Origin: a virus
Length of the DNA stretch: 64,000 nt
IMG/VR virus record: IMGVR_UViG_3300020437_000005
Span: 18,121-82,120 of that record
Direction: 5' to 3' (one strand)
The translations under genes were made by a program, and so were the position numbers. Shown here one piece after another: positions 1 through 64,000 of the stretch. Below the pieces are notes generated by a model that made no database searches, had not been told where the DNA came from, and saw nothing but the letters and a program-made list of their open reading frames with translations. Position 1 is the stretch's first letter, and each line of letters opens with the position of its first letter.

Positions 1-1
1 A

Positions 2-3000
2 ACAACTGGCGTAAGTGCTGGAACATATGGTGCAACTGGTTCACTGCCTATCTTCACTGTAGATAGCAGAGGTCGTATCACATCCGCAACAACAACTTCA
101 GTTTCTACTGAACTCTCAATCACTGGTGACAGTGGTAGCGATTCTGTTGATCTGCTGAACGATACACTCGACTTCGAAGGTGATTCAAACCTGACAACTG
201 AAGTTACCGATAACAAGGTTTCTGTTTCACTGAATCAGAACGTTGCTGTATCCGGTAACATGGATGCTGCTTCATTCAGAACAGGTAACGAAGGCGATTC
301 CATCATCGTTACAGGAACATCCATTACTGGTCCTTCTTCAATCACAATCGATCCTGCCGGTATCGGCGACAATACAGGCGAACTGTATGTCATGGGCGAT
401 CTGATTGTTAAGGGTACAACTACAACCGTTAACTCCGTTGAGTTGGCTGTTGCTGATAAGAACATCACTCTGGCAGACGGTGCTACAAGCAACGCTGTTG
501 CAAATGGTGGTGGTCTTACAATCGAGGCTGGTGCTGATGGCGCTAAGACCTTCCAATTCGAAGAGATTGGTCTGAACTTCGGTTCATCCGAGAACATGAA
601 TCTTGCTGTAAGTAAGGTTTATAAGATTGACAATACTTCAGTTCTGAGTGCTACAACACTGGGTACTGCCGTTGTTAACTCTTCCCTGGAAGTTGTTGGA
701 ACAATCAACACTGGTGTATGGCAGGGCACTGCAATCAATGATGACTACATTGACTTCATTGATAATGCAAACAAGGTCAAGATTTCTGCTCTTGACATCG
801 ATGCTGTTGCTGAAATCGGCACACCAATCGCTGATGGCGATCTGATGATCATCGACGATGGTGCTGATGGAACTAACCGCAGCATGACAGTTGATCGTAT
901 GCCTGTTTATACCTTCAGTAAGGTATCTGGAGACATTCTGATCGATTCTACTGGTGTCGCAACAATCCAGCCAAACTCTGTTGATCTTGCAACAGATACA
1001 ACTGGTAACTATGTTGCTACAATTACCGCTACAAACATTGATGTTACCAACTCCGGTACAGAAGATGCTGCTGTAACCCTGGATCTTTCCGATACAACAG
1101 TAACTGCTGGTTCATACGGTTCTACAACTGCAATTCCTACATTTACAGTTGACGAGAAAGGTCGTCTGACCGCAGCTGGTACAGTTCAAGTTGACACAAC
1201 ACTGGATGTTTCATCTGATGTTGGTTCAATTGATATTGATCAACAGACTGAAACTCTGGCAATCGAAGGTGTTGACGGAGAAATCAGCGGTACTGCAACT
1301 GGAACCAAGGTTGAGCTTGGACTGGTTGACACTGGTGTTGCTGCTGGATCTTATGGTTCTGCAACTGCAATCCCAACATTCACAGTTGATGCAAAGGGTC
1401 GCCTGAGCGAGTCTTCAACTGTTGCAATCGGAACTGCTATGACCCTTGCTGGTGATACAGGTTCTGAAGTCATTGAGTTCCTCAATGATACTATGACAAT
1501 TGCTGGTGATACTCACGTATCAACAGACGCTTCTAATGATGTGTTGACAATCAGCGTTGACGCAACAAGTGCTGCTACACCAAGTACAATGGTTGCTCGT
1601 GATGCAGACGGTAGTTTCTCTGCCCATGTAATCACTGCCAATGTATTTGATGGAGACCTCAATTCCACCGGTATTTCAACATTCTCAAATGATCTTCAGA
1701 TCGGTAAGAGACTGATTGACGCTGGCGGTAGTAGTGGTGGAGAAAAACAGACCATTGGTGTTAACACGACAACTGGTTATCTTGAGTGGCAAGATCTGAC
1801 TGACATTCTTCCACAAACAAGAACAACTCAATCACAAGTCGCAGCTGAAGGCGATACACAATTCTTCTTCGATTATAATGCAAACTTCCTTGACGTATTC
1901 GTTAATGGTGTTAAGTTAAACCTCAACGAGTATACAGCAACCGACGAGACTTCAATCACACTCGTAGAACCTCTGTTCGAAGGTGATGTTGTTGAATTCC
2001 ACTCATATGCTGTTGCTGGTGGTGGACTTGGTGTTGTTGAATTCATGGGAGACCTGAAAGATGTAACACTTGGTGCTCTTGCACAGAATGATGTTCTGGT
2101 CTACAACGGTGCAGGATTCGTTAACCAACAGTCTATAAGTCTGTCTGGTGGTATTACAGGTGCAAGCATTGATGCTGGCTCCGCTACTATTACTGGTGCA
2201 ATTTCTGCAGATTCTGCTGCAATCACTGGTAACATTTCTGTTGGAAGTCTGACCCTGAACGGTAATGCTGCTGTTTCCGGTTCAATCATTCCATCTGCAA
2301 CCAATACATACGATCTGGGTTCACCTGATAGAACTTGGAGAGATCTTTATCTTGCCGATGCTTCACTGTATATCGACGGTCAGAAGGTTCTGCATTCCGA
2401 TAACGATACAATCGTTGTTTCTGCTGATCCTAACCAGAACCTGTCTGTTCAGACAACTGGAACTGGTGATATCGAACTTTCACCTGCATCTGATGTTGGT
2501 GGATCAGGAAGCGTACAACTGAAGGGTAATCTGGTTGTTAATACTGGATTTGAGATCACATCTACTGCTGGTGCTGTTAAGTTCAATAGCAACCTTGCTG
2601 CAGATGTTATCGAGTCTAAGACTGATGATACAAACCTCACACTGCGTGGTAACGGTGCTGGCGCTGTTGCTGTTAACGATGACCTGACCGTTATCGGAGA
2701 CATCACTGCACAGAATCTGACTGCAGATATCGATGCTTCTAACATCACATCTGGTACAGTCTCTACTGCACGTTTGGGTGCTGGAACTGCTGATGGTACT
2801 ACATTCCTGAGTGGAGATGGTACTTGGAAGGAAGTTGATTCAACCGCACTGAAGGATGAAAACGGACAAATCAAGGCACAGGCATCTGCTGCTGGTCTCA
2901 CTGTTAGTGGAACTCTTGCTGCTGATACTCTTGTCGGCGATCTGGATGTTGCTAACCTCTCCGGTATTGTTGATCCTGCAAACCTGGGTACAGGAACTGC

Positions 3001-6000
3001 AGATGCAACTACATTCCTCAGAGGCGACGGTTCATATGCTGTTGTTGATTCCACCAAACTGATTGACAGTCTGGGTGCTGATAGAATCAATGCAACAACA
3101 TCTGGCGTAACTGTTACAGGCACTGCAACTGCGGATTCATTCGTAACTGCTGGTGGTCTGGAAATGACCGGTGCTAAGTTGTCTGGTCCTGCTGAGATCG
3201 TTCTCGATCCTGCTGGTGACGATGACGTTGCTGGAACACTGAGAATCAAGGGTGATCTGATCGTTGATGGTACAACCACAACAATCAACACTGCAACATT
3301 AGATGTAACCGATGCAAACATCACAGTCGCTAAGGGTGCAACTCTTGCTTCTGCTGTTGATGGTGCTGGTCTTACAATCGATGGTGCAAACGCAACATTC
3401 GTATATGACTTTGCTAACTCTGCACTGAAGTCAAGTGAGAACATCAACATTGCTGCTGGTAAGGTTTATCAGGTTAACGGCAACGAAGTTCTGACTGCAA
3501 CTACAGTTCTTGGTAAGTCAATGCCTACAGGTGATGTTGTTGGTTCATCCGACGCACAGACCCTGACAGCTAAGACAATCAGTGGTTCTACAAACGCATT
3601 GACCAATATTGCTAATGCTTCACTGGTTAACTCAACAGTTTCCTTCGGTGGTATCGAACTCGCACTGGGTGCATCTGATGCAACTCCTGCTTTCGATCTT
3701 GCTGACGCAACAAACCTGCCTACCACAGCACTGACTGGTACAATCACCAATGCACAACTTGCTGGTGCGATTGCTAACGATAAACTGGCTAATCAGTCCG
3801 TTTCCTTCGGTGGTATCTCACTGAATCTTGGCGAGACCGATGCAACTCCTGCATTCGATCTGGTTGATGCAACTGGTTACAAGACTGAGTCACTGGTTGG
3901 CACAATTGCTAACGCACAACTCGCAGGTTCTATTCCTAACGATAAACTTGCAAACAGCACAATTTCTGGACATGCACTGGGTACATCACTCAGCACATTG
4001 TCAATGTCCACTGATACACACCTCTCTGGTAGTGCAACCTATAATGGTTCTGGCGCTGCAACATTCGAGGTTAGTATTGATGCAACCGCAACCAACACTG
4101 CAAGCACAGTTGTTGCACGCGATGCAAACGGAAACTTCGCTGCTGGTACAATTACTGCAGACCTGGCTGGTAATGCACTTACCGCTGATCATGCAGACGA
4201 TGCTGATGAAGCAATCAACTCACAGAATGTAAGAATTGATGGCGCTGCTGATGCAGACGCTACACACTACCTGATGATGTCCTCTACCGCATCCGGTCAA
4301 TCCCGTGCGAAGAGTGATGGCAACCTCGTCTACAATCCATCCTCAAATACCCTGTCTACAGGTGCATTTGTTGGTAATCTGACAGGTAACGTAACAGGTA
4401 ATGCTGATACAGCAACACTTGCTGCTGATTCCTCACTGCTCGGTGGAGAGTCTAAGGCATACTACGCAACCGCTGCTGATTTGTCTGCTCTGACAACAAC
4501 AGTTGGCATCGTAACATTCTCCGGTGCATATGGAGATCTCACTGGCGTTCCTACCAGCATCTCAGAGTTTGCTAATGATGCAAACTACTTGACATCTGCT
4601 GATCTCATCAGTAGTGCAAGTGAGGCTGCAACAATTGACGTTCAGTCCGATAACATCACTGATACTGAGAGATTCCTGACATTCGTACAAAACGGAACAG
4701 GATTCCAGAACGTTGCTACAGATTCCGATCTGAAGTACAACCCTGCTCTTAACAGACTGACCGCTGACTTGTTCAGAGGTGCTGTTGAAGGTGACGTAAC
4801 TGGTGACCTGACTGGTAATGCTGATACAGCAACAACTGCAACTAACCTTGCAAATGCTGCTAACATCAACGCTGGTCTGATCAATCAGGACAGAATCCCT
4901 GCAACACTGAATAAGGATATCAGTGGAACTGCTGCTGAAGCAACTAGACTGGGTGGACAACTTCCTTCCTACTATGCTGTTGCTGCAGATCTGAATGCCG
5001 AGACCGCCGCAAGAACATCTGCTGTTTCTGATGAAGAAACTGCAAGAATTTCTGCAGATGGTGTACTGGATGGTAAGATCGATGATGAGATTGCAAACAG
5101 AACTGCTGCGATTTCCGCAGAAGTAACTGCAAGAAATAATGCAATCACAAATGCAGTCGATGCTGCTACAGCACTGTATGAAGCGGCTGACACTACACTC
5201 CAGACCAACATTGATAATGAGGCATCAACTCGTGCCAACGCTGATACTGCTCTGTCTGGTAGATTGGATACCCTTGAGGCTGATCCAACAACTGCAACTG
5301 CATTGAGTACAGAAACAATTGCTAGAACAAATGCTGACACAGCATTGTCTGCAAGACTTGATACTCTTGAAGCTGATCCAACATCTGCAACTGCTCTGAG
5401 TTCTGAGTCTGCTGCTAGAACAAATGCTGACACAGCATTGTCTGCAAGACTTGATACTCTTGAAGCTGATCCAACAACCGCAGCTGCTCTGAGTTCAGAA
5501 GCATCAACCCGTGCAAATGCTGACACTGCTCTGTCCGGTAGACTTGATACATTAGAAGCTGATCCTACAACTGGTGCTGCTCTGACTGCAGAAACTAATG
5601 CTAGAATCTCTGCTGATGCCCTCAAGTATGATAAGGCAGGTGGTAACATCTCTGGTGAGGTAACAATCGCCACAGATAAGATCGTTCTGAGTGCAAATGG
5701 TGACGCATCCTTCGCAGGAAACGTTAGCGTTGGTACCACAGCGACTGCAGACGTACATCTTGCGAACAAGAAGTATGTTGATGACAGAATTGCTTCTGTC
5801 GTTGATAATGCTCCAGAAGCTCTGAACACACTGTCAGAAATTGCAACAGCAATGTCTGATGGAAACGACGTTGCAACATCACTGGTTACTCAGATTTCTG
5901 ATGAATCGACTGCAAGAGCAAATGCTGATGCTGATGAAGCAACTGCAAGAACAAATGCTGACGATGCACTGTCCGGTAGATTGGATACCCTTGAGGCTGA

Positions 6001-9000
6001 TCCAACTACAGGCGCTGCTCTGACTGCCGAGGCAACCGCCCGTGCAGATGCAGATTCTGCTGAAGCTATAGCTCGTGCTAATGCTGACAACGCTCTGTCT
6101 GGAAGACTTGATACTCTGGAAGCAGATCCTACTACAGGTGCTGCCCTGAGTGCTGAGGCAACCACAAGACTGAACGCTGATAACGCTCTGTCTAGTAGAC
6201 TGGATACTCTTGAAGCTGATCCAACAACCGCAACTGCTCTGAGTTCAGAAGCATCAACCCGTGCAAATGCTGATACAGCACTTTCTGGCAGACTGGATGC
6301 ACTGGAAGTTGATCCTACAACTGCAACTGCGCTTTCCTCAGAAGCAACTACTCGCGCAAATGCTGATATAGCATTGTCCGGTAGACTGGATACTCTGGAG
6401 TCTGATCCAACAACCGCAACTGCACTTACCAACGCAATTGATGCTGAGGTAATCGCAAGAGATGCTGCAATCGCTACTGCGAAGAGTGAACTCCAAGCAG
6501 AAATCGATCAAGACATCGCTGCAATCCCTGCATTCGATGATTCACATCTGATGCCTAAGTCCGGTAACACAACTGTTACAGGCGAACTCACCGCTAACAA
6601 GTTTATCGGTGCTGTTGATGGTGAAGTTGGTGGCGCTGGTTCCACACCTGCACCTGTAACTGGTACAACTATTACTGCTAACACCAAGTTTGTTGGTGCC
6701 CTGGAAGGTAATGCTGATACCGCTACATTGGCTGCAACTGCAACCTATGCAATCAACGCTGGAATCGCAACAACTGCTGATCGTCTGACAACTGCTGTCA
6801 ACGTTGGTGGTGTACTGTTCGATGGTTCTGCTCCAATCAACCTCCCTGGTGTAAACATCGCTGGTAATCAGAATACCTCCGGTAATGCTGCTACAGCATC
6901 TGCCTTGGCATCTGTAATCAACGTCGGTGGTGTTGCATTTGATGGTGGTTCATCAATCGACCTGCCAGGTGTAAACCTCCCAGGTACTCAGGATACTTCA
7001 GGTAACGCTGCAACTGCAACATTCGCAACTAATGCAAGTGCTTCGACAACTGCAACCAAACTTGCTGTTCCTGTCAACATTGGTGGCGTATCATTCGATG
7101 GTTCTGCATCAATCACTCTGCCAGGTGTTAATGCAACAGGTAATCAGAATACAACAGGTAATGCTGATTCTGCTACTGTTCTCGCAACTGCAAGAACAAT
7201 CGGTGGTGTATCCTTCGACGGATCTGCATCAATCGATCTGCCTGGTGTAAACGTTGCTGGTAACCAGAATACATCTGGAAATGCTGCAACTGCAACAAAA
7301 CTGCAAAATGGACGTACACTCGGTGGAGTCTACTTTGATGGAACTTATTCAATCGATCTGCCTGGTGTAAGTATCGCTGGTACCCAAGATACATCTGGTA
7401 ACGCTGCTACAGCAACCAATGCATCCCAACTCGATGGAAACACTGGTGCATACTATCTGAACTATGCAAACTTCACTAACGTACCTGCTCTGGTCGATAG
7501 TTTGGGTCAAGGAACTCTCGTAGTTTCTGATCTTGCTAACGATGCAGGATATGCAACCACTTCATTCGTCACAACTCAGATTAACAACATCGATAATCTT
7601 GAGACTGCTGGCGGTTCAATGTCCGGATTCCTGTCACTGCACGCTGATCCAGCTCTGGATCTGCACGCTGCGACAAAGCGTTATGTTGACAACCAAGATG
7701 ACCTGCTGGTCAGCAAGTCTGGTGCCGTCATGACCGGTGATCTGGTACTGAATGGTGCTCCTAGCGTAGACAATCAGGCTGCTACTAAGAAGTACACTGA
7801 TGACAACATCGCAACAAGACTGCCTCTCGCAGGTGGTACACTGACAGGATCCCTGGTACTCGCAGGTGCTCCTAACGCTGACTTCCACGCGGCCAATAAG
7901 GGCTACGTTGATAGTGCAATTGCTGCAAGTAGTGCAGGTACAGGCAACTTCGCTGGTATCGTCACTGCAACAACATTTGCAACTGGCGATCTCGGACAGT
8001 CAATCATCGTCTCTGGAACATCCATTACTGGACCTTCCTCAATCACAATCGATCCTTCAGGAATCGGTGATAACACTGGCGATGTTTACATTCTGGGTAA
8101 CCTTGAAGTCAAGGGTACAACAACCACAATCAACTCAACTTCCGTTGAGATTGACGACGTTAACCTCACACTCGCAGGCAATGCAGCAAATGCTTCACAG
8201 GCAGATGGTGCTGGTCTGACAGTTGCTGGTGCTAACGCAACCTTCACATACGATTCTTCTGACGACAGATGGGTCGCTAACAAGGCAATGCAAGCATCCG
8301 AATTCGTTGGTAACGTAACTGGTAACGTAACTGGTGATGTAACTGGTGCTAGTGTAATCTCTGGCACAAACGTCACAAGTACAACTGCTGAACTGGGTCC
8401 TCTGAAGGTTGGTACGGGTACGACATATACTTCCGACGTTGTTGTCGAAGGTACAATGCGTGTCACAGGTCAACTGGACATCGGTACTGGAACGATCACC
8501 ATCAATCCAGAAACTGACGAGATCGATCTGAACGGTACTGTCATGACCAAGGCTGGTGATGGCGAGATCGAATTTAAGGATCGTCTGGGTAACAGAAAGA
8601 GAGTTAAGACAGTTGCTACTTCTCTTCTCACTAATGATGATGACGTAACTTCTAAGAAGTTCGTTGACGATCAAATCGCTGCTGTTAATGCTGCCAAACT
8701 GAGTAAGGATGGTGGTACACTGACTGGTGATCTGATTCTTAATGGTATGCCTACTCAGGACAACCAAGCTTCAACCAAGAAGTACGTTGATGACGTTGCA
8801 CAAGGTAAGGCGGATGTTTCATTCGTCAATACTCAACTGGCTGATAAGGCAGATACAACCTACGTCAATGCACAAGTTGCGACTAAGGTTGATGCTGAAC
8901 ATGTTGCTGCACAAATTGCTGCCATTGATAACTCCGGTCTCCTCGCGAAGACTGGTGGAACAATGACAGGAACACTGACACTTGCCAGTGATCCTCAGAC

Positions 9001-10300
9001 TAACATGGAGGCTGCAACCAAGCAGTATGTTGACAGTGCAACACCTGATATGTCCAGTCGCCTTGAGGTAACTGGTGGAACAATGTCTGGCGACATTGTT
9101 ATGAGTCAACCAGTCACAACGACTGATTATACAGCAACTCGTGAGGTTGCGGGTGGCCAGAACTTGGGATGGATCACCGTATTTAGTGGTCAAGGAACTC
9201 TTACACAAATCACCTTCCAAAAACCTGGCTCCTACGTATTTGCATCTGCTATTGAGGTTGATGGTCTCCCTGTAACAGGTGGTACTGTTACATCCGACAG
9301 TGGATGGTTAGCATCTACCAGAGAAGGCGAGAAGTTGAAAGATGGCATAACTTACACTTATGCGGTTCCAGGTGCTGCCGATGGTATAATTACATTTGTA
9401 CCTGAAGCACCAATTTCTGTCACATCAGAAGTTCGCGTCCGTGTCAATGGTTATTCCAATACAGCTCATTTAAATGATGGTAAGATTAGTACAGCAGTTG
9501 CAACAATTCAATCTGCTGGTAGTGGTGATACTACAACTATTGGTGTTGATGGTACTGCTACTTTCGGTGGAAACGTAACTGCTGCAACTCTGCCAACTGA
9601 CGCGGCTCATCTGGCTAACAAGTCATATGTTGACGCTCAGGTTGCAAGTGCTTCACCTGATCTGTCAAGTCGTCTCGCGACAACTGGCGGAACAATGACA
9701 GGCGATCTGGATATGGGATCTAACAAGATTACATATTCTAACCTCTATATGACCGAGGCAGATCTGCCAAGCGCATCTACATATCACGGTATGTTCGCGC
9801 ACGTCCACACAACCGGTGCGGCTTATTACTCACATGCTGGTCAGTGGATCAAACTGCAGAATGAAGGTGCAAGAGTCATTCTTCCTTCCGGAAGTAATGG
9901 AACTCCTGAACTGTCATTTGCTGCTGATCCAGATACAGGGTTCAGATGCCCATCAGATGGTGAAGTATCTGTAGTCTGTAATGGTGCTCAGGCTGCGAAG
10001 ATTAATAGCGCAGGTGTTGAAGCACAAAACTTCAACGCAACATCTGACATCACACTCAAGCAGGACATTTCCATCATCGACAACGCGATGGAAATGATCC
10101 AGAACCTTGAGGGTATCAACTGGAATTGGAAGAACAACGGCAAGGCAGCAATGGGCGTTTCCGCTCAGAATGTCGAGCAAGTTGCTCCACAACTGGTTGG
10201 TCAAGGTGAGTACAAGTCCGTTAACTATAACGGTCTGGTCGGTATCTTGATCGAGGCTGTCAAGTCTCTGAAGGAAGAAATCGACGAACTCAAGAAGTGA
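2..10300 (+). CDS. Giant long tail fibre protein with C-terminal peptidase S74 intramolecular chaperone; 5'-truncated by the window
   Basis: The frame of ORF 260..10300 is open back to base 2 (TTGVSAGTYGATGSLPIFTVDSRGR..., the same repeat as later AGSYGSTTAIPTFTVDEKGR). It carries fibre repeats LATARTIGGVSFDGS and GGTMTG...ATKxYVD. The C-terminus SDITLKQDI...GVSAQNVEQVAPQLV...SVNYNGLVGILIEAVKSL matches the S74 chaperone pattern. Confidence 0.88.
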   Translation, partial: TTGVSAGTYGATGSLPIFTVDSRGRITSATTTSVSTELSITGDSGSDSVDLLNDTLDFEGDSNLTTEVTDNKVSVSLNQNVAVSGNMDAASFRTGNEGDSIIVTGTSITGPSSITIDPAGIGDNTGELYVMGDLIVKGTTTTVNSVELAVADKNITLADGATSNAVANGGGLTIEAGADGAKTFQFEEIGLNFGSSENMNLAVSKVYKIDNTSVLSATTLGTAVVNSSLEVVGTINTGVWQGTAINDDYIDFIDNANKVKISALDIDAVAEIGTPIADGDLMIIDDGADGTNRSMTVDRMPVYTFSKVSGDILIDSTGVATIQPNSVDLATDTTGNYVATITATNIDVTNSGTEDAAVTLDLSDTTVTAGSYGSTTAIPTFTVDEKGRLTAAGTVQVDTTLDVSSDVGSIDIDQQTETLAIEGVDGEISGTATGTKVELGLVDTGVAAGSYGSATAIPTFTVDAKGRLSESSTVAIGTAMTLAGDTGSEVIEFLNDTMTIAGDTHVSTDASNDVLTISVDATSAATPSTMVARDADGSFSAHVITANVFDGDLNSTGISTFSNDLQIGKRLIDAGGSSGGEKQTIGVNTTTGYLEWQDLTDILPQTRTTQSQVAAEGDTQFFFDYNANFLDVFVNGVKLNLNEYTATDETSITLVEPLFEGDVVEFHSYAVAGGGLGVVEFMGDLKDVTLGALAQNDVLVYNGAGFVNQQSISLSGGITGASIDAGSATITGAISADSAAITGNISVGSLTLNGNAAVSGSIIPSATNTYDLGSPDRTWRDLYLADASLYIDGQKVLHSDNDTIVVSADPNQNLSVQTTGTGDIELSPASDVGGSGSVQLKGNLVVNTGFEITSTAGAVKFNSNLAADVIESKTDDTNLTLRGNGAGAVAVNDDLTVIGDITAQNLTADIDASNITSGTVSTARLGAGTADGTTFLSGDGTWKEVDSTALKDENGQIKAQASAAGLTVSGTLAADTLVGDLDVANLSGIVDPANLGTGTADATTFLRGDGSYAVVDSTKLIDSLGADRINATTSGVTVTGTATADSFVTAGGLEMTGAKLSGPAEIVLDPAGDDDVAGTLRIKGDLIVDGTTTTINTATLDVTDANITVAKGATLASAVDGAGLTIDGANATFVYDFANSALKSSENINIAAGKVYQVNGNEVLTATTVLGKSMPTGDVVGSSDAQTLTAKTISGSTNALTNIANASLVNSTVSFGGIELALGASDATPAFDLADATNLPTTALTGTITNAQLAGAIANDKLANQSVSFGGISLNLGETDATPAFDLVDATGYKTESLVGTIANAQLAGSIPNDKLANSTISGHALGTSLSTLSMSTDTHLSGSATYNGSGAATFEVSIDATATNTASTVVARDANGNFAAGTITADLAGNALTADHADDADEAINSQNVRIDGAADADATHYLMMSSTASGQSRAKSDGNLVYNPSSNTLSTGAFVGNLTGNVTGNADTATLAADSSLLGGESKAYYATAADLSALTTTVGIVTFSGAYGDLTGVPTSISEFANDANYLTSADLISSASEAATIDVQSDNITDTERFLTFVQNGTGFQNVATDSDLKYNPALNRLTADLFRGAVEGDVTGDLTGNADTATTATNLANAANINAGLINQDRIPATLNKDISGTAAEATRLGGQLPSYYAVAADLNAETAARTSAVSDEETARISADGVLDGKIDDEIANRTAAISAEVTARNNAITNAVDAATALYEAADTTLQTNIDNEASTRANADTALSGRLDTLEADPTTATALSTETIARTNADTALSARLDTLEADPTSATALSSESAARTNADTALSARLDTLEADPTTAAALSSEASTRANADTALSGRLDTLEADPTTGAALTAETNARISADALKYDKAGGNISGEVTIATDKIVLSANGDASFAGNVSVGTTATADVHLANKKYVDDRIASVVDNAPEALNTLSEIATAMSDGNDVATSLVTQISDESTARANADADEATARTNADDALSGRLDTLEADPTTGAALTAEATARADADSAEAIARANADNALSGRLDTLEADPTTGAALSAEATTRLNADNALSSRLDTLEADPTTATALSSEASTRANADTALSGRLDALEVDPTTATALSSEATTRANADIALSGRLDTLESDPTTATALTNAIDAEVIARDAAIATAKSELQAEIDQDIAAIPAFDDSHLMPKSGNTTVTGELTANKFIGAVDGEVGGAGSTPAPVTGTTITANTKFVGALEGNADTATLAATATYAINAGIATTADRLTTAVNVGGVLFDGSAPINLPGVNIAGNQNTSGNAATASALASVINVGGVAFDGGSSIDLPGVNLPGTQDTSGNAATATFATNASASTTATKLAVPVNIGGVSFDGSASITLPGVNATGNQNTTGNADSATVLATARTIGGVSFDGSASIDLPGVNVAGNQNTSGNAATATKLQNGRTLGGVYFDGTYSIDLPGVSIAGTQDTSGNAATATNASQLDGNTGAYYLNYANFTNVPALVDSLGQGTLVVSDLANDAGYATTSFVTTQINNIDNLETAGGSMSGFLSLHADPALDLHAATKRYVDNQDDLLVSKSGAVMTGDLVLNGAPSVDNQAATKKYTDDNIATRLPLAGGTLTGSLVLAGAPNADFHAANKGYVDSAIAASSAGTGNFAGIVTATTFATGDLGQSIIVSGTSITGPSSITIDPSGIGDNTGDVYILGNLEVKGTTTTINSTSVEIDDVNLTLAGNAANASQADGAGLTVAGANATFTYDSSDDRWVANKAMQASEFVGNVTGNVTGDVTGASVISGTNVTSTTAELGPLKVGTGTTYTSDVVVEGTMRVTGQLDIGTGTITINPETDEIDLNGTVMTKAGDGEIEFKDRLGNRKRVKTVATSLLTNDDDVTSKKFVDDQIAAVNAAKLSKDGGTLTGDLILNGMPTQDNQASTKKYVDDVAQGKADVSFVNTQLADKADTTYVNAQVATKVDAEHVAAQIAAIDNSGLLAKTGGTMTGTLTLASDPQTNMEAATKQYVDSATPDMSSRLEVTGGTMSGDIVMSQPVTTTDYTATREVAGGQNLGWITVFSGQGTLTQITFQKPGSYVFASAIEVDGLPVTGGTVTSDSGWLASTREGEKLKDGITYTYAVPGAADGIITFVPEAPISVTSEVRVRVNGYSNTAHLNDGKISTAVATIQSAGSGDTTTIGVDGTATFGGNVTAATLPTDAAHLANKSYVDAQVASASPDLSSRLATTGGTMTGDLDMGSNKITYSNLYMTEADLPSASTYHGMFAHVHTTGAAYYSHAGQWIKLQNEGARVILPSGSNGTPELSFAADPDTGFRCPSDGEVSVVCNGAQAAKINSAGVEAQNFNATSDITLKQDISIIDNAMEMIQNLEGINWNWKNNGKAAMGVSAQNVEQVAPQLVGQGEYKSVNYNGLVGILIEAVKSLKEEIDELKK
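5222..5593 (+). repeat. Coding tandem repeat, 93 nt/31 aa x4 (ASTRANADTALSGRLDTLEADPTTATALSSE)
   Basis: Near-identical DNA units, e.g. gctagaacaaatgctgacacagcattgtctgcaagacttgatactcttgaagctgatccaaca at 5321 and 5414. Confidence 0.9.
5939..6436 (+). repeat. Second block of the 31-aa repeat x5, with one 11-aa insertion
   Basis: Five further ALSxRLDxLExDPTT units in the translation. Confidence 0.88.
6785..7417 (+). repeat. ~40-aa tail-fibre repeat x5 (GGVxFDGSxxIxLPGVNxxGxQxTSGNAATA)
   Basis: Seen directly in the translation; classic phage fibre repeat. Confidence 0.88.
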
Positions 10301-10327
10301 TTCTTGATCTCATCTGAATAACTTTAT

Positions 10328-10353
10328 GGGGGGACGAAAGTCCCCCTTTTTTT
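10328..10353 (+). terminator. Intrinsic terminator after the tail fibre gene
   Basis: GGGGGAC-GAAA-GTCCCCC hairpin with a GNRA loop, followed by T7. Confidence 0.9.
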
Positions 10354-10357
10354 ATGA

Positions 10358-10364
10358 ATAAATA
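10358..10364 (+). promoter_or_regulatory. T4-type (gp55) late promoter ATAAATA
   Basis: Matches the cyanomyophage late consensus NATAAATA, 21 nt before ATG 10386. Confidence 0.7.
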
Positions 10365-10385
10365 ATCAATAAAGTTCTAATCATA

Positions 10386-10739
10386 ATGTCTCAAACAAGA
10401 GTACAACTTATTGGTGATTCATTTGATAATGGTGCAAACTTTGCTGGAGTTGTTACCGCTACAGATTTTAAGAAATCTGACGGTTCTACTATCGAATCTG
10501 GCGGAGGTGGAGTTGGAATTGCTCTATCATCTCATCCACAATCTGCATTAAAGCATGTATTTAAGACACCAAAAATCCTAGAAGTTCCTCCATCAGCATT
10601 TGAAACTATTGAATCTGACGAAGAGCATGGATACATTGCGTTCACTCTTGCAAAAGATATTCATGTTGGTCCAAATGCAATTCTCACAATTGCGGATGAT
10701 ACTGTTATGAGAACAAATACACTTGGTATTTTTACATAA
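10386..10739 (+). CDS. Small virion/fibre-associated protein (paralog of 11448..11735)
   Basis: Late promoter upstream; GVVTATDFKKSDGS motif shared with 11448 and, in part, with the fibre. Confidence 0.7.
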   Translation: MSQTRVQLIGDSFDNGANFAGVVTATDFKKSDGSTIESGGGGVGIALSSHPQSALKHVFKTPKILEVPPSAFETIESDEEHGYIAFTLAKDIHVGPNAILTIADDTVMRTNTLGIFT

Positions 10740-10742
10740 ATA
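10736..10742 (+). promoter_or_regulatory. Late promoter ATAAATA overlapping a stop codon
   Basis: Consensus match; followed by AAGGAG RBS and ATG 10766. Confidence 0.65.
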
Positions 10743-10765
10743 GAATATAAGGAGTTTTCATACTA

Positions 10766-11407
10766 ATGTCAGAAATTAGAGTTAATAAAATAGTTGACGA
10801 ACCAGGTACAGGTGCTGTTGAACTGAAAGAAGGTGCAACACTTCCTGCCGGTAAGACTCTGAGTGGAGATGGTGACATCAACATCACTGGAAATGCTACG
10901 ATTGGGGGACTCTTAACATATGAAGATGTCACCAATATTGATGCTGTTGGGTTGATTACCGCAAGAAGTGGTATTCAAGTTCTTGCGGGCATTTCAACAT
11001 TTAGGGGAGCTCACTTTGATGGAGGAAACTTAATCAAAGAAACATTTAACTTCTCTGCATTAGATTTCAATACTGACAATCAAATCGACTTAGATACTGG
11101 AATGGTTGATTATCGTAGCAATACATTAGGATCAACTACATCACTCAATTTGTATTGTGCAATGGGTGTGAATAATAAAATGTCTGCCGGAGAGGCAATC
11201 ACAGTCAATGCAATTACTGCTGTAGATAATGCAAGTTATTACATTGATGGTCTCACGATTGATGGTGGGTCCGCAGAAACAATTAACTGGGTTAACGGTG
11301 CTCCAACTGATGGTGGATCGAGTGGCGTTGACATTTATACATTCACTATTTTGAAGACTGGAGATGCTGAATTTCTAGTCATTGGCAATCAGACAAAAAC
11401 GTCGTAA
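10766..11407 (+). CDS. Virion structural protein (paralog of 11781..12275)
   Basis: MSEIRVNKI N-terminus and LTYEDVTNIDAVGLITARSG motif typical of cyanomyophage fibre-associated proteins; C-terminal GVDIYTFTILKT domain. Confidence 0.75.
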   Translation: MSEIRVNKIVDEPGTGAVELKEGATLPAGKTLSGDGDINITGNATIGGLLTYEDVTNIDAVGLITARSGIQVLAGISTFRGAHFDGGNLIKETFNFSALDFNTDNQIDLDTGMVDYRSNTLGSTTSLNLYCAMGVNNKMSAGEAITVNAITAVDNASYYIDGLTIDGGSAETINWVNGAPTDGGSSGVDIYTFTILKTGDAEFLVIGNQTKTS

Positions 11408-11409
11408 GA

Positions 11410-11416
11410 CTAAATA
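11410..11416 (+). promoter_or_regulatory. Late promoter variant CTAAATA
   Basis: Intergenic TAAATA core upstream of 11448. Confidence 0.55.
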
Positions 11417-11447
11417 ACTTAAGGAAACCCCCTACACATTCAGAAAT

Positions 11448-11735
11448 ATGTCGTTCAAAATTTCCGATGAAGTAATCATTGATGCAAGTCGAAATCTTGC
11501 TAATGTTGGAATCATCACTGCAACAGATTTTAGAAAAGCAGATGGATCTTCCATTGGTGGTGGTCTTGCGAATGATGATGTTAGTGAAGGATATATTATC
11601 ACCAATCCAAAGGTTCTTAACTCAAGTGTAACTCTTCCAGCAGGTACCAATAGTGCTCTCTATGGACCAGAAGTTACCATTGGAGAGTCCACGGTCATCA
11701 CACTCGATGATGATGCTTCTTTAATTATTACCTGA
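11448..11735 (+). CDS. Small virion/fibre-associated protein
   Basis: GIITATDFRKADGS motif shared with 10386..10739. Confidence 0.7.
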   Translation: MSFKISDEVIIDASRNLANVGIITATDFRKADGSSIGGGLANDDVSEGYIITNPKVLNSSVTLPAGTNSALYGPEVTIGESTVITLDDDASLIIT

Positions 11736-11780
11736 TTCAACACCCACTCTCACTCATCCACTAATAAAAGGAATATAAAA

Positions 11781-12275
11781 ATGTCACAGTTAAATGTAAA
11801 TTTAATTAAGAATAAAGCCGGTAATGGTGGTCCAACACTTGAAGCACTGACTGTTACGAATGACTCAGTTCTTTCTGGCGTTCGTTTTACTGCTGGTCAA
11901 CTTTGTGAGAGTGTTAATATTGTTGCGGGAACGCTTGGTTCTGCTTCTGACATCGATCTTTCCAATGGAATGATTCATTATTTCACGACACAAGAAGCTG
12001 CGCAAGCAATTCCAAACTTATCAGTATCTGGTAAGAGTGTGAATCAAATCATGGCAGTTGGAGAAGCAATCTCAGTTGTCATCATGGTAACAGCGTCAAC
12101 ATCTGGGTATATGTCATCAATGACAATCGACGGCGCATCAGTTACACCGATGTGGAGTGGCGGTATTGCTCCATCAGAAGGTGGTGCATCAGGTATCGAT
12201 GTTTATACACTGCAAGTAATCAAGACAGCGGACAGCACATATACAGTTCTCGCAAATTCATCCAACTTCGCTTGA
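11781..12275 (+). CDS. Virion structural protein
   Basis: AAGGA RBS; MSQLNVNLI start; GIDVYTLQVIKT domain shared with 10766. Confidence 0.75.
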   Translation: MSQLNVNLIKNKAGNGGPTLEALTVTNDSVLSGVRFTAGQLCESVNIVAGTLGSASDIDLSNGMIHYFTTQEAAQAIPNLSVSGKSVNQIMAVGEAISVVIMVTASTSGYMSSMTIDGASVTPMWSGGIAPSEGGASGIDVYTLQVIKTADSTYTVLANSSNFA

Positions 12276-12292
12276 TATAGGAGATAAAAAAC

Positions 12293-15200
12293 ATGTTCGA
12301 TAATAAATGGCAAAAGAAAGAAATGCCACTGGTTAGTCTCATTGGAATGGGTGGTGGTATTGCATCACCTGCTTTTTTAGCTTCTATCGTTCTGAATATA
12401 CTCAAACCAACAGTATTCTCTCCTGCAGATGATACCGGAGTTCCTGATTTTGATTATAATGCAGAATCAAGTGCGATTACAAATGTTGGCACCGGTAGTA
12501 TTACTTTAACTGGTACAAGCGGATCCTTTATTCCTGGTTCTTACATAAAAGATGCAAACTCTACAATCATACCTTCTGATATTGCATCAGTAGATGGATC
12601 TACAATTAGTTTTTCATCTGCAGTAGATTTAACAAGTATTACTGCTCCTCTGGAGATGGTTGATGCTAGTGGTAATATAATAACACCTACAACATCTAAT
12701 GTAACCACAACGACACCTATCGCTGGATCTAGTTTAGTTACAAACTATACGTTTACATATCCCAATGGCACTAGCGTTGGCTCGCCCAAACTTATTAATT
12801 CTGCAGCTAATATGCATCCTAGCAATAGTATGCCATTAGGGGATCGCATGTTGTGGATTAAAACAAATAATAATAGCAATAATGCTATCAGTGATAGTGT
12901 AGTTCTTAATGGACGGACTTTATTTACAGATGCTGCTGATAACTCCAATTTGTTTAGTGGTGGCGTAGAGTTTGGGGAAGGATTTACTCGGTTACCCTAC
13001 GATATTGCATCCCTAGGAACTGAAGTAGGGAACGGAAAAGCCTACGCTACGGAAATTGGTGTATCGCCCGGCTTATTGGATATTGTGACTTGGAACGGTA
13101 CGGGCACAGCCAGCACCGATCGTCGCATTCCACACTCATTGGGCAGTGTTCCTGGAATGATTATCGTAAAAAGAGTTGATGGTAACCAAGACTGGTATGT
13201 TTTCCATACTTACAAAGGGGTTCAGTATTATGCAAATCTCAACAATAGTAATAGATGGGAGTGGACTCCTGCGGCGACACCCGCGTGGGGATCAGCTCCC
13301 ACAACAACAGATTTTGGAATAAACGAAAATACTTTAAGTACCCAAACTGGTGAGTATGTTGCTTATGTCTTTGCCGAAGATACTCCTGGTAAAGTAAAGT
13401 GTGGTACGTATACTGGCAACGGTCACGATAATTTTGTAAACGACATAGGTTTCGCACCCCATTTTGTACTTATTAAAGAAGCTCATAACAGTGGCGGAAT
13501 AACAAATAATGGTCGTAACTGGCTTGCCGCAAATACTTTTATGATGGGTGAGCAAAGATTCTGGAGACCTGCTGATGCTACTCATTTAGATGGTAGTAAT
13601 TCCGAATATATTAATAACAATTCCACTGGCATTCACGTTAAAGGTAGTGATACCCATATAAACCAAGCCGGAAGCACATATATCTATTTGGCTGTTGCGG
13701 GAAATGACGCAAATGGTCTTCCAGTTCTGTCTCCAGACACAACTCAACTTACATTCCAAGATAATACCAATCTTGATCAATTAACATCTGGAATGACGAT
13801 TAGTTCAGATATTCCACAAACATTAGTATCTACATTTAGTGTAGATACTTATACTGGCAATAGTAGCACACAGGCAATCAATAATGGAATTGATTTAGCA
13901 GGTCAAGGTGGATTAGTTTGGTTAAAAAAACGAAGTGCTGATGGCAATCATTGGTTATTTGACACAGAGAGGGGAGCTAACTCAAGATTGCTCACCAATA
14001 CGTCTGGTGATGCCTTTACAGCCGTAGAAGGTCTTTCATTTAATAGTGACGGTTTTACTGTTAATAATGACAACTCGATTAATGCTAGTGGTGCAGACCA
14101 TGTTATGTGGAGCTTCCGCAAAGCGCCGGGGTTCTTTGACATTGTGACTTGGTCGGGTGATGGATCTGGAACACGAAATATAAGCCACTCCCTTGGAAGC
14201 TCACCTGCAGTAATGATTTGGAAGAAACTAAATACTAGTTCAGATTGGTCTGTATACCACAAAGACGCGGGAACTGGATATAATCTCTATCTAAATACAA
14301 CCGATTCTAGATTAGACACTTCATTGTGGGGCACTGGACCAACGACTACAAATTTCCCTGCTCATCCAGCTTTTAACCTTACTGGTGAAGAGTATGTAGC
14401 CTACCTGTTTGCAGATAATCCTTCTAATGAAATCAAGTGTGGAAGTTATACAGGATCAGGCGTAGGTACGTCAGTTAATGTTGGTTTTAGACCCCATTGG
14501 GTACTTATTAAGTCTTCTACTTATGATGAAACTAATTGGGTAATTGCTGATTCATCACGTCCTGGTGAATTGATCTGGCCCAATAAATGGGACGCAGGTT
14601 ATCCAATGACTGTTAGTTTCAGTGATTCGGGATTTAGTTTAGATAGTAATAGTTCATATTTGAATTCATCTGGATACACTTATACTTATGTGGCAATCGG
14701 AAGTCCGACTGGTTTGTCAGGTGCTCCAACTGCAAAACTGACAGCTGATGCGGATCCTTCGACCAATACAGCTATCATTGATGCAAGCTCCTGGACTACT
14801 GGTTATTCTGTAACTGGCCCAGCTTTCATTGCAACCGCATCAGGATTTGACGAAGATACAATAAACCTAACTCTCACGGACACTACAGTATCAAAAGTAT
14901 CTGATGGAAGTTTAGTAGGAGTAACAATTGATCAAGCTTTGACTATTGGTGAGACAGTTCAAGCTGATACTGCTGTTACTGGTACAGTTACTGCTCCGGT
15001 GTTTACTACGACTCTTTGGAGTGGTACAGGTTCAGCTCACGAAATTGTGACAGGAATTGATAATACAGCAAATACTTTAATTTGGACTAAATCTAGAAAT
15101 TACTCAAATAGTCACAGGTTATATACTCCTGCTGTAGATAACATTATCGGGAATCCAAGCATTTTGTTTTCCAACGTTAGTAACAGTGTTGGATCATATG

Positions 15201-17674
15201 GGGTTGGAGACTTTAGTGGATTTACTGCAAATGGTTTTACAGTTTCTGCTGATTCAAACGCCAATACTGGCCCCATGAACTCCACAAACCTTAATTATGT
15301 TGCCTGGAACTTCCGTGCAGCACCCGGATTTTTGGACATTGTGACTTATACCTCTCAAAGTGGTGTCAGTGCAATTGATCACAACCTAGGTTCAGTTCCT
15401 GGATGTATAATAGTTAAAAAACTGAATGGTGGTACTTCTTGGCAGGTCTATCATAAAGATTTAGATTCTGGTAAACTTCTAGAATTGGACGGATATCAGG
15501 ATCAAGCCACTCGCAATGGTTTCCCATCAGCACCCACTTCTACTCAGTTTTTTATTGATCCAATTTCTCATAACACTTTCGGAAATGTAGGCGATCAATT
15601 TGTCGCTTATCTCTTCGCAGAGGATACACCTGGTCTGATTAAGTGTGGCCTATACACTGGCAATGGTAGCAGTTCACAAACAATTAATCTTGGATTTGAA
15701 ACAGGATTATTGATAACAAAACCTAAAAACCTAGATCAAGGTTGGATGATTATAGATTCAGAAAGAAAAACTGATTCGGGTACTCATAATGCATTCTCAC
15801 AACCTAATGAACTTAGCCCAGATAATTCCTTTAATGAGTTTCATTCATTAACAAGTACTGGATTTACAGCAGGTAGTTCGGCCAACGCAAGTAATAGACA
15901 AACCATCTACATCGCTATTGCAAAAAATCCAGAAATGGATATTACATCAGACATTTATGCATCAGGAACAGTATCATCATCTTCAGGTAATACGATTGCT
16001 CTGTCAAATACAACTGGTACATGGTCAACCGGAATGAAGATTCAGGGTACAGATTCTGACACTAAAGATAATCCAGATGCAATAAGAGCCGAGAATATTG
16101 TATTGACATCTTCTGCACCGTCTGCAGAAAAACCTGTTAGCACTTGGGGCAATGCAATATGGGAGATTGCGACTGATGAGAACTTCACACAAAATGTACA
16201 GACCGCAACCACTGCACTTTCAGCAACTGGTACACAAGCAGGTCCAAGTTTCGTCTTTGAAAGAGAAACTGGATATTATACTAGAACTAAGTACACCGCA
16301 CTGGGTCAAGAATCCGAGTGGTCTGATGTTACTTATTTTGTAACTAGAGCACTTTATGTTGATTCATTCTGGATTGATTTATTTAACACTAATGGATGGG
16401 ACTATGAATATGCAGAAGGTATAGACAGTGATGATAATGGAAATATATACGTTATATCAATTAGATATAGTGCTGGTGGCAGTGGATACAAGGGAATGTC
16501 ATTGGTTAAATTAGATTCAAATGGTGTTATCAAATGGCAAAAGTATATGACATATAATATTCCAGGCGATAGAACTTACCCACTTGAAAGTAGAACTGTT
16601 TCCGTTACCCCAGATGGATCTGAAATATTTGTAACAGCACAGGGTGATTTGGGAATGCTTGTCTCCAAATTTAATTCTGATGGAATTCTTCAATGGAGCA
16701 AAAAGTTGGGTGTATCAAATTCAAATAATTACTCATATGGAACTACTTTAACATCTTCTGGTGAATTGGTAATGTTTGGTAAAGACGACCAAAATTCTGG
16801 GTCACATACATTTGTAACTCAAATTTCTAGTAATGGATCACAAACTTTTTATTCATCAATTGGAAGAACAAGTGGTGATACAACAACGTTGGCTTTTGAA
16901 TGTGAACCTTTTACAGACAGTGATGATAATATCCACTTTGTTATCAACTCTTGGAATGGATCGAAGCGCACACCTGGCGTTGTAAAGTATAATTCATCTG
17001 GCGTATTACAAAGTGTCAGTGACTTCAACAGCAGTGTTGATAATAGTATTGCTGATGAAGACCATTTCGGCGATATAGCTGTTGACGGTTCTGGTAATAA
17101 ATACATTACTTATAGACGTGATGTATCTGGGATGAGAAGTGGTTTACTTAAATTAAATTCTTCTGACGAAATTCAGTGGCAAAGTGAAATTAGTAGTAAC
17201 AACCCACATTATCCACTGCAGGTTAATATTGATTCTTCTGGAAATATAGTCAGCGCCTTCCAGGATAGAAGAACTAATAGTGGTATTATTATTACCAAAC
17301 ATACATCAGATGGAACACTGGTGTGGAAGAGATCATTTAGACATTCCAATACAGAAATCAATCCTAATGCTGAAGTAAGACTCAATAGAAATGATAATAT
17401 CATACTCTATTCTTACACTTATGGTGATGTAAAAACTATTGTATGTCAACTTCCTTCAACTGGAGGTTTGACGGGCACTTATAATACTTCTTATGGTAAT
17501 TTTATTTGGGAAGATGCGACTCATGTTACTGTGTCTAGTTCCACCGCATATTTCAAAAATGGATCCTCTATCTATAGTGCCAAGAGCACATCTATGTCCA
17601 TGTCATCCTTCACAAATACAGATGTAGGAAGTAATATTCTTTCTGCAAATAAAACTGACATACCAACTCCTTGA
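12293..17674 (+). CDS. Large virion structural / putative receptor-binding protein with three ~300-aa internal modules and a C-terminal beta-propeller-like region
   Basis: AGGAG RBS. DIVT(W/Y)...H(S/N)LGS.P...W.V(Y/F)H...VAY(L/V)FA...KCG.YTG occurs three times. The C-terminus has KL(D/N)SxGxxxW blade repeats. Confidence 0.8.
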   Translation: MFDNKWQKKEMPLVSLIGMGGGIASPAFLASIVLNILKPTVFSPADDTGVPDFDYNAESSAITNVGTGSITLTGTSGSFIPGSYIKDANSTIIPSDIASVDGSTISFSSAVDLTSITAPLEMVDASGNIITPTTSNVTTTTPIAGSSLVTNYTFTYPNGTSVGSPKLINSAANMHPSNSMPLGDRMLWIKTNNNSNNAISDSVVLNGRTLFTDAADNSNLFSGGVEFGEGFTRLPYDIASLGTEVGNGKAYATEIGVSPGLLDIVTWNGTGTASTDRRIPHSLGSVPGMIIVKRVDGNQDWYVFHTYKGVQYYANLNNSNRWEWTPAATPAWGSAPTTTDFGINENTLSTQTGEYVAYVFAEDTPGKVKCGTYTGNGHDNFVNDIGFAPHFVLIKEAHNSGGITNNGRNWLAANTFMMGEQRFWRPADATHLDGSNSEYINNNSTGIHVKGSDTHINQAGSTYIYLAVAGNDANGLPVLSPDTTQLTFQDNTNLDQLTSGMTISSDIPQTLVSTFSVDTYTGNSSTQAINNGIDLAGQGGLVWLKKRSADGNHWLFDTERGANSRLLTNTSGDAFTAVEGLSFNSDGFTVNNDNSINASGADHVMWSFRKAPGFFDIVTWSGDGSGTRNISHSLGSSPAVMIWKKLNTSSDWSVYHKDAGTGYNLYLNTTDSRLDTSLWGTGPTTTNFPAHPAFNLTGEEYVAYLFADNPSNEIKCGSYTGSGVGTSVNVGFRPHWVLIKSSTYDETNWVIADSSRPGELIWPNKWDAGYPMTVSFSDSGFSLDSNSSYLNSSGYTYTYVAIGSPTGLSGAPTAKLTADADPSTNTAIIDASSWTTGYSVTGPAFIATASGFDEDTINLTLTDTTVSKVSDGSLVGVTIDQALTIGETVQADTAVTGTVTAPVFTTTLWSGTGSAHEIVTGIDNTANTLIWTKSRNYSNSHRLYTPAVDNIIGNPSILFSNVSNSVGSYGVGDFSGFTANGFTVSADSNANTGPMNSTNLNYVAWNFRAAPGFLDIVTYTSQSGVSAIDHNLGSVPGCIIVKKLNGGTSWQVYHKDLDSGKLLELDGYQDQATRNGFPSAPTSTQFFIDPISHNTFGNVGDQFVAYLFAEDTPGLIKCGLYTGNGSSSQTINLGFETGLLITKPKNLDQGWMIIDSERKTDSGTHNAFSQPNELSPDNSFNEFHSLTSTGFTAGSSANASNRQTIYIAIAKNPEMDITSDIYASGTVSSSSGNTIALSNTTGTWSTGMKIQGTDSDTKDNPDAIRAENIVLTSSAPSAEKPVSTWGNAIWEIATDENFTQNVQTATTALSATGTQAGPSFVFERETGYYTRTKYTALGQESEWSDVTYFVTRALYVDSFWIDLFNTNGWDYEYAEGIDSDDNGNIYVISIRYSAGGSGYKGMSLVKLDSNGVIKWQKYMTYNIPGDRTYPLESRTVSVTPDGSEIFVTAQGDLGMLVSKFNSDGILQWSKKLGVSNSNNYSYGTTLTSSGELVMFGKDDQNSGSHTFVTQISSNGSQTFYSSIGRTSGDTTTLAFECEPFTDSDDNIHFVINSWNGSKRTPGVVKYNSSGVLQSVSDFNSSVDNSIADEDHFGDIAVDGSGNKYITYRRDVSGMRSGLLKLNSSDEIQWQSEISSNNPHYPLQVNIDSSGNIVSAFQDRRTNSGIIITKHTSDGTLVWKRSFRHSNTEINPNAEVRLNRNDNIILYSYTYGDVKTIVCQLPSTGGLTGTYNTSYGNFIWEDATHVTVSSSTAYFKNGSSIYSAKSTSMSMSSFTNTDVGSNILSANKTDIPTP

Positions 17675-17704
17675 TCTATATTATTACATAAAAACCACCC
17701 AAAA

Positions 17705-17750
17705 AAGTGGCACACAAGACCTCTACCAGTTCTGGTGGGGGTCTTATTAT
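17705..17750 (+). promoter_or_regulatory. AAGTGGCACAC box, 14-bp hairpin and TATTAT at the late/early boundary (terminator and/or early promoter)
   Basis: AAGACCTCTACCAG-TT-CTGGTGGGGGTCTT (17716-17745, two G-U pairs). Confidence 0.55.
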
Positions 17751-17773
17751 ATCTGGACATAAACGACACGTCA

Positions 17774-17872
17774 ATGACCGCCACTGAGAAACTGATCTTT
17801 ATTGCCTCATTTGTATGGATGCTCAACTGGGGTACAAGAGTCACCTCTGTTGCAATTCAAGCACTCTCTTGA
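17774..17872 (+). CDS. 32-aa hydrophobic mini-protein (MTATEKLIFIASFVWMLNWGTRVTSVAIQALS)
   Basis: ATG-to-TGA read manually; fills the gap after the hairpin; single TM-like stretch. Confidence 0.55.
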   Translation: MTATEKLIFIASFVWMLNWGTRVTSVAIQALS

Positions 17873-17897
17873 CACCCCTTTACTTTCCTGATACAAT
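17869..17897 (+). promoter_or_regulatory. sigma70-type promoter
   Basis: TTGACA-17 nt-TACAAT with TGn extension. Confidence 0.8.
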
Positions 17898-17923
17898 AAC
17901 CTTTGTGGAGGTTCAATGACATT

Positions 17924-18121
17924 ATGGCTAAAACTGAGATTCTCTTTGTAAAACCAAAGTCCCGTAAAGCTAAGAATCGATTTGCTAATGAGATGTGTTC
18001 TTTACATGGATGTCGTGTAGAGAAACGTGAGAGTGGTAAAATCTTTCTTGCATCTATTAGTGGTAAATACTTCTTTTGGATGAATGAAAGTGCTGACGAT
18101 CATTGGGATCTTGTCAAATGA
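17924..18121 (+). CDS. Hypothetical protein (MAKTEILFVKPKS...)
   Basis: GGAGG RBS precedes ATG 17924 in ORF 17903..18121. Confidence 0.65.
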   Translation: MAKTEILFVKPKSRKAKNRFANEMCSLHGCRVEKRESGKIFLASISGKYFFWMNESADDHWDLVK

Positions 18122-18158
18122 TTTTCCATCCAAAATGTAAACCCAAAAATAGAAACAA

Positions 18159-18356
18159 ATGAAAGATCAGTACCCCATTGAAGACAATGAATCAAAACAA
18201 GAGAAATGGAATCGTGGACTTGATTTGTTCATTGAATCAGTTCTGAAACCAGACCCTGCACTACGTCAATGTGCTCATAATCAACGATGTTATCATGAAT
18301 TAATGGATGTAAGGGCTGATGTCCTTGAATATCTTAAATCTAAACGTTGGTATTAA
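18159..18356 (+). CDS. Hypothetical protein
   Basis: ORF track; tiles with neighbours. Confidence 0.65.
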   Translation: MKDQYPIEDNESKQEKWNRGLDLFIESVLKPDPALRQCAHNQRCYHELMDVRADVLEYLKSKRWY

Positions 18357-18369
18357 TTCACAATTTCAC

Positions 18370-18528
18370 ATGAATTTATCACTTCAAGAAGTGGATCATC
18401 TTATTAAGTCATTGGAAACAATGTCTCAACATGATGTGGCGAGAGCAAGAGAAATGATTGCACCTGGTGTGACAAATCATTCACAACTGATTCAAAGACT
18501 TAAAGATTATCGTTTTCGTTTGACCTGA
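18370..18528 (+). CDS. Hypothetical protein (MNLSLQEVDHL...)
   Basis: Internal ATG of ORF 18319..18528 removes the overlap; abuts the next gene. Confidence 0.55.
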   Translation: MNLSLQEVDHLIKSLETMSQHDVARAREMIAPGVTNHSQLIQRLKDYRFRLT

Positions 18529-18529
18529 C

Positions 18530-18991
18530 ATGAAGGAATTTGATTATGAACTCGATTACAAAACACTTGACTTCACAGATGCAGAAACTCGCAAACTTTA
18601 TCGCATTGGAAGGGGAGAACAAGGAGTGTTATTGGTACGGCCTTACACTAACGACATTTGCGCTCATTGGAGGTTTGTAGATGAGACTACCGCTCGCAAA
18701 TCTTCTGCTAAGATATACTCCATGTTCTGTGAGTATAGAGACGCTGGAGACTTCATTGGTATGGACATGGCACGGAAATTCCTTGAAATGGGTTTTACAC
18801 GCGCCCGCAGGTATGCAAATCATTCTAGTGGAAAAAAGTATTCTAAAGACGGTACCATTAGACCCCAGGAGACAGATGCACTACACAATATCAAGGCGAA
18901 GGCTGCAAGAATCTTCAAAGAAGTAAGAGATAAAGCAGCATATGACTCTCAGTATCAACAAATGCGTAAACAATGGAGGTCCGCAGAATGA
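18530..18991 (+). CDS. DUF4385 family protein
   Basis: Motifs YRIGRGEQGVLLVRPY and DFIGMDMARKFLEMGFTRARRYANH. Confidence 0.85.
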   Translation: MKEFDYELDYKTLDFTDAETRKLYRIGRGEQGVLLVRPYTNDICAHWRFVDETTARKSSAKIYSMFCEYRDAGDFIGMDMARKFLEMGFTRARRYANHSSGKKYSKDGTIRPQETDALHNIKAKAARIFKEVRDKAAYDSQYQQMRKQWRSAE

Positions 18992-19218
18992 CTAAGTTAA
19001 TCAAACCATCAGACTCACGATATTTCAAACAAACATCAGATGAACCTTATGATCGACACACCTATGAGTTAATTCTTCCCACAGGTAGAACATTAGTCTT
19101 TCAAGATTATGAGCATCTTCGTGCAGTATGGTTCGAAGCTGCAAGAAACTGGTCAGGTTGTATTGTAAATGTGTTAGGCGATGTTAAAGATGATGAGACC
19201 AAACCTTCTCAATCCTAG
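18988..19218 (+). CDS. Hypothetical protein
   Basis: ATGA overlap with the DUF4385 stop; GGAGG upstream. Confidence 0.6.
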   Translation: MTKLIKPSDSRYFKQTSDEPYDRHTYELILPTGRTLVFQDYEHLRAVWFEAARNWSGCIVNVLGDVKDDETKPSQS

Positions 19219-19225
19219 AGGATCT

Positions 19226-19417
19226 ATGAAATTTCCACATGCATCATTTCCATGGCGATTAGAATGTTCTAATTCAGACATAATCTGCCATTTTCAGTGC
19301 GAAGATCATTTACAAAAACATATAGATAGGTATAATTTAAAGCCAAGAAATATTAAAGTAGAGAATTGTGATGGAAAACCCTTTATCTTACGTAAAAAAT
19401 ACAAGAGAAAAGTTTGA
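19226..19417 (+). CDS. Hypothetical protein (MKFPHASFPWRLE...CHFQCEDHL)
   Basis: GAGGA RBS before ATG 19226. Confidence 0.6.
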   Translation: MKFPHASFPWRLECSNSDIICHFQCEDHLQKHIDRYNLKPRNIKVENCDGKPFILRKKYKRKV

Positions 19418-19550
19418 TAGATTTCATCAAGTTATTGTAACTGAGGTACAGGTACAGTTTGATGATGAAGAACCTGCATGGATTCCTTTCTCCACTTTAT
19501 TGGGTATTCAGAAGTTGGTAAATAGTAATAGAATGAGCAATACCTTATGA
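19371..19550 (+). CDS. Hypothetical protein
   Basis: ORF track; ATGA coupling to the next gene. Confidence 0.55.
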   Translation: MENPLSYVKNTREKFDRFHQVIVTEVQVQFDDEEPAWIPFSTLLGIQKLVNSNRMSNTL

Positions 19551-19768
19551 TTAAGTTTATTCAGAGATTCTTTGACCCTAGTGTAAAGATTGATGATGGA
19601 AGTTTGATAGATTTGATTTTAGAATTGGAAGACCGTGTAGAATACTTAGAAAGAGAAAATGATTCTCTCTCTGCATCTCTAACTGAGTTGGAAGATAGAC
19701 TTGATCAACGTATTGACAGAATACAACCAGTCATTTACCACATCAAAGGAGGAGAAAAAAATGTATGA
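19547..19768 (+). CDS. Hypothetical coiled-coil protein
   Basis: Heptad pattern LELEDRVEYLERENDSL. Confidence 0.6.
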   Translation: MIKFIQRFFDPSVKIDDGSLIDLILELEDRVEYLERENDSLSASLTELEDRLDQRIDRIQPVIYHIKGGEKNV

Positions 19769-19976
19769 TGATTTAGATGGATTTGAGAGAGCATTATCAT
19801 TTTTTGGTAATCGAGTAGAAATAATTTGTGCAATGGAACTTGGTGGTAGAATTACTGCTGAGGATGCATATCAACAAATCAAAGATGAACTCAAGGGATT
19901 GAAAAAAATTCGTAAGAAAGTTAGAAACGACAGTGACTATGGTTTCGAGTGGACACCTCTGGTAGACCGGGACTGA
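19761..19976 (+). CDS. Hypothetical protein (MYDDLDGFERALSFFG...)
   Basis: AAGGAGG RBS before ATG 19761. Confidence 0.65.
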   Translation: MYDDLDGFERALSFFGNRVEIICAMELGGRITAEDAYQQIKDELKGLKKIRKKVRNDSDYGFEWTPLVDRD

Positions 19977-20003
19977 ACCACATTAAGTAGTGTCATAGGG
20001 GCC

Positions 20004-20032
20004 TTTACAAAACAGATCAACTCATGTATGAT
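20004..20032 (+). promoter_or_regulatory. sigma70-type promoter
   Basis: TTTACA-17 nt-TATGAT; preceded by AGTGTCA, which resembles the box at 17705. Confidence 0.7.
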
Positions 20033-20055
20033 TGGTTCATGAACAAAAATCAACG

Positions 20056-20601
20056 ATGAAACTCTCAACATTCATTCTTCCTGTTCTTCTTACCACAGCA
20101 TCATTTTCTGGAGTTGCTGCTCAAGCGGAGTATCAGGTATTTCATGAACAACACTGCTACGAGAATGTAGAGCGGTATGTTCCTGGATACTACAAAGCTA
20201 ATGGTCATTATGTGAGTGCAAAGGTAAAGAATAAGCGTCGTAAAGTTGGATGTGATCAAGCACAGACTGCTCCTGGAAGTGCTGCTCCCGCAAGTTATGG
20301 CGGTTCTTTTTATGGATCTTTTGGGAATGGTAATATTGCACATGGTTATCACCAACCACACTACCCTCAGCAGCAAACCAACTATTATCAACAACAATAT
20401 CCACAACAACAGCAACAACCGATTGTTATCAATCAACCACAGAATCAGTGCAATGGTAAACTCCTGCGCATGGGTATAGGTGCTCTCGGTGGTGGTTTTG
20501 CTGGTCGTTATGCTGTTGGTGGTAAAAAATCTAAAAATACTATTCTAGGCACAGTTCTGGGTGCTGGTGCAGGTAGTCTCATTGGTCGTGCTACTTGCTG
20601 A
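20056..20601 (+). CDS. Secreted/membrane protein with signal peptide, Gln-rich linker and C-terminal glycine zipper
   Basis: MKLSTFILPVLLTTASFSGVAAQA signal; GALGGGFAG...GTVLGAGAGSLIG zipper. Confidence 0.75.
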   Translation: MKLSTFILPVLLTTASFSGVAAQAEYQVFHEQHCYENVERYVPGYYKANGHYVSAKVKNKRRKVGCDQAQTAPGSAAPASYGGSFYGSFGNGNIAHGYHQPHYPQQQTNYYQQQYPQQQQQPIVINQPQNQCNGKLLRMGIGALGGGFAGRYAVGGKKSKNTILGTVLGAGAGSLIGRATC

Positions 20602-20861
20602 TGATGAAGTGTAGAACTTGTAAACATTGGACTCCGGGCAAATTTGGATTGGGATCTTGTACTGGAATCTTTCCAAGTTTTACTATGATCAGCAAACCAC
20701 CTAAAACTGATCATAAACGTGGAACAGTGCAGAAACAATCTAAGTTAATTCGTGTGCGTGATGGCATTGGTGGACTTGGTACTTATCAACCATGTCCGTC
20801 ATCTGTTGTCTCCACTTCATCTGACTGGGGTTGCAAAAATTGGACGAGGAAAAAAATATGA
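20601..20861 (+). CDS. Cys-rich hypothetical protein (possible Zn binder)
   Basis: CRTCKHW...GSC...GCKNW; TGATG coupling. Confidence 0.55.
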   Translation: MMKCRTCKHWTPGKFGLGSCTGIFPSFTMISKPPKTDHKRGTVQKQSKLIRVRDGIGGLGTYQPCPSSVVSTSSDWGCKNWTRKKI

Positions 20862-21046
20862 TAGACAGATCTTTTCTTGAAAAAATACCACATGAGTTAA
20901 AAGAGGCTCTTGCGGAAGATTGCGAGGATTATCTTCTACATAGAAATATACCATTGCACTCTCATTCCTATGACAACATCATCATCCAGGCAATCAAAGA
21001 GGGATATCAAGCTAACAAGTTTGATAGACCAATCCGTTTCGATTGA
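20858..21046 (+). CDS. Hypothetical protein
   Basis: GAGG RBS; ATGA overlap. Confidence 0.55.
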   Translation: MIDRSFLEKIPHELKEALAEDCEDYLLHRNIPLHSHSYDNIIIQAIKEGYQANKFDRPIRFD

Positions 21047-21124
21047 ATTTTGGTCACAAGTTGCTAAGGAATCTGAACAACTTGGAATTGATGTAGATTA
21101 TTTCCTTGTGGAGTTTTATACATC

Positions 21125-21304
21125 ATGACTGACCACGATAGATTGGTGAGCGCCATTCTTCGTGTGGATGAAATCGCTTCCCTGCTCCCAGATAATAACT
21201 GTCAACAGTTTTTATACTTTAAGTTATTATCAATCAAAACTGAACTTGAAAGTCAACTCAATCAGTTGACAAGAAAACAAAATCAATCTAAAATCAAGGA
21301 GTAA
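21125..21304 (+). CDS. 59-aa hypothetical protein (MTDHDRLVSAILRVDEI...)
   Basis: Read manually; GGAG upstream; below the ORF-track cutoff. Confidence 0.55.
   Translation: MTDHDRLVSAILRVDEIASLLPDNNCQQFLYFKLLSIKTELESQLNQLTRKQNQSKIKE
21266..21294 (+). promoter_or_regulatory. sigma70-type promoter
   Basis: TTGACA-17 nt-TAAAAT followed by AAGGAG RBS. Confidence 0.75.
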
Positions 21305-21314
21305 TTTACTTAGA

Positions 21315-21557
21315 ATGATGACTCAGAAGTTTTTCTACATCGTGAATCACTTTGTCCCTTTTCCAACATCAGAATACGGTGGTATTTGGAATGTGGTAGC
21401 AGAGAACGATGACGAATGTTTTGACTTAATTGTTGAGCGAGATGAAGGATTTAATGAAGGGCATTACAATCGTCTTCGTGAAAATATCATGAAGGCACCA
21501 ACATATGCACTGTCAGAAAATCTTGATTCTGAAATCGTAGAGGAGTTTACGACATGA
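21315..21557 (+). CDS. Hypothetical protein (VPFPTSEYGG motif)
   Basis: Promoter and RBS upstream. Confidence 0.7.
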   Translation: MMTQKFFYIVNHFVPFPTSEYGGIWNVVAENDDECFDLIVERDEGFNEGHYNRLRENIMKAPTYALSENLDSEIVEEFTT

Positions 21558-21868
21558 TTGGCAAACTTGATCCTGAAGAAAATGTAATGGATTTTGATCT
21601 GATTACTACAAATCGAAGAGCAAAAGCTATTATTAGAAACATAACAGAAAAACTTACAAAGCAAATTGCAGAGTTAAATTGGGAGTGCTATGATGACGTT
21701 GTTGTTGAGGTTGGGGGTCGCTCTGTTAGTGGTATTGATGTGGGCGAAGATTACAATCCCAAGTGGTCATCACCCAAAGGAACCATCAAGAACAATAAAG
21801 ACGCATTTATCGTAATCAAAAATAGAACTAGAACTCCATTTACACCATCAAAACCAAATGAAACCTGA
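21554..21868 (+). CDS. Hypothetical protein
   Basis: GAGGAG RBS; ATGA overlap. Confidence 0.65.
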   Translation: MIGKLDPEENVMDFDLITTNRRAKAIIRNITEKLTKQIAELNWECYDDVVVEVGGRSVSGIDVGEDYNPKWSSPKGTIKNNKDAFIVIKNRTRTPFTPSKPNET

Positions 21869-22091
21869 TGCAACCATCTCTTGGGATCAACATCTCAAAA
21901 GAGGAAACGTGTGGAGATGTGAATTAGAACTTTCCATGCAAGACACACCAGGAGATGAACCGTACATATACACTGTGGAGGTTTATGTAGTGTCACCCAC
22001 ACAAGCACTTGCACAGTATATTGTGACTACAATGTATCCAGAATTTGAATCCTTCTTGATCGATGATGAACCTTGTCGAACTACCCCATGA
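21858..22091 (+). CDS. Hypothetical protein
   Basis: Tiles with neighbours. Confidence 0.6.
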   Translation: MKPDATISWDQHLKRGNVWRCELELSMQDTPGDEPYIYTVEVYVVSPTQALAQYIVTTMYPEFESFLIDDEPCRTTP

Positions 22092-22386
22092 TTTCCCCCA
22101 TCAACCCCCAAAAGGATATAGTTATGAAGCAACCAATTTCAAAACGAATGTGGTTGCTATTTGGTTACGGGATCATCGCAAGTATTCTTACACTTCTGAT
22201 GATGTTAGGACTATTTGGGGATTCGTCAAGACAAAACGAGGAAGGAAGGGAAGCATTACGACGACTTATCATGCCCCCATCAACTCAAATAAAGTAGGAG
22301 ATGTGGTAGACATTAACAATACTCGTAACTACACTGCGATGCAACTCAATCTCAATCCGTTAGAAAGTGTTATCTACAATGTATAA
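22063..22386 (+). CDS. Hypothetical protein (ELPHDFPHQPPKGYSY...YTAMQLNLNPLE)
   Basis: Tiles with neighbours; normal phage amino-acid composition. Confidence 0.65.
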   Translation: MMNLVELPHDFPHQPPKGYSYEATNFKTNVVAIWLRDHRKYSYTSDDVRTIWGFVKTKRGRKGSITTTYHAPINSNKVGDVVDINNTRNYTAMQLNLNPLESVIYNV

Positions 22387-22627
22387 ACCAGCCCTAGATG
22401 ATTACGTCATTTGGAAAGGAAACAATGTTGAAGGTTGGGTTTACTATATTGATAGTGATGATGAATATCTCACTATTGAGATAGCAGTCACAGATAAACT
22501 TCCACATCAACTTGATGCTGGAACATATCATAGAAAAAATCATGTATTAATTGTCTGCCAAGGTTATTATTGGCATGAGTTAGAATTCATCAAATCAAGA
22601 TCACACACCAAATCATTTGAGGACTAA
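22379..22627 (+). CDS. Hypothetical protein (SH3-like pattern P.LDDYV.W...EGWVY)
   Basis: ATG 22379 within ORF 22367..22627. Confidence 0.6.
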   Translation: MYKPALDDYVIWKGNNVEGWVYYIDSDDEYLTIEIAVTDKLPHQLDAGTYHRKNHVLIVCQGYYWHELEFIKSRSHTKSFED

Positions 22628-22629
22628 TT

Positions 22630-22857
22630 ATGTCACATCGTCGAGAGTCAAAACAGCAGCGTCGTGCTAATACTATGGAGAAACGTCGTAAGATGGATCA
22701 AGTAGCATCACAAATGATTCAAGAACGTATCGAACGTCGTCTTGCAATTATTGAGGACATCAAACAAAAGATTGCAATGATTGAAGAACAAGAATCTGCT
22801 CCAACAGTTGATGCTACCGAAGAAGAGGTTCCAGTAAGTGAAGTTGAGGTTGTATAA
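22630..22857 (+). CDS. Hypothetical protein, basic N-half and acidic C-half
   Basis: GAGG RBS. Confidence 0.6.
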   Translation: MSHRRESKQQRRANTMEKRRKMDQVASQMIQERIERRLAIIEDIKQKIAMIEEQESAPTVDATEEEVPVSEVEVV

Positions 22858-22869
22858 TCTGATTGAATA

Positions 22870-22903
22870 AAAGTTACTCACCTCCTGATTGTCTTATTAC
22901 TGT
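22870..22903 (+). repeat. Intergenic 34-bp element, copy 1
   Basis: AAAGTTACTCACCTCCTGATTGTCTTATTACTGT. Confidence 0.92.
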
Positions 22904-22916
22904 AATCACACATCAC

Positions 22917-23054
22917 ATGAATTCTTATCTGACCGAACAACAAGTTGAAGAACTGGTAAACTTTGACCACATTGAAAAAGATCTTGCTGATCTTATCGAA
23001 GATGAGGAAAAGTTTGACATCAAAGACTATCTCAACTCCAACATTGACTACTAA
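22917..23054 (+). CDS. 45-aa acidic mini-protein (MNSYLTEQQVEELV...)
   Basis: First ATG after element copy 1. Confidence 0.6.
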   Translation: MNSYLTEQQVEELVNFDHIEKDLADLIEDEEKFDIKDYLNSNIDY

Positions 23055-23055
23055 A

Positions 23056-23277
23056 ATGAATTTTCCTACCGAAACTGTCAACGTGTTACCACATCTGAAT
23101 GAACTGAAAGAAACTTGGCGTCGTCAAGACTTTCGATTCACAAAAGATCAACAACTTCAATATGATATGCTACTGCAAGCACGTCGTGAACGAGTTAGTT
23201 TCTTTTATGAAGCAGATCGTGTGTTCAAAGGTCCACGTATTGTAAAGGAGAAGGTTGAACAACAAGAAGAGGAGTGA
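23056..23277 (+). CDS. Hypothetical protein (MNFPTETVNVLPHL...)
   Basis: ATG 1 nt after the previous stop. Confidence 0.65.
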   Translation: MNFPTETVNVLPHLNELKETWRRQDFRFTKDQQLQYDMLLQARRERVSFFYEADRVFKGPRIVKEKVEQQEEE

Positions 23278-23283
23278 TATAAT
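23255..23283 (+). promoter_or_regulatory. sigma70-type promoter for the candidate ncRNA
   Basis: TTGAAC-17 nt-TATAAT with TGn extension. Confidence 0.65.
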
Positions 23284-23289
23284 ATAAAC

Positions 23290-23410
23290 ACCGGGGTTTC
23301 CACTACTCTGACCTAGAAGCAGAGACCATGAAGTGGTGTAAAAGAAGAACTTACGTTGATGCAACACCCACTCCAATCTCCTACTATTCTAAATAGTAGG
23401 AGATTTTTTT
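23290..23410 (+). ncRNA. Candidate ~120-nt structured small RNA
   Basis: Lies between a sigma70 promoter and a terminator; several nested pairings; only a 22-codon ORF inside. Confidence 0.45.
23375..23410 (+). terminator. Perfect 14-bp hairpin with T tract, containing a late promoter (CTAAATA 23389-23395)
   Basis: AATCTCCTACTATT-CTA-AATAGTAGGAGATT then TTTTT. Confidence 0.75.
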
Positions 23411-23419
23411 GTAGACAGA

Positions 23420-24067
23420 ATGAAGACGTTCGTGCAGTTTATGACTGAAGTATATGACAAGGATGTCATGGGTTCTTCACAAATTCGTAAAACTGGTGGC
23501 GAAACTATTGGTAAAGATCGTAAACAACCAGCATCAATGACTCGCAGAATGAAGGCAGTTGGCGGTGGTAAGATGGAACCTGTTAAATCACCAGCAAGAC
23601 GTAAAGATGCTGGACAACAGAAACCAAAATCACAAACACAACAACAACCAACAAAAGAAAGAGGCAGTGCCGAAGTTAAACAATCATATGCGGATAAGGT
23701 AAAGGCAGAGAGAAAGAAAGCAGCACAAGCAAGAGCGGCAGCGAGAAAGTCTGGTGGTGAGGTGAAGAAAGACACCACATCATCAAAAGAAAAAGAGTCT
23801 GCAGCAACAAAGTTATTGTCGAAGAAGTCAACCACAGTCAAGAAAGAACCATCGAGAACTAATCGTAAATGGAAACATGAGAGCGGTGGTGGTATGACAA
23901 GGAAGGAAAGAGATTCAGCAAGAAACAAAGAAAAGGGTGCTGCACTGAAAGCAAAGAAGGCAGAATTGATCAAGGGATTTACAGATACTCATGGAAGAGC
24001 ACCGAAGGGAGCAGAGAGAACTAGACTGCTGGGATTAGCACATAAGGCAGCAAAATCTGGATCATAA
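23420..24067 (+). CDS. Highly basic protein with T4 internal-protein-like capsid targeting N-terminus
   Basis: MKTFVQFMTE resembles the T4 IPII/IPIII CTS MKTYQEFIAE; K/R-rich; late promoter upstream. Confidence 0.7.
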   Translation: MKTFVQFMTEVYDKDVMGSSQIRKTGGETIGKDRKQPASMTRRMKAVGGGKMEPVKSPARRKDAGQQKPKSQTQQQPTKERGSAEVKQSYADKVKAERKKAAQARAAARKSGGEVKKDTTSSKEKESAATKLLSKKSTTVKKEPSRTNRKWKHESGGGMTRKERDSARNKEKGAALKAKKAELIKGFTDTHGRAPKGAERTRLLGLAHKAAKSGS

Positions 24068-24100
24068 AAGTTACTCACCTCTTGATCGTCTTAGTTGTAC
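24067..24100 (+). repeat. Intergenic element, copy 2
   Basis: AAAGTTACTCACCTCTTGATCGTCTTAGTTGTAC; overlaps the last base of the upstream stop. Confidence 0.92.
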
Positions 24101-24118
24101 GAACATCCTGAGAGGGTC

Positions 24119-24147
24119 TTGTAAGGCGCTCTAAGGTGTGTTATACT
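24119..24147 (+). promoter_or_regulatory. sigma70-type promoter upstream of the helicase
   Basis: TTGTAA-17 nt-TATACT with TGn extension. Confidence 0.6.
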
Positions 24148-24173
24148 GTCCACAGGTATTCATCCCCTATTTC

Positions 24174-25367
24174 GTGACTGTTACCCTTCGACCGCATCAG
24201 CAACGTGTTCTGGACCGTCTTGCAGCATATGATAAGGGTCAAGTCATTGTCCCCACAGGTGGTGGTAAAACCATCTGCATGATTCAGGATACTATCAATC
24301 AACAGAACAACAGTCAGTCTGGTATTACCACTGTTGTTGTTGCTCCTCGTATTCTTCTTGCTGAACAACTGTGCAGTGAGTTTATGGAACTTGTTGATGG
24401 TTCTTACACTCACATCATGCACGTTCATAGTGGCGAGACACATCACTTCAGTACAACTAATCCAGAAAAGATTGCACTGTTTGCCAACTGTGCTCGTACT
24501 GCTGGTGAGAACCTGATTATCTTCACCACATATAATTCTCTTGATCGTATTCGTCAGGCAGATATTGAAGTCAACGACATATACTTTGACGAGGCACACA
24601 ACAGTGTCAAGCGTAACTTCTTCCCTGCAACTGAACACTTCAGCAATGAATCTGATCGTTGTTACTTCTTCACTGCGACACCAAAGCACAGTCTGACTGT
24701 ATCTAAACCTGGCATGAATGATGGTTCTGTCTATGGTCAGGTGCTGGTCAATGTTCCTGCTCCTGAGTTGGTTGAGGGTGGATACATTCTTCCTCCCAAA
24801 GTTGTAGTCAAGCAGTTGCCTATGATCAAAGGTCGTAAGGTCGTATTTGCTGATGACTGTGACAATCTATTGGAGACGATTGATGACAATAATATCAGCA
24901 AGACTCTGATCTGTGCTCGTACAACTCAACAGATCATCAACCTTATCTCTCAGTCACAGTTCTGTACTGAACTCGCTCAACGCGGTTATTCTTGGATGAC
25001 AATTACATCCAAGACTGGTGCAATCGTTGATGGTGAGAAGGTTGACCGTGAAAAGTTCTTTGATACACTGAACTCTTGGGGTCGTGATCCTGATAAGAAG
25101 TTTGTCTGCATCCATCATAGTATCCTGTCTGAGGGTATCAATGTCAATGGGTTGGAGGCAGTTGTGTTTATGCGCAACATGGACTACATTGGTATTAGTC
25201 AGTCAATCGGTCGTGTGATACGTCTGGGAGGCGATCAGAAGACGTTTGGACTGGTTTGTGTACCAACTTACGATGCTGTTGGTATTTCCACCGCTCGCAA
25301 GGTTCAGGCAGTTGTTGATGTTGTGTTCAATCAAGGTCAACCTGCTATCTCTGAGATTCGCCGCTAA
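24174..25367 (+). CDS. Superfamily 2 DEAH helicase/ATPase (ResIII-like)
   Basis: Q-motif LRPHQ, Walker A PTGGGKT, DEAH, TAT, LSEGINV, QSIGRVIR. Probable GTG start at 24174, downstream of the promoter. Confidence 0.88.
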   Translation: MTVTLRPHQQRVLDRLAAYDKGQVIVPTGGGKTICMIQDTINQQNNSQSGITTVVVAPRILLAEQLCSEFMELVDGSYTHIMHVHSGETHHFSTTNPEKIALFANCARTAGENLIIFTTYNSLDRIRQADIEVNDIYFDEAHNSVKRNFFPATEHFSNESDRCYFFTATPKHSLTVSKPGMNDGSVYGQVLVNVPAPELVEGGYILPPKVVVKQLPMIKGRKVVFADDCDNLLETIDDNNISKTLICARTTQQIINLISQSQFCTELAQRGYSWMTITSKTGAIVDGEKVDREKFFDTLNSWGRDPDKKFVCIHHSILSEGINVNGLEAVVFMRNMDYIGISQSIGRVIRLGGDQKTFGLVCVPTYDAVGISTARKVQAVVDVVFNQGQPAISEIRR

Positions 25368-25369
25368 TT

Positions 25370-25403
25370 AAAGTTACTCACCTCTTGATTGTATCAATAG
25401 TGT
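25370..25403 (+). repeat. Intergenic element, copy 3
   Basis: AAAGTTACTCACCTCTTGATTGTATCAATAGTGT. Confidence 0.92.
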
Positions 25404-25433
25404 GAGGCACACATCTCACAAAGTTTTTTTTTT
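25401..25433 (+). terminator. Possible attenuator: hairpin and T10 immediately before ATG 25439
   Basis: TGTGAG-GCACACAT-CTCACA-AAG-T10. Confidence 0.45.
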
Positions 25434-25438
25434 CCTTT

Positions 25439-26044
25439 ATGTCTAAATCAATCATCACAATGCAAGGTGCGATTGATCGCATGAATAAGATCAAAGCATC
25501 AAGTTCAAAAAAGATTGAAGTGTATGCAAAGCGTTGCTACATTGATTTCATGAATCCTGAGATTATCAGTTGGTGGAACGATGAGAGCAAAGACACAAAT
25601 GTTGGTCGCGCTATCACTCGTCCTTTCTATGATCTGGTTCACTCCTGTTCTATTCCAACTGGACTGATTACAGAGTCTGCATTTAAGTCTGAAAAGAAAA
25701 CCAAAGATCACTGCTTCCGCCCACAATTTGTCTATCGGTTTATGTTAGACAATCACGAACAATTTGAAGACTTTTCTGTCTTTCGTGAGTGGTTTGTTAT
25801 GTGCTGTTCAACTATTCTCGTCACTCCAAACGAAAATGATCGTTTGAGTAGTGAAGGAACCAAGAATCATGGTGGCGAATATGTTATCATGAGTCCTACA
25901 GATAAACAGTATGTTCGTGCAAATCTTGACCTCTTCACTCATAGCAATGAGCGTAGTTGGGCAAAGCGTAGTCTGACTCCAGCATCGAATGTTATCAATG
26001 CTCCCAGCGCACTTCTGGAGTATGAAAAGGTCTTCATCTCTTGA
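25439..26044 (+). CDS. Hypothetical protein, possible HNH/His-Me finger nuclease
   Basis: TKDHCFRP ... ILVTPNENDRL resembles the (D/E)Hxx P...(L/V)TxxEN beta-beta-alpha-metal pattern. Confidence 0.6.
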   Translation: MSKSIITMQGAIDRMNKIKASSSKKIEVYAKRCYIDFMNPEIISWWNDESKDTNVGRAITRPFYDLVHSCSIPTGLITESAFKSEKKTKDHCFRPQFVYRFMLDNHEQFEDFSVFREWFVMCCSTILVTPNENDRLSSEGTKNHGGEYVIMSPTDKQYVRANLDLFTHSNERSWAKRSLTPASNVINAPSALLEYEKVFIS

Positions 26045-26049
26045 CTCTA

Positions 26050-26083
26050 AATGTTACTCACCTCTTAATCGTATTAGTAGTAT
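26050..26083 (+). repeat. Intergenic element, copy 4
   Basis: AATGTTACTCACCTCTTAATCGTATTAGTAGTAT; position 33 is the A of ATG 26082. Confidence 0.9.
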
Positions 26084-26981
26084 GAAGAACACTCATCTAC
26101 AACATCCAGAGGACGCCATTCTCACTGGTGATCTCTCTGTTCTCGATTGGTTCGCTGCACCAGACAGTCACATCAGCACGAAAATGGATGGTGCTCCTGC
26201 TATTGTCTGGGGCACTAATCCTGCAACTGGTAACAAGTTTGTGGGAACAAAATCTGTCTTCAACAAAGTCAAAATCAAAATCAATGAAACGCATACTGAC
26301 ATTGATCGGAATCATTCTGGGTCTGTTGCTGACATACTACACCATTGCCTTGATTACCTTCCTGATGTCGGTGGGATTATTCAAGGTGATTTTATTGGGT
26401 TTGGTGGTAGTGATACTTTTTGCCCCAATACGATTACTTACACGTTCCCTGAGGTAATTCGAGAGAACATCATCATTGCTCCTCACACATATTACACTGC
26501 TGATAAAGATCTGCGTGATGCTGTTGCTCATCCCTTAAAGTTCAGAATCACTGATACGATGTATTGTAAGATCGTGCAACCTGAGGTCAAGTTGCATCCC
26601 TACCGTGAGGATTTGTATGATATGAGTTTGTTTGCCAAGCAAATGTCCACACTATGTGAGTTTGTGGATGACAAGCAAGCAACAAAAATCAAAAAATCCA
26701 TCAACGACTGCATCCGTGATGGTTATGAGGTGGACGAGAATGAAATTGCACAAAAAAACGATTGTGACATCAATCTCATTCGATTGTGGAAGTTGGTTGC
26801 AACTATGAAGGACGATCTCTTCTGGTATATCACCGAAGACGATCTGATTGACTGTAAGATTGGTGATGAAGAGTCTATGCACGAAGGTTATGTTATCAGC
26901 AACCAATATGGTGTGTTCAAAGTTGTTGACCGACCTACATTTTCTCGTGCAAACTTCACCATTCAGAAAAGTTGGTCCTGA
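26082..26981 (+). CDS. DUF6267-like phage protein with KxDG motif (ligase/nucleotidyltransferase-like)
   Basis: MKNTHLQHPED...STKMDGAPAIVWG...QGDF...HEGYV...KVVDR.TFSRANF. Confidence 0.72.
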   Translation: MKNTHLQHPEDAILTGDLSVLDWFAAPDSHISTKMDGAPAIVWGTNPATGNKFVGTKSVFNKVKIKINETHTDIDRNHSGSVADILHHCLDYLPDVGGIIQGDFIGFGGSDTFCPNTITYTFPEVIRENIIIAPHTYYTADKDLRDAVAHPLKFRITDTMYCKIVQPEVKLHPYREDLYDMSLFAKQMSTLCEFVDDKQATKIKKSINDCIRDGYEVDENEIAQKNDCDINLIRLWKLVATMKDDLFWYITEDDLIDCKIGDEESMHEGYVISNQYGVFKVVDRPTFSRANFTIQKSWS

Positions 26982-26982
26982 G

Positions 26983-27016
26983 AAAGTTACTCACCTTTCG
27001 ATTGTACCAGTAGTGT
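26983..27016 (+). repeat. Intergenic element, copy 5
   Basis: AAAGTTACTCACCTTTCGATTGTACCAGTAGTGT. Confidence 0.92.
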
Positions 27017-27033
27017 AAGAACGGAGGAAACTG

Positions 27034-27366
27034 ATGCTATTTGTATCAGGAAAATCACAACACACAAAACTCACATTCAAGGTCTACGATTTCTTCCGTG
27101 AGTTGTATGATGTCAAGTCAGATGTTGAGGTGTTTCACACTGATCTGACTGATGACAATGCCTTCGGTTTTACCGAGGAGAATGGTGATGAACAATTCAT
27201 TCAGATTCACAATGATCTGAGTGAGAAAGATTTTACCATCACATTGCTGCACGAACTTGTGCATGTGATGCAGAACGAAAATGGTATCACTGATGATAAG
27301 ATACGAGAAGAAGAGGCATATATGTTTGAGGACATTCTTTACAATCAGTACCTGCAATCTGTCTGA
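27034..27366 (+). CDS. Small HExxH zinc metallopeptidase-like protein
   Basis: TLLHELVHVMQ ... REEEAY; GGAGG RBS. Confidence 0.75.
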   Translation: MLFVSGKSQHTKLTFKVYDFFRELYDVKSDVEVFHTDLTDDNAFGFTEENGDEQFIQIHNDLSEKDFTITLLHELVHVMQNENGITDDKIREEEAYMFEDILYNQYLQSV

Positions 27367-27370
27367 CCCC

Positions 27371-27404
27371 AAAGTTACTCACCTCTTGATCGTACCAGTA
27401 GTGT
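27371..27404 (+). repeat. Intergenic element, copy 6
   Basis: AAAGTTACTCACCTCTTGATCGTACCAGTAGTGT. Confidence 0.93.
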
Positions 27405-27417
27405 AAGCACTCAACCA

Positions 27418-27756
27418 ATGCAAGTTACTCAAACCAAACCCCAATTCCTGACCGAAGCACTCATCGAAGTGCTCAACAATCAGTGGAAAGTCGATGCGAT
27501 CGAATCCGGTCATTCTGTTTATACTCAACTTGAGTATGAAGTTGGTCGCAAGTACATCAAAGTTTGGTCATATCTTGTTAGTGATGGTGAGAAAATGAGA
27601 GGTCGTTCTTGCTGGATGTTCGTTGACAAGAACACTGGCGAATGTTACAAACCAGCATCATACAAAGCACCTGCTAAGTATGTCCGCTATCTGATCACTC
27701 AGTTAGCAGATAATCCTCACATTTGTGATGCCTATGGTTCGTTCTTGTATCTCTGA
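27418..27756 (+). CDS. Phage hypothetical protein (GRKYIKV...FVDKNTG..YKPASYKAPAK family)
   Basis: Recognisable phage early-protein motif. Confidence 0.75.
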   Translation: MQVTQTKPQFLTEALIEVLNNQWKVDAIESGHSVYTQLEYEVGRKYIKVWSYLVSDGEKMRGRSCWMFVDKNTGECYKPASYKAPAKYVRYLITQLADNPHICDAYGSFLYL

Positions 27757-27758
27757 TT

Positions 27759-28019
27759 ATGTTCTCTGACACCAATCGTCAACTCCGCAAACTTTCTATC
27801 TACAAACCCATGCAATTCCAAGTCACACAAATTGAGTTTGATTTCACTGACGATGTGTTTCCTGATGAAGCACTGCCAGTAGAAGAACAAGAACTTATTG
27901 TTGCAGAAACTTGTAATACTATCTGGGAGGCATGTGATGAGGATGATCTCATCGAGGAGATCACATCTGCATCAGGTTGGTGCATCAAATCCGTTGATTA
28001 TGTTCACGTTCTTAACTGA
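27759..28019 (+). CDS. Acidic hypothetical protein
   Basis: WEA.DEDDLIEEIT...GWCIKS; true start may be the internal ATG (MQFQVT). Confidence 0.6.
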   Translation: MFSDTNRQLRKLSIYKPMQFQVTQIEFDFTDDVFPDEALPVEEQELIVAETCNTIWEACDEDDLIEEITSASGWCIKSVDYVHVLN

Positions 28020-28024
28020 AACTC

Positions 28025-28192
28025 ATGATTACTTCCAAAGCACAAATGCTCCGCATTATGAAACAATGCGATGGAGCAGACACTCTCACTCGTGAACAAA
28101 AGTTTCAAGTTTTCTGCAATGTTTGCGATAACATGCTCAAATCTGGTAAAATGTCCAAAGCAACACACAAACGATTCACGGAGATCTGGTGA
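28025..28192 (+). CDS. 55-aa hypothetical protein (MITSKAQMLRIMKQC...)
   Basis: Read manually; TGATG-coupled to the next gene. Confidence 0.6.
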   Translation: MITSKAQMLRIMKQCDGADTLTREQKFQVFCNVCDNMLKSGKMSKATHKRFTEIW

Positions 28193-28401
28193 TGACTAAA
28201 GACGTTACAAACTCACCAAAAGATTGGGAGGATTTCTGGTACTCACCCGAGAAATATGGTTCTTGGGAGTATTACAACTCCGAGAGTGAGGGACGTGACG
28301 TTCCTGAGATTGATCCTGAAATCTTACGCTATGTCGATTATGTTTTGGGCAATTCTCCTTATCCACCATCATTTAAGAGAAACTCAAAACTCTCAGAATG
28401 A
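28192..28401 (+). CDS. Hypothetical protein
   Basis: ORF track; coupled start. Confidence 0.55.
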   Translation: MTKDVTNSPKDWEDFWYSPEKYGSWEYYNSESEGRDVPEIDPEILRYVDYVLGNSPYPPSFKRNSKLSE

Positions 28402-28410
28402 CAGGTTTTC

Positions 28411-28444
28411 AAAGTTACTCACCTCTTGATTGTCCTATTAGTGT
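28411..28444 (+). repeat. Intergenic element, copy 7
   Basis: AAAGTTACTCACCTCTTGATTGTCCTATTAGTGT. Confidence 0.92.
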
Positions 28445-28476
28445 AAGCACCACACCAAACCAATTCTTTTCTCATC

Positions 28477-28683
28477 ATGACCAAGTTTCGTGAGTTTGCA
28501 ACAGAAGCAATGTATTTTTGTGCTTGTTTCGGTACACTCTCTCTTGTGACTTTGTTCTGCACAGTCAACATGAATACGAGTTCCTCTATCATGAATCCTG
28601 TTGATGTTGAAACTGTATCAAATCCTTCTGATACTTCACCTGCTCGTGTTGACTATCTGACCAACATTCAAGAGGGTAACTGA
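28477..28683 (+). CDS. Small membrane protein
   Basis: Hydrophobic AMYFCACFGTLSLVTLFCTV. Confidence 0.6.
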   Translation: MTKFREFATEAMYFCACFGTLSLVTLFCTVNMNTSSSIMNPVDVETVSNPSDTSPARVDYLTNIQEGN

Positions 28684-28860
28684 ATGAAACCCTATCCGCT
28701 TGGAATTGACAACCCCATTCTGATTAAGCAGGTGTGGGGTTCTACTGACTGGGCATTGTATTGGAGAAAAGATCACATTAAGATCGCCACATTTTCTAAT
28801 CAATTCACTGCCTACGACATGCGCCGTTCTATTCTTCGTGCTCTTGGTTACGATGCTTGA
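28684..28860 (+). CDS. 58-aa hypothetical protein (MKPYPLGIDNPILIKQVWGS...)
   Basis: Read manually; ATG directly after the previous stop. Confidence 0.6.
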   Translation: MKPYPLGIDNPILIKQVWGSTDWALYWRKDHIKIATFSNQFTAYDMRRSILRALGYDA

Positions 28861-29017
28861 TCTCATTCTTGCCTACGAATCTGGTGAACTTGACAATGAC
28901 CAGATTGTTGAATTGTTCCAACAGATCTATGACAACAAAGCATACCTTTGGTTGCAAGGTCATTACGATCGCACACTTGCTCATCTAATTGACTCCGGTC
29001 TCATTCACATTGATTGA
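28853..29017 (+). CDS. 54-aa hypothetical protein (MLDLILAYESGELD...WLQGHYDR)
   Basis: Read manually; 8-nt overlap with the previous gene. Confidence 0.6.
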   Translation: MLDLILAYESGELDNDQIVELFQQIYDNKAYLWLQGHYDRTLAHLIDSGLIHID

Positions 29018-29026
29018 CACAAACTC

Positions 29027-29215
29027 ATGAACTACGATGTTGACGAACGCCAAACCTCCATTGATAACATGGAGGACACATTATTTGAAAAGATGAAGTT
29101 TGCCTTTATTCGTGAGAATGTGGGTGATGCTGAAGCGATCAAGAATGAGTGGGTTGTTGATGAAGACGACGAACCGGATAATTTTCTCTTTGTTCCCAAT
29201 CTTACACTAGACTGA
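29027..29215 (+). CDS. Acidic hypothetical protein
   Basis: ORF track; TGATG coupling to the next gene. Confidence 0.6.
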   Translation: MNYDVDERQTSIDNMEDTLFEKMKFAFIRENVGDAEAIKNEWVVDEDDEPDNFLFVPNLTLD

Positions 29216-29409
29216 TGACACAACTCGACTTTGATCGTTCGATGATGGAACTTAAACTGCGTAAACAGACTCTACTGGATGAGATCGCGCAGATCAATGC
29301 TTCTATAGAGTTTCTTCAAGAACAGAAGAATAACATCGTAGGTGAACAACAGGAGAGGACAGAAGAGATCTATAATGATATACTGGGAGATGAGTATTTC
29401 TCAGAATAA
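29215..29409 (+). CDS. Coiled-coil hypothetical protein
   Basis: ORF track; heptad pattern. Confidence 0.6.
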   Translation: MTQLDFDRSMMELKLRKQTLLDEIAQINASIEFLQEQKNNIVGEQQERTEEIYNDILGDEYFSE

Positions 29410-29472
29410 TAACATAACTCTCCGAGAGTTTCCGAGATTCGAGCGACGCGAGCGCCGATTTTTTTCATTCTC

Positions 29473-29506
29473 AAAGTTACTCACCTTCTGATTGTACCAG
29501 TTGTAT
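29473..29506 (+). repeat. Intergenic element, copy 8
   Basis: AAAGTTACTCACCTTCTGATTGTACCAGTTGTAT; position 33 is the A of ATG 29505. Confidence 0.92.
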
Positions 29507-29732
29507 GAGAATCACTTCCACCATGGTCCCTGTCCCTGACGACATCCGCGCCGCTGCCGTTCTTGAACAGATCAAAGATTGCAAGGTTGAAGATCCCTTT
29601 GGCAACCGATACAGCATTGTCGATGTTAAGTGCTTCAACGGTAAAGTGCGATCCATTGGTCTCAAAGGCGCTGATGGTGTTGTTATGTACGCCTCGAAGA
29701 ATGTCTTTCTTGAAATGACATCTATTGCTTAA
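29505..29732 (+). CDS. Hypothetical protein (possibly leaderless)
   Basis: ORF starts inside the element's 3' end. Confidence 0.6.
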   Translation: MRITSTMVPVPDDIRAAAVLEQIKDCKVEDPFGNRYSIVDVKCFNGKVRSIGLKGADGVVMYASKNVFLEMTSIA

Positions 29733-29735
29733 TTC

Positions 29736-29918
29736 ATGAAACTTCGTAAAATTCACATGAAAACGATTCTGATTGTGTTAGTTGGTGTGCTGGTTTGGAC
29801 GAACAACGATGCACGCACATTCACTGCAAAAGCACTCTATCGTGCTGCTGAGTTTGTATCACCCGAACCTGAATCTCGTTCGATCGGTGAAACAATCGAT
29901 GAAATCTTCTCTCGTTAA
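29736..29918 (+). CDS. Small membrane protein
   Basis: MKTILIVLVGVLVW hydrophobic segment. Confidence 0.6.
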   Translation: MKLRKIHMKTILIVLVGVLVWTNNDARTFTAKALYRAAEFVSPEPESRSIGETIDEIFSR

Positions 29919-29926
29919 TTGACATC

Positions 29927-30127
29927 ATGCAAGAAACTAAGTTCAATCTCTATGGCGAACATATCCGTCCTAATGGTCATCAACAGTGGGACATTCTGAG
30001 TTACATTGCTGAGACAAGAGAGGATGCGATTGCTGCATGTAGGAAGAACAATCCTTACTTTCACATTATCACAATTCAGGTAGATGATACATCACCTGAA
30101 GTCGTGAGGTTGCAATCTCTGATTTGA
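29927..30127 (+). CDS. Hypothetical protein
   Basis: ORF track; stop overlaps element copy 9. Confidence 0.6.
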   Translation: MQETKFNLYGEHIRPNGHQQWDILSYIAETREDAIAACRKNNPYFHIITIQVDDTSPEVVRLQSLI

Positions 30128-30160
30128 AAGTTACTCACCTCCTGATCGTACCAGTAGTGT
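30127..30160 (+). repeat. Intergenic element, copy 9
   Basis: AAAGTTACTCACCTCCTGATCGTACCAGTAGTGT. Confidence 0.93.
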
Positions 30161-30172
30161 AAGCACTCAACC

Positions 30173-30334
30173 ATGACAGACCAAACCTACTCCGAAATCC
30201 TCAAAGTTTGGAACGACGAAACTCCTGACGATTTTGCAATCTTCAGTGAACTCTACTACCAAATGTTCGGTGGAGAGTTTGACATTCCTTACATCACACA
30301 GTCTACCACTTCTGCATTTTTCCCCTACGATTGA
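30173..30334 (+). CDS. 53-aa hypothetical protein (MTDQTYSEILKVWNDETPDDF...)
   Basis: Read manually; first ATG after copy 9. Confidence 0.6.
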   Translation: MTDQTYSEILKVWNDETPDDFAIFSELYYQMFGGEFDIPYITQSTTSAFFPYD

Positions 30335-30352
30335 TCAACAGGAGTTAGTTTG

Positions 30353-30526
30353 ATGACTTATTCTGAACTTTTGGTGCAACTGCTTCAACTTAATACAGAA
30401 CAGTTGAGGCAAGACGTTACAGTCTATGATTCTGACACTGATGAACACTATCCTATGAAGGAGTTTGTGTATGCAACTGATGCACAAAATGTTCTAGACA
30501 CTGACCACCCTATTCTTTCTTTCTGA
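30353..30526 (+). CDS. 57-aa hypothetical protein (MTYSELLVQLLQLNTEQLRQDVTVYD...)
   Basis: AGGAG RBS; read manually. Confidence 0.65.
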   Translation: MTYSELLVQLLQLNTEQLRQDVTVYDSDTDEHYPMKEFVYATDAQNVLDTDHPILSF

Positions 30527-30529
30527 ACC

Positions 30530-30940
30530 ATGTCTACCAACGCAAGAATCGCAATTCAACTGTCAGACAAACCCGGTTACTATGTCTCTGTTTATCATCA
30601 CTGGGATGGTTATCCGCAGTGGTTGGGTAAGACTCTCGGACAACACTTTGACTCTCGTAAGTTAGCATCCGATCTGATTGATGGTGGAGACATGTCATGC
30701 TGCTGGTCAGATACAGACTGGAACATGAAGAAACTCCCAACCAATCGTCCTCTCTATTATTCTGAGCGTGGTGAGGATTGCCCTCCTCAACTTGCAACCA
30801 CTACAGACGATTTGTTCGAGCAATGTGAGAACTGTGGTGCAGAGTATGTTTACATCTACACTCCAGATCACGGTTGGGTATCACACAGTGTCTATGATTA
30901 TACTTCTGGCAAATTTCAATCAGCAACTCTCTCTAACTAA
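30530..30940 (+). CDS. Phage hypothetical protein with YxHxDGYP motif
   Basis: MSTNARI...VYHHWDGYP...AEYVYIY. Confidence 0.75.
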   Translation: MSTNARIAIQLSDKPGYYVSVYHHWDGYPQWLGKTLGQHFDSRKLASDLIDGGDMSCCWSDTDWNMKKLPTNRPLYYSERGEDCPPQLATTTDDLFEQCENCGAEYVYIYTPDHGWVSHSVYDYTSGKFQSATLSN

Positions 30941-30949
30941 CATTCAATC

Positions 30950-31171
30950 ATGACAACTTCCACTTTTCTCACTAACATGAACGACGAGCAACTTGACAAA
31001 CTCAAAGACAACTATGCCTACCTGATTGTGGATGGTATGGATATGGATTCTCTCATTACTTTCGCTGTCGAAACTGTTGCTCACAATTTAGAAACCTGGA
31101 CAGAGGAAGAAATCAAGGAAGAGATTCTCGATCATTATGGTGAAGAAACTCTGAATGATCTTCTATCCTAA
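30950..31171 (+). CDS. Acidic hypothetical protein
   Basis: ORF track; IVDGMDMDSL. Confidence 0.65.
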   Translation: MTTSTFLTNMNDEQLDKLKDNYAYLIVDGMDMDSLITFAVETVAHNLETWTEEEIKEEILDHYGEETLNDLLS

Positions 31172-31273
31172 AATCACACAAATTTAAGTATAATCACTCA
31201 CAAAAATGATTCAAAATCAATTAAAAATGGTTTAATAAATATACTTTCGTTTTCTATCTCTCTTGTTACTTGA

Positions 31274-31315
31274 CAGTTACTCCGTGGTTGTTTGACAGTA
31301 TCTGCGGAGTAATTG
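31274..31315 (+). other. 14-bp inverted repeat/hairpin in a non-coding gap
   Basis: CAGTTACTCCGTGG ... CTGCGGAGTAATTG; all three mismatches are G-U on the + strand. Confidence 0.7.
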
Positions 31316-31354
31316 CACTGATAAATGTACGAACTTATAGTGATCTTGGACCTC

Positions 31355-31383
31355 ATTCTATCACCACTCCGCGAAAATGTCAA
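31355..31383 (-). promoter_or_regulatory. Antisense sigma70-type promoter
   Basis: Minus strand TTGACA-17 nt-TAGAAT with TGn extension. Confidence 0.7.
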
Positions 31384-31456
31384 GTCCCCCGCAATCAGAA
31401 ATCCCACACAAAACACTTCGTAATATAAGGAGGACTCATAAATAGTCTGCGGTAGA

Positions 31457-31485
31457 TTGACAGATTCTCTCTGACGATCTATAAT
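31457..31485 (+). promoter_or_regulatory. Perfect sigma70 promoter
   Basis: TTGACA-17 nt-TATAAT. Confidence 0.85.
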
Positions 31486-31514
31486 AACAAAGTAACACTC
31501 CCACCCTTCCAACC

Positions 31515-31688
31515 ATGCCTGCTATCTATCACCAAGCACAGAAGAGTAAGTATCGCATCACCCTGGAAATCGAAGCAATGAGTGACTTCGACCCGCATAA
31601 TATCAACTGGGATCGATTGTTTAAGTTGGAAGGTTCGGAGAATTGTGATGCTTATATAGAGGACCTGAGTACACCTGACCGTTGGTAA
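31515..31688 (+). CDS. 57-aa hypothetical protein (MPAIYHQAQKSKYRITLEIE...EDLSTPDRW)
   Basis: Read manually; directly downstream of the promoter. Confidence 0.65.
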   Translation: MPAIYHQAQKSKYRITLEIEAMSDFDPHNINWDRLFKLEGSENCDAYIEDLSTPDRW

Positions 31689-31701
31689 TCGCAGTCGCTT
31701 T

Positions 31702-31735
31702 AAAGTTACTCACCTCTTGATCGTACCAGTGGTGT
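31702..31735 (+). repeat. Intergenic element, copy 10
   Basis: AAAGTTACTCACCTCTTGATCGTACCAGTGGTGT. Confidence 0.93.
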
Positions 31736-31760
31736 AAGAAACCAACAGAAACAAACAAAC

Positions 31761-31934
31761 ATGCTCACCCGATCTGATCTTCTCACCGTTCGCGACTACT
31801 TCTCCGGAGATGAGTGGGACCTGATTGATGCTGCTCTCAGTGAGTATCAGGACCATTTTGACACTGATGAAGATGCAATCGTGTTCAACACATTGCAATC
31901 GAAACTCGCAGGATTGTTCCGTATTGTAGACTGA
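31761..31934 (+). CDS. 57-aa hypothetical protein (MLTRSDLLTVRDYFSGDEWDLIDAALSEYQDH...)
   Basis: Read manually; first ATG after copy 10. Confidence 0.65.
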   Translation: MLTRSDLLTVRDYFSGDEWDLIDAALSEYQDHFDTDEDAIVFNTLQSKLAGLFRIVD

Positions 31935-31976
31935 GAATCGGTACTCTAAGTAACACTCAACTATCACTCTCACATC

Positions 31977-32291
31977 ATGCGTAAGATCGAAACTCTGATG
32001 AACAAAGCAATCGCGGACGGCAAAGATTGGTCGCTCGATAACACTAGAGTCGAGTCCTACGGTGACATCGCCCACGTCTATCTTTACGGCAAACTTATCT
32101 CAAGAATCGGCGAAGGTTGGATACAATTATTCGACGGAGGTAAGCAATCGAAGACCACCAAATCTCGCCTGAATGCTGTACTCGAAGCGAATGGATTGCC
32201 GGGTGAACGTGTCTTTCAACGCAATCGTCAGTGGTTCGTTAACTACAACGGACATCCAATTCCTTTCTTCTCAGGTATGCGTATGAATTGA
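31977..32291 (+). CDS. Phage hypothetical protein (MRKIE...TTKSRLNA family)
   Basis: Recognisable phage early-protein motif. Confidence 0.75.
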   Translation: MRKIETLMNKAIADGKDWSLDNTRVESYGDIAHVYLYGKLISRIGEGWIQLFDGGKQSKTTKSRLNAVLEANGLPGERVFQRNRQWFVNYNGHPIPFFSGMRMN

Positions 32292-32375
32292 TAAAGTATC
32301 GGTAACCTGGGCACGTTAGCGTTGCATCGGTAAGTCCCAGGTCTTCATTCTTCACTAACACTTTTCTCTTTTATT

Positions 32376-32510
32376 ATGTCTCGCTCAACTGCACTCGGTC
32401 TTCTCAACATCGGCGCTGACGGTAATGAAATCCTTGCCATTCTCGATGTTATCGCTGAGATCGAATCCGAGAAGGTTATCGACGAAATCGCAGATCTCCT
32501 GTTTAATTGA
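32376..32510 (+). CDS. 44-aa acidic mini-protein (MSRSTALGLLNIGADGNEILAILDVI...)
   Basis: Read manually. Confidence 0.55.
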   Translation: MSRSTALGLLNIGADGNEILAILDVIAEIESEKVIDEIADLLFN

Positions 32511-32514
32511 TACG

Positions 32515-32703
32515 ATGATCACCAACGTCGCTACAGCGTCCCGTCTAGATCTTGAGATCGCTGACACTCGGGGACAGATCAAGTACACACGTTTGAAACC
32601 ACAATCACCTCGTCGTTCGTTGTTAGTCTTGACACAAACTAAGGGTCTCCGAACTAACACGAATCGAGGTAAGATTAACGACAAACACGCTACATCGATC
32701 TGA
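32515..32703 (+). CDS. 62-aa basic hypothetical protein (MITNVATASRLDLEIADTRGQIKYTRL...)
   Basis: Internal ATG of ORF 32425..32703 removes the overlap with 32376..32510. Confidence 0.55.
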   Translation: MITNVATASRLDLEIADTRGQIKYTRLKPQSPRRSLLVLTQTKGLRTNTNRGKINDKHATSI

Positions 32704-32719
32704 CACGATTGCAGAGGGG

Positions 32720-32748
32720 TTGACAACACTCAATCCCTCTGATATACT
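32720..32748 (+). promoter_or_regulatory. sigma70 promoter embedded in an inverted repeat
   Basis: TTGACA-17 nt-TATACT; AGAGGGGTTGA/TCAATCCCTCT arms at 32713-32740. Confidence 0.7.
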
Positions 32749-32896
32749 GACAGTAGGTATCGCAGTGTTGGGCGTTTATCGTCGTTCGTTGATGCGTCGC
32801 GTGTATATAAAAAAACCCAACTTCCCTAACCTACAACGGACCGAATTCGAGAGGTATATATAATTCAACTTTTGTTTTGATGCGGAGAAAAAAATT

Positions 32897-33082
32897 TTGC
32901 CCAGAAAAATTTCGCCCCAAAAGGTTTATCACATATACGCAAAGAATGAGTGTTTATACAAGAATCTAACAGAAGGACAATTTAAGAAGACATGGATAAC
33001 CCTCAATGGTATGGTCGGAATCATGAAAACCGATTATGTGGTTGAGGATTTGTCATATGAGGAGATAATAGTATCTGATTGA
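32897..33082 (+). CDS. Hypothetical protein (YHIYAKNECLY...LSYEE)
   Basis: ORF track; start uncertain (TTG). Confidence 0.5.
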   Translation: MPRKISPQKVYHIYAKNECLYKNLTEGQFKKTWITLNGMVGIMKTDYVVEDLSYEEIIVSD

Positions 33083-33107
33083 CAGTGCATATATAAACTG
33101 TTATAAT
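33079..33107 (+). promoter_or_regulatory. Perfect sigma70 promoter
   Basis: TTGACA-17 nt-TATAAT with TGn extension. Confidence 0.85.
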
Positions 33108-33130
33108 TGATATGAAGTTAATTCAAACTT

Positions 33131-33907
33131 ATGGCTAAAGGATTTACTGTTAAGGCAAATGCCCCCACAGCGCCTAAAGAGGAAGAGTGGGACTATGACG
33201 CGATTAAAGAGCGTATGAAAGGGAAGACGATTGTATTCTGTCTTCCAGGAAGAGGATGTTCGTATACCTTTCTAAAAAACTTTGTACAGATGTGTTTTGA
33301 TCTGGTACAGAATGGAATGGCTATTCAGATCAGTCAAGACTATTCATCCATGGTGAACTTCGCACGTTGTAAGTGTTTAGGTGCAAATGTTCTCCGTGGT
33401 CCTAATCAAGCACCATGGGACGGTAAACTGCAGTATGACTATCAACTGTGGATTGACAGTGATATTGTCTTTAACTCTCAGAAGTTCTGGCAACTTTGTG
33501 ATCTTGCAGTTCCTGCTGAAGGTGAAGAACGTGATATCACCGCTGGTTGGTATTGCACAGAAGACGGTCAAACATCTTCTGTTGCACACTGGTTGGACGA
33601 AGAAGACTTCCGTGGTAATGGTGGTGTCATGAATCATGAAACACTGGAAACCATGGCAAATCGTCAGAAACCATTCACTGTAGATTACACAGGCTTTGGA
33701 TGGGTCATGATTAAGAATGGCGTATTTGAGAATGACAAAATGGTTTATCCATGGTTTGCGCCTAAAATGCAGGTATTTGAAAGTGGTGAAGTTCAAGACA
33801 TGTGCGGCGAGGATGTCTCATTCTGTCTAGATGCAAAAGAAGCAGGTTATGAAATCTGGTGCGACCCACGCATTCGTGTCGGTCATGAAAAGACTCGTGT
33901 AATTTGA
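33131..33907 (+). CDS. GT-A fold (GT2-like) glycosyltransferase-like protein
   Basis: FARCK...YDYQLWIDSDIVF (DxD)...TGFGWVMIK...GEDVSFC...VGHEK. Confidence 0.75.
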   Translation: MAKGFTVKANAPTAPKEEEWDYDAIKERMKGKTIVFCLPGRGCSYTFLKNFVQMCFDLVQNGMAIQISQDYSSMVNFARCKCLGANVLRGPNQAPWDGKLQYDYQLWIDSDIVFNSQKFWQLCDLAVPAEGEERDITAGWYCTEDGQTSSVAHWLDEEDFRGNGGVMNHETLETMANRQKPFTVDYTGFGWVMIKNGVFENDKMVYPWFAPKMQVFESGEVQDMCGEDVSFCLDAKEAGYEIWCDPRIRVGHEKTRVI

Positions 33908-33918
33908 GGTAAAGACTT

Positions 33919-34059
33919 ATGGCAATGCGTTCAAAGACCGGAGATCTGATTGTTCCAACTCCGAAAAACACTCGTCAAGGGACGGGCAAACATACCAAAT
34001 ATGCCGCAACGTCTCGTAATAAAGCGCGAAAGCGTTACCGTGGCCAGGGAAGAGGTTAA
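33919..34059 (+). CDS. 46-aa very basic mini-protein ending KRYRGQGRG
   Basis: GAGGT RBS; read manually. Confidence 0.65.
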   Translation: MAMRSKTGDLIVPTPKNTRQGTGKHTKYAATSRNKARKRYRGQGRG

Positions 34060-34088
34060 ATAAGAGAAGAGTTTATAAAATTTAATAT

Positions 34089-34745
34089 ATGTCTTGTTTA
34101 ATCTCTAACTTACCTTCAGAAGAAGTATGGGTCCGAAAAGAGTATCTTACGGATCATCAGAGTGGACACGGACAATTTGTAAAGGGCGTTTGGGTATCTG
34201 TTAAGTCGATACCTGGACGCGCTTTTTATTTTGAGACATATTTGCCAGAGTATGCTGCGATGTATGATAAATTACCAATCGCCGCGTTTCTCTCGGAACC
34301 AAAGACACCAGATCCAGATATGGATCTTCCAAACTTACAATTCTGGAATTGCATGGACTACGGTGTAGTGACCGTAGATAAGAAGTTTATAGGTTCTATG
34401 GACTTTGAGTGCTACACAAGAGATCATGGACCTCAGAGGGGATCCTACGTATGTACCATAGACAATTATCATCATGATCCAGACTACGTTGACTATGCAA
34501 CAAGTGAAAATCCTGCAGAACATAAATCACACAATCTAATTCAACTAGATAATGGTCAGTTTTGTTTATATCCAAATAATAGACTAAGAATATATGACAA
34601 TAGTTTAACTCCGAAGACTCCAAAAACTCCAGACTTCAAAGTGTCTACCATAGAATATCAAGTTGAACGTGGATATGATCGTTTAGGAATGGGTAATGAA
34701 GAAGAATATTTCTGGAAAACTTCGAAAGAGAGAGAAAATAAATAG
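34089..34745 (+). CDS. Conserved myophage hypothetical protein preceding gp25
   Basis: WVRKEYL...HK.HN...LDNGQF.LYPNNR; TTAAATA late-like promoter at 34056. Confidence 0.75.
   Translation: MSCLISNLPSEEVWVRKEYLTDHQSGHGQFVKGVWVSVKSIPGRAFYFETYLPEYAAMYDKLPIAAFLSEPKTPDPDMDLPNLQFWNCMDYGVVTVDKKFIGSMDFECYTRDHGPQRGSYVCTIDNYHHDPDYVDYATSENPAEHKSHNLIQLDNGQFCLYPNNRLRIYDNSLTPKTPKTPDFKVSTIEYQVERGYDRLGMGNEEEYFWKTSKERENK
34738..34744 (+). promoter_or_regulatory. Late promoter ATAAATA
   Basis: Consensus match upstream of a structured leader and small ORF. Confidence 0.6.
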
Positions 34746-34803
34746 TTTACTGGGATAGAACCCCTAAAAAAGTTCTGATTTGTTCAAATCAGAGGAAAAT
34801 CTC

Positions 34804-34938
34804 ATGGCTAACTCTCCTGTAGATAAGAGTAAAGATTTCATCAAGTCTGGCATGACACTAATTACAGAACTTGCAAGCGATAAACATTTAAAGAAGTCAA
34901 AAAAAGTTGATAAAACTAAGATAAATAAGTCAGAATAA
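34804..34938 (+). CDS. 44-aa mini-protein (MANSPVDKSKDFIKSGMTLITE...)
   Basis: GAGG RBS; read manually. Confidence 0.55.
   Translation: MANSPVDKSKDFIKSGMTLITELASDKHLKKSKKVDKTKINKSE
34921..34927 (+). promoter_or_regulatory. Late promoter ATAAATA for the baseplate operon
   Basis: 20 nt upstream of the gp25 ATG. Confidence 0.65.
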
Positions 34939-34947
34939 TAATATTTC

Positions 34948-35349
34948 ATGCCTCTAGAAAGGGTAAGTCAAGGTTTTAAAGACATAAGCATGTCGTTTCA
35001 GAGTAACCCTCTGAACAAAGATCTTCTTGCCATCAAAAATGAGAACGCAATTGCAAGGTCAATCAAGAATATAGTTTTCACAGAACCCGGAGAAAAGTTT
35101 TTTAATCCAGATTTCGGGTCTAAACTCTATTCGATTCTATTCGAGAATATTGATGACATCTCAGCAATTAAAATTAAAGACCAAATTGAACAATCTATAA
35201 GAAACTTTGAACCCAGAGTTAATTTAATTGAAGTCGAAGTGTTCCCAGATTTTGACAATAACGGTTTTGATGTGAAAATCATTTATAGAATCATAGGAGT
35301 TGACATTGCTCCACAAGAATTACAGTTTATCTTGCAACCAACCAGGTAA
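34948..35349 (+). CDS. gp25: Baseplate wedge subunit gp25
   Basis: FKDISMSF...AIARSIKNIV.T.PGEKFFNPDFGS...FEPRV; synteny. Confidence 0.92.
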   Translation: MPLERVSQGFKDISMSFQSNPLNKDLLAIKNENAIARSIKNIVFTEPGEKFFNPDFGSKLYSILFENIDDISAIKIKDQIEQSIRNFEPRVNLIEVEVFPDFDNNGFDVKIIYRIIGVDIAPQELQFILQPTR

Positions 35350-35351
35350 AA

Positions 35352-37394
35352 ATGCCATTAGTTAACTTTTCAAACCTGGATTTTAATCAGGTAAAGACAT
35401 CTTTAAAAGATTATTTAAAGTCAAATTCAAATTTTACTGATTATGACTTTGAAGGATCAAATCTTTCGTCTATTCTTGACGTATTAGCGTACAATACATA
35501 CATTACTTCATATAATGCTAATATGGTTGCGAATGAAGTTTTCATTGATAGCGCAACTTTGAGGGAAAATGTTGTATCTTTGGCAAAAAATATTGGATAT
35601 TTACCAAGATCTAGAAAATCTGCAAGTGCTGTAATAAGTTTTTTCGTAGATACAACAAATATTTCTCCACCACCCGCTTCAATTACCCTTAGAAAAGGTC
35701 CGATAGTAGCATCTTCGTCAAAATTTGGAGGAAGCTCTTTTGTTTTTTCAATAATTGAAGATATAACGGTGCCAGTTTTTGATGGAATCGCATCTTTTAA
35801 TGATGTAATCATTCATGAAGGAGTCCTCTTAACTTCAAATTTTACATTTACATCAAGAAATCCAAATCAAAAGTTTATTTTACCAAATTCTGGTATAGAT
35901 ACGGACCTGATTAATGTTGCAGTAAAGAGTAATGAACAATCTACATCCAGAGTTAAGTACACGTTAAAGGATAATTTGCTGGAAATTGATTCAGATTCAA
36001 AGATTTTCTTCTTACAGGAGATTGAAGGTGAAAGATATGAGATTTTCTTTGGTGATGGCATCTTTGGGCACTCTTTAGAAGAAGGTAATTTTATAACAAT
36101 TGACTATATTTCTTCAAATGGAGACAGTGCTAATGGTGTCAGTCAATTTTCATTCTCTGGAAGACTCTCATATAATAGAAATGGTGTAGAATATACGGTA
36201 ACAACGGGTATTTCTCTCGTAACTACCATTTCTCCATCCTCTGGAGGACAAAATATTGAAAGTGTGGAGTCGATTCGTAAGTTTGCACCAAAAATATACG
36301 CGACTCAGAACAGGGCTGTCACTTCTGATGACTATGAAACTCTAATTCCATCAAAAATTTACCCAGAAACAGAGTCAATTTCGGTTTTTGGTGGAGAAGA
36401 AGTAGTTCCTCCACAATACGGTAAGGTTTTTATCAGTATAAAACCAAGAACAGGTGATTTTTTATCAAATTTAGCAAAAGAAAACATAAAACTCAAATTA
36501 AAGAAGTATGCGGTTGCTGGAATTGTCCCAGAAATCTTAGATTTGAAGTATCTTTATGTCGAAATCAACTCAAAAGTCTATTACAACTCAAATTTAGCTC
36601 CAAATGCATCTTATGTGTCAAGCATTGTTCAAAATAATGCAAATAAATATGCAGAATCGACAGAATTGAACAAATATGGTGCTAGATTGAAATATAGTAA
36701 GTTTTTAAAGATAATAGATGACAGTCATGAGTCGATAACATCAAATATTACGACTGTAAATATCAGAAGAGACCTTAGAGTCGCTCTCAATACGATTGCA
36801 GAGTACTCAATTGGCTTTGGTAATGAATTTTACGTTAAATTTTCGGAAGGATTCAATATTAAAACATCTTGTTTTAGAATTAATGGATTTGCGGAAGATG
36901 TTTACATATCAGACCTCCCAAATTTTGATCGAAAAACAGGATCTCTGTTTCTTTTTACTGTGCCAACAGAAAATTCCCAAAATCCGACCATTGTAAAGAG
37001 AAATATTGGTAAAATTGATTATGTGAGAGGTGTGATAACAATAAATCCAATTAATATAGTATCTGGAAAAATCAAGGATGGTCAAACTATTGTTGAAATA
37101 TCAGCTTGTCCCAAATCTAATGATGTTGTTGGATTACAGGACCTTTATTTGCAACTAGATATTAATAATAGTAACTTCGAAACCATTATTGACGATATTT
37201 CTTCAGGTTTGGACCCATCCGCCTCCAGTTACATTGTATCTTCAAGTTATCCTGATGGAAATCTTGTTAGACCTGGAGGAAAATCCAATATAACCAATAC
37301 AAATACACAGGGAGGAAATATATCTCAGACAAACCAAACAATTTCGAATGTAACAATAAATACCGGATCAAGATCTTCCGGATCATCATATTAA
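35352..37394 (+). CDS. gp6: Baseplate wedge subunit gp6
   Basis: LDFNQVK...FTDYDFEGSNLS.ILDVLAYNT...DSATLRENVVS; QNRAVT..DY; PPQYGKVFISIKP. Confidence 0.93.
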   Translation: MPLVNFSNLDFNQVKTSLKDYLKSNSNFTDYDFEGSNLSSILDVLAYNTYITSYNANMVANEVFIDSATLRENVVSLAKNIGYLPRSRKSASAVISFFVDTTNISPPPASITLRKGPIVASSSKFGGSSFVFSIIEDITVPVFDGIASFNDVIIHEGVLLTSNFTFTSRNPNQKFILPNSGIDTDLINVAVKSNEQSTSRVKYTLKDNLLEIDSDSKIFFLQEIEGERYEIFFGDGIFGHSLEEGNFITIDYISSNGDSANGVSQFSFSGRLSYNRNGVEYTVTTGISLVTTISPSSGGQNIESVESIRKFAPKIYATQNRAVTSDDYETLIPSKIYPETESISVFGGEEVVPPQYGKVFISIKPRTGDFLSNLAKENIKLKLKKYAVAGIVPEILDLKYLYVEINSKVYYNSNLAPNASYVSSIVQNNANKYAESTELNKYGARLKYSKFLKIIDDSHESITSNITTVNIRRDLRVALNTIAEYSIGFGNEFYVKFSEGFNIKTSCFRINGFAEDVYISDLPNFDRKTGSLFLFTVPTENSQNPTIVKRNIGKIDYVRGVITINPINIVSGKIKDGQTIVEISACPKSNDVVGLQDLYLQLDINNSNFETIIDDISSGLDPSASSYIVSSSYPDGNLVRPGGKSNITNTNTQGGNISQTNQTISNVTINTGSRSSGSSY

Positions 37395-37413
37395 AGACGG
37401 ATAGATAAAAAAT

Positions 37414-40400
37414 ATGTCAGAAAAAAGAATCCAATTTAATAATATTGTTCATAATCAGTTACCAACCTATGTTAGGAACGATTTCCCCCTAATATCGGAG
37501 TTTTTGAAGCAGTATTATATTGCTCAAGAATATCAAGGAGCACCAATCGATTTAATTCAAAATATTGACAAATATATCAAACTTGACAATATTACGAATC
37601 TGTCTTATTCAGCAAAATTAGCATCTAACATTGATTTTGATGATACAATCATCACCGTAGATGCTACAGAATCATATACTGGAACAAATCAGTTTCCAGA
37701 TTCGTATGGCCTCTTAAAAATTGGAAATGAGATCATAACATATACCGGAAAAACTGATTTTTCATTTACTGGGTGTATTAGAGGATTTAGTGGGGTAGAA
37801 TCGTATAGAGGAGAGGTAAATCCTGAAGAACTTGTATTTAAATCTACAGAGGCTTCTTCTCACGAGTCTGGATCGGAAATCGTAAACTTAAGTTGCCTTT
37901 TTCTCAAAGAATTTTTGACAAAAACAAAAATACAACTTATTCCAGGACTAGAAAATAGAGAATTTACTCAAAATCTTAATGAAAACATTTTCATCAAAAA
38001 TGCAAAGGATTTTTATCTAAGTAAGGGAACTGATAGGGGTTTTGAGGTCTTATTTAAATCATTATACAATGAAGAGGTAAAAATTATTAGGCCATCAGAG
38101 TTTTTGTCAACTCCATCAAATGCCCAGTATAAAATAACAGATAACCTTATTGTCGAACCCATAGAGGGTAATCCAAATGACTTAAAAGATAGAACTTTAT
38201 ATCAAGGTAGTTATGGGAAAAATATAAATTATGCATATGCTCCTATTACTGACGTTGAGGAAGTAAGAGTTGGTGTTGGAGAAACTTATTACAAACTCAA
38301 GTTAGATGCTGGATATAATAGAGATATTGGTGTTAGAGGTGCTATATACGGCGAATTTTCAGTATATCCTAAGACTCAAGTAATAGATCGAGTATCTTCC
38401 GGATCAACTGTTATAACCGTTGATTCCACTGTTGGGTTTGATTGTCCTGGAGAATTGTACTTAACGTATGATGATGAGTCTATTGGAATAGTTTCATATA
38501 CATCAAAATCTTTAAATCAATTTTTTAACTGTACAAATGTATCTGGGACTATTTTAGATAAATCTGTAGTCGGAATAAATACGTTTGCTTGTGCGTCATT
38601 TGATGATCAAGAAATTAAAGTTAGAATAAATTCTGTTTTAAATGAGATAAATTTTTCAGACAATTCAAGATATTATAAAAGCGGAGACGTTGCTCAAATA
38701 AAAACACTTGGCGCATCAGTTGATAACGCACTAACAAAAAATTGGTTTTACAATGTATCACCAATATATAAGGTAAAAAATATTGTCCTTGTAGATAGTT
38801 CTGACAATACATACAGAGTTAATCTGAATGTCGATCATTACTTTAAATTAGGAGATATTGGAACAATTACTTCAAATGATGGTATATCAAAGTATTCATC
38901 TATTATTGATATTCCATCATCTAAATCTATTGTTATTAAAGGACAAGGAAATCTTTCTTTAACCAAGAGATATACGTTTAAAAGAAATTTATTAAAGTTA
39001 TCTTCTAGTTTTTTCCCAGAATCTTCTTTCTATACTACAAATGTACAAAATGTATATCAGTCGAAAGTCGATAGAGATGAGTATATTATTGCATCACCAT
39101 CAATTCCTCACTATGAATCCCAACCTATAGAAACTTCAGATAGATCTGTTACATTTTCTGGAGTATTTTTTGGTGAGGAATTAAAAATTTCTTCAGGAAA
39201 AGACCATGGATTTTATACTGGAGATGCTGTTTACTATGTACCAGAAAAGATAATAACTACAACAACTGATGATGATGGCCAAGAAGTAACAAATACTGCA
39301 ATTTCTTCATCACTTTTTAATGAAGATTCTGGTGGCGAGGGATTATATTTTGTAAAAAGAATTTCTTCAACAACAATAAAACTCTCTAGGAGTAGGACAA
39401 ATATCTATAAATCAGAATTCATATCTATAGATTCTCCATTAACTGTAAGGAATAATAGTATAAAGCCATTCAAACTAAAATCAAAAACTTTAGAATCACA
39501 AAAAATATTCAGAAAAATATTAAAACCAACAAATAATGGATCCGTATTTAAAACCGATCCTGGATTTACTGGTATTTTAATTAATGGTGTAGAAATATTA
39601 AACTATAAGTCCAACGATTTTATTAATTATGGTAAAATCAATACTATTGATATTTTATCGTCGGGATTTGACTATGATGTCATTAACCCCCCTCCAGTAA
39701 AGATAGAAGACCCTGTAGGAGTGGGTGCTGAAGGATTTGTCTCTTTATCAGGATCTCTGAGGGAAATTAGAATTTTAGATTCTGGTTTTGATTATGAGGA
39801 GATCCCAAAAATAAGTATAACTGGTGGAAATGGTGAAGGTGCAAAAGCTTTTGCTAATATGAAATTAATTAATCATTCATTATCATTTGATTCACAGTCT
39901 CAAGTTAATGTAGATATTTCATCATCCACTATTGGATTTTCTACATATCATAAATTTAGAAACTCTGAGAAAGTAATTTATACTACAAATAATCAAAATC
40001 CTATTGGTGGTTTAGTACCAAATGAATCATACTTTGTATCAGTTCAAGATAATTTTTCCGTAAAACTTCACAAAAATCTTGAAGATGCTATTTCTGGAAT
40101 TAATGCATTGTCCCTTCTTTCATTTGGTGTAGGAATTCATGAGTTAAAGTCGTTTAATAAAAAATCGGTAGTAGAATCTATCAACATAGTTTCTCCGGGA
40201 TCTAAGTATCAGAATAAAAAAAGATCTATAGAGCCTGTTGGAATCAATACTTCATTGAATACTATTAATATTAAAAATCATGACTATGATACTGGAGAAA
40301 TAGTCAAATATACATGTGAAGGAAATGCCGTTGGTGGGCTATCCATTGATACTGAGTATTATCTAACGAAAGTAGACGATGACTCATTCAAGTTGTCGAG

Positions 40401-43400
40401 GATAAACACTGAGTTGAAATCTGAGAGAGAAGATTATTTTTATAGAACTGGTCAATATGAAAATTTAACAAGTTCTGGCATAGGAACACATGTTTTCAAT
40501 TATCAAGATATTTCTGTAAAGTTAGTAGGGAAAGTCGGAATATCTCCCATCAATAATGAAACTTTCGAGGCCAAGATTGAACCAATTTTCCGAGGAGAAG
40601 TAACATCATTATACTTATCAAATGGTGGAGTTGGTTATGGATCGTCTGAGGTCATAAACTTTGAGAGACCCCCAGAAATAAGATTAGAATCTGGATATGG
40701 GGCTCAAGTTAAACCTATTATAAGAAATGGGAGTATAGTACAGATTATAATACTGAATTCTGGTAAAAATTATACTCACTCGCCAGATTTGAATATCGTT
40801 GGTAGTGGTGTTGGTGCTGTTTTAGTGCCCATTATAGTAGATGGGAAATTATCATCTATAAAGATAAACTCGGGTGGATTTGGATATGATCAAGAAACAT
40901 TTATAAACATTTTATCTTCTGGTCAAGGAGCAAGTTTTAAACCAGTACTACAATCTTGGAGAATAAATCTTTTCGAGAAAAACTTTTCAAGAGTATCTGA
41001 TGACGATGGTTACATCACTGAAGGTGTGAATAAAAATCTAGGACTTCAATATTCTCACATATATGCCCCTAGAAAATTGAGGGAATCCGTATTTTCAGTT
41101 GATCAAGATGGAAAAATTTTATATGGCAAAAAAGATTTAAAACGTGTCAATAGTTTAGAAGTAAAGTCAACGGATCACTCACCAATTATTGGATGGGCTT
41201 ATGATGGAAATCCAATTTATGGTCCTTATGGATTTGCAACAAAATCTGGTGGAATTGTTCTTCAAATGAAATCTGGATATGATATTGATTTAAAAGAATC
41301 AAGACCCCCAATATCTTTGTTCCCAGAAGGATTTTTTGTAGAAGACTATTCTTATCGTTATGTTGCAGGTGAAGATATTCTTGATGAAAATAATGGAAGA
41401 TTTTGTGTCACTCCAGATTTTCCTGAAGGAACGTATGCCTATTTTGCAACTATTAACGATAGTTCTATAGATTCTTCTGGACCATTTGCAAAATACAGAA
41501 GACCTACTTTCCCATACTTAATTGGAAATAATTATAATGACAACCCAATCGATTTTAATTTTCAGAGCGAATCGAATCAAGATTATATTGATATAAATGA
41601 TGAGAATTGGTGTAGGATTATAAATCCATACAATTTAATTGAAGACGATATTCAATATGATTATCTTTACATACCAGAAAATTTATCACAAAAATCAACT
41701 ATAAATTTCACATCTAATGGAAGCATAGATTCTATAGGAATTACCAGTGCAGGAGATTTTTATCAAATCGGAGATTCGGTCTCGTTTGAGGATAAAAGTA
41801 TATCTGGGAACAGAGTGTCTGCAAAGATCTCAAGAGTTGGCGGCAAACAAGTAAACAATATTAGTGTAGCTACGAGTAGTATTGGAAATGTTGAAATATA
41901 CCCATCATCAATACGAGGAGAGTACGTATTATACACTCCGAGTCCACATGAGTTTAAGAATAACGATGTCATTACAATTTCTGGAATATCCACGACAACA
42001 ACTAAAATTGAGGGGACATATAAAGCAAACGTAAAGAATAATCTTTTATTCTTGGTCGGATCTGGGGAAAATATTGAAGGAATCGAATCATCAACATCAA
42101 CAGGATTAGTAACATACCTTAATGTTTCTGGAGATCTGACATATCCAAATATTAGAGAAAATGATATTCTTAGCATCGGATCTGAAAAGGTCAAAGTCTT
42201 GAATATTGATCGAAAACTATCAAGAATAAGAGTCTTAAGAGGTATTGATGACACCGTTGGATCTTCACATCCACCATTTGAAGAAATTTTAGAAGTTTCT
42301 AAAAAAATAATCATAAAATCAAAATCAAACGAGGGAGTTGATTATAAACTCAATAAAGAGTTATATTTTGATCCAAACGAATCAATTGATTTGGGTACAA
42401 ACTCAATATACATAGAAGATCATAATCTTAATACAGGGGATGTATTAACGTACTCTTCAAATACTGGAAGTCCAATAGTAGTTTCTAGAGAAGAAAACCT
42501 CTCTTCCCCAACTCCCCTTTTAGACCAACAGGAAGTTTTTGTTGCAAAAATAAACAAAGACTTTATTGGCATTTCTACAGTTAGAGTTGGTCGAGATCTT
42601 TCTGATACTTTTGTTGGTATCGCAGAAACTCATAGGGATTCCAGAACTCTATATTTCTCTGGAATTGGAACAGGAGTTTATCATAGTTTTTCTACAAATT
42701 ATAAAGTCAATACAGGAAAAATTGCAAGAAATATTGTTACAGTAGCTACTGCTCAGACGCATGGATTAATGGATGGCCATGATGTTTTTATTGACGTTAA
42801 TCCATCAACACCAACAACATTCTCTGTTAAGTATAATGATTATAATAGAAGAGTTATTATAAATCCCAAAGAATTTTCTTCTGAGGATGTCAATATAAAT
42901 GATGATACTATAACCATAACAAGTCATGGATTCTCTACCGGAGAAAAGGTAATATACACCTCAACATCTCCTTCGCAAGGTCTCGAAGATAATGGTATTT
43001 ACTATGTCATATCTGTGGACGATAATATTTTTAAATTAGCATCTAGTTATGAAAATTCTAAAAATATTAATCCAGTGGCTATTAGAATATTAGAAGCATC
43101 TCCTGGATCAATCAATCCAATAAATCCACAAATAAAAGTATATAAAAATTCTACAGCAATTTTTGACTTATCTGACAGTTCATTATCATATTCAAATCTT
43201 TCAGCATTATATCCAGCTTTTGAGTTTAATGTATACTCCGATAATAGTTTTACAAAAAAATGGAATAAAGTCGAAAGTGGGACATCATTTAATATTAAAA
43301 AAATAGGATCGATAGGAGTCACTACAGACGCTAGAGTTATTTTGACTGTGAACGATCAAATCCCAGAGACTCTATATTATAAATTAGATCCGGTATTCGA

Positions 43401-46400
43401 AAGTAATCTTCCAGAAGAAAAACAAAGTGTGGTCATAGACTTAGAAGTTACTTCTGGATCTGAAATAAAATCAGTATCTAGTCAATATAACGGTCAACAT
43501 GTAATTTCTATTAAATCACCAACAGAGTTCACTTATACTCTCGATAAAACTCCAGAAAGAGTATCTTATGCGTCTTCAATATCAAATATTTCATATACAA
43601 CAACATGTACTGATGCCTATGGTCCAATATCTGAGATAGATATAAAAAATTCTGGAGGCAACTATAGTTCTTTACCGGGGATATCTACAATAACTTCAGC
43701 ATTTGGAGTTGATGCTGTTATTGAAGCTTCTAGTAAAACAATTGGTAAAATTAAAAAGATATCAATTGACAATATTGGATATAACTTCCCTTCAGATAAA
43801 ACACTGAGTCCGTCTGTAATGATGCCTCAGATAGTTAAAATTGATCCCCTGTATTCTATAGAATCTATAGGAATTTCTTCTGTTGGCAAGGGATATGTTA
43901 GCTCACCAGATCTAATTGTTTTAGATAATAGAACAAATACTGTAGTCTCAGACTTGGATCTTAAGTATTCTTTGGGAGATTCTGAAGTATCAATTCTTAA
44001 AAATACTAATGGAATAAGTAACCTAATTCCAACAATAATTCCAACAAAGAATAGTAATGGTGTAGGAATTAGTTCATTATCATACAATCTCAATAATAAA
44101 GATGTAACGGTAACATTATCATCAGGATTCAGTGATACAAATTCCTTCCCATTTAAAGTAAATGATAAGGTTCTAATTGAAAATGTCAGTATTGGTGTTG
44201 GGTCTACCGAAAGAGGATATAATTCAGAAAATTACAACTATCAGTTGTTTACCATCACTTCTACAGACGAGAATATTGGTGGTATAGGAACAGTAACTTA
44301 TAGTATGTCAGAATTTTTTGAGGGAACCAATGATACCCCAGGATTATTTGATGATATTAATTCTGTAGGAAGAATTATACCACAAAAACACTTCCCCACC
44401 TTCAATATAGTATTGAAAAATAATCAGTATTTTACTGACGAATCTGTAAGATCGGATTCAGCAACTGGACTTATAAATGGGTGGGATCCTAAAACAGGTA
44501 TTCTGAGGATCTCATCAAAAGAAAACTTTGTTGTTGGAGAAATTATTGAGGGAGTAACATCGAAAACTAAAGGGATTGCAAAAAATGTAGAATATCCATA
44601 TTCATACTTCAATTTAAAAAGTACCTCAACAGTGGTTGATGGTTTGCAAGTAAAATCCGGATTTTTGAATGAAAATACCCAAAGAATTCAAGATGGTGAT
44701 TACTATCAAAAGTTCTCATACTCTTTAAAATCTAGAATTGATTATGATACTTGGAATGATCCTGTTTCGATATTGAATCATAGTGTTGGATATAAGAAAT
44801 TCTCAGATTATCAACTGGAATCTTCTCCAGATAATAAAACTTCTTTGGTCGTTGGACTTTCAACAGATTTAACATCATATGAAACTATTAATGATTTGGT
44901 AGGAGTAGCCAATCTAAATTGTGTTTATGATTTTGATTTGGTGAAGGAAAATTCTTTAACCATAAATTCAAATACAATATCTAATGAAGTTATCTTTGCA
45001 AATAGAATTATTACAGACTTTTCAGAATCTGTTGGAAATAGAGTTCTTTCAGTTGATGATGTAAGTAGCACTTTCAACAGTAAACCAAGACCAACAACAT
45101 TTAGCATCATTGATAAGTTTGATTCTAGAGAAAAGAGAGCACGCAAATATATTACATATGTCAAGGATAGGAGATTTACTCAACAAAGACAATTAATGAT
45201 TATCGATCTTATTAATGATCGATCATTTGGATATATGAATCAATATGGAAAGGTTGGGACATCTTACGATCAAGGATTCTTCGATTTTACTATGTCCGGA
45301 AACGAAGGTCAGGTACAATTCTTTCCCACAAAGTTCTCCATCAATGATTATGATATTACTAACATATCATACAATCTGGATGATAACTTACTCGGCGCTG
45401 GAAATACTGTTATTGGACAATCTATTATAGAAACCAGTAGTACTGCTATTTCTTATGGACATTCATCAAGGATTGTTGGTATTGATAGTGGATATAAATC
45501 CGCAAAAGTCCTTGTTCAAATATCACCAAACTCATATGAGGGAGATGAATTTGAATTTACTCAACTCAATATTGTTCACAATGGAAGCGAGGTTTCTATT
45601 TTAGAATATGGCCAATTGACTACAAGTTCCAGTCCTCATGCAACATCTGGATTTGGTACTTATTTTGCATACTTGAGTGAATCGAGTTTAAATGTAGATT
45701 TTATTCCAAATGCTGTTGGTGTCGGATCTACTGGAGTAATTAATACAATTACTGTGGGACTTGCCAACTCAACTTCAAATCAATCAGAATCGGTAGATAT
45801 GAAGCACTCTAGAATAGAATCTAGGATAACAACAATCCCATCTTCTATCTTGCCAGAAGAAAACGTAATATCAGAATATCCTTGTGATGGTACTTATGAT
45901 GTGGGATATTTTATGGTACAAGTTCATGATTCCACAAATGATGAATATCAATTTTCAGAGTTTGTTGTTGTAGATGACTATCAACCAACAATTTCAAATT
46001 ATGACACATATGATACTGAGTTTGGTGAGATTACTACTCTATCTGGTTTAGGAACAATCGGTTCAAGAGTAGTTAAATCTCCAGTCGGAACAGAAGCAAC
46101 CACTCAAGTTTTATTTACACCACTACCAGGTATTGATGTAAATGTAAATGTATATATGAATGCGCTCAGAAACGAAGACGATGAGAAAGATCAAATTTAT
46201 TTTAATAATGGATCCATAGAAACCGGTTTTGGACTTTATGAAGGAAATGAAAAAGATATTAAGAGATCTTTTGATCTAACATATAAAAATGATCCGATTT
46301 TTGAGAAAGTATTCGAGGGTAATAATTCATCCATTGTTGATGTGGACGAGGATACTATTACAATACCGAATCATTTCTTTGTTTCTGGAGAGTCCATAAA

Positions 46401-49194
46401 ATACTATAATACGGGAGTGGGAACAACAGAATCAATTGGGATATCAACTGAAAACTTTGTTGGAATAGGACTTACAGATAAATTACCCGGAGAATTATTT
46501 GTTGTTAATATTAGTGATAATAAGATTAAATTAGCATCTAGTGCTCAAAATGCTTTAAAATCTATTCCAGAAACTTTAGACATTGTTGATGTTGGTATAG
46601 GAACTGAACACAGATTTGTGTCAACAAATCAAAATTCTAAAGTAATAGTTTCCATTGATAATATTATTCAATCCCCGATTGTATCTGTTGCTCTAACAAC
46701 AACTCTATCCAGTGATGTTTCAACTACTGATGATCTAATAAATTTCACAGGGATCACATCATTCTTTGGTGGAGATTTGGTGAGAGTTGGAAATGAAATT
46801 ATGATAATTGAAGGTATTGGTATTGGAGTTACTAATAGACTTAGAGTTCGTAGATCTTGGCTTGGAACAACTGTTGGTAGTTATTCTTCTGGAGAATTAG
46901 TAACTAAGGTTATTGGAGATTACAACATTGTAGATAATGTTCTGACCTTTATTGAAGCTCCATCAGGAAATGTTCCTCTGGGTGGAGAAGAAAATAGACC
47001 GGATGAAAGAGATTGGACTGGAATATCGACAGGATCTAGTTTCCATGCAAGAGTATTTTTGAGATCTGGTATTCCGAATACTTCAAATGAAACATATCAT
47101 AAAAATTATGTTTTTGATGATATATCTCAAGATTTCAATGGAACAAATAATGAATTTGTATTGAAATCAAACGGAATTGATGTAAGTGGGATTTCTAATG
47201 AAAATGCCATCATTTTGGTCAATGATGTATTTCAGGGTCCTGGTGAAAGTAGTGACTATACATTGTCAGAGAGTGTTGGAATAACCACTCTTACATTTAC
47301 AGGAAACTCTCAAACTATAACCAACGATGTTGGAATAACGAGTTTCCCTAAGGGTGGAATCATAGTATCAGTAGGATCTACAAATGGATTTGGATACCAA
47401 CCTTTAGTATCGGCCGGGGGAACTGCTATTGTTTCTACTGGAGGATCAATAGAATCAATAATTATTGGAAATAGTGGTTCTGGATATAGACCAGGAGTGC
47501 AAACGGTAAACGTTGGAGTAAAGACTTCAGATTATGATCTCCCCTTTATTGTTGGATCCGCATCTATAAGTGAAGGTCATGTTTCTAGTGTATTAATTAC
47601 AAATCCTGGGACTGGGTACACTAGCGAAAATCCACCTATTGTTATATTTGATGATCCTCTCTCATATGAGAATATTCCATTAGTTTTTAGTGATTCTAGT
47701 TCTTCATCCGGAATAGGGACAGGATCATCAGTAGATATTATTGTTGGCCAAGAATCAAGTGTTATTGATTTTGAAATAAAGAATACTGGATATGGATATA
47801 ATGTTGGAGAAGTTTTGACTGTTCCATTCGGCGGTCAAACTGGAATTCCAACTACTTCAGAATTTAGGGAGTTCCAAGTTACAATAGACAAAATATTTGC
47901 CGATAAGTTTACTGGATGGTCTTTAGGAACTTTAGAAGTATTAGACAATATTGAGAGGTTCATAGATGGCGAAAGAACATCTTTCCCACTATCTTTATCT
48001 GGAAATATAGTTTCTATCATAGCTTCTAAAGGATCGAAAATTAATGTTCAAGATGTTCTTCTCGTATTTGTCAATGAAATACTACAAGTTCCTGGAGAAG
48101 GATATATCTTTACAGGCGGTAGTGTTCTGACGTTTACTGAAGCACTTAAGATTGGAGATAGTGTAAAGATCATTTTCTATAAGGGTACAGGAGGAGCTGA
48201 CGTTATTGATAGAGAAATTCTTGAGACTGTAAAATCTGGAGATATGCTAAAAATCAACAATGACTCTTCAATAAATCAATCTAAGTTTTTAGATGAGGAT
48301 CCAAGAACTATTAATACAATAGAATCGACAAATCTCGTTAATACTAATCTATACTTTGGTCCAGGAAATACTGGTGATGAGAACTTACTAAGGCCAGTTG
48401 ATTGGTGTCGCCAAACTGAAGATAAGATTATTGACGGCAAAGAAGTTGGAAAGGATAGGGAAATTTATGAACCAATTGTCAATCCAATTGCATATATCAT
48501 ATCGCCCATAGGAATAGGATCTACCATTCTTTATTGTGATGGAGTTAGACCAATATTTAACGCAAAGAATGAGAATGATACTTCTCTGGATTTTCAAAAT
48601 AAAGTAACATTAATATCTCAAGAATATGCAGTTACAGAAACCAATAATGTACTTACATATGATGGAGATTTTGGTGTAGTGGTTGGATTTGGAACTGATG
48701 AAAAAGATACGGGCGAGAAACAATTTATATTTGATCTGTATATACCATCAAATTCTCCATTAAGAAATACTAAATTAGTCGATAACGAAATTACTATCAG
48801 TTCTTTGGATGTTGGAGATTACTTCACTATCAGTAAATCAATCATTGGTAGTGAAGACCTTTCAATCACCTCATTAGATGAAAATGGAAATTCAATTAGT
48901 ACTGAATCATCTTTTGTAGATAATACTTATAAGGTTGATACAGTTGAATCAGTAGAAGTTCCGATTAAAGTTGACTCAGATGGAGTTTCTACCGAAAGTG
49001 CTCTCTGCAGAAGAGTATATGTCAATGTAAATGAATTTATTTCTGGTTTTTCTGATATACAAATATCAAATCAATTTGCAACCTTCAGTTGGGGCAAAGT
49101 AACTCTTGATGGGAGATCAAAGTCGATTTCTTATCCAGTAAACACTATTCTGCAGAGAACCAAACAACTAAAGTATAAGAACTATATTGCATAA
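37414..49194 (+). CDS. gp7: Giant baseplate wedge initiator gp7-like structural protein (3926 aa)
   Basis: Located between gp6 and gp8; KDFYLSKGT, HSPIIGWAYDGNPIYGPYG, IQDGDYYQKFSYSLKS motifs typical of cyanomyophage gp7. Confidence 0.8.
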   Translation: MSEKRIQFNNIVHNQLPTYVRNDFPLISEFLKQYYIAQEYQGAPIDLIQNIDKYIKLDNITNLSYSAKLASNIDFDDTIITVDATESYTGTNQFPDSYGLLKIGNEIITYTGKTDFSFTGCIRGFSGVESYRGEVNPEELVFKSTEASSHESGSEIVNLSCLFLKEFLTKTKIQLIPGLENREFTQNLNENIFIKNAKDFYLSKGTDRGFEVLFKSLYNEEVKIIRPSEFLSTPSNAQYKITDNLIVEPIEGNPNDLKDRTLYQGSYGKNINYAYAPITDVEEVRVGVGETYYKLKLDAGYNRDIGVRGAIYGEFSVYPKTQVIDRVSSGSTVITVDSTVGFDCPGELYLTYDDESIGIVSYTSKSLNQFFNCTNVSGTILDKSVVGINTFACASFDDQEIKVRINSVLNEINFSDNSRYYKSGDVAQIKTLGASVDNALTKNWFYNVSPIYKVKNIVLVDSSDNTYRVNLNVDHYFKLGDIGTITSNDGISKYSSIIDIPSSKSIVIKGQGNLSLTKRYTFKRNLLKLSSSFFPESSFYTTNVQNVYQSKVDRDEYIIASPSIPHYESQPIETSDRSVTFSGVFFGEELKISSGKDHGFYTGDAVYYVPEKIITTTTDDDGQEVTNTAISSSLFNEDSGGEGLYFVKRISSTTIKLSRSRTNIYKSEFISIDSPLTVRNNSIKPFKLKSKTLESQKIFRKILKPTNNGSVFKTDPGFTGILINGVEILNYKSNDFINYGKINTIDILSSGFDYDVINPPPVKIEDPVGVGAEGFVSLSGSLREIRILDSGFDYEEIPKISITGGNGEGAKAFANMKLINHSLSFDSQSQVNVDISSSTIGFSTYHKFRNSEKVIYTTNNQNPIGGLVPNESYFVSVQDNFSVKLHKNLEDAISGINALSLLSFGVGIHELKSFNKKSVVESINIVSPGSKYQNKKRSIEPVGINTSLNTINIKNHDYDTGEIVKYTCEGNAVGGLSIDTEYYLTKVDDDSFKLSRINTELKSEREDYFYRTGQYENLTSSGIGTHVFNYQDISVKLVGKVGISPINNETFEAKIEPIFRGEVTSLYLSNGGVGYGSSEVINFERPPEIRLESGYGAQVKPIIRNGSIVQIIILNSGKNYTHSPDLNIVGSGVGAVLVPIIVDGKLSSIKINSGGFGYDQETFINILSSGQGASFKPVLQSWRINLFEKNFSRVSDDDGYITEGVNKNLGLQYSHIYAPRKLRESVFSVDQDGKILYGKKDLKRVNSLEVKSTDHSPIIGWAYDGNPIYGPYGFATKSGGIVLQMKSGYDIDLKESRPPISLFPEGFFVEDYSYRYVAGEDILDENNGRFCVTPDFPEGTYAYFATINDSSIDSSGPFAKYRRPTFPYLIGNNYNDNPIDFNFQSESNQDYIDINDENWCRIINPYNLIEDDIQYDYLYIPENLSQKSTINFTSNGSIDSIGITSAGDFYQIGDSVSFEDKSISGNRVSAKISRVGGKQVNNISVATSSIGNVEIYPSSIRGEYVLYTPSPHEFKNNDVITISGISTTTTKIEGTYKANVKNNLLFLVGSGENIEGIESSTSTGLVTYLNVSGDLTYPNIRENDILSIGSEKVKVLNIDRKLSRIRVLRGIDDTVGSSHPPFEEILEVSKKIIIKSKSNEGVDYKLNKELYFDPNESIDLGTNSIYIEDHNLNTGDVLTYSSNTGSPIVVSREENLSSPTPLLDQQEVFVAKINKDFIGISTVRVGRDLSDTFVGIAETHRDSRTLYFSGIGTGVYHSFSTNYKVNTGKIARNIVTVATAQTHGLMDGHDVFIDVNPSTPTTFSVKYNDYNRRVIINPKEFSSEDVNINDDTITITSHGFSTGEKVIYTSTSPSQGLEDNGIYYVISVDDNIFKLASSYENSKNINPVAIRILEASPGSINPINPQIKVYKNSTAIFDLSDSSLSYSNLSALYPAFEFNVYSDNSFTKKWNKVESGTSFNIKKIGSIGVTTDARVILTVNDQIPETLYYKLDPVFESNLPEEKQSVVIDLEVTSGSEIKSVSSQYNGQHVISIKSPTEFTYTLDKTPERVSYASSISNISYTTTCTDAYGPISEIDIKNSGGNYSSLPGISTITSAFGVDAVIEASSKTIGKIKKISIDNIGYNFPSDKTLSPSVMMPQIVKIDPLYSIESIGISSVGKGYVSSPDLIVLDNRTNTVVSDLDLKYSLGDSEVSILKNTNGISNLIPTIIPTKNSNGVGISSLSYNLNNKDVTVTLSSGFSDTNSFPFKVNDKVLIENVSIGVGSTERGYNSENYNYQLFTITSTDENIGGIGTVTYSMSEFFEGTNDTPGLFDDINSVGRIIPQKHFPTFNIVLKNNQYFTDESVRSDSATGLINGWDPKTGILRISSKENFVVGEIIEGVTSKTKGIAKNVEYPYSYFNLKSTSTVVDGLQVKSGFLNENTQRIQDGDYYQKFSYSLKSRIDYDTWNDPVSILNHSVGYKKFSDYQLESSPDNKTSLVVGLSTDLTSYETINDLVGVANLNCVYDFDLVKENSLTINSNTISNEVIFANRIITDFSESVGNRVLSVDDVSSTFNSKPRPTTFSIIDKFDSREKRARKYITYVKDRRFTQQRQLMIIDLINDRSFGYMNQYGKVGTSYDQGFFDFTMSGNEGQVQFFPTKFSINDYDITNISYNLDDNLLGAGNTVIGQSIIETSSTAISYGHSSRIVGIDSGYKSAKVLVQISPNSYEGDEFEFTQLNIVHNGSEVSILEYGQLTTSSSPHATSGFGTYFAYLSESSLNVDFIPNAVGVGSTGVINTITVGLANSTSNQSESVDMKHSRIESRITTIPSSILPEENVISEYPCDGTYDVGYFMVQVHDSTNDEYQFSEFVVVDDYQPTISNYDTYDTEFGEITTLSGLGTIGSRVVKSPVGTEATTQVLFTPLPGIDVNVNVYMNALRNEDDEKDQIYFNNGSIETGFGLYEGNEKDIKRSFDLTYKNDPIFEKVFEGNNSSIVDVDEDTITIPNHFFVSGESIKYYNTGVGTTESIGISTENFVGIGLTDKLPGELFVVNISDNKIKLASSAQNALKSIPETLDIVDVGIGTEHRFVSTNQNSKVIVSIDNIIQSPIVSVALTTTLSSDVSTTDDLINFTGITSFFGGDLVRVGNEIMIIEGIGIGVTNRLRVRRSWLGTTVGSYSSGELVTKVIGDYNIVDNVLTFIEAPSGNVPLGGEENRPDERDWTGISTGSSFHARVFLRSGIPNTSNETYHKNYVFDDISQDFNGTNNEFVLKSNGIDVSGISNENAIILVNDVFQGPGESSDYTLSESVGITTLTFTGNSQTITNDVGITSFPKGGIIVSVGSTNGFGYQPLVSAGGTAIVSTGGSIESIIIGNSGSGYRPGVQTVNVGVKTSDYDLPFIVGSASISEGHVSSVLITNPGTGYTSENPPIVIFDDPLSYENIPLVFSDSSSSSGIGTGSSVDIIVGQESSVIDFEIKNTGYGYNVGEVLTVPFGGQTGIPTTSEFREFQVTIDKIFADKFTGWSLGTLEVLDNIERFIDGERTSFPLSLSGNIVSIIASKGSKINVQDVLLVFVNEILQVPGEGYIFTGGSVLTFTEALKIGDSVKIIFYKGTGGADVIDREILETVKSGDMLKINNDSSINQSKFLDEDPRTINTIESTNLVNTNLYFGPGNTGDENLLRPVDWCRQTEDKIIDGKEVGKDREIYEPIVNPIAYIISPIGIGSTILYCDGVRPIFNAKNENDTSLDFQNKVTLISQEYAVTETNNVLTYDGDFGVVVGFGTDEKDTGEKQFIFDLYIPSNSPLRNTKLVDNEITISSLDVGDYFTISKSIIGSEDLSITSLDENGNSISTESSFVDNTYKVDTVESVEVPIKVDSDGVSTESALCRRVYVNVNEFISGFSDIQISNQFATFSWGKVTLDGRSKSISYPVNTILQRTKQLKYKNYIA

Positions 49195-49201
49195 TAGTGT
49201 G

Positions 49202-49208
49202 ATAAATA
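49202..49208 (+). promoter_or_regulatory. Late promoter ATAAATA
   Basis: Intergenic, upstream of gp8. Confidence 0.7.
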
Positions 49209-49227
49209 GATAAAAAAACTGTGTGCA

Positions 49228-50781
49228 ATGGCTGCAATCGTAACTGATCAGATTAGAATATTAAACGCAAAAAACTTTGTAAATGAAGTTAGATCTTCTG
49301 GCAATTCGTATTACTCTTTTGTTGGATTACCAAATCCAACGGATTATCAATCGAATTGGGATGTAGATCCACCTTCACCGAAGGATAACTTTAATGAAGA
49401 GAATAATTATTGGGATACAATGATTGCTCTCAAGAAAATAAACTCTTCGGATGTGAGAAGAGTGGTCTCTAGAAGACTATGGTCTTCTGGTACTACTTAT
49501 GACATGTATCGTCATGACTATAGCAGAACAAATACGGCAAAGATTTCTGGTTCAACCAGTTTATACTCTGCATCATATTATATTTTAAATAGCGATTATA
49601 GTGTGTATATTTGTCTGCAAAATGGAACCGATCCAGATAATCCTACAGGAAGACCGTCTCTGGATGAACCAACATTCACGGATTTAGAACCAAGATCTGC
49701 AGGCAGTAGTGGTGATGGATATATTTGGAAGTATCTATATACTATAAAACCAAGTGATATTGTAAAATTTGAATCTACAGATTTCATTCCCGTTCCGCAA
49801 GATTGGGAAACTAGTTCTGAAAATTTTGATGTAAGAAATAATGCTGTTGATGGATCTATAAAAATTATAACAATAACAAATAGAGGAGATTCTGTTGGTC
49901 CAATTGGCGGAACTCAATATACTGGGATTCCTATTTCTGGGGACGGAGTTGGTGCTGAATGCACTATTATAACAAATAATGATAGAAAAGTTGAATCAAT
50001 AAGTGTTTCAAATCAAGGATTTGGTTATACTTATGGAACTGTAGATTTAGAATCCTCAGGAATTACTTTTGGCGCATCAAAACCAACATTTGATGTAATT
50101 ATTTCTCCAAAGGGTGGACATGGGTCAAATATTTACAACGAATTAGGATCATACAACGTATTACTTTACTCTAGAATAGAGAATGATATATCAAATCCAG
50201 ATTTTATAACAGGGAATCAAATTGCTAGAGTGGGACTGATAGAAAATCCACAATCAACGGATTCGACTCTCCTAAACTTAGATAAAGCTAGTGCTACATT
50301 TGCATTAAGGTTGGTTGGCGCTGGATATAGCTCCGCAACATTTACTCCAGATTCTTTTGTAAGCCAAACTGTTTCTTCTGGTACTACAGCTGTTGGTAGA
50401 GTTATTAATTATGACCAAGTAACTGGTGTATTAAAGTATTGGCAGGATAGAACTCTTGCAGGATTCAATAGCACAGGAATAGGAATTACAAATCCACAAT
50501 ATGGGTTTGAAATCAATGAGTTTACATCTACTCCAGGATCAGGTGGGGATTTGACAATTATCCCATCATCTGGTTCAAATCTACAGATAGATGATTCATT
50601 TTCCGGTATATCTACCGTAATAAATAATAGAACATATTATCTTGGTCAGGAATTTTTTAATGGTTTATCCAACCCAGAAGTGAAGAAACACGCGGGTAAT
50701 ATCATTTATGTTGACAATAGACCATCTATTACCCGATCTTCAAATCAGAAAGAAGACATAAAAATCATTTTGCAGTTCTAA
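49228..50781 (+). CDS. gp8: Baseplate wedge subunit gp8
   Basis: WSSGTTYDMYRHDY, VYICL.N, DGYIWKYLYTI, IYVDNR.SITR..NQKEDIKIILQF. Confidence 0.92.
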   Translation: MAAIVTDQIRILNAKNFVNEVRSSGNSYYSFVGLPNPTDYQSNWDVDPPSPKDNFNEENNYWDTMIALKKINSSDVRRVVSRRLWSSGTTYDMYRHDYSRTNTAKISGSTSLYSASYYILNSDYSVYICLQNGTDPDNPTGRPSLDEPTFTDLEPRSAGSSGDGYIWKYLYTIKPSDIVKFESTDFIPVPQDWETSSENFDVRNNAVDGSIKIITITNRGDSVGPIGGTQYTGIPISGDGVGAECTIITNNDRKVESISVSNQGFGYTYGTVDLESSGITFGASKPTFDVIISPKGGHGSNIYNELGSYNVLLYSRIENDISNPDFITGNQIARVGLIENPQSTDSTLLNLDKASATFALRLVGAGYSSATFTPDSFVSQTVSSGTTAVGRVINYDQVTGVLKYWQDRTLAGFNSTGIGITNPQYGFEINEFTSTPGSGGDLTIIPSSGSNLQIDDSFSGISTVINNRTYYLGQEFFNGLSNPEVKKHAGNIIYVDNRPSITRSSNQKEDIKIILQF

Positions 50782-50787
50782 AGAATT

Positions 50788-53700
50788 ATGCCAAAGCAAA
50801 CTAATCTAAACGTATCCCCCTACTTTGATGACTTTGATTCTGACAATGATTATCATAAGGTCTTATTCAAACCAGGATATCCAATTCAAGCAAGAGAATT
50901 AACGACTTTACAGTCAATACTGCAGGATCAGATTGAAAAGTTTGGGCAGCACTTCTTTAAAGACGGTGATAAAGTAATACCAGGTAATATTGGATATTCC
51001 AGACTTTATCAGTGTGTGCAACTTAACAATTCCTACCAGGGAGTCCCAGTTTCTGCCTATGCAGATCAATTGATCGGATCAAAAATTACAGGACAATCTT
51101 CCGGGGTAACTGCTTATGTTGATTATGTTCTTTTTCCAGAAGATTCTGAAAGGGGAGTTCTAACTTTATATGTAAATTATCTTGGATCAAGCACGCAAAA
51201 TAACTCAACTCAAACTTTTAGCGATGGAGAATTTTTGGTATCGAATCAAGTAATTAGCTCTGGACTTCTTGGTAATACTACTATTCAGTCGGGATCTCCA
51301 TTTGCATCAACAATTTCTGATTCTAGTTCTGCTACAGGATCTTCATTTAGTATAGACGCTGGAGTTTATTTTATTAGAGGAAGTTTCGTAACTGTTGATA
51401 AAGAAACTTTAGTATTGGATCAATATTCAAATACACCCAGTTATAGAGTAGGGTTATTTGTTAATGAGGAAATTGTTACATCAGATTCTGACGAATCTCT
51501 AAATGACAATTCTCAAGGATATAATAACTATTCAGCTCCTGGTGCAGATAGATTAAAAATTTCTGTAAGTTTAACAAAAAAACAATTAGATGATTTTGAT
51601 GATACAAATTTTGTAGAGTTAGCTACTGTAAATAATGGTGTTTTAAAATCAAAAAAGATTATTGGCGGTGCAATTTCTTCCGGCAATGGTGGATTTAGGT
51701 CCAAGGATATCTCCGATACTTTGGCAAGGAGAACATATGCGGAATCCGGAGATTATTATGTTAAACCATTTGGTGTAACTTGCTTAAATTCCTTAAATGA
51801 CAATATTGGAAATGGTGGCATTTTAAATTCAAATCAATTTACTCCTAGTGGAGGAGTTCCCTCAGATGATCTTGGTCTATATAAAATCTCTCCAGGAAAA
51901 GCATTTGTTAGAGGATATGAGATTGATGTTACATCACCAGTTTTCTTAGATGCCCCCAAACCGAGAACAGAAAAAGTTGTTGAAGATCAATCATTATTTT
52001 ACAATACTGGTACCACTCTTAAGTTAAATAGAGTATTTCGATCACCAACAATTGGACTAGGAAATGATTATATAATCAGTTTGAGAAATAGTAGAGTTGG
52101 TGAAGATGTAGATAATGATGGAGCTCCTGGAGAAGAAGTAGGTCTAGCTAGAGTTTATGATTTTAGATTGGAATCTGGAGCATATGAATTATCAGACTCT
52201 AATTCGAATATTTGGGGAATATCATTATATGATGTGCAAATCTTTACCAAATTAACATTAAATCAATCAATCACTTTAAGCACACCAACATTTATTAAGG
52301 GAAAAAATAGTGGTGCTACAGCATTTCTTAAGGATTCCGCTGATGATACAAATACCTTAACGATATATCAAGTATCTGGATCTTTTATTAAAAATGAATC
52401 TCTGATTTTTGATGGAATAGAAAATGGGAGAATAATCACCGATGTATCAAAGAATGATATTTCTAATGTAAAATCTTTATTTGGAACCACTGATGGTGTC
52501 ATTGGCATCAATACCTTTAGTGCGGATACAATTCAATCAGTTTCTTCTAATGTTGGAATAGCTACCGTATCAGAATTTTCTGGAGGAATTAGTACCGTTA
52601 GAAGTTCTGATCCATCATTTTTGAGTAATGTAAGTGTGGGAGATATTTTGCAATATAGCGATCTATCTTCTTCACAAGATCCAATTATATCAAAAATAGT
52701 TTCTATTGGCGATGACACAGTATCAATTGTTGGAGTAACTACGGTTGCCGGGATTGCTGATGGAAAACTTCCAGAAAATCACCTAAACATTACCGATTTA
52801 AAAATTCTCAAAACCAAACTCAGCGAATCTAGTGATAATACTTTGTTTACTAGACTCGATAAAAATAATATATCAACAGTAAACCTATCAGAAGCATCTA
52901 TAACAGTAAGAAAGGTATACACTATAGATATTGTAGGGAGAGAAATATCATCCACGACTATACCAACTTCTGGAGATAATGAAATCTTTTTACCATTTAC
53001 ATCCAGAAGATATTCTTTAATAAGATCAGACGGATCAACAGAAATTTTAACATCAGATAAATTTACATTTAGTACTGATTTAAAAACTATTCAAATTTCA
53101 AATTTGAGTGCCGACGATGTCGGGGCTACTCTAATAACAACGATAAGAAAATCAAAACCAAAATCTAAAGTAAAACGCAAGAATAGGGTTAATTCAATTT
53201 TGATTGATAAATCAAAATATTCTGCATCCGGAACCGGAGAATCTACTTTAAATGATGGATTACAATATGGAGATTATCCCTTTGGAACTAGAGTTCAAGA
53301 TCAGATTTTATCATTAAATGTTCCGGACATTATCAATATTCATGGTGTATTTGAGTCTTCTGGAACTGAAGATCCATCTTCTCCCAGAATGGATTTGACT
53401 TCTTTGGATACCTTTTCAACAACAACCAACGATTTATTATTGGGAGAAATTCTGGTCGGACAAACAAGCGGAGCTGTAGCTGTATATGTAGAAAAAATAT
53501 CAGATTCTATAATATCGTTTGTATACAAAAATGATATTAAATTTATTGAGGGAGAGACTGTAAGTTTCCAAGAATCTCTTGCAAGTGGCATATCAATAAA
53601 TTTAGAGTCTCCAAGTTTTGAAATATCCTCAGAATTTAGTTTTAGTACAGGTCAGCAAAAATCTTTTTATGACTATGGTTATGTGAAGAGAAAACCAGAG

Positions 53701-56700
53701 TTTAAAGAACCAACAAAAAAAGTAAAAATATATTTTACTAGTGCTTTCCATTCTTCAGATGATGACGGAGATATCACTACTGTAAATTCGTATGATTCTT
53801 TTGATTATTCAAAGGAGATTAGATCCATAGATTCTATTCCCAATTCAGACATAATAGATATTCGACCTAGAACGTCAAATTATGAGGTGGAGGAAGGAAA
53901 AAGATCTCCTCTTGAATTCTTGGGAAGGTCCTTCTCACAGTCTGGAAATTCTTCTTCAAATATATTAGCATCTAATGAAACTCTTTCAATAGATTATTCT
54001 TATTTTCTGGGAAGAATAGATAGAATTTTCTTAACAAAAGGAGGAAAGTTTCAGGTTGTTTATGGAGAACCTTCAGAGAAACCAGAAAAACCAATTAATA
54101 TTGATGATGCTTTAGAAGTAGCTACTATAGAATTACCACCTTATCTATATAATCCACAACAAGCATCAATAGAATTCTTAGAATACAAAAGATATCGTAT
54201 GTCTGACATACGTGCATTAGAGAGAAGAATAAAAAATCTAGAATTTCATACAGCTCTTTCTATTCTTGAGACAAATACTGCGAATATGTATATTCCAGAT
54301 TCTGAGGGTGCTAACAGACTAAAAACAGGATTTTTTGTTGATAATTTTAGTTCCTTTAAAACTCAAGAAACTTTATCAGGAATTAAGAATAGTATTGATA
54401 GGACTCTCAATGAATTAAGACCCAATCATTTTACAGATTCTATAGATTTGATTGATGGTCCTGTAGCTAATATTGACCCATCTCAAGATTTATTATTCTC
54501 TGGTGTAGAAGGAAACAATGTAAGAAAAAATAATAACATACTAACACTTAATTATTCCGAATTAGAGTGGCTGAAACAACCTTTTGCTACTAGAAGTGAA
54601 AGCGTCACTCCTTTCTTAATGAATTTCTGGCAAGGCACTATTGATCTTACTCCAGCTTCTGATAATTGGATTGATCCAGTAAAAATTGACGCCAAAATTA
54701 TAAAGAAAGAAGGAAATTATGCTGAAACTCTCGCTAATGCTGCCAAGACTTTGAATGTAGACCCACAAACAGGATTTGCTCCTGCAGTATGGGATGGATG
54801 GAAAGAGAATTGGACTGGAAAAACACGAACAAGACCAGATACAAGAACAAGACAATCATTTGATTCTGATGTCTTTTGGAGAGATGCTGGTGGCGGCATG
54901 AGAAATCTTATAGAAGTAACACGCACTTCAACAATTCAAGAAGAACTGAATTTAACCGTAGAAAGTGGTACTAGTACAAATGCGGGACTGCAAACAACTG
55001 TAGTGGAAGATTTTGAAGAAACTGTCGTTGGTGAAAAGGTTGTAGGAAAGGACATTGTTCCTTATATGAGATCAAGGAATATACAGTTTGCATCAAAAAG
55101 ACTTAAACCACTCACAAGAGTATATGCATTCTTTGATGGAGTAGATGTATCCAAATACTGTGTTCCAAAACTTTTGGAAATCTCGATGATTAGTGGAGTA
55201 TTTGAGGTTGGGGAACTTGTAGAAGGAGTCGTGCAAAGAACCGGTTTGGATGAAGATACTAAGAGTACATCACCTAGAATATCATTCAGGGCTGCACAAT
55301 TGAATCATAAGGAAGGTCCATACAATTCTCCGACCAAAGTTTTCCAAGAAAATCCATATACAAACAATACATTACCTTCTACATATTCATCAACATCTTC
55401 TGTGATAAATGTTGATACATTCTCACTTTCTAACGAAGTTCAAGGAGAATATTTTGGATGGGTAGGCTTGGATATGGTATTGACAGGAAAAACCAGTGGT
55501 GCTCAAGCAACTATTACAAATGTCAGACTTTTATCAGACCTGTCATCCACTCTAATAGGTAGCTTCTACATACCAGATCCAAATAATGCAAATTATCCAA
55601 AATTTGAAACAGGAACAAAAAACTTTAAGTTAATAAATGATGCGGATAACGATAAGAATCTTTCCACAACTTCTGCAGAAGAGTCGTATGTCTCATCGGG
55701 AATCATAGAAAAAACTCAAGAGACAATTATTTCAGTTAGAAATGCCAAGGTTGAACAAAAACCCGTATTTGATAGTAGACCGATAGAAAGAACTCTCAAT
55801 ACAGAAATTGTTAGTAGTACACAGATAGGACCAACATTCACCTCAGATGAGAGGGTTGTTCGAACGAGAGCGTGGAGTGACCCCCTTGCACAGTCATTCT
55901 TGGTGGAAGAGGATGGTGGAATATTCCTAACGAAATGTGATGTATTTTTTAGATCTATTGATGACATGGATATTCCAGTCACTCTTCAGATAAGAACAAT
56001 GAACACGGGTATCCCTACTCAAATAATTGTTCCAAATTCTGAAGTTGTTTTAGATCCAGGAGATGTAAACATATCATCTGATGGTTCTATTGCAACGACT
56101 TTTCAATTCAAGTCTCCAATATATCTGGAAGGGAACAATACTGATTATTGCGTCTGCTTGCTCTCAAACTCTACAAAATACAGTGTTTATATCTCCAGAA
56201 TGGGAGAAACAGATTTGATAAGCGATGTGTTCATATCAAATCCAAATAAACAGTACATGGGATCTTTATTTAAATCCCAAAATGGATCTACATGGGAACC
56301 AAGTCAATGGGAAGATTTAAAATATACTCTTTATAGAGCAGATTTTATAGAGTCTGGTTCTGTAGATTTCTACAATCCAGAATTGTCAGAAGGCAACAAA
56401 AAAATAGCAACTCTGATGCCAAACTCATTATCTTTTAACTCTAGAAAGATTAGATTAGAACTTTCTAAAGAAGTTAGTGGTTTAACAATCAACGAAAATG
56501 GAAATACATTTACACAAGATGCGACGAATGCAACAGGAAATTTAATTGGTGTTGCATCAAAAGCAACTGGAGATTTAATCGTAACAAATACTGGTATAGG
56601 TTATACTCCATCATCAGGACAGTTTGTGTTTAATGATGTAAGTTTGATTGCAGTAAGTGGAAATGGTAGAGGAGCTTCAGCAGATATTACTGTAGAAGAC

Positions 56701-58335
56701 GGGTCCGTTACTAATGCAACTATAGTTAATGGGGGATCAGGATATCAAATTGGAGATGTTGTTTCTATAGGTTCTATTGGAAACTCTTCTACAGGAATAA
56801 ATTGCAGGCTTTCTATTGGTGAAATTGGAGATACGAATGAATTAATTTTAGATAATGTTCAAGGAGAATTTGTTTCTGGATCATCAGATCCAATATTCTA
56901 TACAAACGATCTGGGTAATTCAATAGAACTGGATGAGTCTAATGGTGGGGGAGTTCTTGTTTCTTCTGTAAATGTTGATTCTGATGGTCTGCATGTCAAA
57001 GTAAATCATAAGAATCATGGAATGTATTTTGAAGATAACCTTGTCAGAATAATTGGAGCTCAATCAGATATTAAACCAACAAAACTTATCACACCATATC
57101 AGATAGGTTCTGTTGGGTCAATTTCTGTAGAAGACGCATCACAATTTTCAACTTTCGAGAATGTCGGTATTGGTACAACAAATGTTGGATTAATTCGTAT
57201 AGGAGAAGAAATCATCGAATATACAGATGTTACTGGTAATATTATTGGAGGAAATATTGTCAGAGGATCTACTCCCAAGACGTATCCTGCAGGAACTCCA
57301 GTATTTAAGTATGAATTAAATGGTATAAGTTTGGAGAGAATTAACAAAACTCACGATCTATCTCAGGTCGATATAAATGATCCGATAACTTTTGATTCAT
57401 ATCATATTAAACTTGATACTTCAGAAATTATTAACGATAATAACGACAATAGAGGAGATAATATTGGATATCCAAAACTCTATGCAAACCAAACTAAATC
57501 AACTGGAGGATATAATATTAAGGCATCACAAAATATGCCATTTGAAATAATAACTCCAATGGTAGAGAATGTCACGGTAAATGGTACCACTTTGACTGGT
57601 CAAGTCAGAACAACGACAAGTCGGTCTTTGAGTGGTAATGAAATTCCATTTATAGATGCTGGATTTGAGTCTGTAGTTTTGAATGAATCAAATTATCTAG
57701 ATTCTCCAAGAATGATTTGTTCTAAGGTTAACGAAAATTCTAAATTGACTACAATATCAGGAAATAAATCTATGAATCTTAGACTTTTCCTCAATACCAC
57801 AAATAGTAGAGTAAGTCCAGTTATAGATCTTGAAAGAGTTAATACAATCTTAACTTCAAATAGAGTTAATTCTGTTATTGACGATTATTCAACTGATAGT
57901 AGAGTAAATGAAATTAATGAAGATCCAACATCCTGTCAGTACATTTCTAAAGAGATTTCTTTAGAAAATGCTGCAGATTCAATCAAAATCATGTTAAATG
58001 CACACATATCGACAAATAATGATATACGTGCATTCTATGCTGTTAGCGATACTCAGGGATTTGATCCTATTTTCCAACCATTTCCAGGATACGAAAACTT
58101 AGATTCTAGAGGTCAAGTAATTTCCGAAGAATCCAATAATGGAAATCCTGATACAATCGTACCGAAAACAACATTTAGCGGGTTTGATGGTCAATCTCTA
58201 GACTTTAAAGAATATACATTTACTGCAGACTCATTGCCACCATTTAGATCATATAGAATAAAAATCATAATGACATCTAGTAGTCAAGTTCATGTACCAA
58301 GAATGAAAGATCTAAGAGTTATTACTATGATATAA
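50788..58335 (+). CDS. VrlC-like / DUF4815 large virion structural protein (2515 aa)
   Basis: TNLNVSPYFDDF, LFKPGYPIQARELTTLQSILQ, APGADRLKI, RLKTGFFVDNF, DPLAQSF; usual position after gp8. Confidence 0.85.
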   Translation: MPKQTNLNVSPYFDDFDSDNDYHKVLFKPGYPIQARELTTLQSILQDQIEKFGQHFFKDGDKVIPGNIGYSRLYQCVQLNNSYQGVPVSAYADQLIGSKITGQSSGVTAYVDYVLFPEDSERGVLTLYVNYLGSSTQNNSTQTFSDGEFLVSNQVISSGLLGNTTIQSGSPFASTISDSSSATGSSFSIDAGVYFIRGSFVTVDKETLVLDQYSNTPSYRVGLFVNEEIVTSDSDESLNDNSQGYNNYSAPGADRLKISVSLTKKQLDDFDDTNFVELATVNNGVLKSKKIIGGAISSGNGGFRSKDISDTLARRTYAESGDYYVKPFGVTCLNSLNDNIGNGGILNSNQFTPSGGVPSDDLGLYKISPGKAFVRGYEIDVTSPVFLDAPKPRTEKVVEDQSLFYNTGTTLKLNRVFRSPTIGLGNDYIISLRNSRVGEDVDNDGAPGEEVGLARVYDFRLESGAYELSDSNSNIWGISLYDVQIFTKLTLNQSITLSTPTFIKGKNSGATAFLKDSADDTNTLTIYQVSGSFIKNESLIFDGIENGRIITDVSKNDISNVKSLFGTTDGVIGINTFSADTIQSVSSNVGIATVSEFSGGISTVRSSDPSFLSNVSVGDILQYSDLSSSQDPIISKIVSIGDDTVSIVGVTTVAGIADGKLPENHLNITDLKILKTKLSESSDNTLFTRLDKNNISTVNLSEASITVRKVYTIDIVGREISSTTIPTSGDNEIFLPFTSRRYSLIRSDGSTEILTSDKFTFSTDLKTIQISNLSADDVGATLITTIRKSKPKSKVKRKNRVNSILIDKSKYSASGTGESTLNDGLQYGDYPFGTRVQDQILSLNVPDIINIHGVFESSGTEDPSSPRMDLTSLDTFSTTTNDLLLGEILVGQTSGAVAVYVEKISDSIISFVYKNDIKFIEGETVSFQESLASGISINLESPSFEISSEFSFSTGQQKSFYDYGYVKRKPEFKEPTKKVKIYFTSAFHSSDDDGDITTVNSYDSFDYSKEIRSIDSIPNSDIIDIRPRTSNYEVEEGKRSPLEFLGRSFSQSGNSSSNILASNETLSIDYSYFLGRIDRIFLTKGGKFQVVYGEPSEKPEKPINIDDALEVATIELPPYLYNPQQASIEFLEYKRYRMSDIRALERRIKNLEFHTALSILETNTANMYIPDSEGANRLKTGFFVDNFSSFKTQETLSGIKNSIDRTLNELRPNHFTDSIDLIDGPVANIDPSQDLLFSGVEGNNVRKNNNILTLNYSELEWLKQPFATRSESVTPFLMNFWQGTIDLTPASDNWIDPVKIDAKIIKKEGNYAETLANAAKTLNVDPQTGFAPAVWDGWKENWTGKTRTRPDTRTRQSFDSDVFWRDAGGGMRNLIEVTRTSTIQEELNLTVESGTSTNAGLQTTVVEDFEETVVGEKVVGKDIVPYMRSRNIQFASKRLKPLTRVYAFFDGVDVSKYCVPKLLEISMISGVFEVGELVEGVVQRTGLDEDTKSTSPRISFRAAQLNHKEGPYNSPTKVFQENPYTNNTLPSTYSSTSSVINVDTFSLSNEVQGEYFGWVGLDMVLTGKTSGAQATITNVRLLSDLSSTLIGSFYIPDPNNANYPKFETGTKNFKLINDADNDKNLSTTSAEESYVSSGIIEKTQETIISVRNAKVEQKPVFDSRPIERTLNTEIVSSTQIGPTFTSDERVVRTRAWSDPLAQSFLVEEDGGIFLTKCDVFFRSIDDMDIPVTLQIRTMNTGIPTQIIVPNSEVVLDPGDVNISSDGSIATTFQFKSPIYLEGNNTDYCVCLLSNSTKYSVYISRMGETDLISDVFISNPNKQYMGSLFKSQNGSTWEPSQWEDLKYTLYRADFIESGSVDFYNPELSEGNKKIATLMPNSLSFNSRKIRLELSKEVSGLTINENGNTFTQDATNATGNLIGVASKATGDLIVTNTGIGYTPSSGQFVFNDVSLIAVSGNGRGASADITVEDGSVTNATIVNGGSGYQIGDVVSIGSIGNSSTGINCRLSIGEIGDTNELILDNVQGEFVSGSSDPIFYTNDLGNSIELDESNGGGVLVSSVNVDSDGLHVKVNHKNHGMYFEDNLVRIIGAQSDIKPTKLITPYQIGSVGSISVEDASQFSTFENVGIGTTNVGLIRIGEEIIEYTDVTGNIIGGNIVRGSTPKTYPAGTPVFKYELNGISLERINKTHDLSQVDINDPITFDSYHIKLDTSEIINDNNDNRGDNIGYPKLYANQTKSTGGYNIKASQNMPFEIITPMVENVTVNGTTLTGQVRTTTSRSLSGNEIPFIDAGFESVVLNESNYLDSPRMICSKVNENSKLTTISGNKSMNLRLFLNTTNSRVSPVIDLERVNTILTSNRVNSVIDDYSTDSRVNEINEDPTSCQYISKEISLENAADSIKIMLNAHISTNNDIRAFYAVSDTQGFDPIFQPFPGYENLDSRGQVISEESNNGNPDTIVPKTTFSGFDGQSLDFKEYTFTADSLPPFRSYRIKIIMTSSSQVHVPRMKDLRVITMI

Positions 58336-58336
58336 T

Positions 58337-58558
58337 ATGAAAAACTATAAAATTGAGGGTCATGGAGATTTAGCCAGAGATCCAGAAACAAATTCCATTG
58401 TCAATATAAATTCTTCAGATTATGATCAACACATTGCTAGAAAAAAACTAAAGGAAAAAAGGAATCAAAAAACACAGAATATAGAAGAAGATTTAATTAA
58501 ACTAAAAGGTGAAATTCAAGAAATCAAATCATTACTTAAGGAGATTTTAAACAAATGA
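58337..58558 (+). CDS. Conserved small protein following the VrlC-like gene
   Basis: KIEGH.DL.RD..TN.IVN...EIKSLL. Confidence 0.75.
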   Translation: MKNYKIEGHGDLARDPETNSIVNINSSDYDQHIARKKLKEKRNQKTQNIEEDLIKLKGEIQEIKSLLKEILNK

Positions 58559-58719
58559 ACCCAGAAGAAATTACACTGTCAAACCTCACAAAAAGTTTTG
58601 AATACACTAAAATCGCAAATAAAATTGACGATTGTTCAAGTATTGATGATTTGAGAGATATGGCAAAATGTTTTGCAAAATTATATTTCAAACAACAAGA
58701 AACACTATCAAAGATTTAA
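58555..58719 (+). CDS. 54-aa NblA-like helix-loop-helix mini-protein
   Basis: AAGGAG RBS, ATGA overlap; MNPEEITLSNLTKSFEY...IDDLRDMAKCFAKLYFKQQE. Read manually; the NblA call is tentative. Confidence 0.55.
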   Translation: MNPEEITLSNLTKSFEYTKIANKIDDCSSIDDLRDMAKCFAKLYFKQQETLSKI

Positions 58720-58722
58720 TCA

Positions 58723-58983
58723 TTGGAATATGACGAACTAATATTAAATGGGAATATGTTAAATTTTGATGAATTGAAGGAAAAGTGTTTGGAAAATCCA
58801 CCAAACCATCCCCAGTTTAAAAATCTCATTCCTTATATTGAAAAATGTAATGATATTGAGGAGTTAAGAAAAATGGCCTTATCCTGGTGTTGGTCAGTCT
58901 ACCACCAGGAAGATTCTAGAATTCAGATGTACAGAACCATAGAATCATATGAAACTGGGATATATGGAGATTGTGATTTATAA
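58723..58983 (+). CDS. Hypothetical protein, paralog of 58555..58719
   Basis: IEKCNDIEELRKMA aligns with IDDCSSIDDLRDMA; start uncertain. Confidence 0.6.
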   Translation: MEYDELILNGNMLNFDELKEKCLENPPNHPQFKNLIPYIEKCNDIEELRKMALSWCWSVYHQEDSRIQMYRTIESYETGIYGDCDL

Positions 58984-58989
58984 ATGATG

Positions 58990-58996
58990 ATAAATA
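58990..58996 (+). promoter_or_regulatory. Late promoter ATAAATA
   Basis: Upstream of gp13. Confidence 0.65.
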
Positions 58997-59020
58997 CTAT
59001 TAATGGGTCTAGTTAAATAC

Positions 59021-59866
59021 ATGGCACAACCATCGAATAGATCAGAATTAGTAAACTACTGTAAAAGACAATTAGGTGCTCCTGTCTTAGAAATCAATGT
59101 TGCAGATGAACAAGTTGATGATCTTGTAGATGATGCTTTGCAGTATTTTCATGAAAGACACTTTGATGGAGTGATTCAAACATATCTCAAATATAAAATC
59201 ACACAAGATGATATTGATAGAGGTAGGGCCCGAGGAGATAATAAAAAGGTTGGAATAGTAACAACCACAGAAACAACTTCAATTGTTGGTACTGCTACAA
59301 CATTTACTTACGAGGAGAATAGTAACTACTTACAGATACCTCCATCAGTTATTGGTGTAAATAAAATATATCATTTTGACGGAGCTAATGCTACGACTAA
59401 TAATATGTTTAGTATGAAATATCAAATGTTTTTGAATGATATTTATTACTGGGGATCCATGGAGATTCTTACATACGCAATGACAAGAAGATATCTAGAA
59501 GATTTGCAATTTCTTTTAACAACAGAAAAACAAATCAGATTTAATCAAAGACAGGATAGACTATACTTGGATATAGATTGGGGAAATGTGAGGGTTGGAG
59601 AGTACATGGTTATAGATTGTTATCGATTATTAGATCCAAATACTTACGCTGGAGTTTGGAATGATTCATTCTTAAAGAGATATCTGACTGCATTGATCAA
59701 ACGTCAATGGGGACAGAATCTGATCAAGTTTCAGGGGGTTAAACTTCCTGGTGGAGTTGAGTTGAACGGTAGGCAGATATATGATGATGCGGAGAAAGAG
59801 TTGGAAAATATTAGAGAAATTATGTCTAATACATATGAACTTCCACCAATGGATATGATTGGATAA
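59021..59866 (+). CDS. gp13: Neck protein gp13
   Basis: YCKRQLGAPVLEINV, ERHFDG, KRQWGQNLIKF.GVKLPGGVELNG. Confidence 0.93.
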   Translation: MAQPSNRSELVNYCKRQLGAPVLEINVADEQVDDLVDDALQYFHERHFDGVIQTYLKYKITQDDIDRGRARGDNKKVGIVTTTETTSIVGTATTFTYEENSNYLQIPPSVIGVNKIYHFDGANATTNNMFSMKYQMFLNDIYYWGSMEILTYAMTRRYLEDLQFLLTTEKQIRFNQRQDRLYLDIDWGNVRVGEYMVIDCYRLLDPNTYAGVWNDSFLKRYLTALIKRQWGQNLIKFQGVKLPGGVELNGRQIYDDAEKELENIREIMSNTYELPPMDMIG

Positions 59867-59868
59867 TT

Positions 59869-61290
59869 ATGTTAAATCCATTTTTTATACAAGGAACTGC
59901 TGGGGAACAAAACCTCATACAAGACTTAATCAACGAACAGTTAAGAATGTATGGGGTGGAAGTTCATTATATGCCGAGATCATTTATTAATGAGAATAGT
60001 GTCATTCGTGAGGTTATTGAATCTTCATTCGAATCTGCATATCCGATTGAAGCATATATTCAGAATTATGAGGGATATGCTGATAATCCCGTTCTTCTTT
60101 CTAAGTTTGGTATCGAACAAACGCAAGAACTAACTTTTGTTATTTCCAAAGAAAGATGGGAAAATTATATCGAACCTCTAATTAGAGATAAACCAGATGT
60201 GAGATTGTCTAGTAGACCAAAAGAAGGAGATTTGATATATTTGCCTCTCGGAGACCGTTTATATGAAATCAAATATGTAGAACATGAAAAACCATTCTAT
60301 CAACTTCAAAAGAACTATGTTTATGAGTTGAGATGCGAACTCTTCCGTTACGAAGACGAAGTCATTGATACTGGTGTCATGGAAATTGATGATAATTTAC
60401 TTGGAAATGAAACTGATGGATATGATTATGACGGAAATTCTACCATGCTTGGTCCAACACAAACAGTAGCCGTTTCTGGTGTTGGTGTAACTGCAAGTGC
60501 GATTACGGATATTGTCGATGGTGGAATCCGTTTCGTAAACATTACAAATCGTGGAGGTGGGTATTCAGACCACCCAATTGTTGGGTTTTCCTCTGCTCCA
60601 TCGGAAGGAATCACAGGTATTGCCACGACAAGAATGATTAGTGGATTTAGAATATGCAATCTGAACACAAATAATAGTTTAAGATCTGTTCAAGCAGTAG
60701 ACCTATCTAATGCTGGAGCAGGATATACCGTCGCTCCAGGAGTAAGATTTATTGGCGGAGGAGGCAAAAACGCTTCTGGAATTTCATCAATTGGTGATGG
60801 TGTTGTTGGAGTTATTACAGTTACTAATCCCGGATCTGGTTATGTTGTTTCACCGACAATCACCTTTACTGGAGATTCCATAGTATCCGCAGCTGCGACA
60901 GCAGTTATTGGGGATGATGGCGATATCGTTGCAATTAATATCACCAACGCTGGTTTGGGTTATACTCAGGCACCTACAATTACAATTTCAGATCCATACA
61001 TGGGCGCTACTGGAAGTTTCCAATTTAATGAAATTGTAACAGGTTCTATCAGCGGAACAACAGCAAGAGTAAGAAAATGGAACTATACAAATGTTCTTGA
61101 TCTGTCAAACATTAGTGGAACTTTCCTTGTGGGAGAAATTCTTGTTGGATCTAGATCAGGAGCGGAGCACAAAATAATTTTCATAGATACAGAACCAACC
61201 GATGATGGGTACGCCGATAATTTTAATATTGAGGTGGAAGCCGACGAGATATTAGACTTCTCTGAACAAAATCCTTTTGGCACTCCATAA
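59869..61290 (+). CDS. gp14: Neck protein gp14
   Basis: EQNLIQDLINEQL..YG.EV.Y.PR, RPKEGDLIY, VEHEKPFYQL, DFSEQNPFG. Confidence 0.93.
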   Translation: MLNPFFIQGTAGEQNLIQDLINEQLRMYGVEVHYMPRSFINENSVIREVIESSFESAYPIEAYIQNYEGYADNPVLLSKFGIEQTQELTFVISKERWENYIEPLIRDKPDVRLSSRPKEGDLIYLPLGDRLYEIKYVEHEKPFYQLQKNYVYELRCELFRYEDEVIDTGVMEIDDNLLGNETDGYDYDGNSTMLGPTQTVAVSGVGVTASAITDIVDGGIRFVNITNRGGGYSDHPIVGFSSAPSEGITGIATTRMISGFRICNLNTNNSLRSVQAVDLSNAGAGYTVAPGVRFIGGGGKNASGISSIGDGVVGVITVTNPGSGYVVSPTITFTGDSIVSAAATAVIGDDGDIVAINITNAGLGYTQAPTITISDPYMGATGSFQFNEIVTGSISGTTARVRKWNYTNVLDLSNISGTFLVGEILVGSRSGAEHKIIFIDTEPTDDGYADNFNIEVEADEILDFSEQNPFGTP

Positions 61291-61293
61291 ATA
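61287..61293 (+). promoter_or_regulatory. Late promoter ATAAATA overlapping the gp14 stop
   Basis: Consensus match upstream of gp15. Confidence 0.65.
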
Positions 61294-61313
61294 CAATATA
61301 ATCTAAATTAGTC

Positions 61314-62315
61314 ATGTTTGAGTATTTTTACAACGAGATCTTAAGAAAAACTATCATTGCCTTTGGGACACTGTTTAATAACGTAATTATTAAACATACA
61401 GATGGATCTGATGGCGTGACTAATGTGATTAAAGTTCCTCTTGCATATGGACCAACTCAAAAGTTTCTTGCAAGACTTGAACAGTCTCCAGATTTGAATA
61501 AATCTACTGCAATTACTCTACCCAGAATGTCCTTTGAATTTATTGGACTTACTTATGACCCCGCCAGAAAGGTCAGTACAACTCAACAGTTTGTAGTTAA
61601 GGATCCAGATAATGATCTTGGAGTAAAGAAATCATACATGCCAGTTCCATATAATATGCAATTTGAATTGAGCATTATGTCTAAATTAAATGATGATATG
61701 CTTCAAATTGTTGAACAGATTTTACCATATTTTCAACCTGCATACAATTTAACTATAGAGTTGGTTGAACAAGTTAAAGAGAAGAAAGATATACCTATTA
61801 TTTTAGAAAATATAACCATGCAGGACGATTATGAGGGAGACTTTACTTCTAGAAGAGTTCTTCTTTATACTCTAAGATTTACTGCAAAAACTTATCTATT
61901 CGGACCAGTCACTTCTGCATCCAAGGATATTATCAAGAAAGCAACAGTCAATTATCTCTCTGGAAGAGATCCCTCATTTGCAACAAGAGATGTCACTTAT
62001 TCTGTTACTCCGAGAGCAATCAAAGATTACACTGGAGATGTCGCTACAAATATCTCCAACGACATTAGCACAGGAACAAAAGTTATTCTCGTCGATGATG
62101 TTAGTGGATTAACTGCAAAAACATATGTTGATCTTGAAGGAGAAGAGTTATACATTAAGTCTATTTCTGGGAATAAAATAACAGTAGAAAGAGGAAAGGA
62201 TAATACAACAATAACATCGCATCTGAAAGGAGCTCCTATTCGATTGATAACAAAGGAGGATAATATTTTGGTAGAAAGTGGTGATGATTTTGGGTTTGAT
62301 GGTGACTTATTCTGA
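61314..62315 (+). CDS. gp15: Tail sheath stabiliser / tail terminator gp15
   Basis: YFYNEI.RK.IIAFGTLFN, KVPLAYGP.QKFLARL, LPRMSFE, QIVEQILPYFQP. Confidence 0.93.
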   Translation: MFEYFYNEILRKTIIAFGTLFNNVIIKHTDGSDGVTNVIKVPLAYGPTQKFLARLEQSPDLNKSTAITLPRMSFEFIGLTYDPARKVSTTQQFVVKDPDNDLGVKKSYMPVPYNMQFELSIMSKLNDDMLQIVEQILPYFQPAYNLTIELVEQVKEKKDIPIILENITMQDDYEGDFTSRRVLLYTLRFTAKTYLFGPVTSASKDIIKKATVNYLSGRDPSFATRDVTYSVTPRAIKDYTGDVATNISNDISTGTKVILVDDVSGLTAKTYVDLEGEELYIKSISGNKITVERGKDNTTITSHLKGAPIRLITKEDNILVESGDDFGFDGDLF

Positions 62316-62731
62316 TGACAGATAAATTTAACAAGTTAAACGAAACCTTTGAGGTTGAAGGTGAAGTTATCTCTAAAGAGATAAAAAAAGTTGAACCAAA
62401 AAAGTTATCTGAAGAAGATATTCAAAAAGACTATGAGTATACTCGTGGAAATTTATATTCTTTAATTGAAAAGGGACAAGAAGCTCTTAATGGTGCTCTT
62501 GAGTTGGCGCAAGAAACAGATTCCCCCAGAGCGTATGAAGTTACTGGTCAACTAATTAAGAGTATCTCAGATGCAACAGACAAACTATTAGATCTCCAAA
62601 AGAAACTAAAAGAAGTTAATACTGAAGAAAAACAAAAAGGACCATCGACAGTTAATAATGCATTATTTGTTGGATCAACAGCAGAACTTGCAAAAATGTT
62701 AAAGGATGGATTAAAAGAAAATGATAAATAA
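62315..62731 (+). CDS. gp16: Terminase small subunit gp16
   Basis: DYEYTRGNLYSLIEKGQEA, PRAYEV, NNALFVGSTAEL. Confidence 0.92.
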   Translation: MTDKFNKLNETFEVEGEVISKEIKKVEPKKLSEEDIQKDYEYTRGNLYSLIEKGQEALNGALELAQETDSPRAYEVTGQLIKSISDATDKLLDLQKKLKEVNTEEKQKGPSTVNNALFVGSTAELAKMLKDGLKENDK

Positions 62732-62756
62732 ATATAAGTAATGATTTCTCTTATCG

Positions 62757-64000
62757 ATGAAGAAGTACTGTCGTCTCTGTAAAAAGAAAGAAGAAAGGAA
62801 TCAATGCGGTTATGGTCCCAAAATGTGGGACAAGTATTCTGTTAATGATGCAAATGATGATGAGATTAAAAAGGCCGCGGAAGACTCAGGAATCACCTCC
62901 GGAGACGGAGGAGAGGGGGGTATGGGCGAAAGTCATGTCTCCAATTTCTCAGATGCAGTCCTCGAAGGGAACAAAAGTGGTGATAATTCTTTGCGTGACT
63001 GGTTTAGCAAGAGTCGCTCTAGTGATGGGAAGCCTGGCTGGGTTCAACTCGGTGGTAAATATGCAGGAAAACCCTGTGCAAAGCAACCAGGACAAACCAC
63101 AAAACCAAAGTGTGGTTCAAGCAAAATGAAACGCAACCTCAGTAAAGATGAGGAAGAAGCAGCATTCAGACGCAAGAATCGTCAAGATCCAAATCCAAAT
63201 AGAAAAGGGAAGGCAATTAACGTGAACACTGAAGAAACTCAAGTCAACGAAGGAGAAAAGGACGCCTGCTATCATAAGGTCAAGTCTCGTTACTCTGTAT
63301 GGCCTTCCGCATATGCATCAGGTGCTTTAGTTAAGTGCCGCAAAAAGGGTGCAAAAAACTGGGGCAATAAGACTAAAAACGAAGAATGGAAATACGAGAA
63401 AATTGATGCAGCAGCACACAGAAGTCAGCAACGTGCTGCAAAAATAAGAGAACTTTCTAAGAAAGGTGCTACTGAAGGTGAAAGGTCAGCAGCAGCAGGA
63501 AAGACCAAAGGTCCTAAGTTGATGGGTGAGAATTGCTGGCCTGGATATGAAAAGAAAGGGATGAAGACAATGTTTGGTAAGAGATATCCAAACTGTGTAA
63601 AAAAGACAAAAACTAAGAAAGAAGAAGTAGAACTCACAGATGCATATGGAAAAACCTTTGCGGTTATTGATGACGTAATTCAGAATGAAACAAAGATGGA
63701 GGCATCAAAGTGTCCGAGATGTGGTCAAAACCCATGCGTATGTACTGAAACATATGATATTGAATCAATGACTGAGGCAACTCGTATCCCAGCGAAAACT
63801 GGAAATATAATTCAAGTATTTCTTTCTTGGAGAGGAAGAATGTACGTTATAAAAATGTTCTTCCCATCTGTCGCACAACCAAGTCGTTCAGATGTTCAAG
63901 ATCAACTGGATAAGGTATATCCAGGATCAAAAGTTCAGTCATATAAAATCTCCGAAATTAAACCTGGAGAACAATTCCTACATACCGAAGAAACTGAACT
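62757..64000 (+). CDS. Modular basic late protein, 3'-truncated (absent from the ORF track)
   Basis: ATAAATA at 62724/62728. Frame is open from ATG 62757 to the window end: MKKYCRLC..., LRDWF...GWVQLGG...KPC, KDACYHKVK...WPSAYASG, CWPGY...PNCV, CPRCG..PC.C. Confidence 0.75.
   Translation, partial: MKKYCRLCKKKEERNQCGYGPKMWDKYSVNDANDDEIKKAAEDSGITSGDGGEGGMGESHVSNFSDAVLEGNKSGDNSLRDWFSKSRSSDGKPGWVQLGGKYAGKPCAKQPGQTTKPKCGSSKMKRNLSKDEEEAAFRRKNRQDPNPNRKGKAINVNTEETQVNEGEKDACYHKVKSRYSVWPSAYASGALVKCRKKGAKNWGNKTKNEEWKYEKIDAAAHRSQQRAAKIRELSKKGATEGERSAAAGKTKGPKLMGENCWPGYEKKGMKTMFGKRYPNCVKKTKTKKEEVELTDAYGKTFAVIDDVIQNETKMEASKCPRCGQNPCVCTETYDIESMTEATRIPAKTGNIIQVFLSWRGRMYVIKMFFPSVAQPSRSDVQDQLDKVYPGSKVQSYKISEIKPGEQFLHTEETE

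Follow-up and report, generated by a model that had tools for sequence, protein, structure and literature searches.

A gene module free of RGCY sites, maintained by continuing purifying selection, in a marine T4-like cyanomyovirus

Background

Avoidance of short palindromic restriction sites in phage genomes has been surveyed by Rusinov et al. 2018 (PMC6286503). In its classical form, avoidance extends over the whole genome, one cut anywhere being fatal. In phages T5 and T7, restriction sites are depleted in the DNA that enters the cell first, namely the first-step-transfer DNA of T5 and the leading end of T7, with Ocr. Ocr is expressed before entry of the T7 DNA is complete (PMC12707154). The specificity relevant to the present locus is that of CviJI, which recognises RGCY (PMC3681635); in marine picocyanobacteria, restriction-modification systems are reported to be infrequent (PMC6708340).

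The window analysed here, a stretch of 64,000 nucleotides, is part of an 82,120-bp contig of a marine T4-like cyanomyovirus, which is Kyanoviridae-like. Its RGCY-free zone resembles restriction-site avoidance in that a reverse-complement-symmetric word with a known specificity (that of CviJI) was removed synonymously, beyond the expectation from composition and codon usage. In contrast to classical avoidance, the purge is absolute within a single module, which measures 10.7 kb here and up to 23.7 kb in a relative, whereas the remaining genome is only weakly depleted or undepleted. We know of no cognate RGCY enzyme of the hosts. Like the leading DNA of T5 and T7, the zone is a delimited site-free segment of small genes with their own promoters, with sites in the remainder, and it makes up about 6–10% of the genome if genome sizes of about 170–245 kb are taken. 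Unlike T5 and T7, the virus is T4-like and contractile-tailed, with genome ends that are thought to be permuted, and in the assembled contigs examined the ends of the DNA molecule are not visible; the segment lies between two blocks of structural genes and, in one relative (S-SCSM2R), includes a fibre gene.

Results and discussion

Extent of the zone

The initial annotation had claimed that no RGCY occurs between the AGCC at 22390 and the GGCT at 33133, which was borne out by a complete listing of the 166 RGCY matches of the window: the zone 22394–33132 (10,739 bp) contains none, and the bounding words AGCC (22390–22393) and GGCT (33133–33136, within the ATGGCT with which the next gene starts) are consecutive matches. 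The roughly 13 sites reported for the preceding 4.7 kb turned out to be exactly 13 (17926–22390), and the fibre and baseplate genes do again contain RGCY. AGCT, GGCC, AGCC and GGCT are the only tetramers absent from the zone; the avoided set is thus, as proposed earlier, exactly the CviJI-type word RGCY, closed under reverse complement.

Markov expectations in the zone are 17.5 for AGCT, 9.1 for GGCT, 6.9 for AGCC and 3.6 for GGCC, as compared to zero observed in each case, and base composition alone predicts 116 RGCY. Simulated zones contained a mean of 67 sites with a minimum of 48 (200 first-order Markov runs), or a mean of 37 with a minimum of 20 (200 second-order runs). Codon-preserving shuffles of the called zone ORFs led to an expectation of 52 sites; the single one seen is the AGCC at 22390, which is outside the zone. 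The site density in the remaining contig would predict 34.6 sites (Poisson P about 1e-15). In 20,000 random placements of 230 sites, no gap was longer than 5,556 bp, and the second-longest real gap in the contig is 1,665 bp. Several sites within the zone, or gaps of equal length elsewhere or in controls, were looked for, and neither was found. Chance is excluded as the cause of the zone.

Sibling words occur at the expectation from base composition (RGCR 111, YGCY 113 and YGCR 113, versus 112–120), in agreement with the earlier remark that GCY preceded by a pyrimidine is common here. A deamination signature is absent (RGTY 187 versus 192 expected, RACY 190 versus 200), and CATG and CCGG are normal, with counts of 43 and 7 versus Markov expectations of 51 and 7. 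Outside the zone, the contig contains 33 GGCC (34 expected by the Markov model) and 98 AGCT (139 expected). Contigs from the metagenome of another study (X2) bridge both zone boundaries, ruling out an assembly chimera. The same RGCY-free structure is present in independent IMG/VR contigs.

Gene content and promoter-like repeats

The zone is a variable small-gene module, flanked by the tail-fibre genes on one side and by a glycosyltransferase/baseplate block on the other, and every credible gene in it is encoded on the plus strand. An ORF of 86 amino acids (22367..22627, +) without family match extends across the left boundary and has the last RGCY before the zone in its first codons. Further to the right are a Lys/Arg-rich ORF of 215 amino acids (23420..24067, +) without Pfam or PHROG match, and the gene of a UvsW-like superfamily-2 helicase (24138..25367, +; ResIII, DEAD and Helicase_C domains, PHROG 16), which contains no RGCY, as compared to 0–5 in the copies of relatives. 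A 201-amino-acid ORF of unknown family (25439..26044, +) shares about 60% identity with its counterpart in the relative L003, while the adjoining genes are 98% identical between the window and L003. Further products are a DUF6267 protein (26082..26981, +; PHROG 455) which is conserved across relatives, a small protein with a match to an IrrE/Peptidase_M78-like metallopeptidase domain (27034..27366, +), a DUF7717 protein (27418..27756, +; PHROG 3274), and a Kyanoviridae Gp96-family protein (31977..32291, +; PF23790). The first gene to the right of the zone, a glycosyltransferase-like gene (33131..33907, +; PHROG 1574), contains three RGCY sites. Most zone ORFs lack a family; among those scanned, there was no match to known anti-restriction families or to nuclease families, and neither an RGCY nuclease nor a C5-cytosine methylase was found.

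A promoter-like sequence repeat occurs in ten copies of about 35–56 nt on the plus strand (22861..31748), with cores starting at 22873, 24070, 25373, 26053, 26986, 27374, 28414, 29476, 30130 and 31705. Each copy is located directly upstream of a gene start, and all ten have CACCT at the variable box. The coincidence of the zone with this cassette array, noted in the initial annotation, is complete, since all ten copies of the 82-kb contig are inside the zone and none is elsewhere. Arbiol and colleagues are said to have described, in 2010, PeSL-type promoter cassettes of T4-type phages. The array is similar to these in that a repeated promoter-like element heads small-gene blocks in a variable region, and in that the blocks vary among relatives; the likeness concerns the repeat array, not the RGCY purge. 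A perfect sigma-70-type consensus (TTGACA-17-TATAAT with TG; 33079..33107, +) is positioned just upstream of the gene where RGCY resumes, and a second perfect match is found within the zone (31457–31485). Phage S-SCSM2R has a repeat of its own, the five copies of which are all within its zone or at the zone's right edge. In the closest lineage (L002–L005), every repeat copy contains AGCT, indicating that sites inside the module are tolerated in that lineage.

Conservation of the gap among relatives

The syntenic module is also RGCY-free in diverged relatives, including the cultured phage S-SCSM2R. The complete genome of the latter (244,186 bp, deposited as circular) has 635 RGCY sites and a single gap of 23,676 bp at the syntenic place, the second-longest gap being 4,340 bp. 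Included in this RGCY-free stretch is a 6.6-kb gene with the annotation long tail fibre distal subunit, and its other small-ORF clusters keep RGCY. Several further RGCY-free patches of 3.0–4.3 kb are located within single giant structural genes of S-SCSM2R; these short patches look more like recombination mosaics. Dam-type and Mom-like enzymes are listed in the annotation of this phage, and a C5 methylase is absent from it.

Observed/expected ratios of RGCY in the module versus its two flanks are 0.01 versus 0.36/0.35 in the window, 0.01 versus 0.15/0.30 in S-SCSM2R, 0 versus 0.13/0.15 in L007, and 0.08 versus 0.20/0.17 in SynMITS9220M01. Three of the nine loci having both markers, those of Sf-CH5, L044 and S-CAM9, do not show the contrast between module and flanks. 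L007 and L025, at about 75% identity, share the contrast as well as the right boundary, with RGCY resuming at or just before the glycosyltransferase gene.

Synonymous spelling and ongoing selection

Relatives have RGCY at 30 helicase positions; at 23 of these, the residues of the window are identical but spelled differently, which applies to all three frames. The purge was made by synonymous and codon-context spelling that left the proteins intact.

Comparison of the window with L003, a 91%-identical relative, identified 814 differences in 8,733 aligned zone columns; outgroups placed 154 of the zone changes on the branch of the window and 211 on that of L003. Simulated neutral change introduced about 16 new zone sites when the window branch was given half of the divergence, and about 8 when it was given a quarter. 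None of 300 neutral runs ended with zero new sites, the number observed in the zone of the window. Since the split of the two viruses, about 13–16 new zone sites would be expected, whereas none was gained. RGCY is kept out of the zone by continuing purifying selection. The left flank, by contrast, kept sites, the window having three flank sites in 4.7 kb that are missing from L003; the flanks retain more than 200 RGCY sites with turnover, and the RGCY positions of the glycosyltransferase gene are mostly unshared among nine lineages.

Possible causes of the purge

Because the purge is limited to one module, a model in which a cut anywhere is lethal fails, and a site must be more costly at some positions than at others. 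The symmetry of the avoided set under reverse complement leads us to infer that the agent recognises double-stranded DNA. The explanation that we tentatively favour is an RGCY-specific DNA nuclease harming a module that is needed or exposed first. Such a nuclease, derived from the hosts or from competing phages, would attack the phage DNA, and an RGCY site would be far more costly inside the module than elsewhere in the genome, the most probable reason being that the module has to be read, or is exposed, before the phage neutralises the attack or repairs breaks in its remaining DNA. Possible routes are staged entry, early accessibility, or breaks which block early transcription but would otherwise be repairable. 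The initial annotation had proposed that the segment is exposed to a host nuclease or methyl-sensing system ahead of any protection; the location-specific, maintained purge fits the idea of a segment more vulnerable than the remaining genome.

Several observations speak against a simple rule of “early genes”. The annotated tail-fibre gene of S-SCSM2R is purged, small-ORF clusters elsewhere in that genome are unpurged, and the small-ORF stretch to the left of the zone (17.7–22.4 kb) has near-consensus sigma-70-like promoters, yet contains 13 RGCY sites. Besides, the genomes of T4-like phages are regarded as circularly permuted, and this speaks against one fixed end that always enters first. We regard it as unlikely that Kyanoviridae deliver or expose their DNA in a set order, with the module acting as a region akin to first-step-transfer DNA that has to survive a putative, widespread RGCY nuclease of marine picocyanobacteria or rival cyanophages until functions of the module protect or repair the rest. 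If it were true, ordered delivery or exposure would mean that a T4-like myovirus, supposedly with a permuted genome, is vulnerable in stages.

An alternative to position-dependent nuclease damage, possible but in our view the less probable of the two, is that the often-exchanged module is a block, and the largest patch, from a gene pool of cyanomyoviruses purged genome-wide, whereas the flanks descend from unpurged lineages, without any location-dependent selection at present. This would be consistent with the helicase tree, in which near-zero lineages are scattered among others that have observed/expected ratios of 0.2–0.6, with the 3.0–4.3-kb patches inside single giant genes of S-SCSM2R, and with the gain and loss of blocks in the module among relatives. 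The 201-amino-acid gene, given its low identity compared to its neighbours, was swapped between the window and L003, and the fibre gene of the window (12293–17674) is not depleted (35 RGCY versus 42 expected from a codon-preserving shuffle). However, zone and flanks of the window and L003 are equally diverged (90.7% and 91.5% identity), so that any such mosaic predates the split, and mosaic ancestry does not account for the lack of new sites in the zone since then, while the left flank kept sites. Recurrence of the contrast and of the right boundary in L007 and L025 likewise argues against it.

Selection might also act on RNA, if a host or phage endoribonuclease cuts RGCY in mRNA and only the transcripts of the module must survive during its activity. 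Selection per transcript would naturally explain a purge limited to a co-oriented block, all credible genes being on one strand, with its own promoter-like repeat. To our knowledge, however, there is no RNase of RGCY specificity. Exact closure under reverse complement, which here comprises AGCT, GGCC and the pair AGCC/GGCT, is characteristic of a symmetric site in double-stranded DNA and would be a coincidence for an RNA motif, the avoided set matches the known restriction specificity of CviJI (PMC3681635), and patches inside single genes of S-SCSM2R are not explicable per transcript. Avoidance at the RNA level is improbable.

Differential constraint appears very unlikely. Under uniform weak selection, fast-evolving small genes might shed all sites, and highly expressed structural genes might keep them via codon or amino-acid preferences; in line with this, structural regions are densest in S-SCSM2R (e.g., an observed/expected ratio of 0.54 in the capsid region), and 15 of 18 sites in S-SCSM1 are in the structural half of the chunk. 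Nearly every RGCY, however, is synonymously avoidable, and the zone uses GCY freely after a pyrimidine. In addition, small-ORF clusters in S-SCSM2R and to the left of the zone of the window are unpurged, while the 6.6-kb fibre gene of S-SCSM2R is purged.

Virus-encoded CviJI-type systems exist, as in chloroviruses, and the zone of S-SCSM2R holds an overlapping gene pair annotated as “endonuclease” and Dam methylase, but the idea that the phage avoids the sites of an RGCY nuclease or restriction-modification pair of its own, encoded in or near the module, is hardly credible, since the phage's own genome retains hundreds of RGCY sites, the methylase in question is an N6-adenine enzyme (PF02086), the zone ORFs scanned matched no nuclease family, and the purge shows no association with any ORF family found in the module (best Fisher P 0.027, uncorrected, for 25 purged versus 20 unpurged loci).

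Conclusions

As a rule, avoidance of a site reveals no more than the existence of some host enzyme. An absolute, maintained purge of one module amid hundreds of retained sites indicates that damage depends on the location of the site, which is unexpected for a T4-like phage and points either to exposure of the genome in a set order or to a nuclease that makes breaks which are repairable everywhere but in the genes needed first. The pattern flags a putative activity specific for RGCY in a virus-host system that ranks among the most abundant of the ocean and in which classical restriction is reportedly rare. As the pattern is present in the cultured phage S-SCSM2R on Synechococcus WH7803, it is directly testable.

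RGCY-free zone of the window

A pattern search of the window for RGCY (AGCT, AGCC, GGCT or GGCC) yielded 166 matches, in which the next site after AGCC at 22390 is GGCT at 33133. The initial annotation had described positions 22394–33132 as free of RGCY; these limits are exact, with no site inside. The four RGCY words, for which maximal-order Markov models predict 17.5 (AGCT), 9.1 (GGCT), 6.9 (AGCC) and 3.6 (GGCC) occurrences, are the only tetramers absent from the 10,739 bases of this zone. Base composition leads to an expectation of 116 RGCY, and first- and second-order Markov simulations (n = 200) gave means of 67 and 37 and minima of 48 and 20 sites, respectively. Synonymous codon shuffling within each ORF called in the zone, using a greedy caller whose set includes a few doubtful minus-strand ORFs, predicted 52 RGCY as compared to a single one observed, namely, AGCC at 22390, outside the zone. 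In the zone, the sibling words RGCR, YGCY and YGCR occur at expected levels, and no further palindromic tetramer is purged there.

The whole contig of 82,120 bp contains 230 RGCY sites. Random placement of these sites (20,000 trials) never produced a gap of more than 5,556 bp, and at the site density of the remaining contig the zone should contain 34.6 sites. The next longest gap on the contig is 1,665 bp; thus, neither sites within the zone nor equally long gaps elsewhere or in the controls were found, and the earlier observation holds. By Markov standards, the contig outside the zone is barely depleted in RGCY (GGCC, 33 observed vs. 34 expected; AGCT, 98 vs. 139). Chimeric assembly as the source of the gap was rejected on the basis of relatives' loci and independent metagenome contigs. 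A fibre-like gene at 12293–17674 (1,793 aa) is not depleted, unlike its neighbours, with 35 RGCY observed vs. 42 from codon shuffles, which is consistent with recent import. RGCY sites at 5185, 5278, 5371, 5464 and 5557 are spaced by exactly 93 nt, a pattern that indicates a tandem repeat of 31 codons within a giant ORF of 5,562 aa.

Gene content and promoter-like elements of the module

The nearest database relatives of the window are T4-like cyanophages of Synechococcus. Its gene order, with tail-fibre genes followed by a helicase and many small ORFs and then by a glycosyltransferase-like gene and baseplate wedge genes, matches that of annotated isolates such as Sf-CH5. Genes that can be called credibly in the zone are all on the plus strand; they code for a UvsW-like helicase, a DUF6267 protein, a small IrrE-like peptidase, DUF7717 and Kyano_Gp96, while most of the remaining ORFs do not belong to a family. 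A promoter-like repeat of about 35–56 nt heads the gene blocks, and all ten copies on the contig lie inside the zone (cores within 22873–31705; 8773–20233 in L003, the closest IMG/VR relative). The left edge of the zone is located about 470 bp to the left of the first copy, and the right edge coincides with the start codon of the glycosyltransferase-like gene; upstream of this gene lies a perfect sigma-70-type consensus. Within the zone, a divergent, near-perfect pair of sigma-70-type promoter-like sites is located in a non-coding gap of about 340 bp, at 31457–31485 (plus strand, 12 of 12 consensus matches) and 31383–31355 (minus strand, 11 of 12). An Rfam scan returned one chance match below threshold, and a tRNA scan returned none. 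The G+C content of adjacent gene blocks of the window varies from 0.30 to 0.49 (giant ORF, 0.45–0.49; zone, 0.41–0.43; baseplate genes, 0.30–0.36); these swings appear to be gene-specific, as judged from a similar drop in the baseplate genes of the cultured Synechococcus phage S-SCSM2R.

Occurrence of the gap in related phages

Eighty IMG/VR loci retrieved with the helicase as query showed RGCY observed/expected ratios of 0.0–0.6, and several short contigs of relatives lack RGCY altogether. RGCY-free stretches cover the syntenic module in the loci L007 (10,077 bp), L025 (9,683 bp), L059 (11,354 bp) and L060 (9,128 bp); sites resume at the glycosyltransferase-like gene in L007, and about 0.6 kb before it in L025. 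Module and flanks were compared in the nine loci that contain both the helicase and the glycosyltransferase-like gene. RGCY is much rarer in the module than in the flanks for the window, S-SCSM2R, L007 and SynMITS9220M01, and rarer than in the right flank for L025; L059 is RGCY-poor throughout, and Sf-CH5, L044 and S-CAM9 do not show a contrast. In a quick helicase tree, lineages with near-zero RGCY are scattered among richer ones.

The complete genome of S-SCSM2R, a phage of Synechococcus WH7803, comprises 244,186 bp and has 635 RGCY, corresponding to an observed/expected ratio of 0.26, and a single gap of 23,676 bp at 30447–54123 of its record, the next longest one being 4,340 bp. This gap comprises the helicase and DUF6267 genes, small ORFs, and a gene annotated as long tail fibre distal subunit; other small-ORF clusters of this genome are not purged. 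CCGG is likewise missing from the 23.7-kb zone (Markov expectation, 16.5), and only about 14 copies occur in the other 220 kb. Beside the zone-limited RGCY purge, S-SCSM2R thus shows a genome-wide purge of CCGG; the contig of the window does not avoid CCGG.

Formation and maintenance of the purge

In the helicase gene, RGCY occurs at 30 distinct positions among relatives; at 23 of these, the residues are retained in the window but spelled differently, the respelling spanning all three codon frames. Decay of methylated RGCY by deamination was rejected as a cause, since the zone is not enriched in RGTY or RACY and since the replacements from L003 to the window are varied (CGAA, CACT, CGCT, GGCA) rather than C-to-T changes.

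L003 is 90.7% identical to the window in the zone and 91.5% outside. In the left flank, the two share eight RGCY, and three additional ones of the window, at 19341, 21010 and 22390, are absent from L003. Within the zone, L003 has 12 aligned RGCY that are missing in the window, eight of them being the box of the repeat, which reads CACCT in all ten window copies and CAGCT in all nine L003 copies. CACCT is the widespread form, found in all other lineages having the repeat; CAGCT also occurs in L002 (2 copies), L004 (5) and L005 (2). This concerted change between genomes of 91% identity suggests that a DNA-binding factor co-evolves with the repeat, or that the copies undergo gene conversion.

With outgroups, 154 of the zone differences could be placed on the branch of the window and 211 on that of L003. 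Neutral simulation yielded an expectation of about 13–16 new RGCY for the branch of the window; not one is observed, an outcome that did not occur in any of 300 runs. Of the RGCY positions in the flanking glycosyltransferase-like gene, most are not common to the nine lineages compared, indicating that flank sites turn over freely. None of the 28 zone variants with the best support (765 more lie beyond these) from four metagenomes leaves an RGCY, a test that is underpowered, as only about one RGCY-creating variant is expected. The change 30790 A>G, which alone would make AGCT, is always coupled with 30791 C>T. In contigs of four metagenomes, this codon is thus changed from AAC to AGT; the single-change codon AGC would give AGCT.

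Search for a causal gene

Pfam and PHROG scans of 17 ORFs of the window and three of S-SCSM2R did not reveal any nuclease, C5-methylase or anti-restriction family. Among 87 helicase-containing loci (25 purged and 20 unpurged, with 42 intermediate or too short ones excluded), no ORF family was significantly associated with purge state, the best P value being 0.027 before correction; given the uneven locus coverage, this argues weakly against a module gene as the cause. A candidate nuclease, methylase or anti-restriction gene thus did not emerge from the scans and the association test. The 201-aa ORF at 25439–26044 shares about 60% identity with its L003 counterpart, its helicase and DUF6267 neighbours sharing 98%, and its closest match among the loci compared is in SynMITS9220M01 (64%). 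The motifs DHC...PQ and EN are invariant in its family, which matches neither Pfam nor PHROG. In the DUF6267 protein (26082–26981), a K-x-D-G close to the N-terminus (K34, D36 and G37 in alignment numbering) is invariant and resembles motif I of ligase-type nucleotidyltransferases. Sequence and profile searches did not detect relatives of either protein among solved structures, and a protein atlas search matched unnamed viral clusters only.

Possible causes of the confinement

If a cut anywhere were lethal, purging a single module while more than 200 other sites persist would be of no use to the phage and could not be upheld by selection. Two possibilities follow: a site is more or less costly according to where it lies, or the module receives a continual supply from a gene pool purged of RGCY. 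Sequence comparison favours position-dependent selection, since the window and L003 have diverged equally in zone and flanks and since the contrast recurs at about 75% identity. We tentatively propose, as a real possibility, that an RGCY-specific DNA nuclease harms a module that is needed or exposed first; the module would be read, or exposed, before the phage neutralises or repairs the attack. This comes close to the proposal of the initial annotation that the segment, possibly a first-ejected or first-expressed module, meets a host defence before protection is in place. A simple rule of "early genes" is argued against by the fibre gene in the S-SCSM2R zone and by small-ORF neighbours that are not purged.

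Supply by gene flow, which we consider rather unlikely, would draw on mosaicism that does occur, as seen in additional RGCY-free patches in giant S-SCSM2R genes, the undepleted fibre-like gene and the swapped 201-aa gene; however, the equal divergence and the recurring contrast speak against it as well. An RNA-level nuclease cutting RGCY would explain the locality of the purge equally well, but seems improbable, because the avoided set is exactly symmetric under reverse complement, which favours a recogniser of double-stranded DNA, of the CviJI type. Two further ideas, recognition sequences of a primase and preferred cutting sequences of the terminase, are without support here.

A literature search on avoidance of RGCY or other sites in marine cyanophages did not retrieve any report. 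In the way it works, the zone may bear some resemblance to the leading DNA of T5 and T7, which is poor in sites. Its purge can be classed as restriction-site avoidance confined to one conserved module.

What the first reader, a model, noticed from the sequence alone, without database searches (positions are those of the whole stretch)
22870..31735. Ten-copy non-sigma70 element divides the early region into gene cassettes
Seen: ten same-orientation intergenic copies at 22870, 24067, 25370, 26050, 26983, 27371, 28411, 29473, 30127 and 31702, consensus AAAGTTACTCACCT-YYY-GAT-Y-GT-MYY-A-N-T-N-GT-R-T. The first 14 nt differ by one base in one copy, and there are no indels. Nine of ten copies begin within 13 nt of the upstream stop (two overlap it). 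Units are 388-1575 nt and carry 1-5 unrelated ORFs. In copies 4 and 8 the start ATG sits exactly at position 33, a purine in all copies. That argues against TAGTGT (29-34) being a sigma70 -10 and suggests +1 at position 33 with leaderless mRNAs. The element has no TTGACA, although ordinary sigma70 and ATAAATA promoters occur nearby. Inference: a third promoter class read by a phage-specific activator or alternative sigma, and/or a recombination handle for shuffling cassettes. The closest known concepts are the PeSL elements of T4-type coliphages and early-gene motifs of T4-like cyanophages, but this element has no conserved stem-loop.
Basis: partly seen in the sequence, partly recalled or inferred. 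Interest (0 to 1): 0.88.

Follow-up and report, generated by a model that had tools for sequence, protein, structure and literature searches.

The report
Cyanophage repeated early-gene promoter cassette
A marine T4-like cyanophage puts the same 40-base signal, most likely a phage-specific gene-start (promoter) signal that often contains the start codon itself, in front of ten small gene groups, and related phages have reshuffled gene blocks at these signals.

Summary
Ten same-strand copies sit at the stated coordinates (0.5 expected by chance), and there are none elsewhere in the 82-kb contig.

The element is not private. The exact 14-mer occurs in at least 118 IMG/VR stretches, 74 of them with element-like flanks. 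It also occurs in the isolate Synechococcus phage SynMITS9220M01. It is absent from Syn9, P-TIM40, S-PM2, P-SSM2, P-SSM4, P-HM2, S-RSM4 and Sf-CH5, and from 185,579 prokaryote species genomes beyond chance.

Position 33 is a real start codon:
- 83 of 90 ATG-33 cases are in phase with the downstream gene, against 40 of 154 otherwise.
- In six sequences a strong terminator sits 7-18 nt before the element and ATG-33 is the only start. RNA must therefore begin inside the element, at or before position 33.

Relatives show cassette loss and reordering at the elements.

Best reading (0.55): a composite phage promoter giving leaderless or near-leaderless mRNAs, which also acts as a recombination seam. 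The reader protein is unknown and no transcript 5' end was measured.

It is a new variant of a known kind: cyanophage early-gene elements and PeSL cassettes. Earlier scan notes describe similar elements on other cyanophage DNA.

The parts
22870..22909 (+). Element copy 1 (14-mer box, spacer, TACT-G33). First ATG of the downstream ORF is at position 48 (22917).
24067..24106 (+). Element copy 2. Its first base overlaps the stop of ORF 23420-24067. Downstream is the UvsW-type helicase; its start is uncertain (24138 or 24174, non-ATG).
25370..25409 (+). Element copy 3. A hairpin at 25401-25420 followed by a T10 run begins at element position 32. Gene start is at 25439.
26050..26089 (+). Element copy 4 (box AATG..., one mismatch). 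ATG at position 33 (26082) starts the DUF6267 gene 26082-26981.
   Evidence: Pfam DUF6267, E 4.9e-84, the alignment begins at residue 3.
26983..27022 (+). Element copy 5. Downstream is an M78-like peptidase gene starting at 27034 (position 52).
27371..27410 (+). Element copy 6. It heads a four-ORF cassette starting at 27418 (position 48, DUF7717).
28411..28450 (+). Element copy 7. It heads a five-ORF cassette starting at 28477 (position 67).
29473..29512 (+). Element copy 8, the only copy far (63 nt) from the upstream stop. ATG at position 33 (29505), with a second in-frame ATG at position 51 (29523).
30127..30166 (+). Element copy 9. Its first base overlaps the stop of ORF 29927-30127. Gene start is at 30173 (position 47).
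31702..31741 (+). Element copy 10. Gene start is at 31761 (position 60).

Best explanation
The element is a composite, phage-specific promoter cassette of one lineage of T4-like cyanophages (Kyanoviridae).

Anatomy, numbered from the first A of the 14-mer:
- A/T-rich positions at -14 to -10 and -3 to 0.
- A 14-nt upstream box, AAAGTTACTCACCT. Its most constant core is CTCACCT.
- A lineage-specific segment at positions 15-28. In most relatives it reads YNAAASTGKNC; in this phage it reads CTTGATYGTMYY.
- An initiation block, TAGT-R33-T-R-A-G-C-A-C.

Inferred mechanism. Host RNA polymerase, probably redirected by an unidentified phage factor that reads the upstream box, starts RNA at or a few bases before position 33. 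About a third of the genes are then translated from an AUG at or next to the 5' end (leaderless or near-leaderless). The rest are translated from G-poor leaders without a Shine-Dalgarno sequence, 14-24 nt long.

Inferred second role. The roughly 40-bp copies are near-identical and co-oriented, so they also act as homologous-recombination seams at which cassettes are lost, gained and reordered.

Shown: the repeat, its spread among phages, use of ATG-33, the terminator-element-ATG33 layout, and cassette permutations.
For: 1. Ten co-oriented intergenic copies, far above chance. All elements share one orientation in 120 of 120 loci examined.

2. Flush packing. In 169 of 190 elements with an upstream ORF, the stop lies within 13 nt of the element or overlaps it.

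3. Start codons, 247 unique instances:
- 80 at position 33
- 110 at positions 47-57
- 10 at positions 35-46
- 5 earlier, 26 later, 16 with none

4. Frame. ATG-33 is in phase and open with the downstream gene in 83 of 90 cases, against 40 of 154 when position 33 is not ATG. GTG at position 33 is nearly absent (3, against 90 ATG, 85 GTA and 31 ATA).

5. The Pfam DUF6267 profile aligns from residue 3 of the protein that starts at ATG-33. GenBank annotators placed 4 of 9 SynMITS9220M01 CDS starts at position 33.

6. Terminators. Of 281 unique elements, 8 are preceded at 7-18 nt by a terminator (dG -7.0 to -14.9, T6-7). All 8 are ATG-33 genes. Six have no other nearby start and carry three different terminator sequences. 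This was confirmed independently in L033: terminator at 8685-8710, element at 8724, ORF 8756-9658.

7. Leaders of the 120 non-ATG-33 genes are G-poor (G 0.11), and only 9 carry an SD-like 4-mer.

8. The full pattern is absent from prokaryote genomes beyond chance: 5 scattered hits, none cyanobacterial.

9. Syn9 and Sf-CH5 carry a different repeated element at the syntenic place. The window and SynMITS9220M01 lack that type. One RNA-library contig shows a homologue of the DUF7717 gene behind the Syn9-type leader (loose end at 27427).

10. Seams. L112 and L023 lack cassettes 3-5, with the two alignments overlapping in one element copy. L048 has the order 2,6,4,9 and L055/L102 have 4,9. Upstream-neighbour conservation is lower at element junctions: 0.19 against 0.45 at 60-80% identity, 0.34 against 0.59 at 80-90%, and a per-family mean of 0.28 against 0.39, one-sided p 0.02.
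Against: - No transcript 5' end was seen. The only RNA data were assembled contigs, and some of them cross elements 7 and 10, so read-through RNA or contaminating DNA exists.
- With +1 at position 33 there is no TANNNT hexamer at the usual -12 to -7. The block TATAGT/TAGT lies at -6 to -1, which fits no known bacterial sigma geometry.
- The geometry box (positions 4-10), 18-19 nt spacer, TAGTRT (29-34), C38-A39 would suit a sigma70-type enzyme starting near positions 39-41.
- No phage RNA polymerase, MotA, AsiA or extra sigma was found. Three of these four searches had no positive control.
- The six terminator cases are orthologous loci (one gene family), so they amount to few independent events.
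- Copy 3 carries a hairpin plus T10 from position 32. If RNA starts at position 33, that hairpin would lie in its own transcript.
- One cassette junction in L073 (6|5) has no element.
- The pair counts are not independent.
Confidence: 0.55

Rival explanations
1. An ordinary-geometry promoter for host RNA polymerase with a sigma70-family factor. The 14-mer fills the -35 region, like a T4 early -35 or a MotA-type box. TAGTRT (positions 29-34), or TATAGT (27-32), is the -10. RNA starts near A39-41. Genes that begin at ATG-33 are translated only from read-through RNA, and their start codon overlaps the promoter because the genome is compacted.
For: - TANNNT at positions 29-34 in 7 of 10 window copies, with T29 84%, A30 73% and T34 88% across relatives.
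- C38-A39 is conserved, and the G-poor tract begins at about position 40.
- A/T positions upstream resemble an UP element.
- Stop codons also overlap the element's 5' edge in 80 of 190 cases, so compaction is real.
- 39 of 84 ATG-33 genes have a second in-frame ATG at positions 45-57.
- In copy 3 a start near position 39 would skip the 5' arm of the hairpin-T10, while upstream RNA would terminate there.
- RNA-library contigs cross elements 7 and 10.
Against: - Six sequences place a strong terminator 7-18 nt before an element whose only start codon is ATG-33.
- 45 of 84 ATG-33 genes lack a second in-frame ATG at positions 45-57, and 33 of them have none within 20 codons. A start at position 39 would leave the adjacent gene untranslatable.
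- In the window, 3 of 10 copies lack A at hexamer position 2.
- None of the ten elements passes the sigma70 consensus scan.
Confidence: 0.2
2. An RNA-level element within long early transcripts. It would be either a site where the polycistronic RNA is cut just before position 33, or a platform that lets ribosomes finishing the upstream gene re-start at AUG-33 or at the next AUG.
For: - The element abuts the upstream stop in 169 of 190 cases.
- The distance to AUG-33 is fixed.
- There is no Shine-Dalgarno sequence.
- GTTACTCACC is antisense to a conserved 16S rRNA stretch, as printed in 16S probes.
- The element RNA is unstructured, with z scores of +1.2 and +1.6.
Against: - The terminator-element-ATG33 layout needs a new RNA start, not read-through.
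- Alternative upstream boxes (AAAGTTAGGATCGT, TAACATGGGGGCCT) destroy the 16S complementarity yet keep the downstream half and ATG-33.
- Box variants at positions 6-7 break the complementarity as well.
- No Rfam family matches.
- No covarying stem was found.
Confidence: 0.1
3. Purely a recombination or mobility sequence, such as a selfish repeat or an attC-like cassette boundary, with no role in expression.
For: Cassette loss and reordering occur at the elements, and neighbour conservation is lower there. Units are co-oriented.
Against: - Strict co-orientation with the genes.
- A fixed relation to start codons.
- Conservation of an initiation block that constrains the first codons of unrelated proteins.
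- No inverted-repeat structure.
- One reordering junction lies outside any element.
Confidence: 0.05

Closest known systems
Early-gene regulatory element of T4-like cyanophages (Doron et al. 2016, ISME J 10:1437). The paper is not held and its content is recalled only. I read the Syn9/Sf-CH5 element myself from the genomes.
   Same: - It sits in the same genomic place: the small-gene region around the UvsW helicase, between the tail-fibre and baseplate genes.
- It is repeated, co-oriented and directly upstream of small genes.
- The two types share short pieces: an AAASTGKCC-like box and TATAAG...TCAAA.
- The two types look mutually exclusive in the four genomes compared, and either type can precede homologous genes.
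   Different: - The sequence differs. The Syn9 type has TGTGACAGT, about N8, ASCTGKMCAC, about N27, GTGTATTCTATAAGAGTCAAAGG, then an 17-19-nt leader with an SD-like AAAGG.
- The Syn9 type has no 14-mer and no start codon inside the element.
- Neither Syn9 nor P-TIM40, the two phages of that study, carries the present 14-mer.
PeSL / PmSL cassettes of T4-type phages (Arbiol 2010, PMC2839356, search listing only; Comeau 2014, PMC4122927, passages read).
   Same: Repeated promoter-bearing units in hyperplastic regions, next to small ORFs that differ between relatives. They are seams of insertion, deletion and exchange.
   Different: - PeSLs carry near-consensus sigma70 hexamers (TTGACA-N17-TATAAT and variants) or a TGCTT Mot box, plus a defined stem-loop.
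- This element has neither a consensus -35/-10 pair nor a conserved stem-loop.
- It often contains the start codon.
- PeSLs had not been reported at high density in a cyanophage (S-PM2, PMC4503421 passage).
T4 middle promoters (MotA box plus -10).
   Same: A two-part layout: a specific upstream box replaces the -35 and is followed by a short downstream block. Interchangeable upstream boxes on one core suggest box-specific readers.
   Different: - The box sequence is unrelated to TGCTT.
- No MotA or AsiA family match was found in SynMITS9220M01 or the contig (no positive control).
- Cyanomyoviruses are reported to lack motA and asi (PMC2984593 passage).
Promoters of leaderless genes in bacteria and archaea (general knowledge, recalled).
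   Same: The start codon sits at a fixed short distance from a conserved upstream motif. ATG is strongly preferred over GTG. There is no Shine-Dalgarno sequence.
   Different: In known bacterial cases a TANNNT box ends about 6-7 nt before the ATG. Here the TA-rich block abuts the ATG, and the strongly conserved part lies 19-32 nt upstream.

Membership tests
Sigma70 (group 1) promoter | A -35 hexamer like TTGACA, a 16-18 nt spacer and a TANNNT -10, at least 9 of 12 matches | tested here: not met
   The consensus scan of 17000-36000 lists 61 sites, and none lies on an element. TANNNT alone is present at positions 29-34 in 7 of 10 copies.
Sigma70 (group 1) promoter | RNA start 5-9 nt downstream of the -10, upstream of the start codon it serves | tested here: not met
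   ATG-33 lies inside the candidate -10. It is the used start in 83 of 90 cases and the only start behind a terminator in 6 sequences. No 5' end was measured.
PeSL cassette | Near-consensus early sigma70 promoter | tested here: not met
PeSL cassette | Conserved stem-loop joined to the promoter | tested here: not met
   Of 216 elements, 56 fold at dG -9 or below, with no common stem. Window copies 1 and 6 fold no better than shuffles. Only copy 3 has a hairpin (z -2.1).
PeSL cassette | Lies in a hyperplastic small-ORF region, co-oriented, at differences between related genomes | tested here: met
PeSL cassette | Excised mini-circles or recombinants formed at the repeats | not testable with these tools
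   Needs outward PCR or long reads from infected cells.
T4 middle (MotA-dependent) promoter | TGCTT Mot box at about -30 | tested here: not met
   The box is AAAGTTACTCACCT.
T4 middle (MotA-dependent) promoter | motA and asiA genes in the phage | tested here: inconclusive
   No PF09114 or PF09010 match in SynMITS9220M01 or the contig, but the controls rang nowhere. A review passage says cyanomyoviruses lack them.
Syn9-type cyanophage early element | Boxes TGTGACAGT / CTGKMCAC, then TATTCTATAAGAGTCAAAGG leader | tested here: not met
   The leader motif is absent from the + strand of the window and from the syntenic region of SynMITS9220M01. Only short pieces are shared.
Single-subunit (T7-like) RNA polymerase promoter | Phage encodes a T7-like RNA polymerase | tested here: inconclusive
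   No PF00940 match in SynMITS9220M01 (complete genome) or the contig, but the control rang nowhere.
Known RNA family (Rfam 15) | Match to a covariance model | tested here: not met
   There are two sub-threshold matches elsewhere and none on an element.
Integron attC-type cassette boundary | Imperfect inverted repeat forming a folded bottom strand, plus an integrase | tested here: not met
   No inverted repeat within the element. An integrase was not searched for.

The most novel reading that the evidence does not exclude
T4-like cyanophages of this lineage may run their early programme through an undescribed initiation system. In it, a shared core (AAASTG... TAGT|R) is combined with interchangeable 14-nt 'address' boxes, of which at least three sequence-unrelated kinds occur, sometimes mixed in one array. 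Unknown phage-encoded or virion-delivered factors would read these boxes. They would make host RNA polymerase start within about 5 nt of the AUG, outside any known sigma geometry, producing a largely leaderless early transcriptome. The address boxes would set timing classes and would co-evolve with their readers.
Probability: 0.25. Interest if true: 0.85.

Novelty: new variant of a known kind. Interest (0 to 1): 0.62.

Why it matters
T4-like cyanophages kill a large share of the ocean's main photosynthetic bacteria, yet how they switch on their first genes is poorly understood. They lack the T4 proteins Alt, Mod, MotA and AsiA.

This element gives a sharply defined, testable handle. It is 40 bp long, it is present in a cultured phage-host pair (SynMITS9220M01 and Synechococcus MIT S9220), and it leads to two clear predictions:
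- RNA 5' ends at positions 28-33.
- Proteins that start at the built-in AUG.

If confirmed, it would have three consequences:
- Leaderless early expression would be shown in a T4-type phage.
- There would be a route, by pull-down with the box, to the unknown factor that redirects cyanobacterial RNA polymerase.
- Gene calling for hundreds of small cyanophage ORFs would improve.

It also extends the PeSL idea, that promoters act as recombination seams building hyperplastic regions, to marine cyanophages.

Tried and rejected
Transcript ends. The four RNA runs hold only assembled contigs at 5-7% of words. They cannot show starts. Parts without cover are not used as evidence.

Literature:
- Searches for the motif letters returned only primers and 16S probes among the listed rows. 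I saw 15 of 137 and 20 of 227 rows.
- 'cyanophage' + 'leaderless' gave 10 papers. The two I opened hold the word only in reference lists.
- The five listed papers on SynMITS9220M01 were seen as listing only.
- Doron 2016 is not held. Its main text and supplements may contain this motif, so I cannot claim that the motif is not in print.

Known-consensus comparisons. Sigma54, flagellar sigma28, ECF-type, NtcA, PhoB, HLR1 and LexA sites were compared from memory only. None fitted and none was tested with a tool.

Alternative -10 hexamers. A hexamer at positions 16-21 (NAAAST, start near position 28) fits most lineages. L033 even has TTGACA 17 nt upstream of it. It does not fit this window (TTGATY) or the CCAATTGACC lineage, so I left it open.

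16S complementarity. I judged this probably chance, because alternative boxes and box variants break it.

Reader-factor hunt:
- Small genes conserved with the arrays and not found in Syn9 were listed. Pfam and PHROGs give no function for them.
- PDB profile searches give only non-significant hits: Gp34.65 at E 0.29 and uS17 at E 0.26-0.9.
- Co-occurrence is confounded by phylogeny, so I did not pursue it.

Syn9 motif discovery by k-mers failed at first. Reading the upstream regions directly worked.

Unusable outputs: (bad threshold and a bad index) gave unusable output and were redone. The regex missed L123.

Upstream of copy 8, the GC-rich tract plus T7 does not fold better than shuffles (z -0.65).

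Full report
WHAT IS THERE

The window is bases 18121-82120 of an 82,120-nt IMG/VR contig. The contig belongs to a T4-like cyanomyophage. The region around the finding matches only Synechococcus and cyanophage records, at 72-78% identity over the UvsW helicase and neighbouring genes. All long ORFs lie on the + strand.

The pattern AAAGTTACTCACCT occurs ten times with at most 2 mismatches, at exactly the coordinates given, and always on the + strand. Nine copies are exact and one has a single mismatch. Chance expectation is 0.5, and 0 of 100 shuffles reach 10. The rest of the contig holds no further copy.

A weight matrix built from positions 15-40 alone finds the same ten sites at 27-38 bits. 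The next best site in the contig scores 12.8 bits.
- no indels
- a purine at position 33 in 10 of 10 copies
- ATG at position 33 in copies 4 and 8
- 9 of 10 copies within 13 nt of the upstream stop, two of them overlapping it
- spacings of 388-1575 nt

HOW WIDESPREAD IT IS

These give 260 unique instances. Of them, 224 have element-like flanks, and these lie in 74 of the 118 loci. The remaining loci are mostly single matches that look like chance. Arrays hold up to 14 copies, and in 120 of 120 loci examined all copies share one orientation.

One cultured phage carries the element. Synechococcus phage SynMITS9220M01 (MT408532) has nine copies between 40.4 and 50.0 kb of its 190-kb genome, in the syntenic small-gene region, plus a variant near 38.9 kb.

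Eight other cyanomyophages show only background matches: Syn9, P-SSM4 and Sf-CH5, and P-TIM40, S-PM2, P-HM2, P-SSM2 and S-RSM4.

The pattern 14-mer + N14 + TAGT gives five scattered single hits in one genome each of 185,579 prokaryote species. None is cyanobacterial. By my own arithmetic about 17 hits would be expected by chance. The element therefore belongs to the phages and is not a class of host promoter.

ANATOMY ACROSS RELATIVES

The consensus over 285 unique instances has these parts:
- A/T positions at -14/-13 and -11/-10, and AATT at -3 to 0
- the 14-mer
- then C-c-A-A-A-g-T-G-t-c-c-y-w-r
- then T29-A-G-T32, R33, T34, R35, A36, g, C38, A39
- from about position 40, a G-poor tract rich in C and A

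Positions 15-28 are specific to each lineage but uniform within a genome. This phage has CTTGATYGTMYY. Others have CCAAAGTGGACCTA, CCAAAGTGTCCTAG, CCAAACTGCCACAG or CCAATTGACCCCTA.

Searching with the downstream half alone finds 299 unique elements:
- 195 carry the canonical box.
- Others vary at positions 1-4 and 6-7, so the most constant core is CTCACCT.
- Some carry unrelated upstream boxes on the same downstream half: AAAGTTAGGATCGT, TAACATGGGGGCCT and relatives.

These alternative boxes are not hairpins. In L028 they are interleaved with a canonical copy in one array. The element is therefore modular, with an exchangeable upstream box on a shared core.

The element is not structured. Two window copies fold no better than shuffles (z +1.6 and +1.2). 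No common stem appears among 216 elements, and no Rfam family matches.

POSITION 33 IS A REAL START CODON

Across 247 unique instances, the first ATG that opens at least 40 codons falls as follows:
- position 33 in 80
- positions 47-57 in 110
- positions 35-46 in 10
- earlier in 5, later in 26, nowhere in 16

I defined the downstream gene independently of position 33. ATG-33 is then in phase and open with it in 83 of 90 cases. The figure is 40 of 154 when position 33 is not ATG, which is close to the one in three expected at random. Four of 248 instances were dropped because the gene was shorter than 40 codons.

The triplet at positions 33-35 is almost always ATG (90), GTA (85) or ATA (31). 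GTG is nearly absent (3).

The Pfam DUF6267 profile aligns from residue 3 of the window protein that starts at 26082, with E 4.9e-84. The same gene starts at ATG-33 in several relatives. GenBank annotators placed 4 of 9 SynMITS9220M01 starts at position 33.

Of 84 ATG-33 genes, 39 have a second in-frame ATG at positions 45-57, and 22 of these are at position 48. The background methionine frequency is 1.5% per codon. Another 33 have no second ATG within 20 codons.

The leaders of the 120 other genes are G-poor (G 0.11), and only 9 hold an SD-like 4-mer.

WHERE RNA STARTS

There are two possible geometries.

(a) Sigma70-like. The box lies in the -35 region, TAGTRT at positions 29-34 is the -10, and RNA starts near A39-41.

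(b) A start at or just before position 33.

Geometry (a) is attractive on spacing. However, it leaves ATG-33 genes dependent on read-through RNA.

The decisive comparison is. Of 281 unique elements, 8 are preceded at 7-18 nt by an intrinsic terminator (dG -7.0 to -14.9, T6-7). All 8 head ATG-33 genes. In 6 of them (L011, L033, L053, L087, L089, L121; three different terminator sequences; all the DUF6267 gene) ATG-33 is the only nearby start.

The consensus scanner confirms this for L033. It finds an 11-pair terminator at 8685-8710; the element is at 8724 and the 300-codon ORF starts at 8756. Only about 40 nt separate the T-run from the start codon, and the element fills all of them. That gene must therefore be transcribed from inside the element, with +1 at or before position 33.

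Caveats:
- These six are orthologous loci and amount to few independent events.
- Terminators can leak.
- Copy 3 of the window carries a hairpin plus T10 from position 32. That layout reads more naturally with a start near position 39.
- RNA-library contigs do cross elements 7 and 10, so read-through RNA or DNA carry-over exists.

I therefore put (b) at about 0.55 and (a) at about 0.2. The exact +1 (anywhere from position 28 to 33) is unmeasured.

WHO READS IT

This is unknown. With +1 at position 33, no TANNNT lies at -12 to -7, so the layout fits no bacterial sigma geometry that I know of (recalled knowledge).

Family searches over the complete SynMITS9220M01 genome and the contig gave:
- no T7-like RNA polymerase
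- no MotA or AsiA
- one sigma region-2 match above the family cut-off, at 101.9 kb of SynMITS9220M01, which I take to be the late factor gp55 (inference), plus a weaker sub-threshold match at 102.6 kb

The searches had no positive control.

Small genes that travel with the arrays and were not found in Syn9 are at window 17924, 21315, 22063 and 31515. Three of them (17924, 21315, 31515) lie behind canonical TTGACA-17-TA...T promoters. They have no recognisable function.

Three observations are what one would expect if the box co-evolves with a phage-encoded reader: the uniformity of the spacer within a genome, the exchangeable boxes, and the absence of the element from host genomes. This is an inference.

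RELATION TO THE KNOWN CYANOPHAGE EARLY ELEMENT

Syn9 and Sf-CH5 carry a different repeated element at the syntenic place. It reads TGTGACAGT, about N8, A(A/G)(C/G)TGKMCAC, about N27, GTGTATTCTATAAGAGTCAAAGG, and then an 17-19-nt leader.

The window and SynMITS9220M01 lack that type. In one RNA-library contig, a homologue of the window's DUF7717 gene follows the Syn9-type leader (loose end at 27427). The two types therefore look like alternative solutions to the same job. They share an AAASTGKCC-like box and TATAAG...TCAAA.

From memory, Doron et al. 2016 reported that a novel regulatory element controls early genes in Syn9 and P-TIM40, and that host-like promoters drive middle genes. I could not read that paper. 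If my recollection is right, the window's five near-perfect sigma70 promoters at 17869, 21266, 31457, 32720 and 33079 would be the middle class, and the element would be the early class. This too is an inference.

CASSETTE SEAMS

Numbering the window's units 1-10, relatives show these orders:
- L112 and L023: 1,2,6. Units 3-5 are absent, and the two alignments overlap within a single element copy (L112 4681-4696).
- L048: 2,6,4,9.
- L073: 4,x,6,5,9. The 6|5 junction lies outside any element.
- L055 and L102: 4,9.
- SynMITS9220M01: no element between units 2 and 3.

Within arrays there are 753 junctions, 293 of them with an element. The upstream neighbour belongs to the same family less often at element junctions:

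| Protein identity | With element | Without element |
|---|---|---|
| 30-60% | 0.08 | 0.27 |
| 60-80% | 0.19 | 0.45 |
| 80-90% | 0.34 | 0.59 |
| 90-97% | 0.59 | 0.75 |

The per-family means are 0.28 (27 families) and 0.39 (47 families), one-sided Mann-Whitney p 0.02. The pairs are not independent, and ORF calling was crude.

This is what recombination between co-oriented 40-bp repeats would give. It is also what selection for self-sufficient, promoter-headed units would give. The two cannot be separated here.

COMPARISON AND NOVELTY

The element works like a PeSL cassette, that is, a promoter that is also a shuffling seam (passages of PMC4122927). It fails two defining features: it has no consensus sigma70 hexamers and no conserved stem-loop. 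It works like the cyanophage early element of Syn9 but is a different sequence with a different layout, and it contains the start codon.

I found no paper naming this motif. The library lacks the key paper and supplements were closed, so I rate it a new variant of a known kind.

Earlier notes of this scan describe the same sort of element on other cyanophage genomes, including one with a private box next to a shared AAAGTGT half and one with a built-in ATG. They agree. They are AI notes and not independent evidence.

Noticed in passing
window 31172-31514: A non-coding island of about 340 nt has divergent near-perfect sigma70 promoters: + strand TTGACA-17-TATAAT at 31457-31485 and - strand TTGACA-17-TAGAAT at 31383-31355. 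It also holds two partial copies of the box core (GTTACT, AGTTACTC) and an inverted GGAGTAAT at about 31265-31315.
   Followed up: partly
window 25401-25434: A hairpin (TGTGAG-8-CTCACA, dG -7.6, z -2.1) followed by T10 begins at position 32 of element copy 3. It is terminator-like and lies between a putative promoter and its gene. Similar hairpins starting at G33 occur in a few relatives.
   Followed up: partly
L150 (Syn9 NC_008296) 21540-21660; also L129 (Sf-CH5) 10355-14069: Syn9 and Sf-CH5 carry their own repeated element, ending in GTGTATTCTATAAGAGTCAAAGG. The annotated GTG start of Syn9 gp73 lies inside that element. An ATG about 30 nt downstream looks like the real start.
   Followed up: partly
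window element positions 4-14 (all ten copies): GTTACTCACC is antisense to a conserved 16S rRNA stretch; the same letters stand in 16S probes printed in PMC4236526. On the opposite strand, CACCTCC reads as a perfect Shine-Dalgarno-like GGAGGTG. This is probably chance, because alternative boxes lack it.
   Followed up: partly
L028 (- strand) 624-2601; L123; L083: Arrays mix the canonical box with unrelated upstream boxes (TAACATGGGGGCCT, AAAGTTAGGATCGT) on the same downstream half. These may be separate regulatory classes.
   Followed up: partly
window 1-64000: G+C falls in steps: about 0.46 at 1-10 kb (inside a giant ORF that spans 5,562 codons in the contig), about 0.40 at 10-34 kb, and about 0.33 at 34-64 kb (baseplate and giant structural ORFs).
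   Followed up: no
window 17924-18118: This is the first small gene after the tail-fibre terminator (17716-17745) and a TTGACA-17-TACAAT promoter. It encodes a 65-aa basic protein (KPKSKKAKNRF motif) conserved in 12 array loci. Its profile hits PDB 'Gp34.65' only weakly (E 0.29, not significant).
   Followed up: partly
L033 8685-8756 and orthologous loci L011, L053, L087, L089, L121: The DUF6267 gene is kept behind a strong terminator plus the element in several diverged phages. L033, L053 and L089 also have a perfect TTGACA 17 nt before CAAACT (element positions 16-21).
   Followed up: partly
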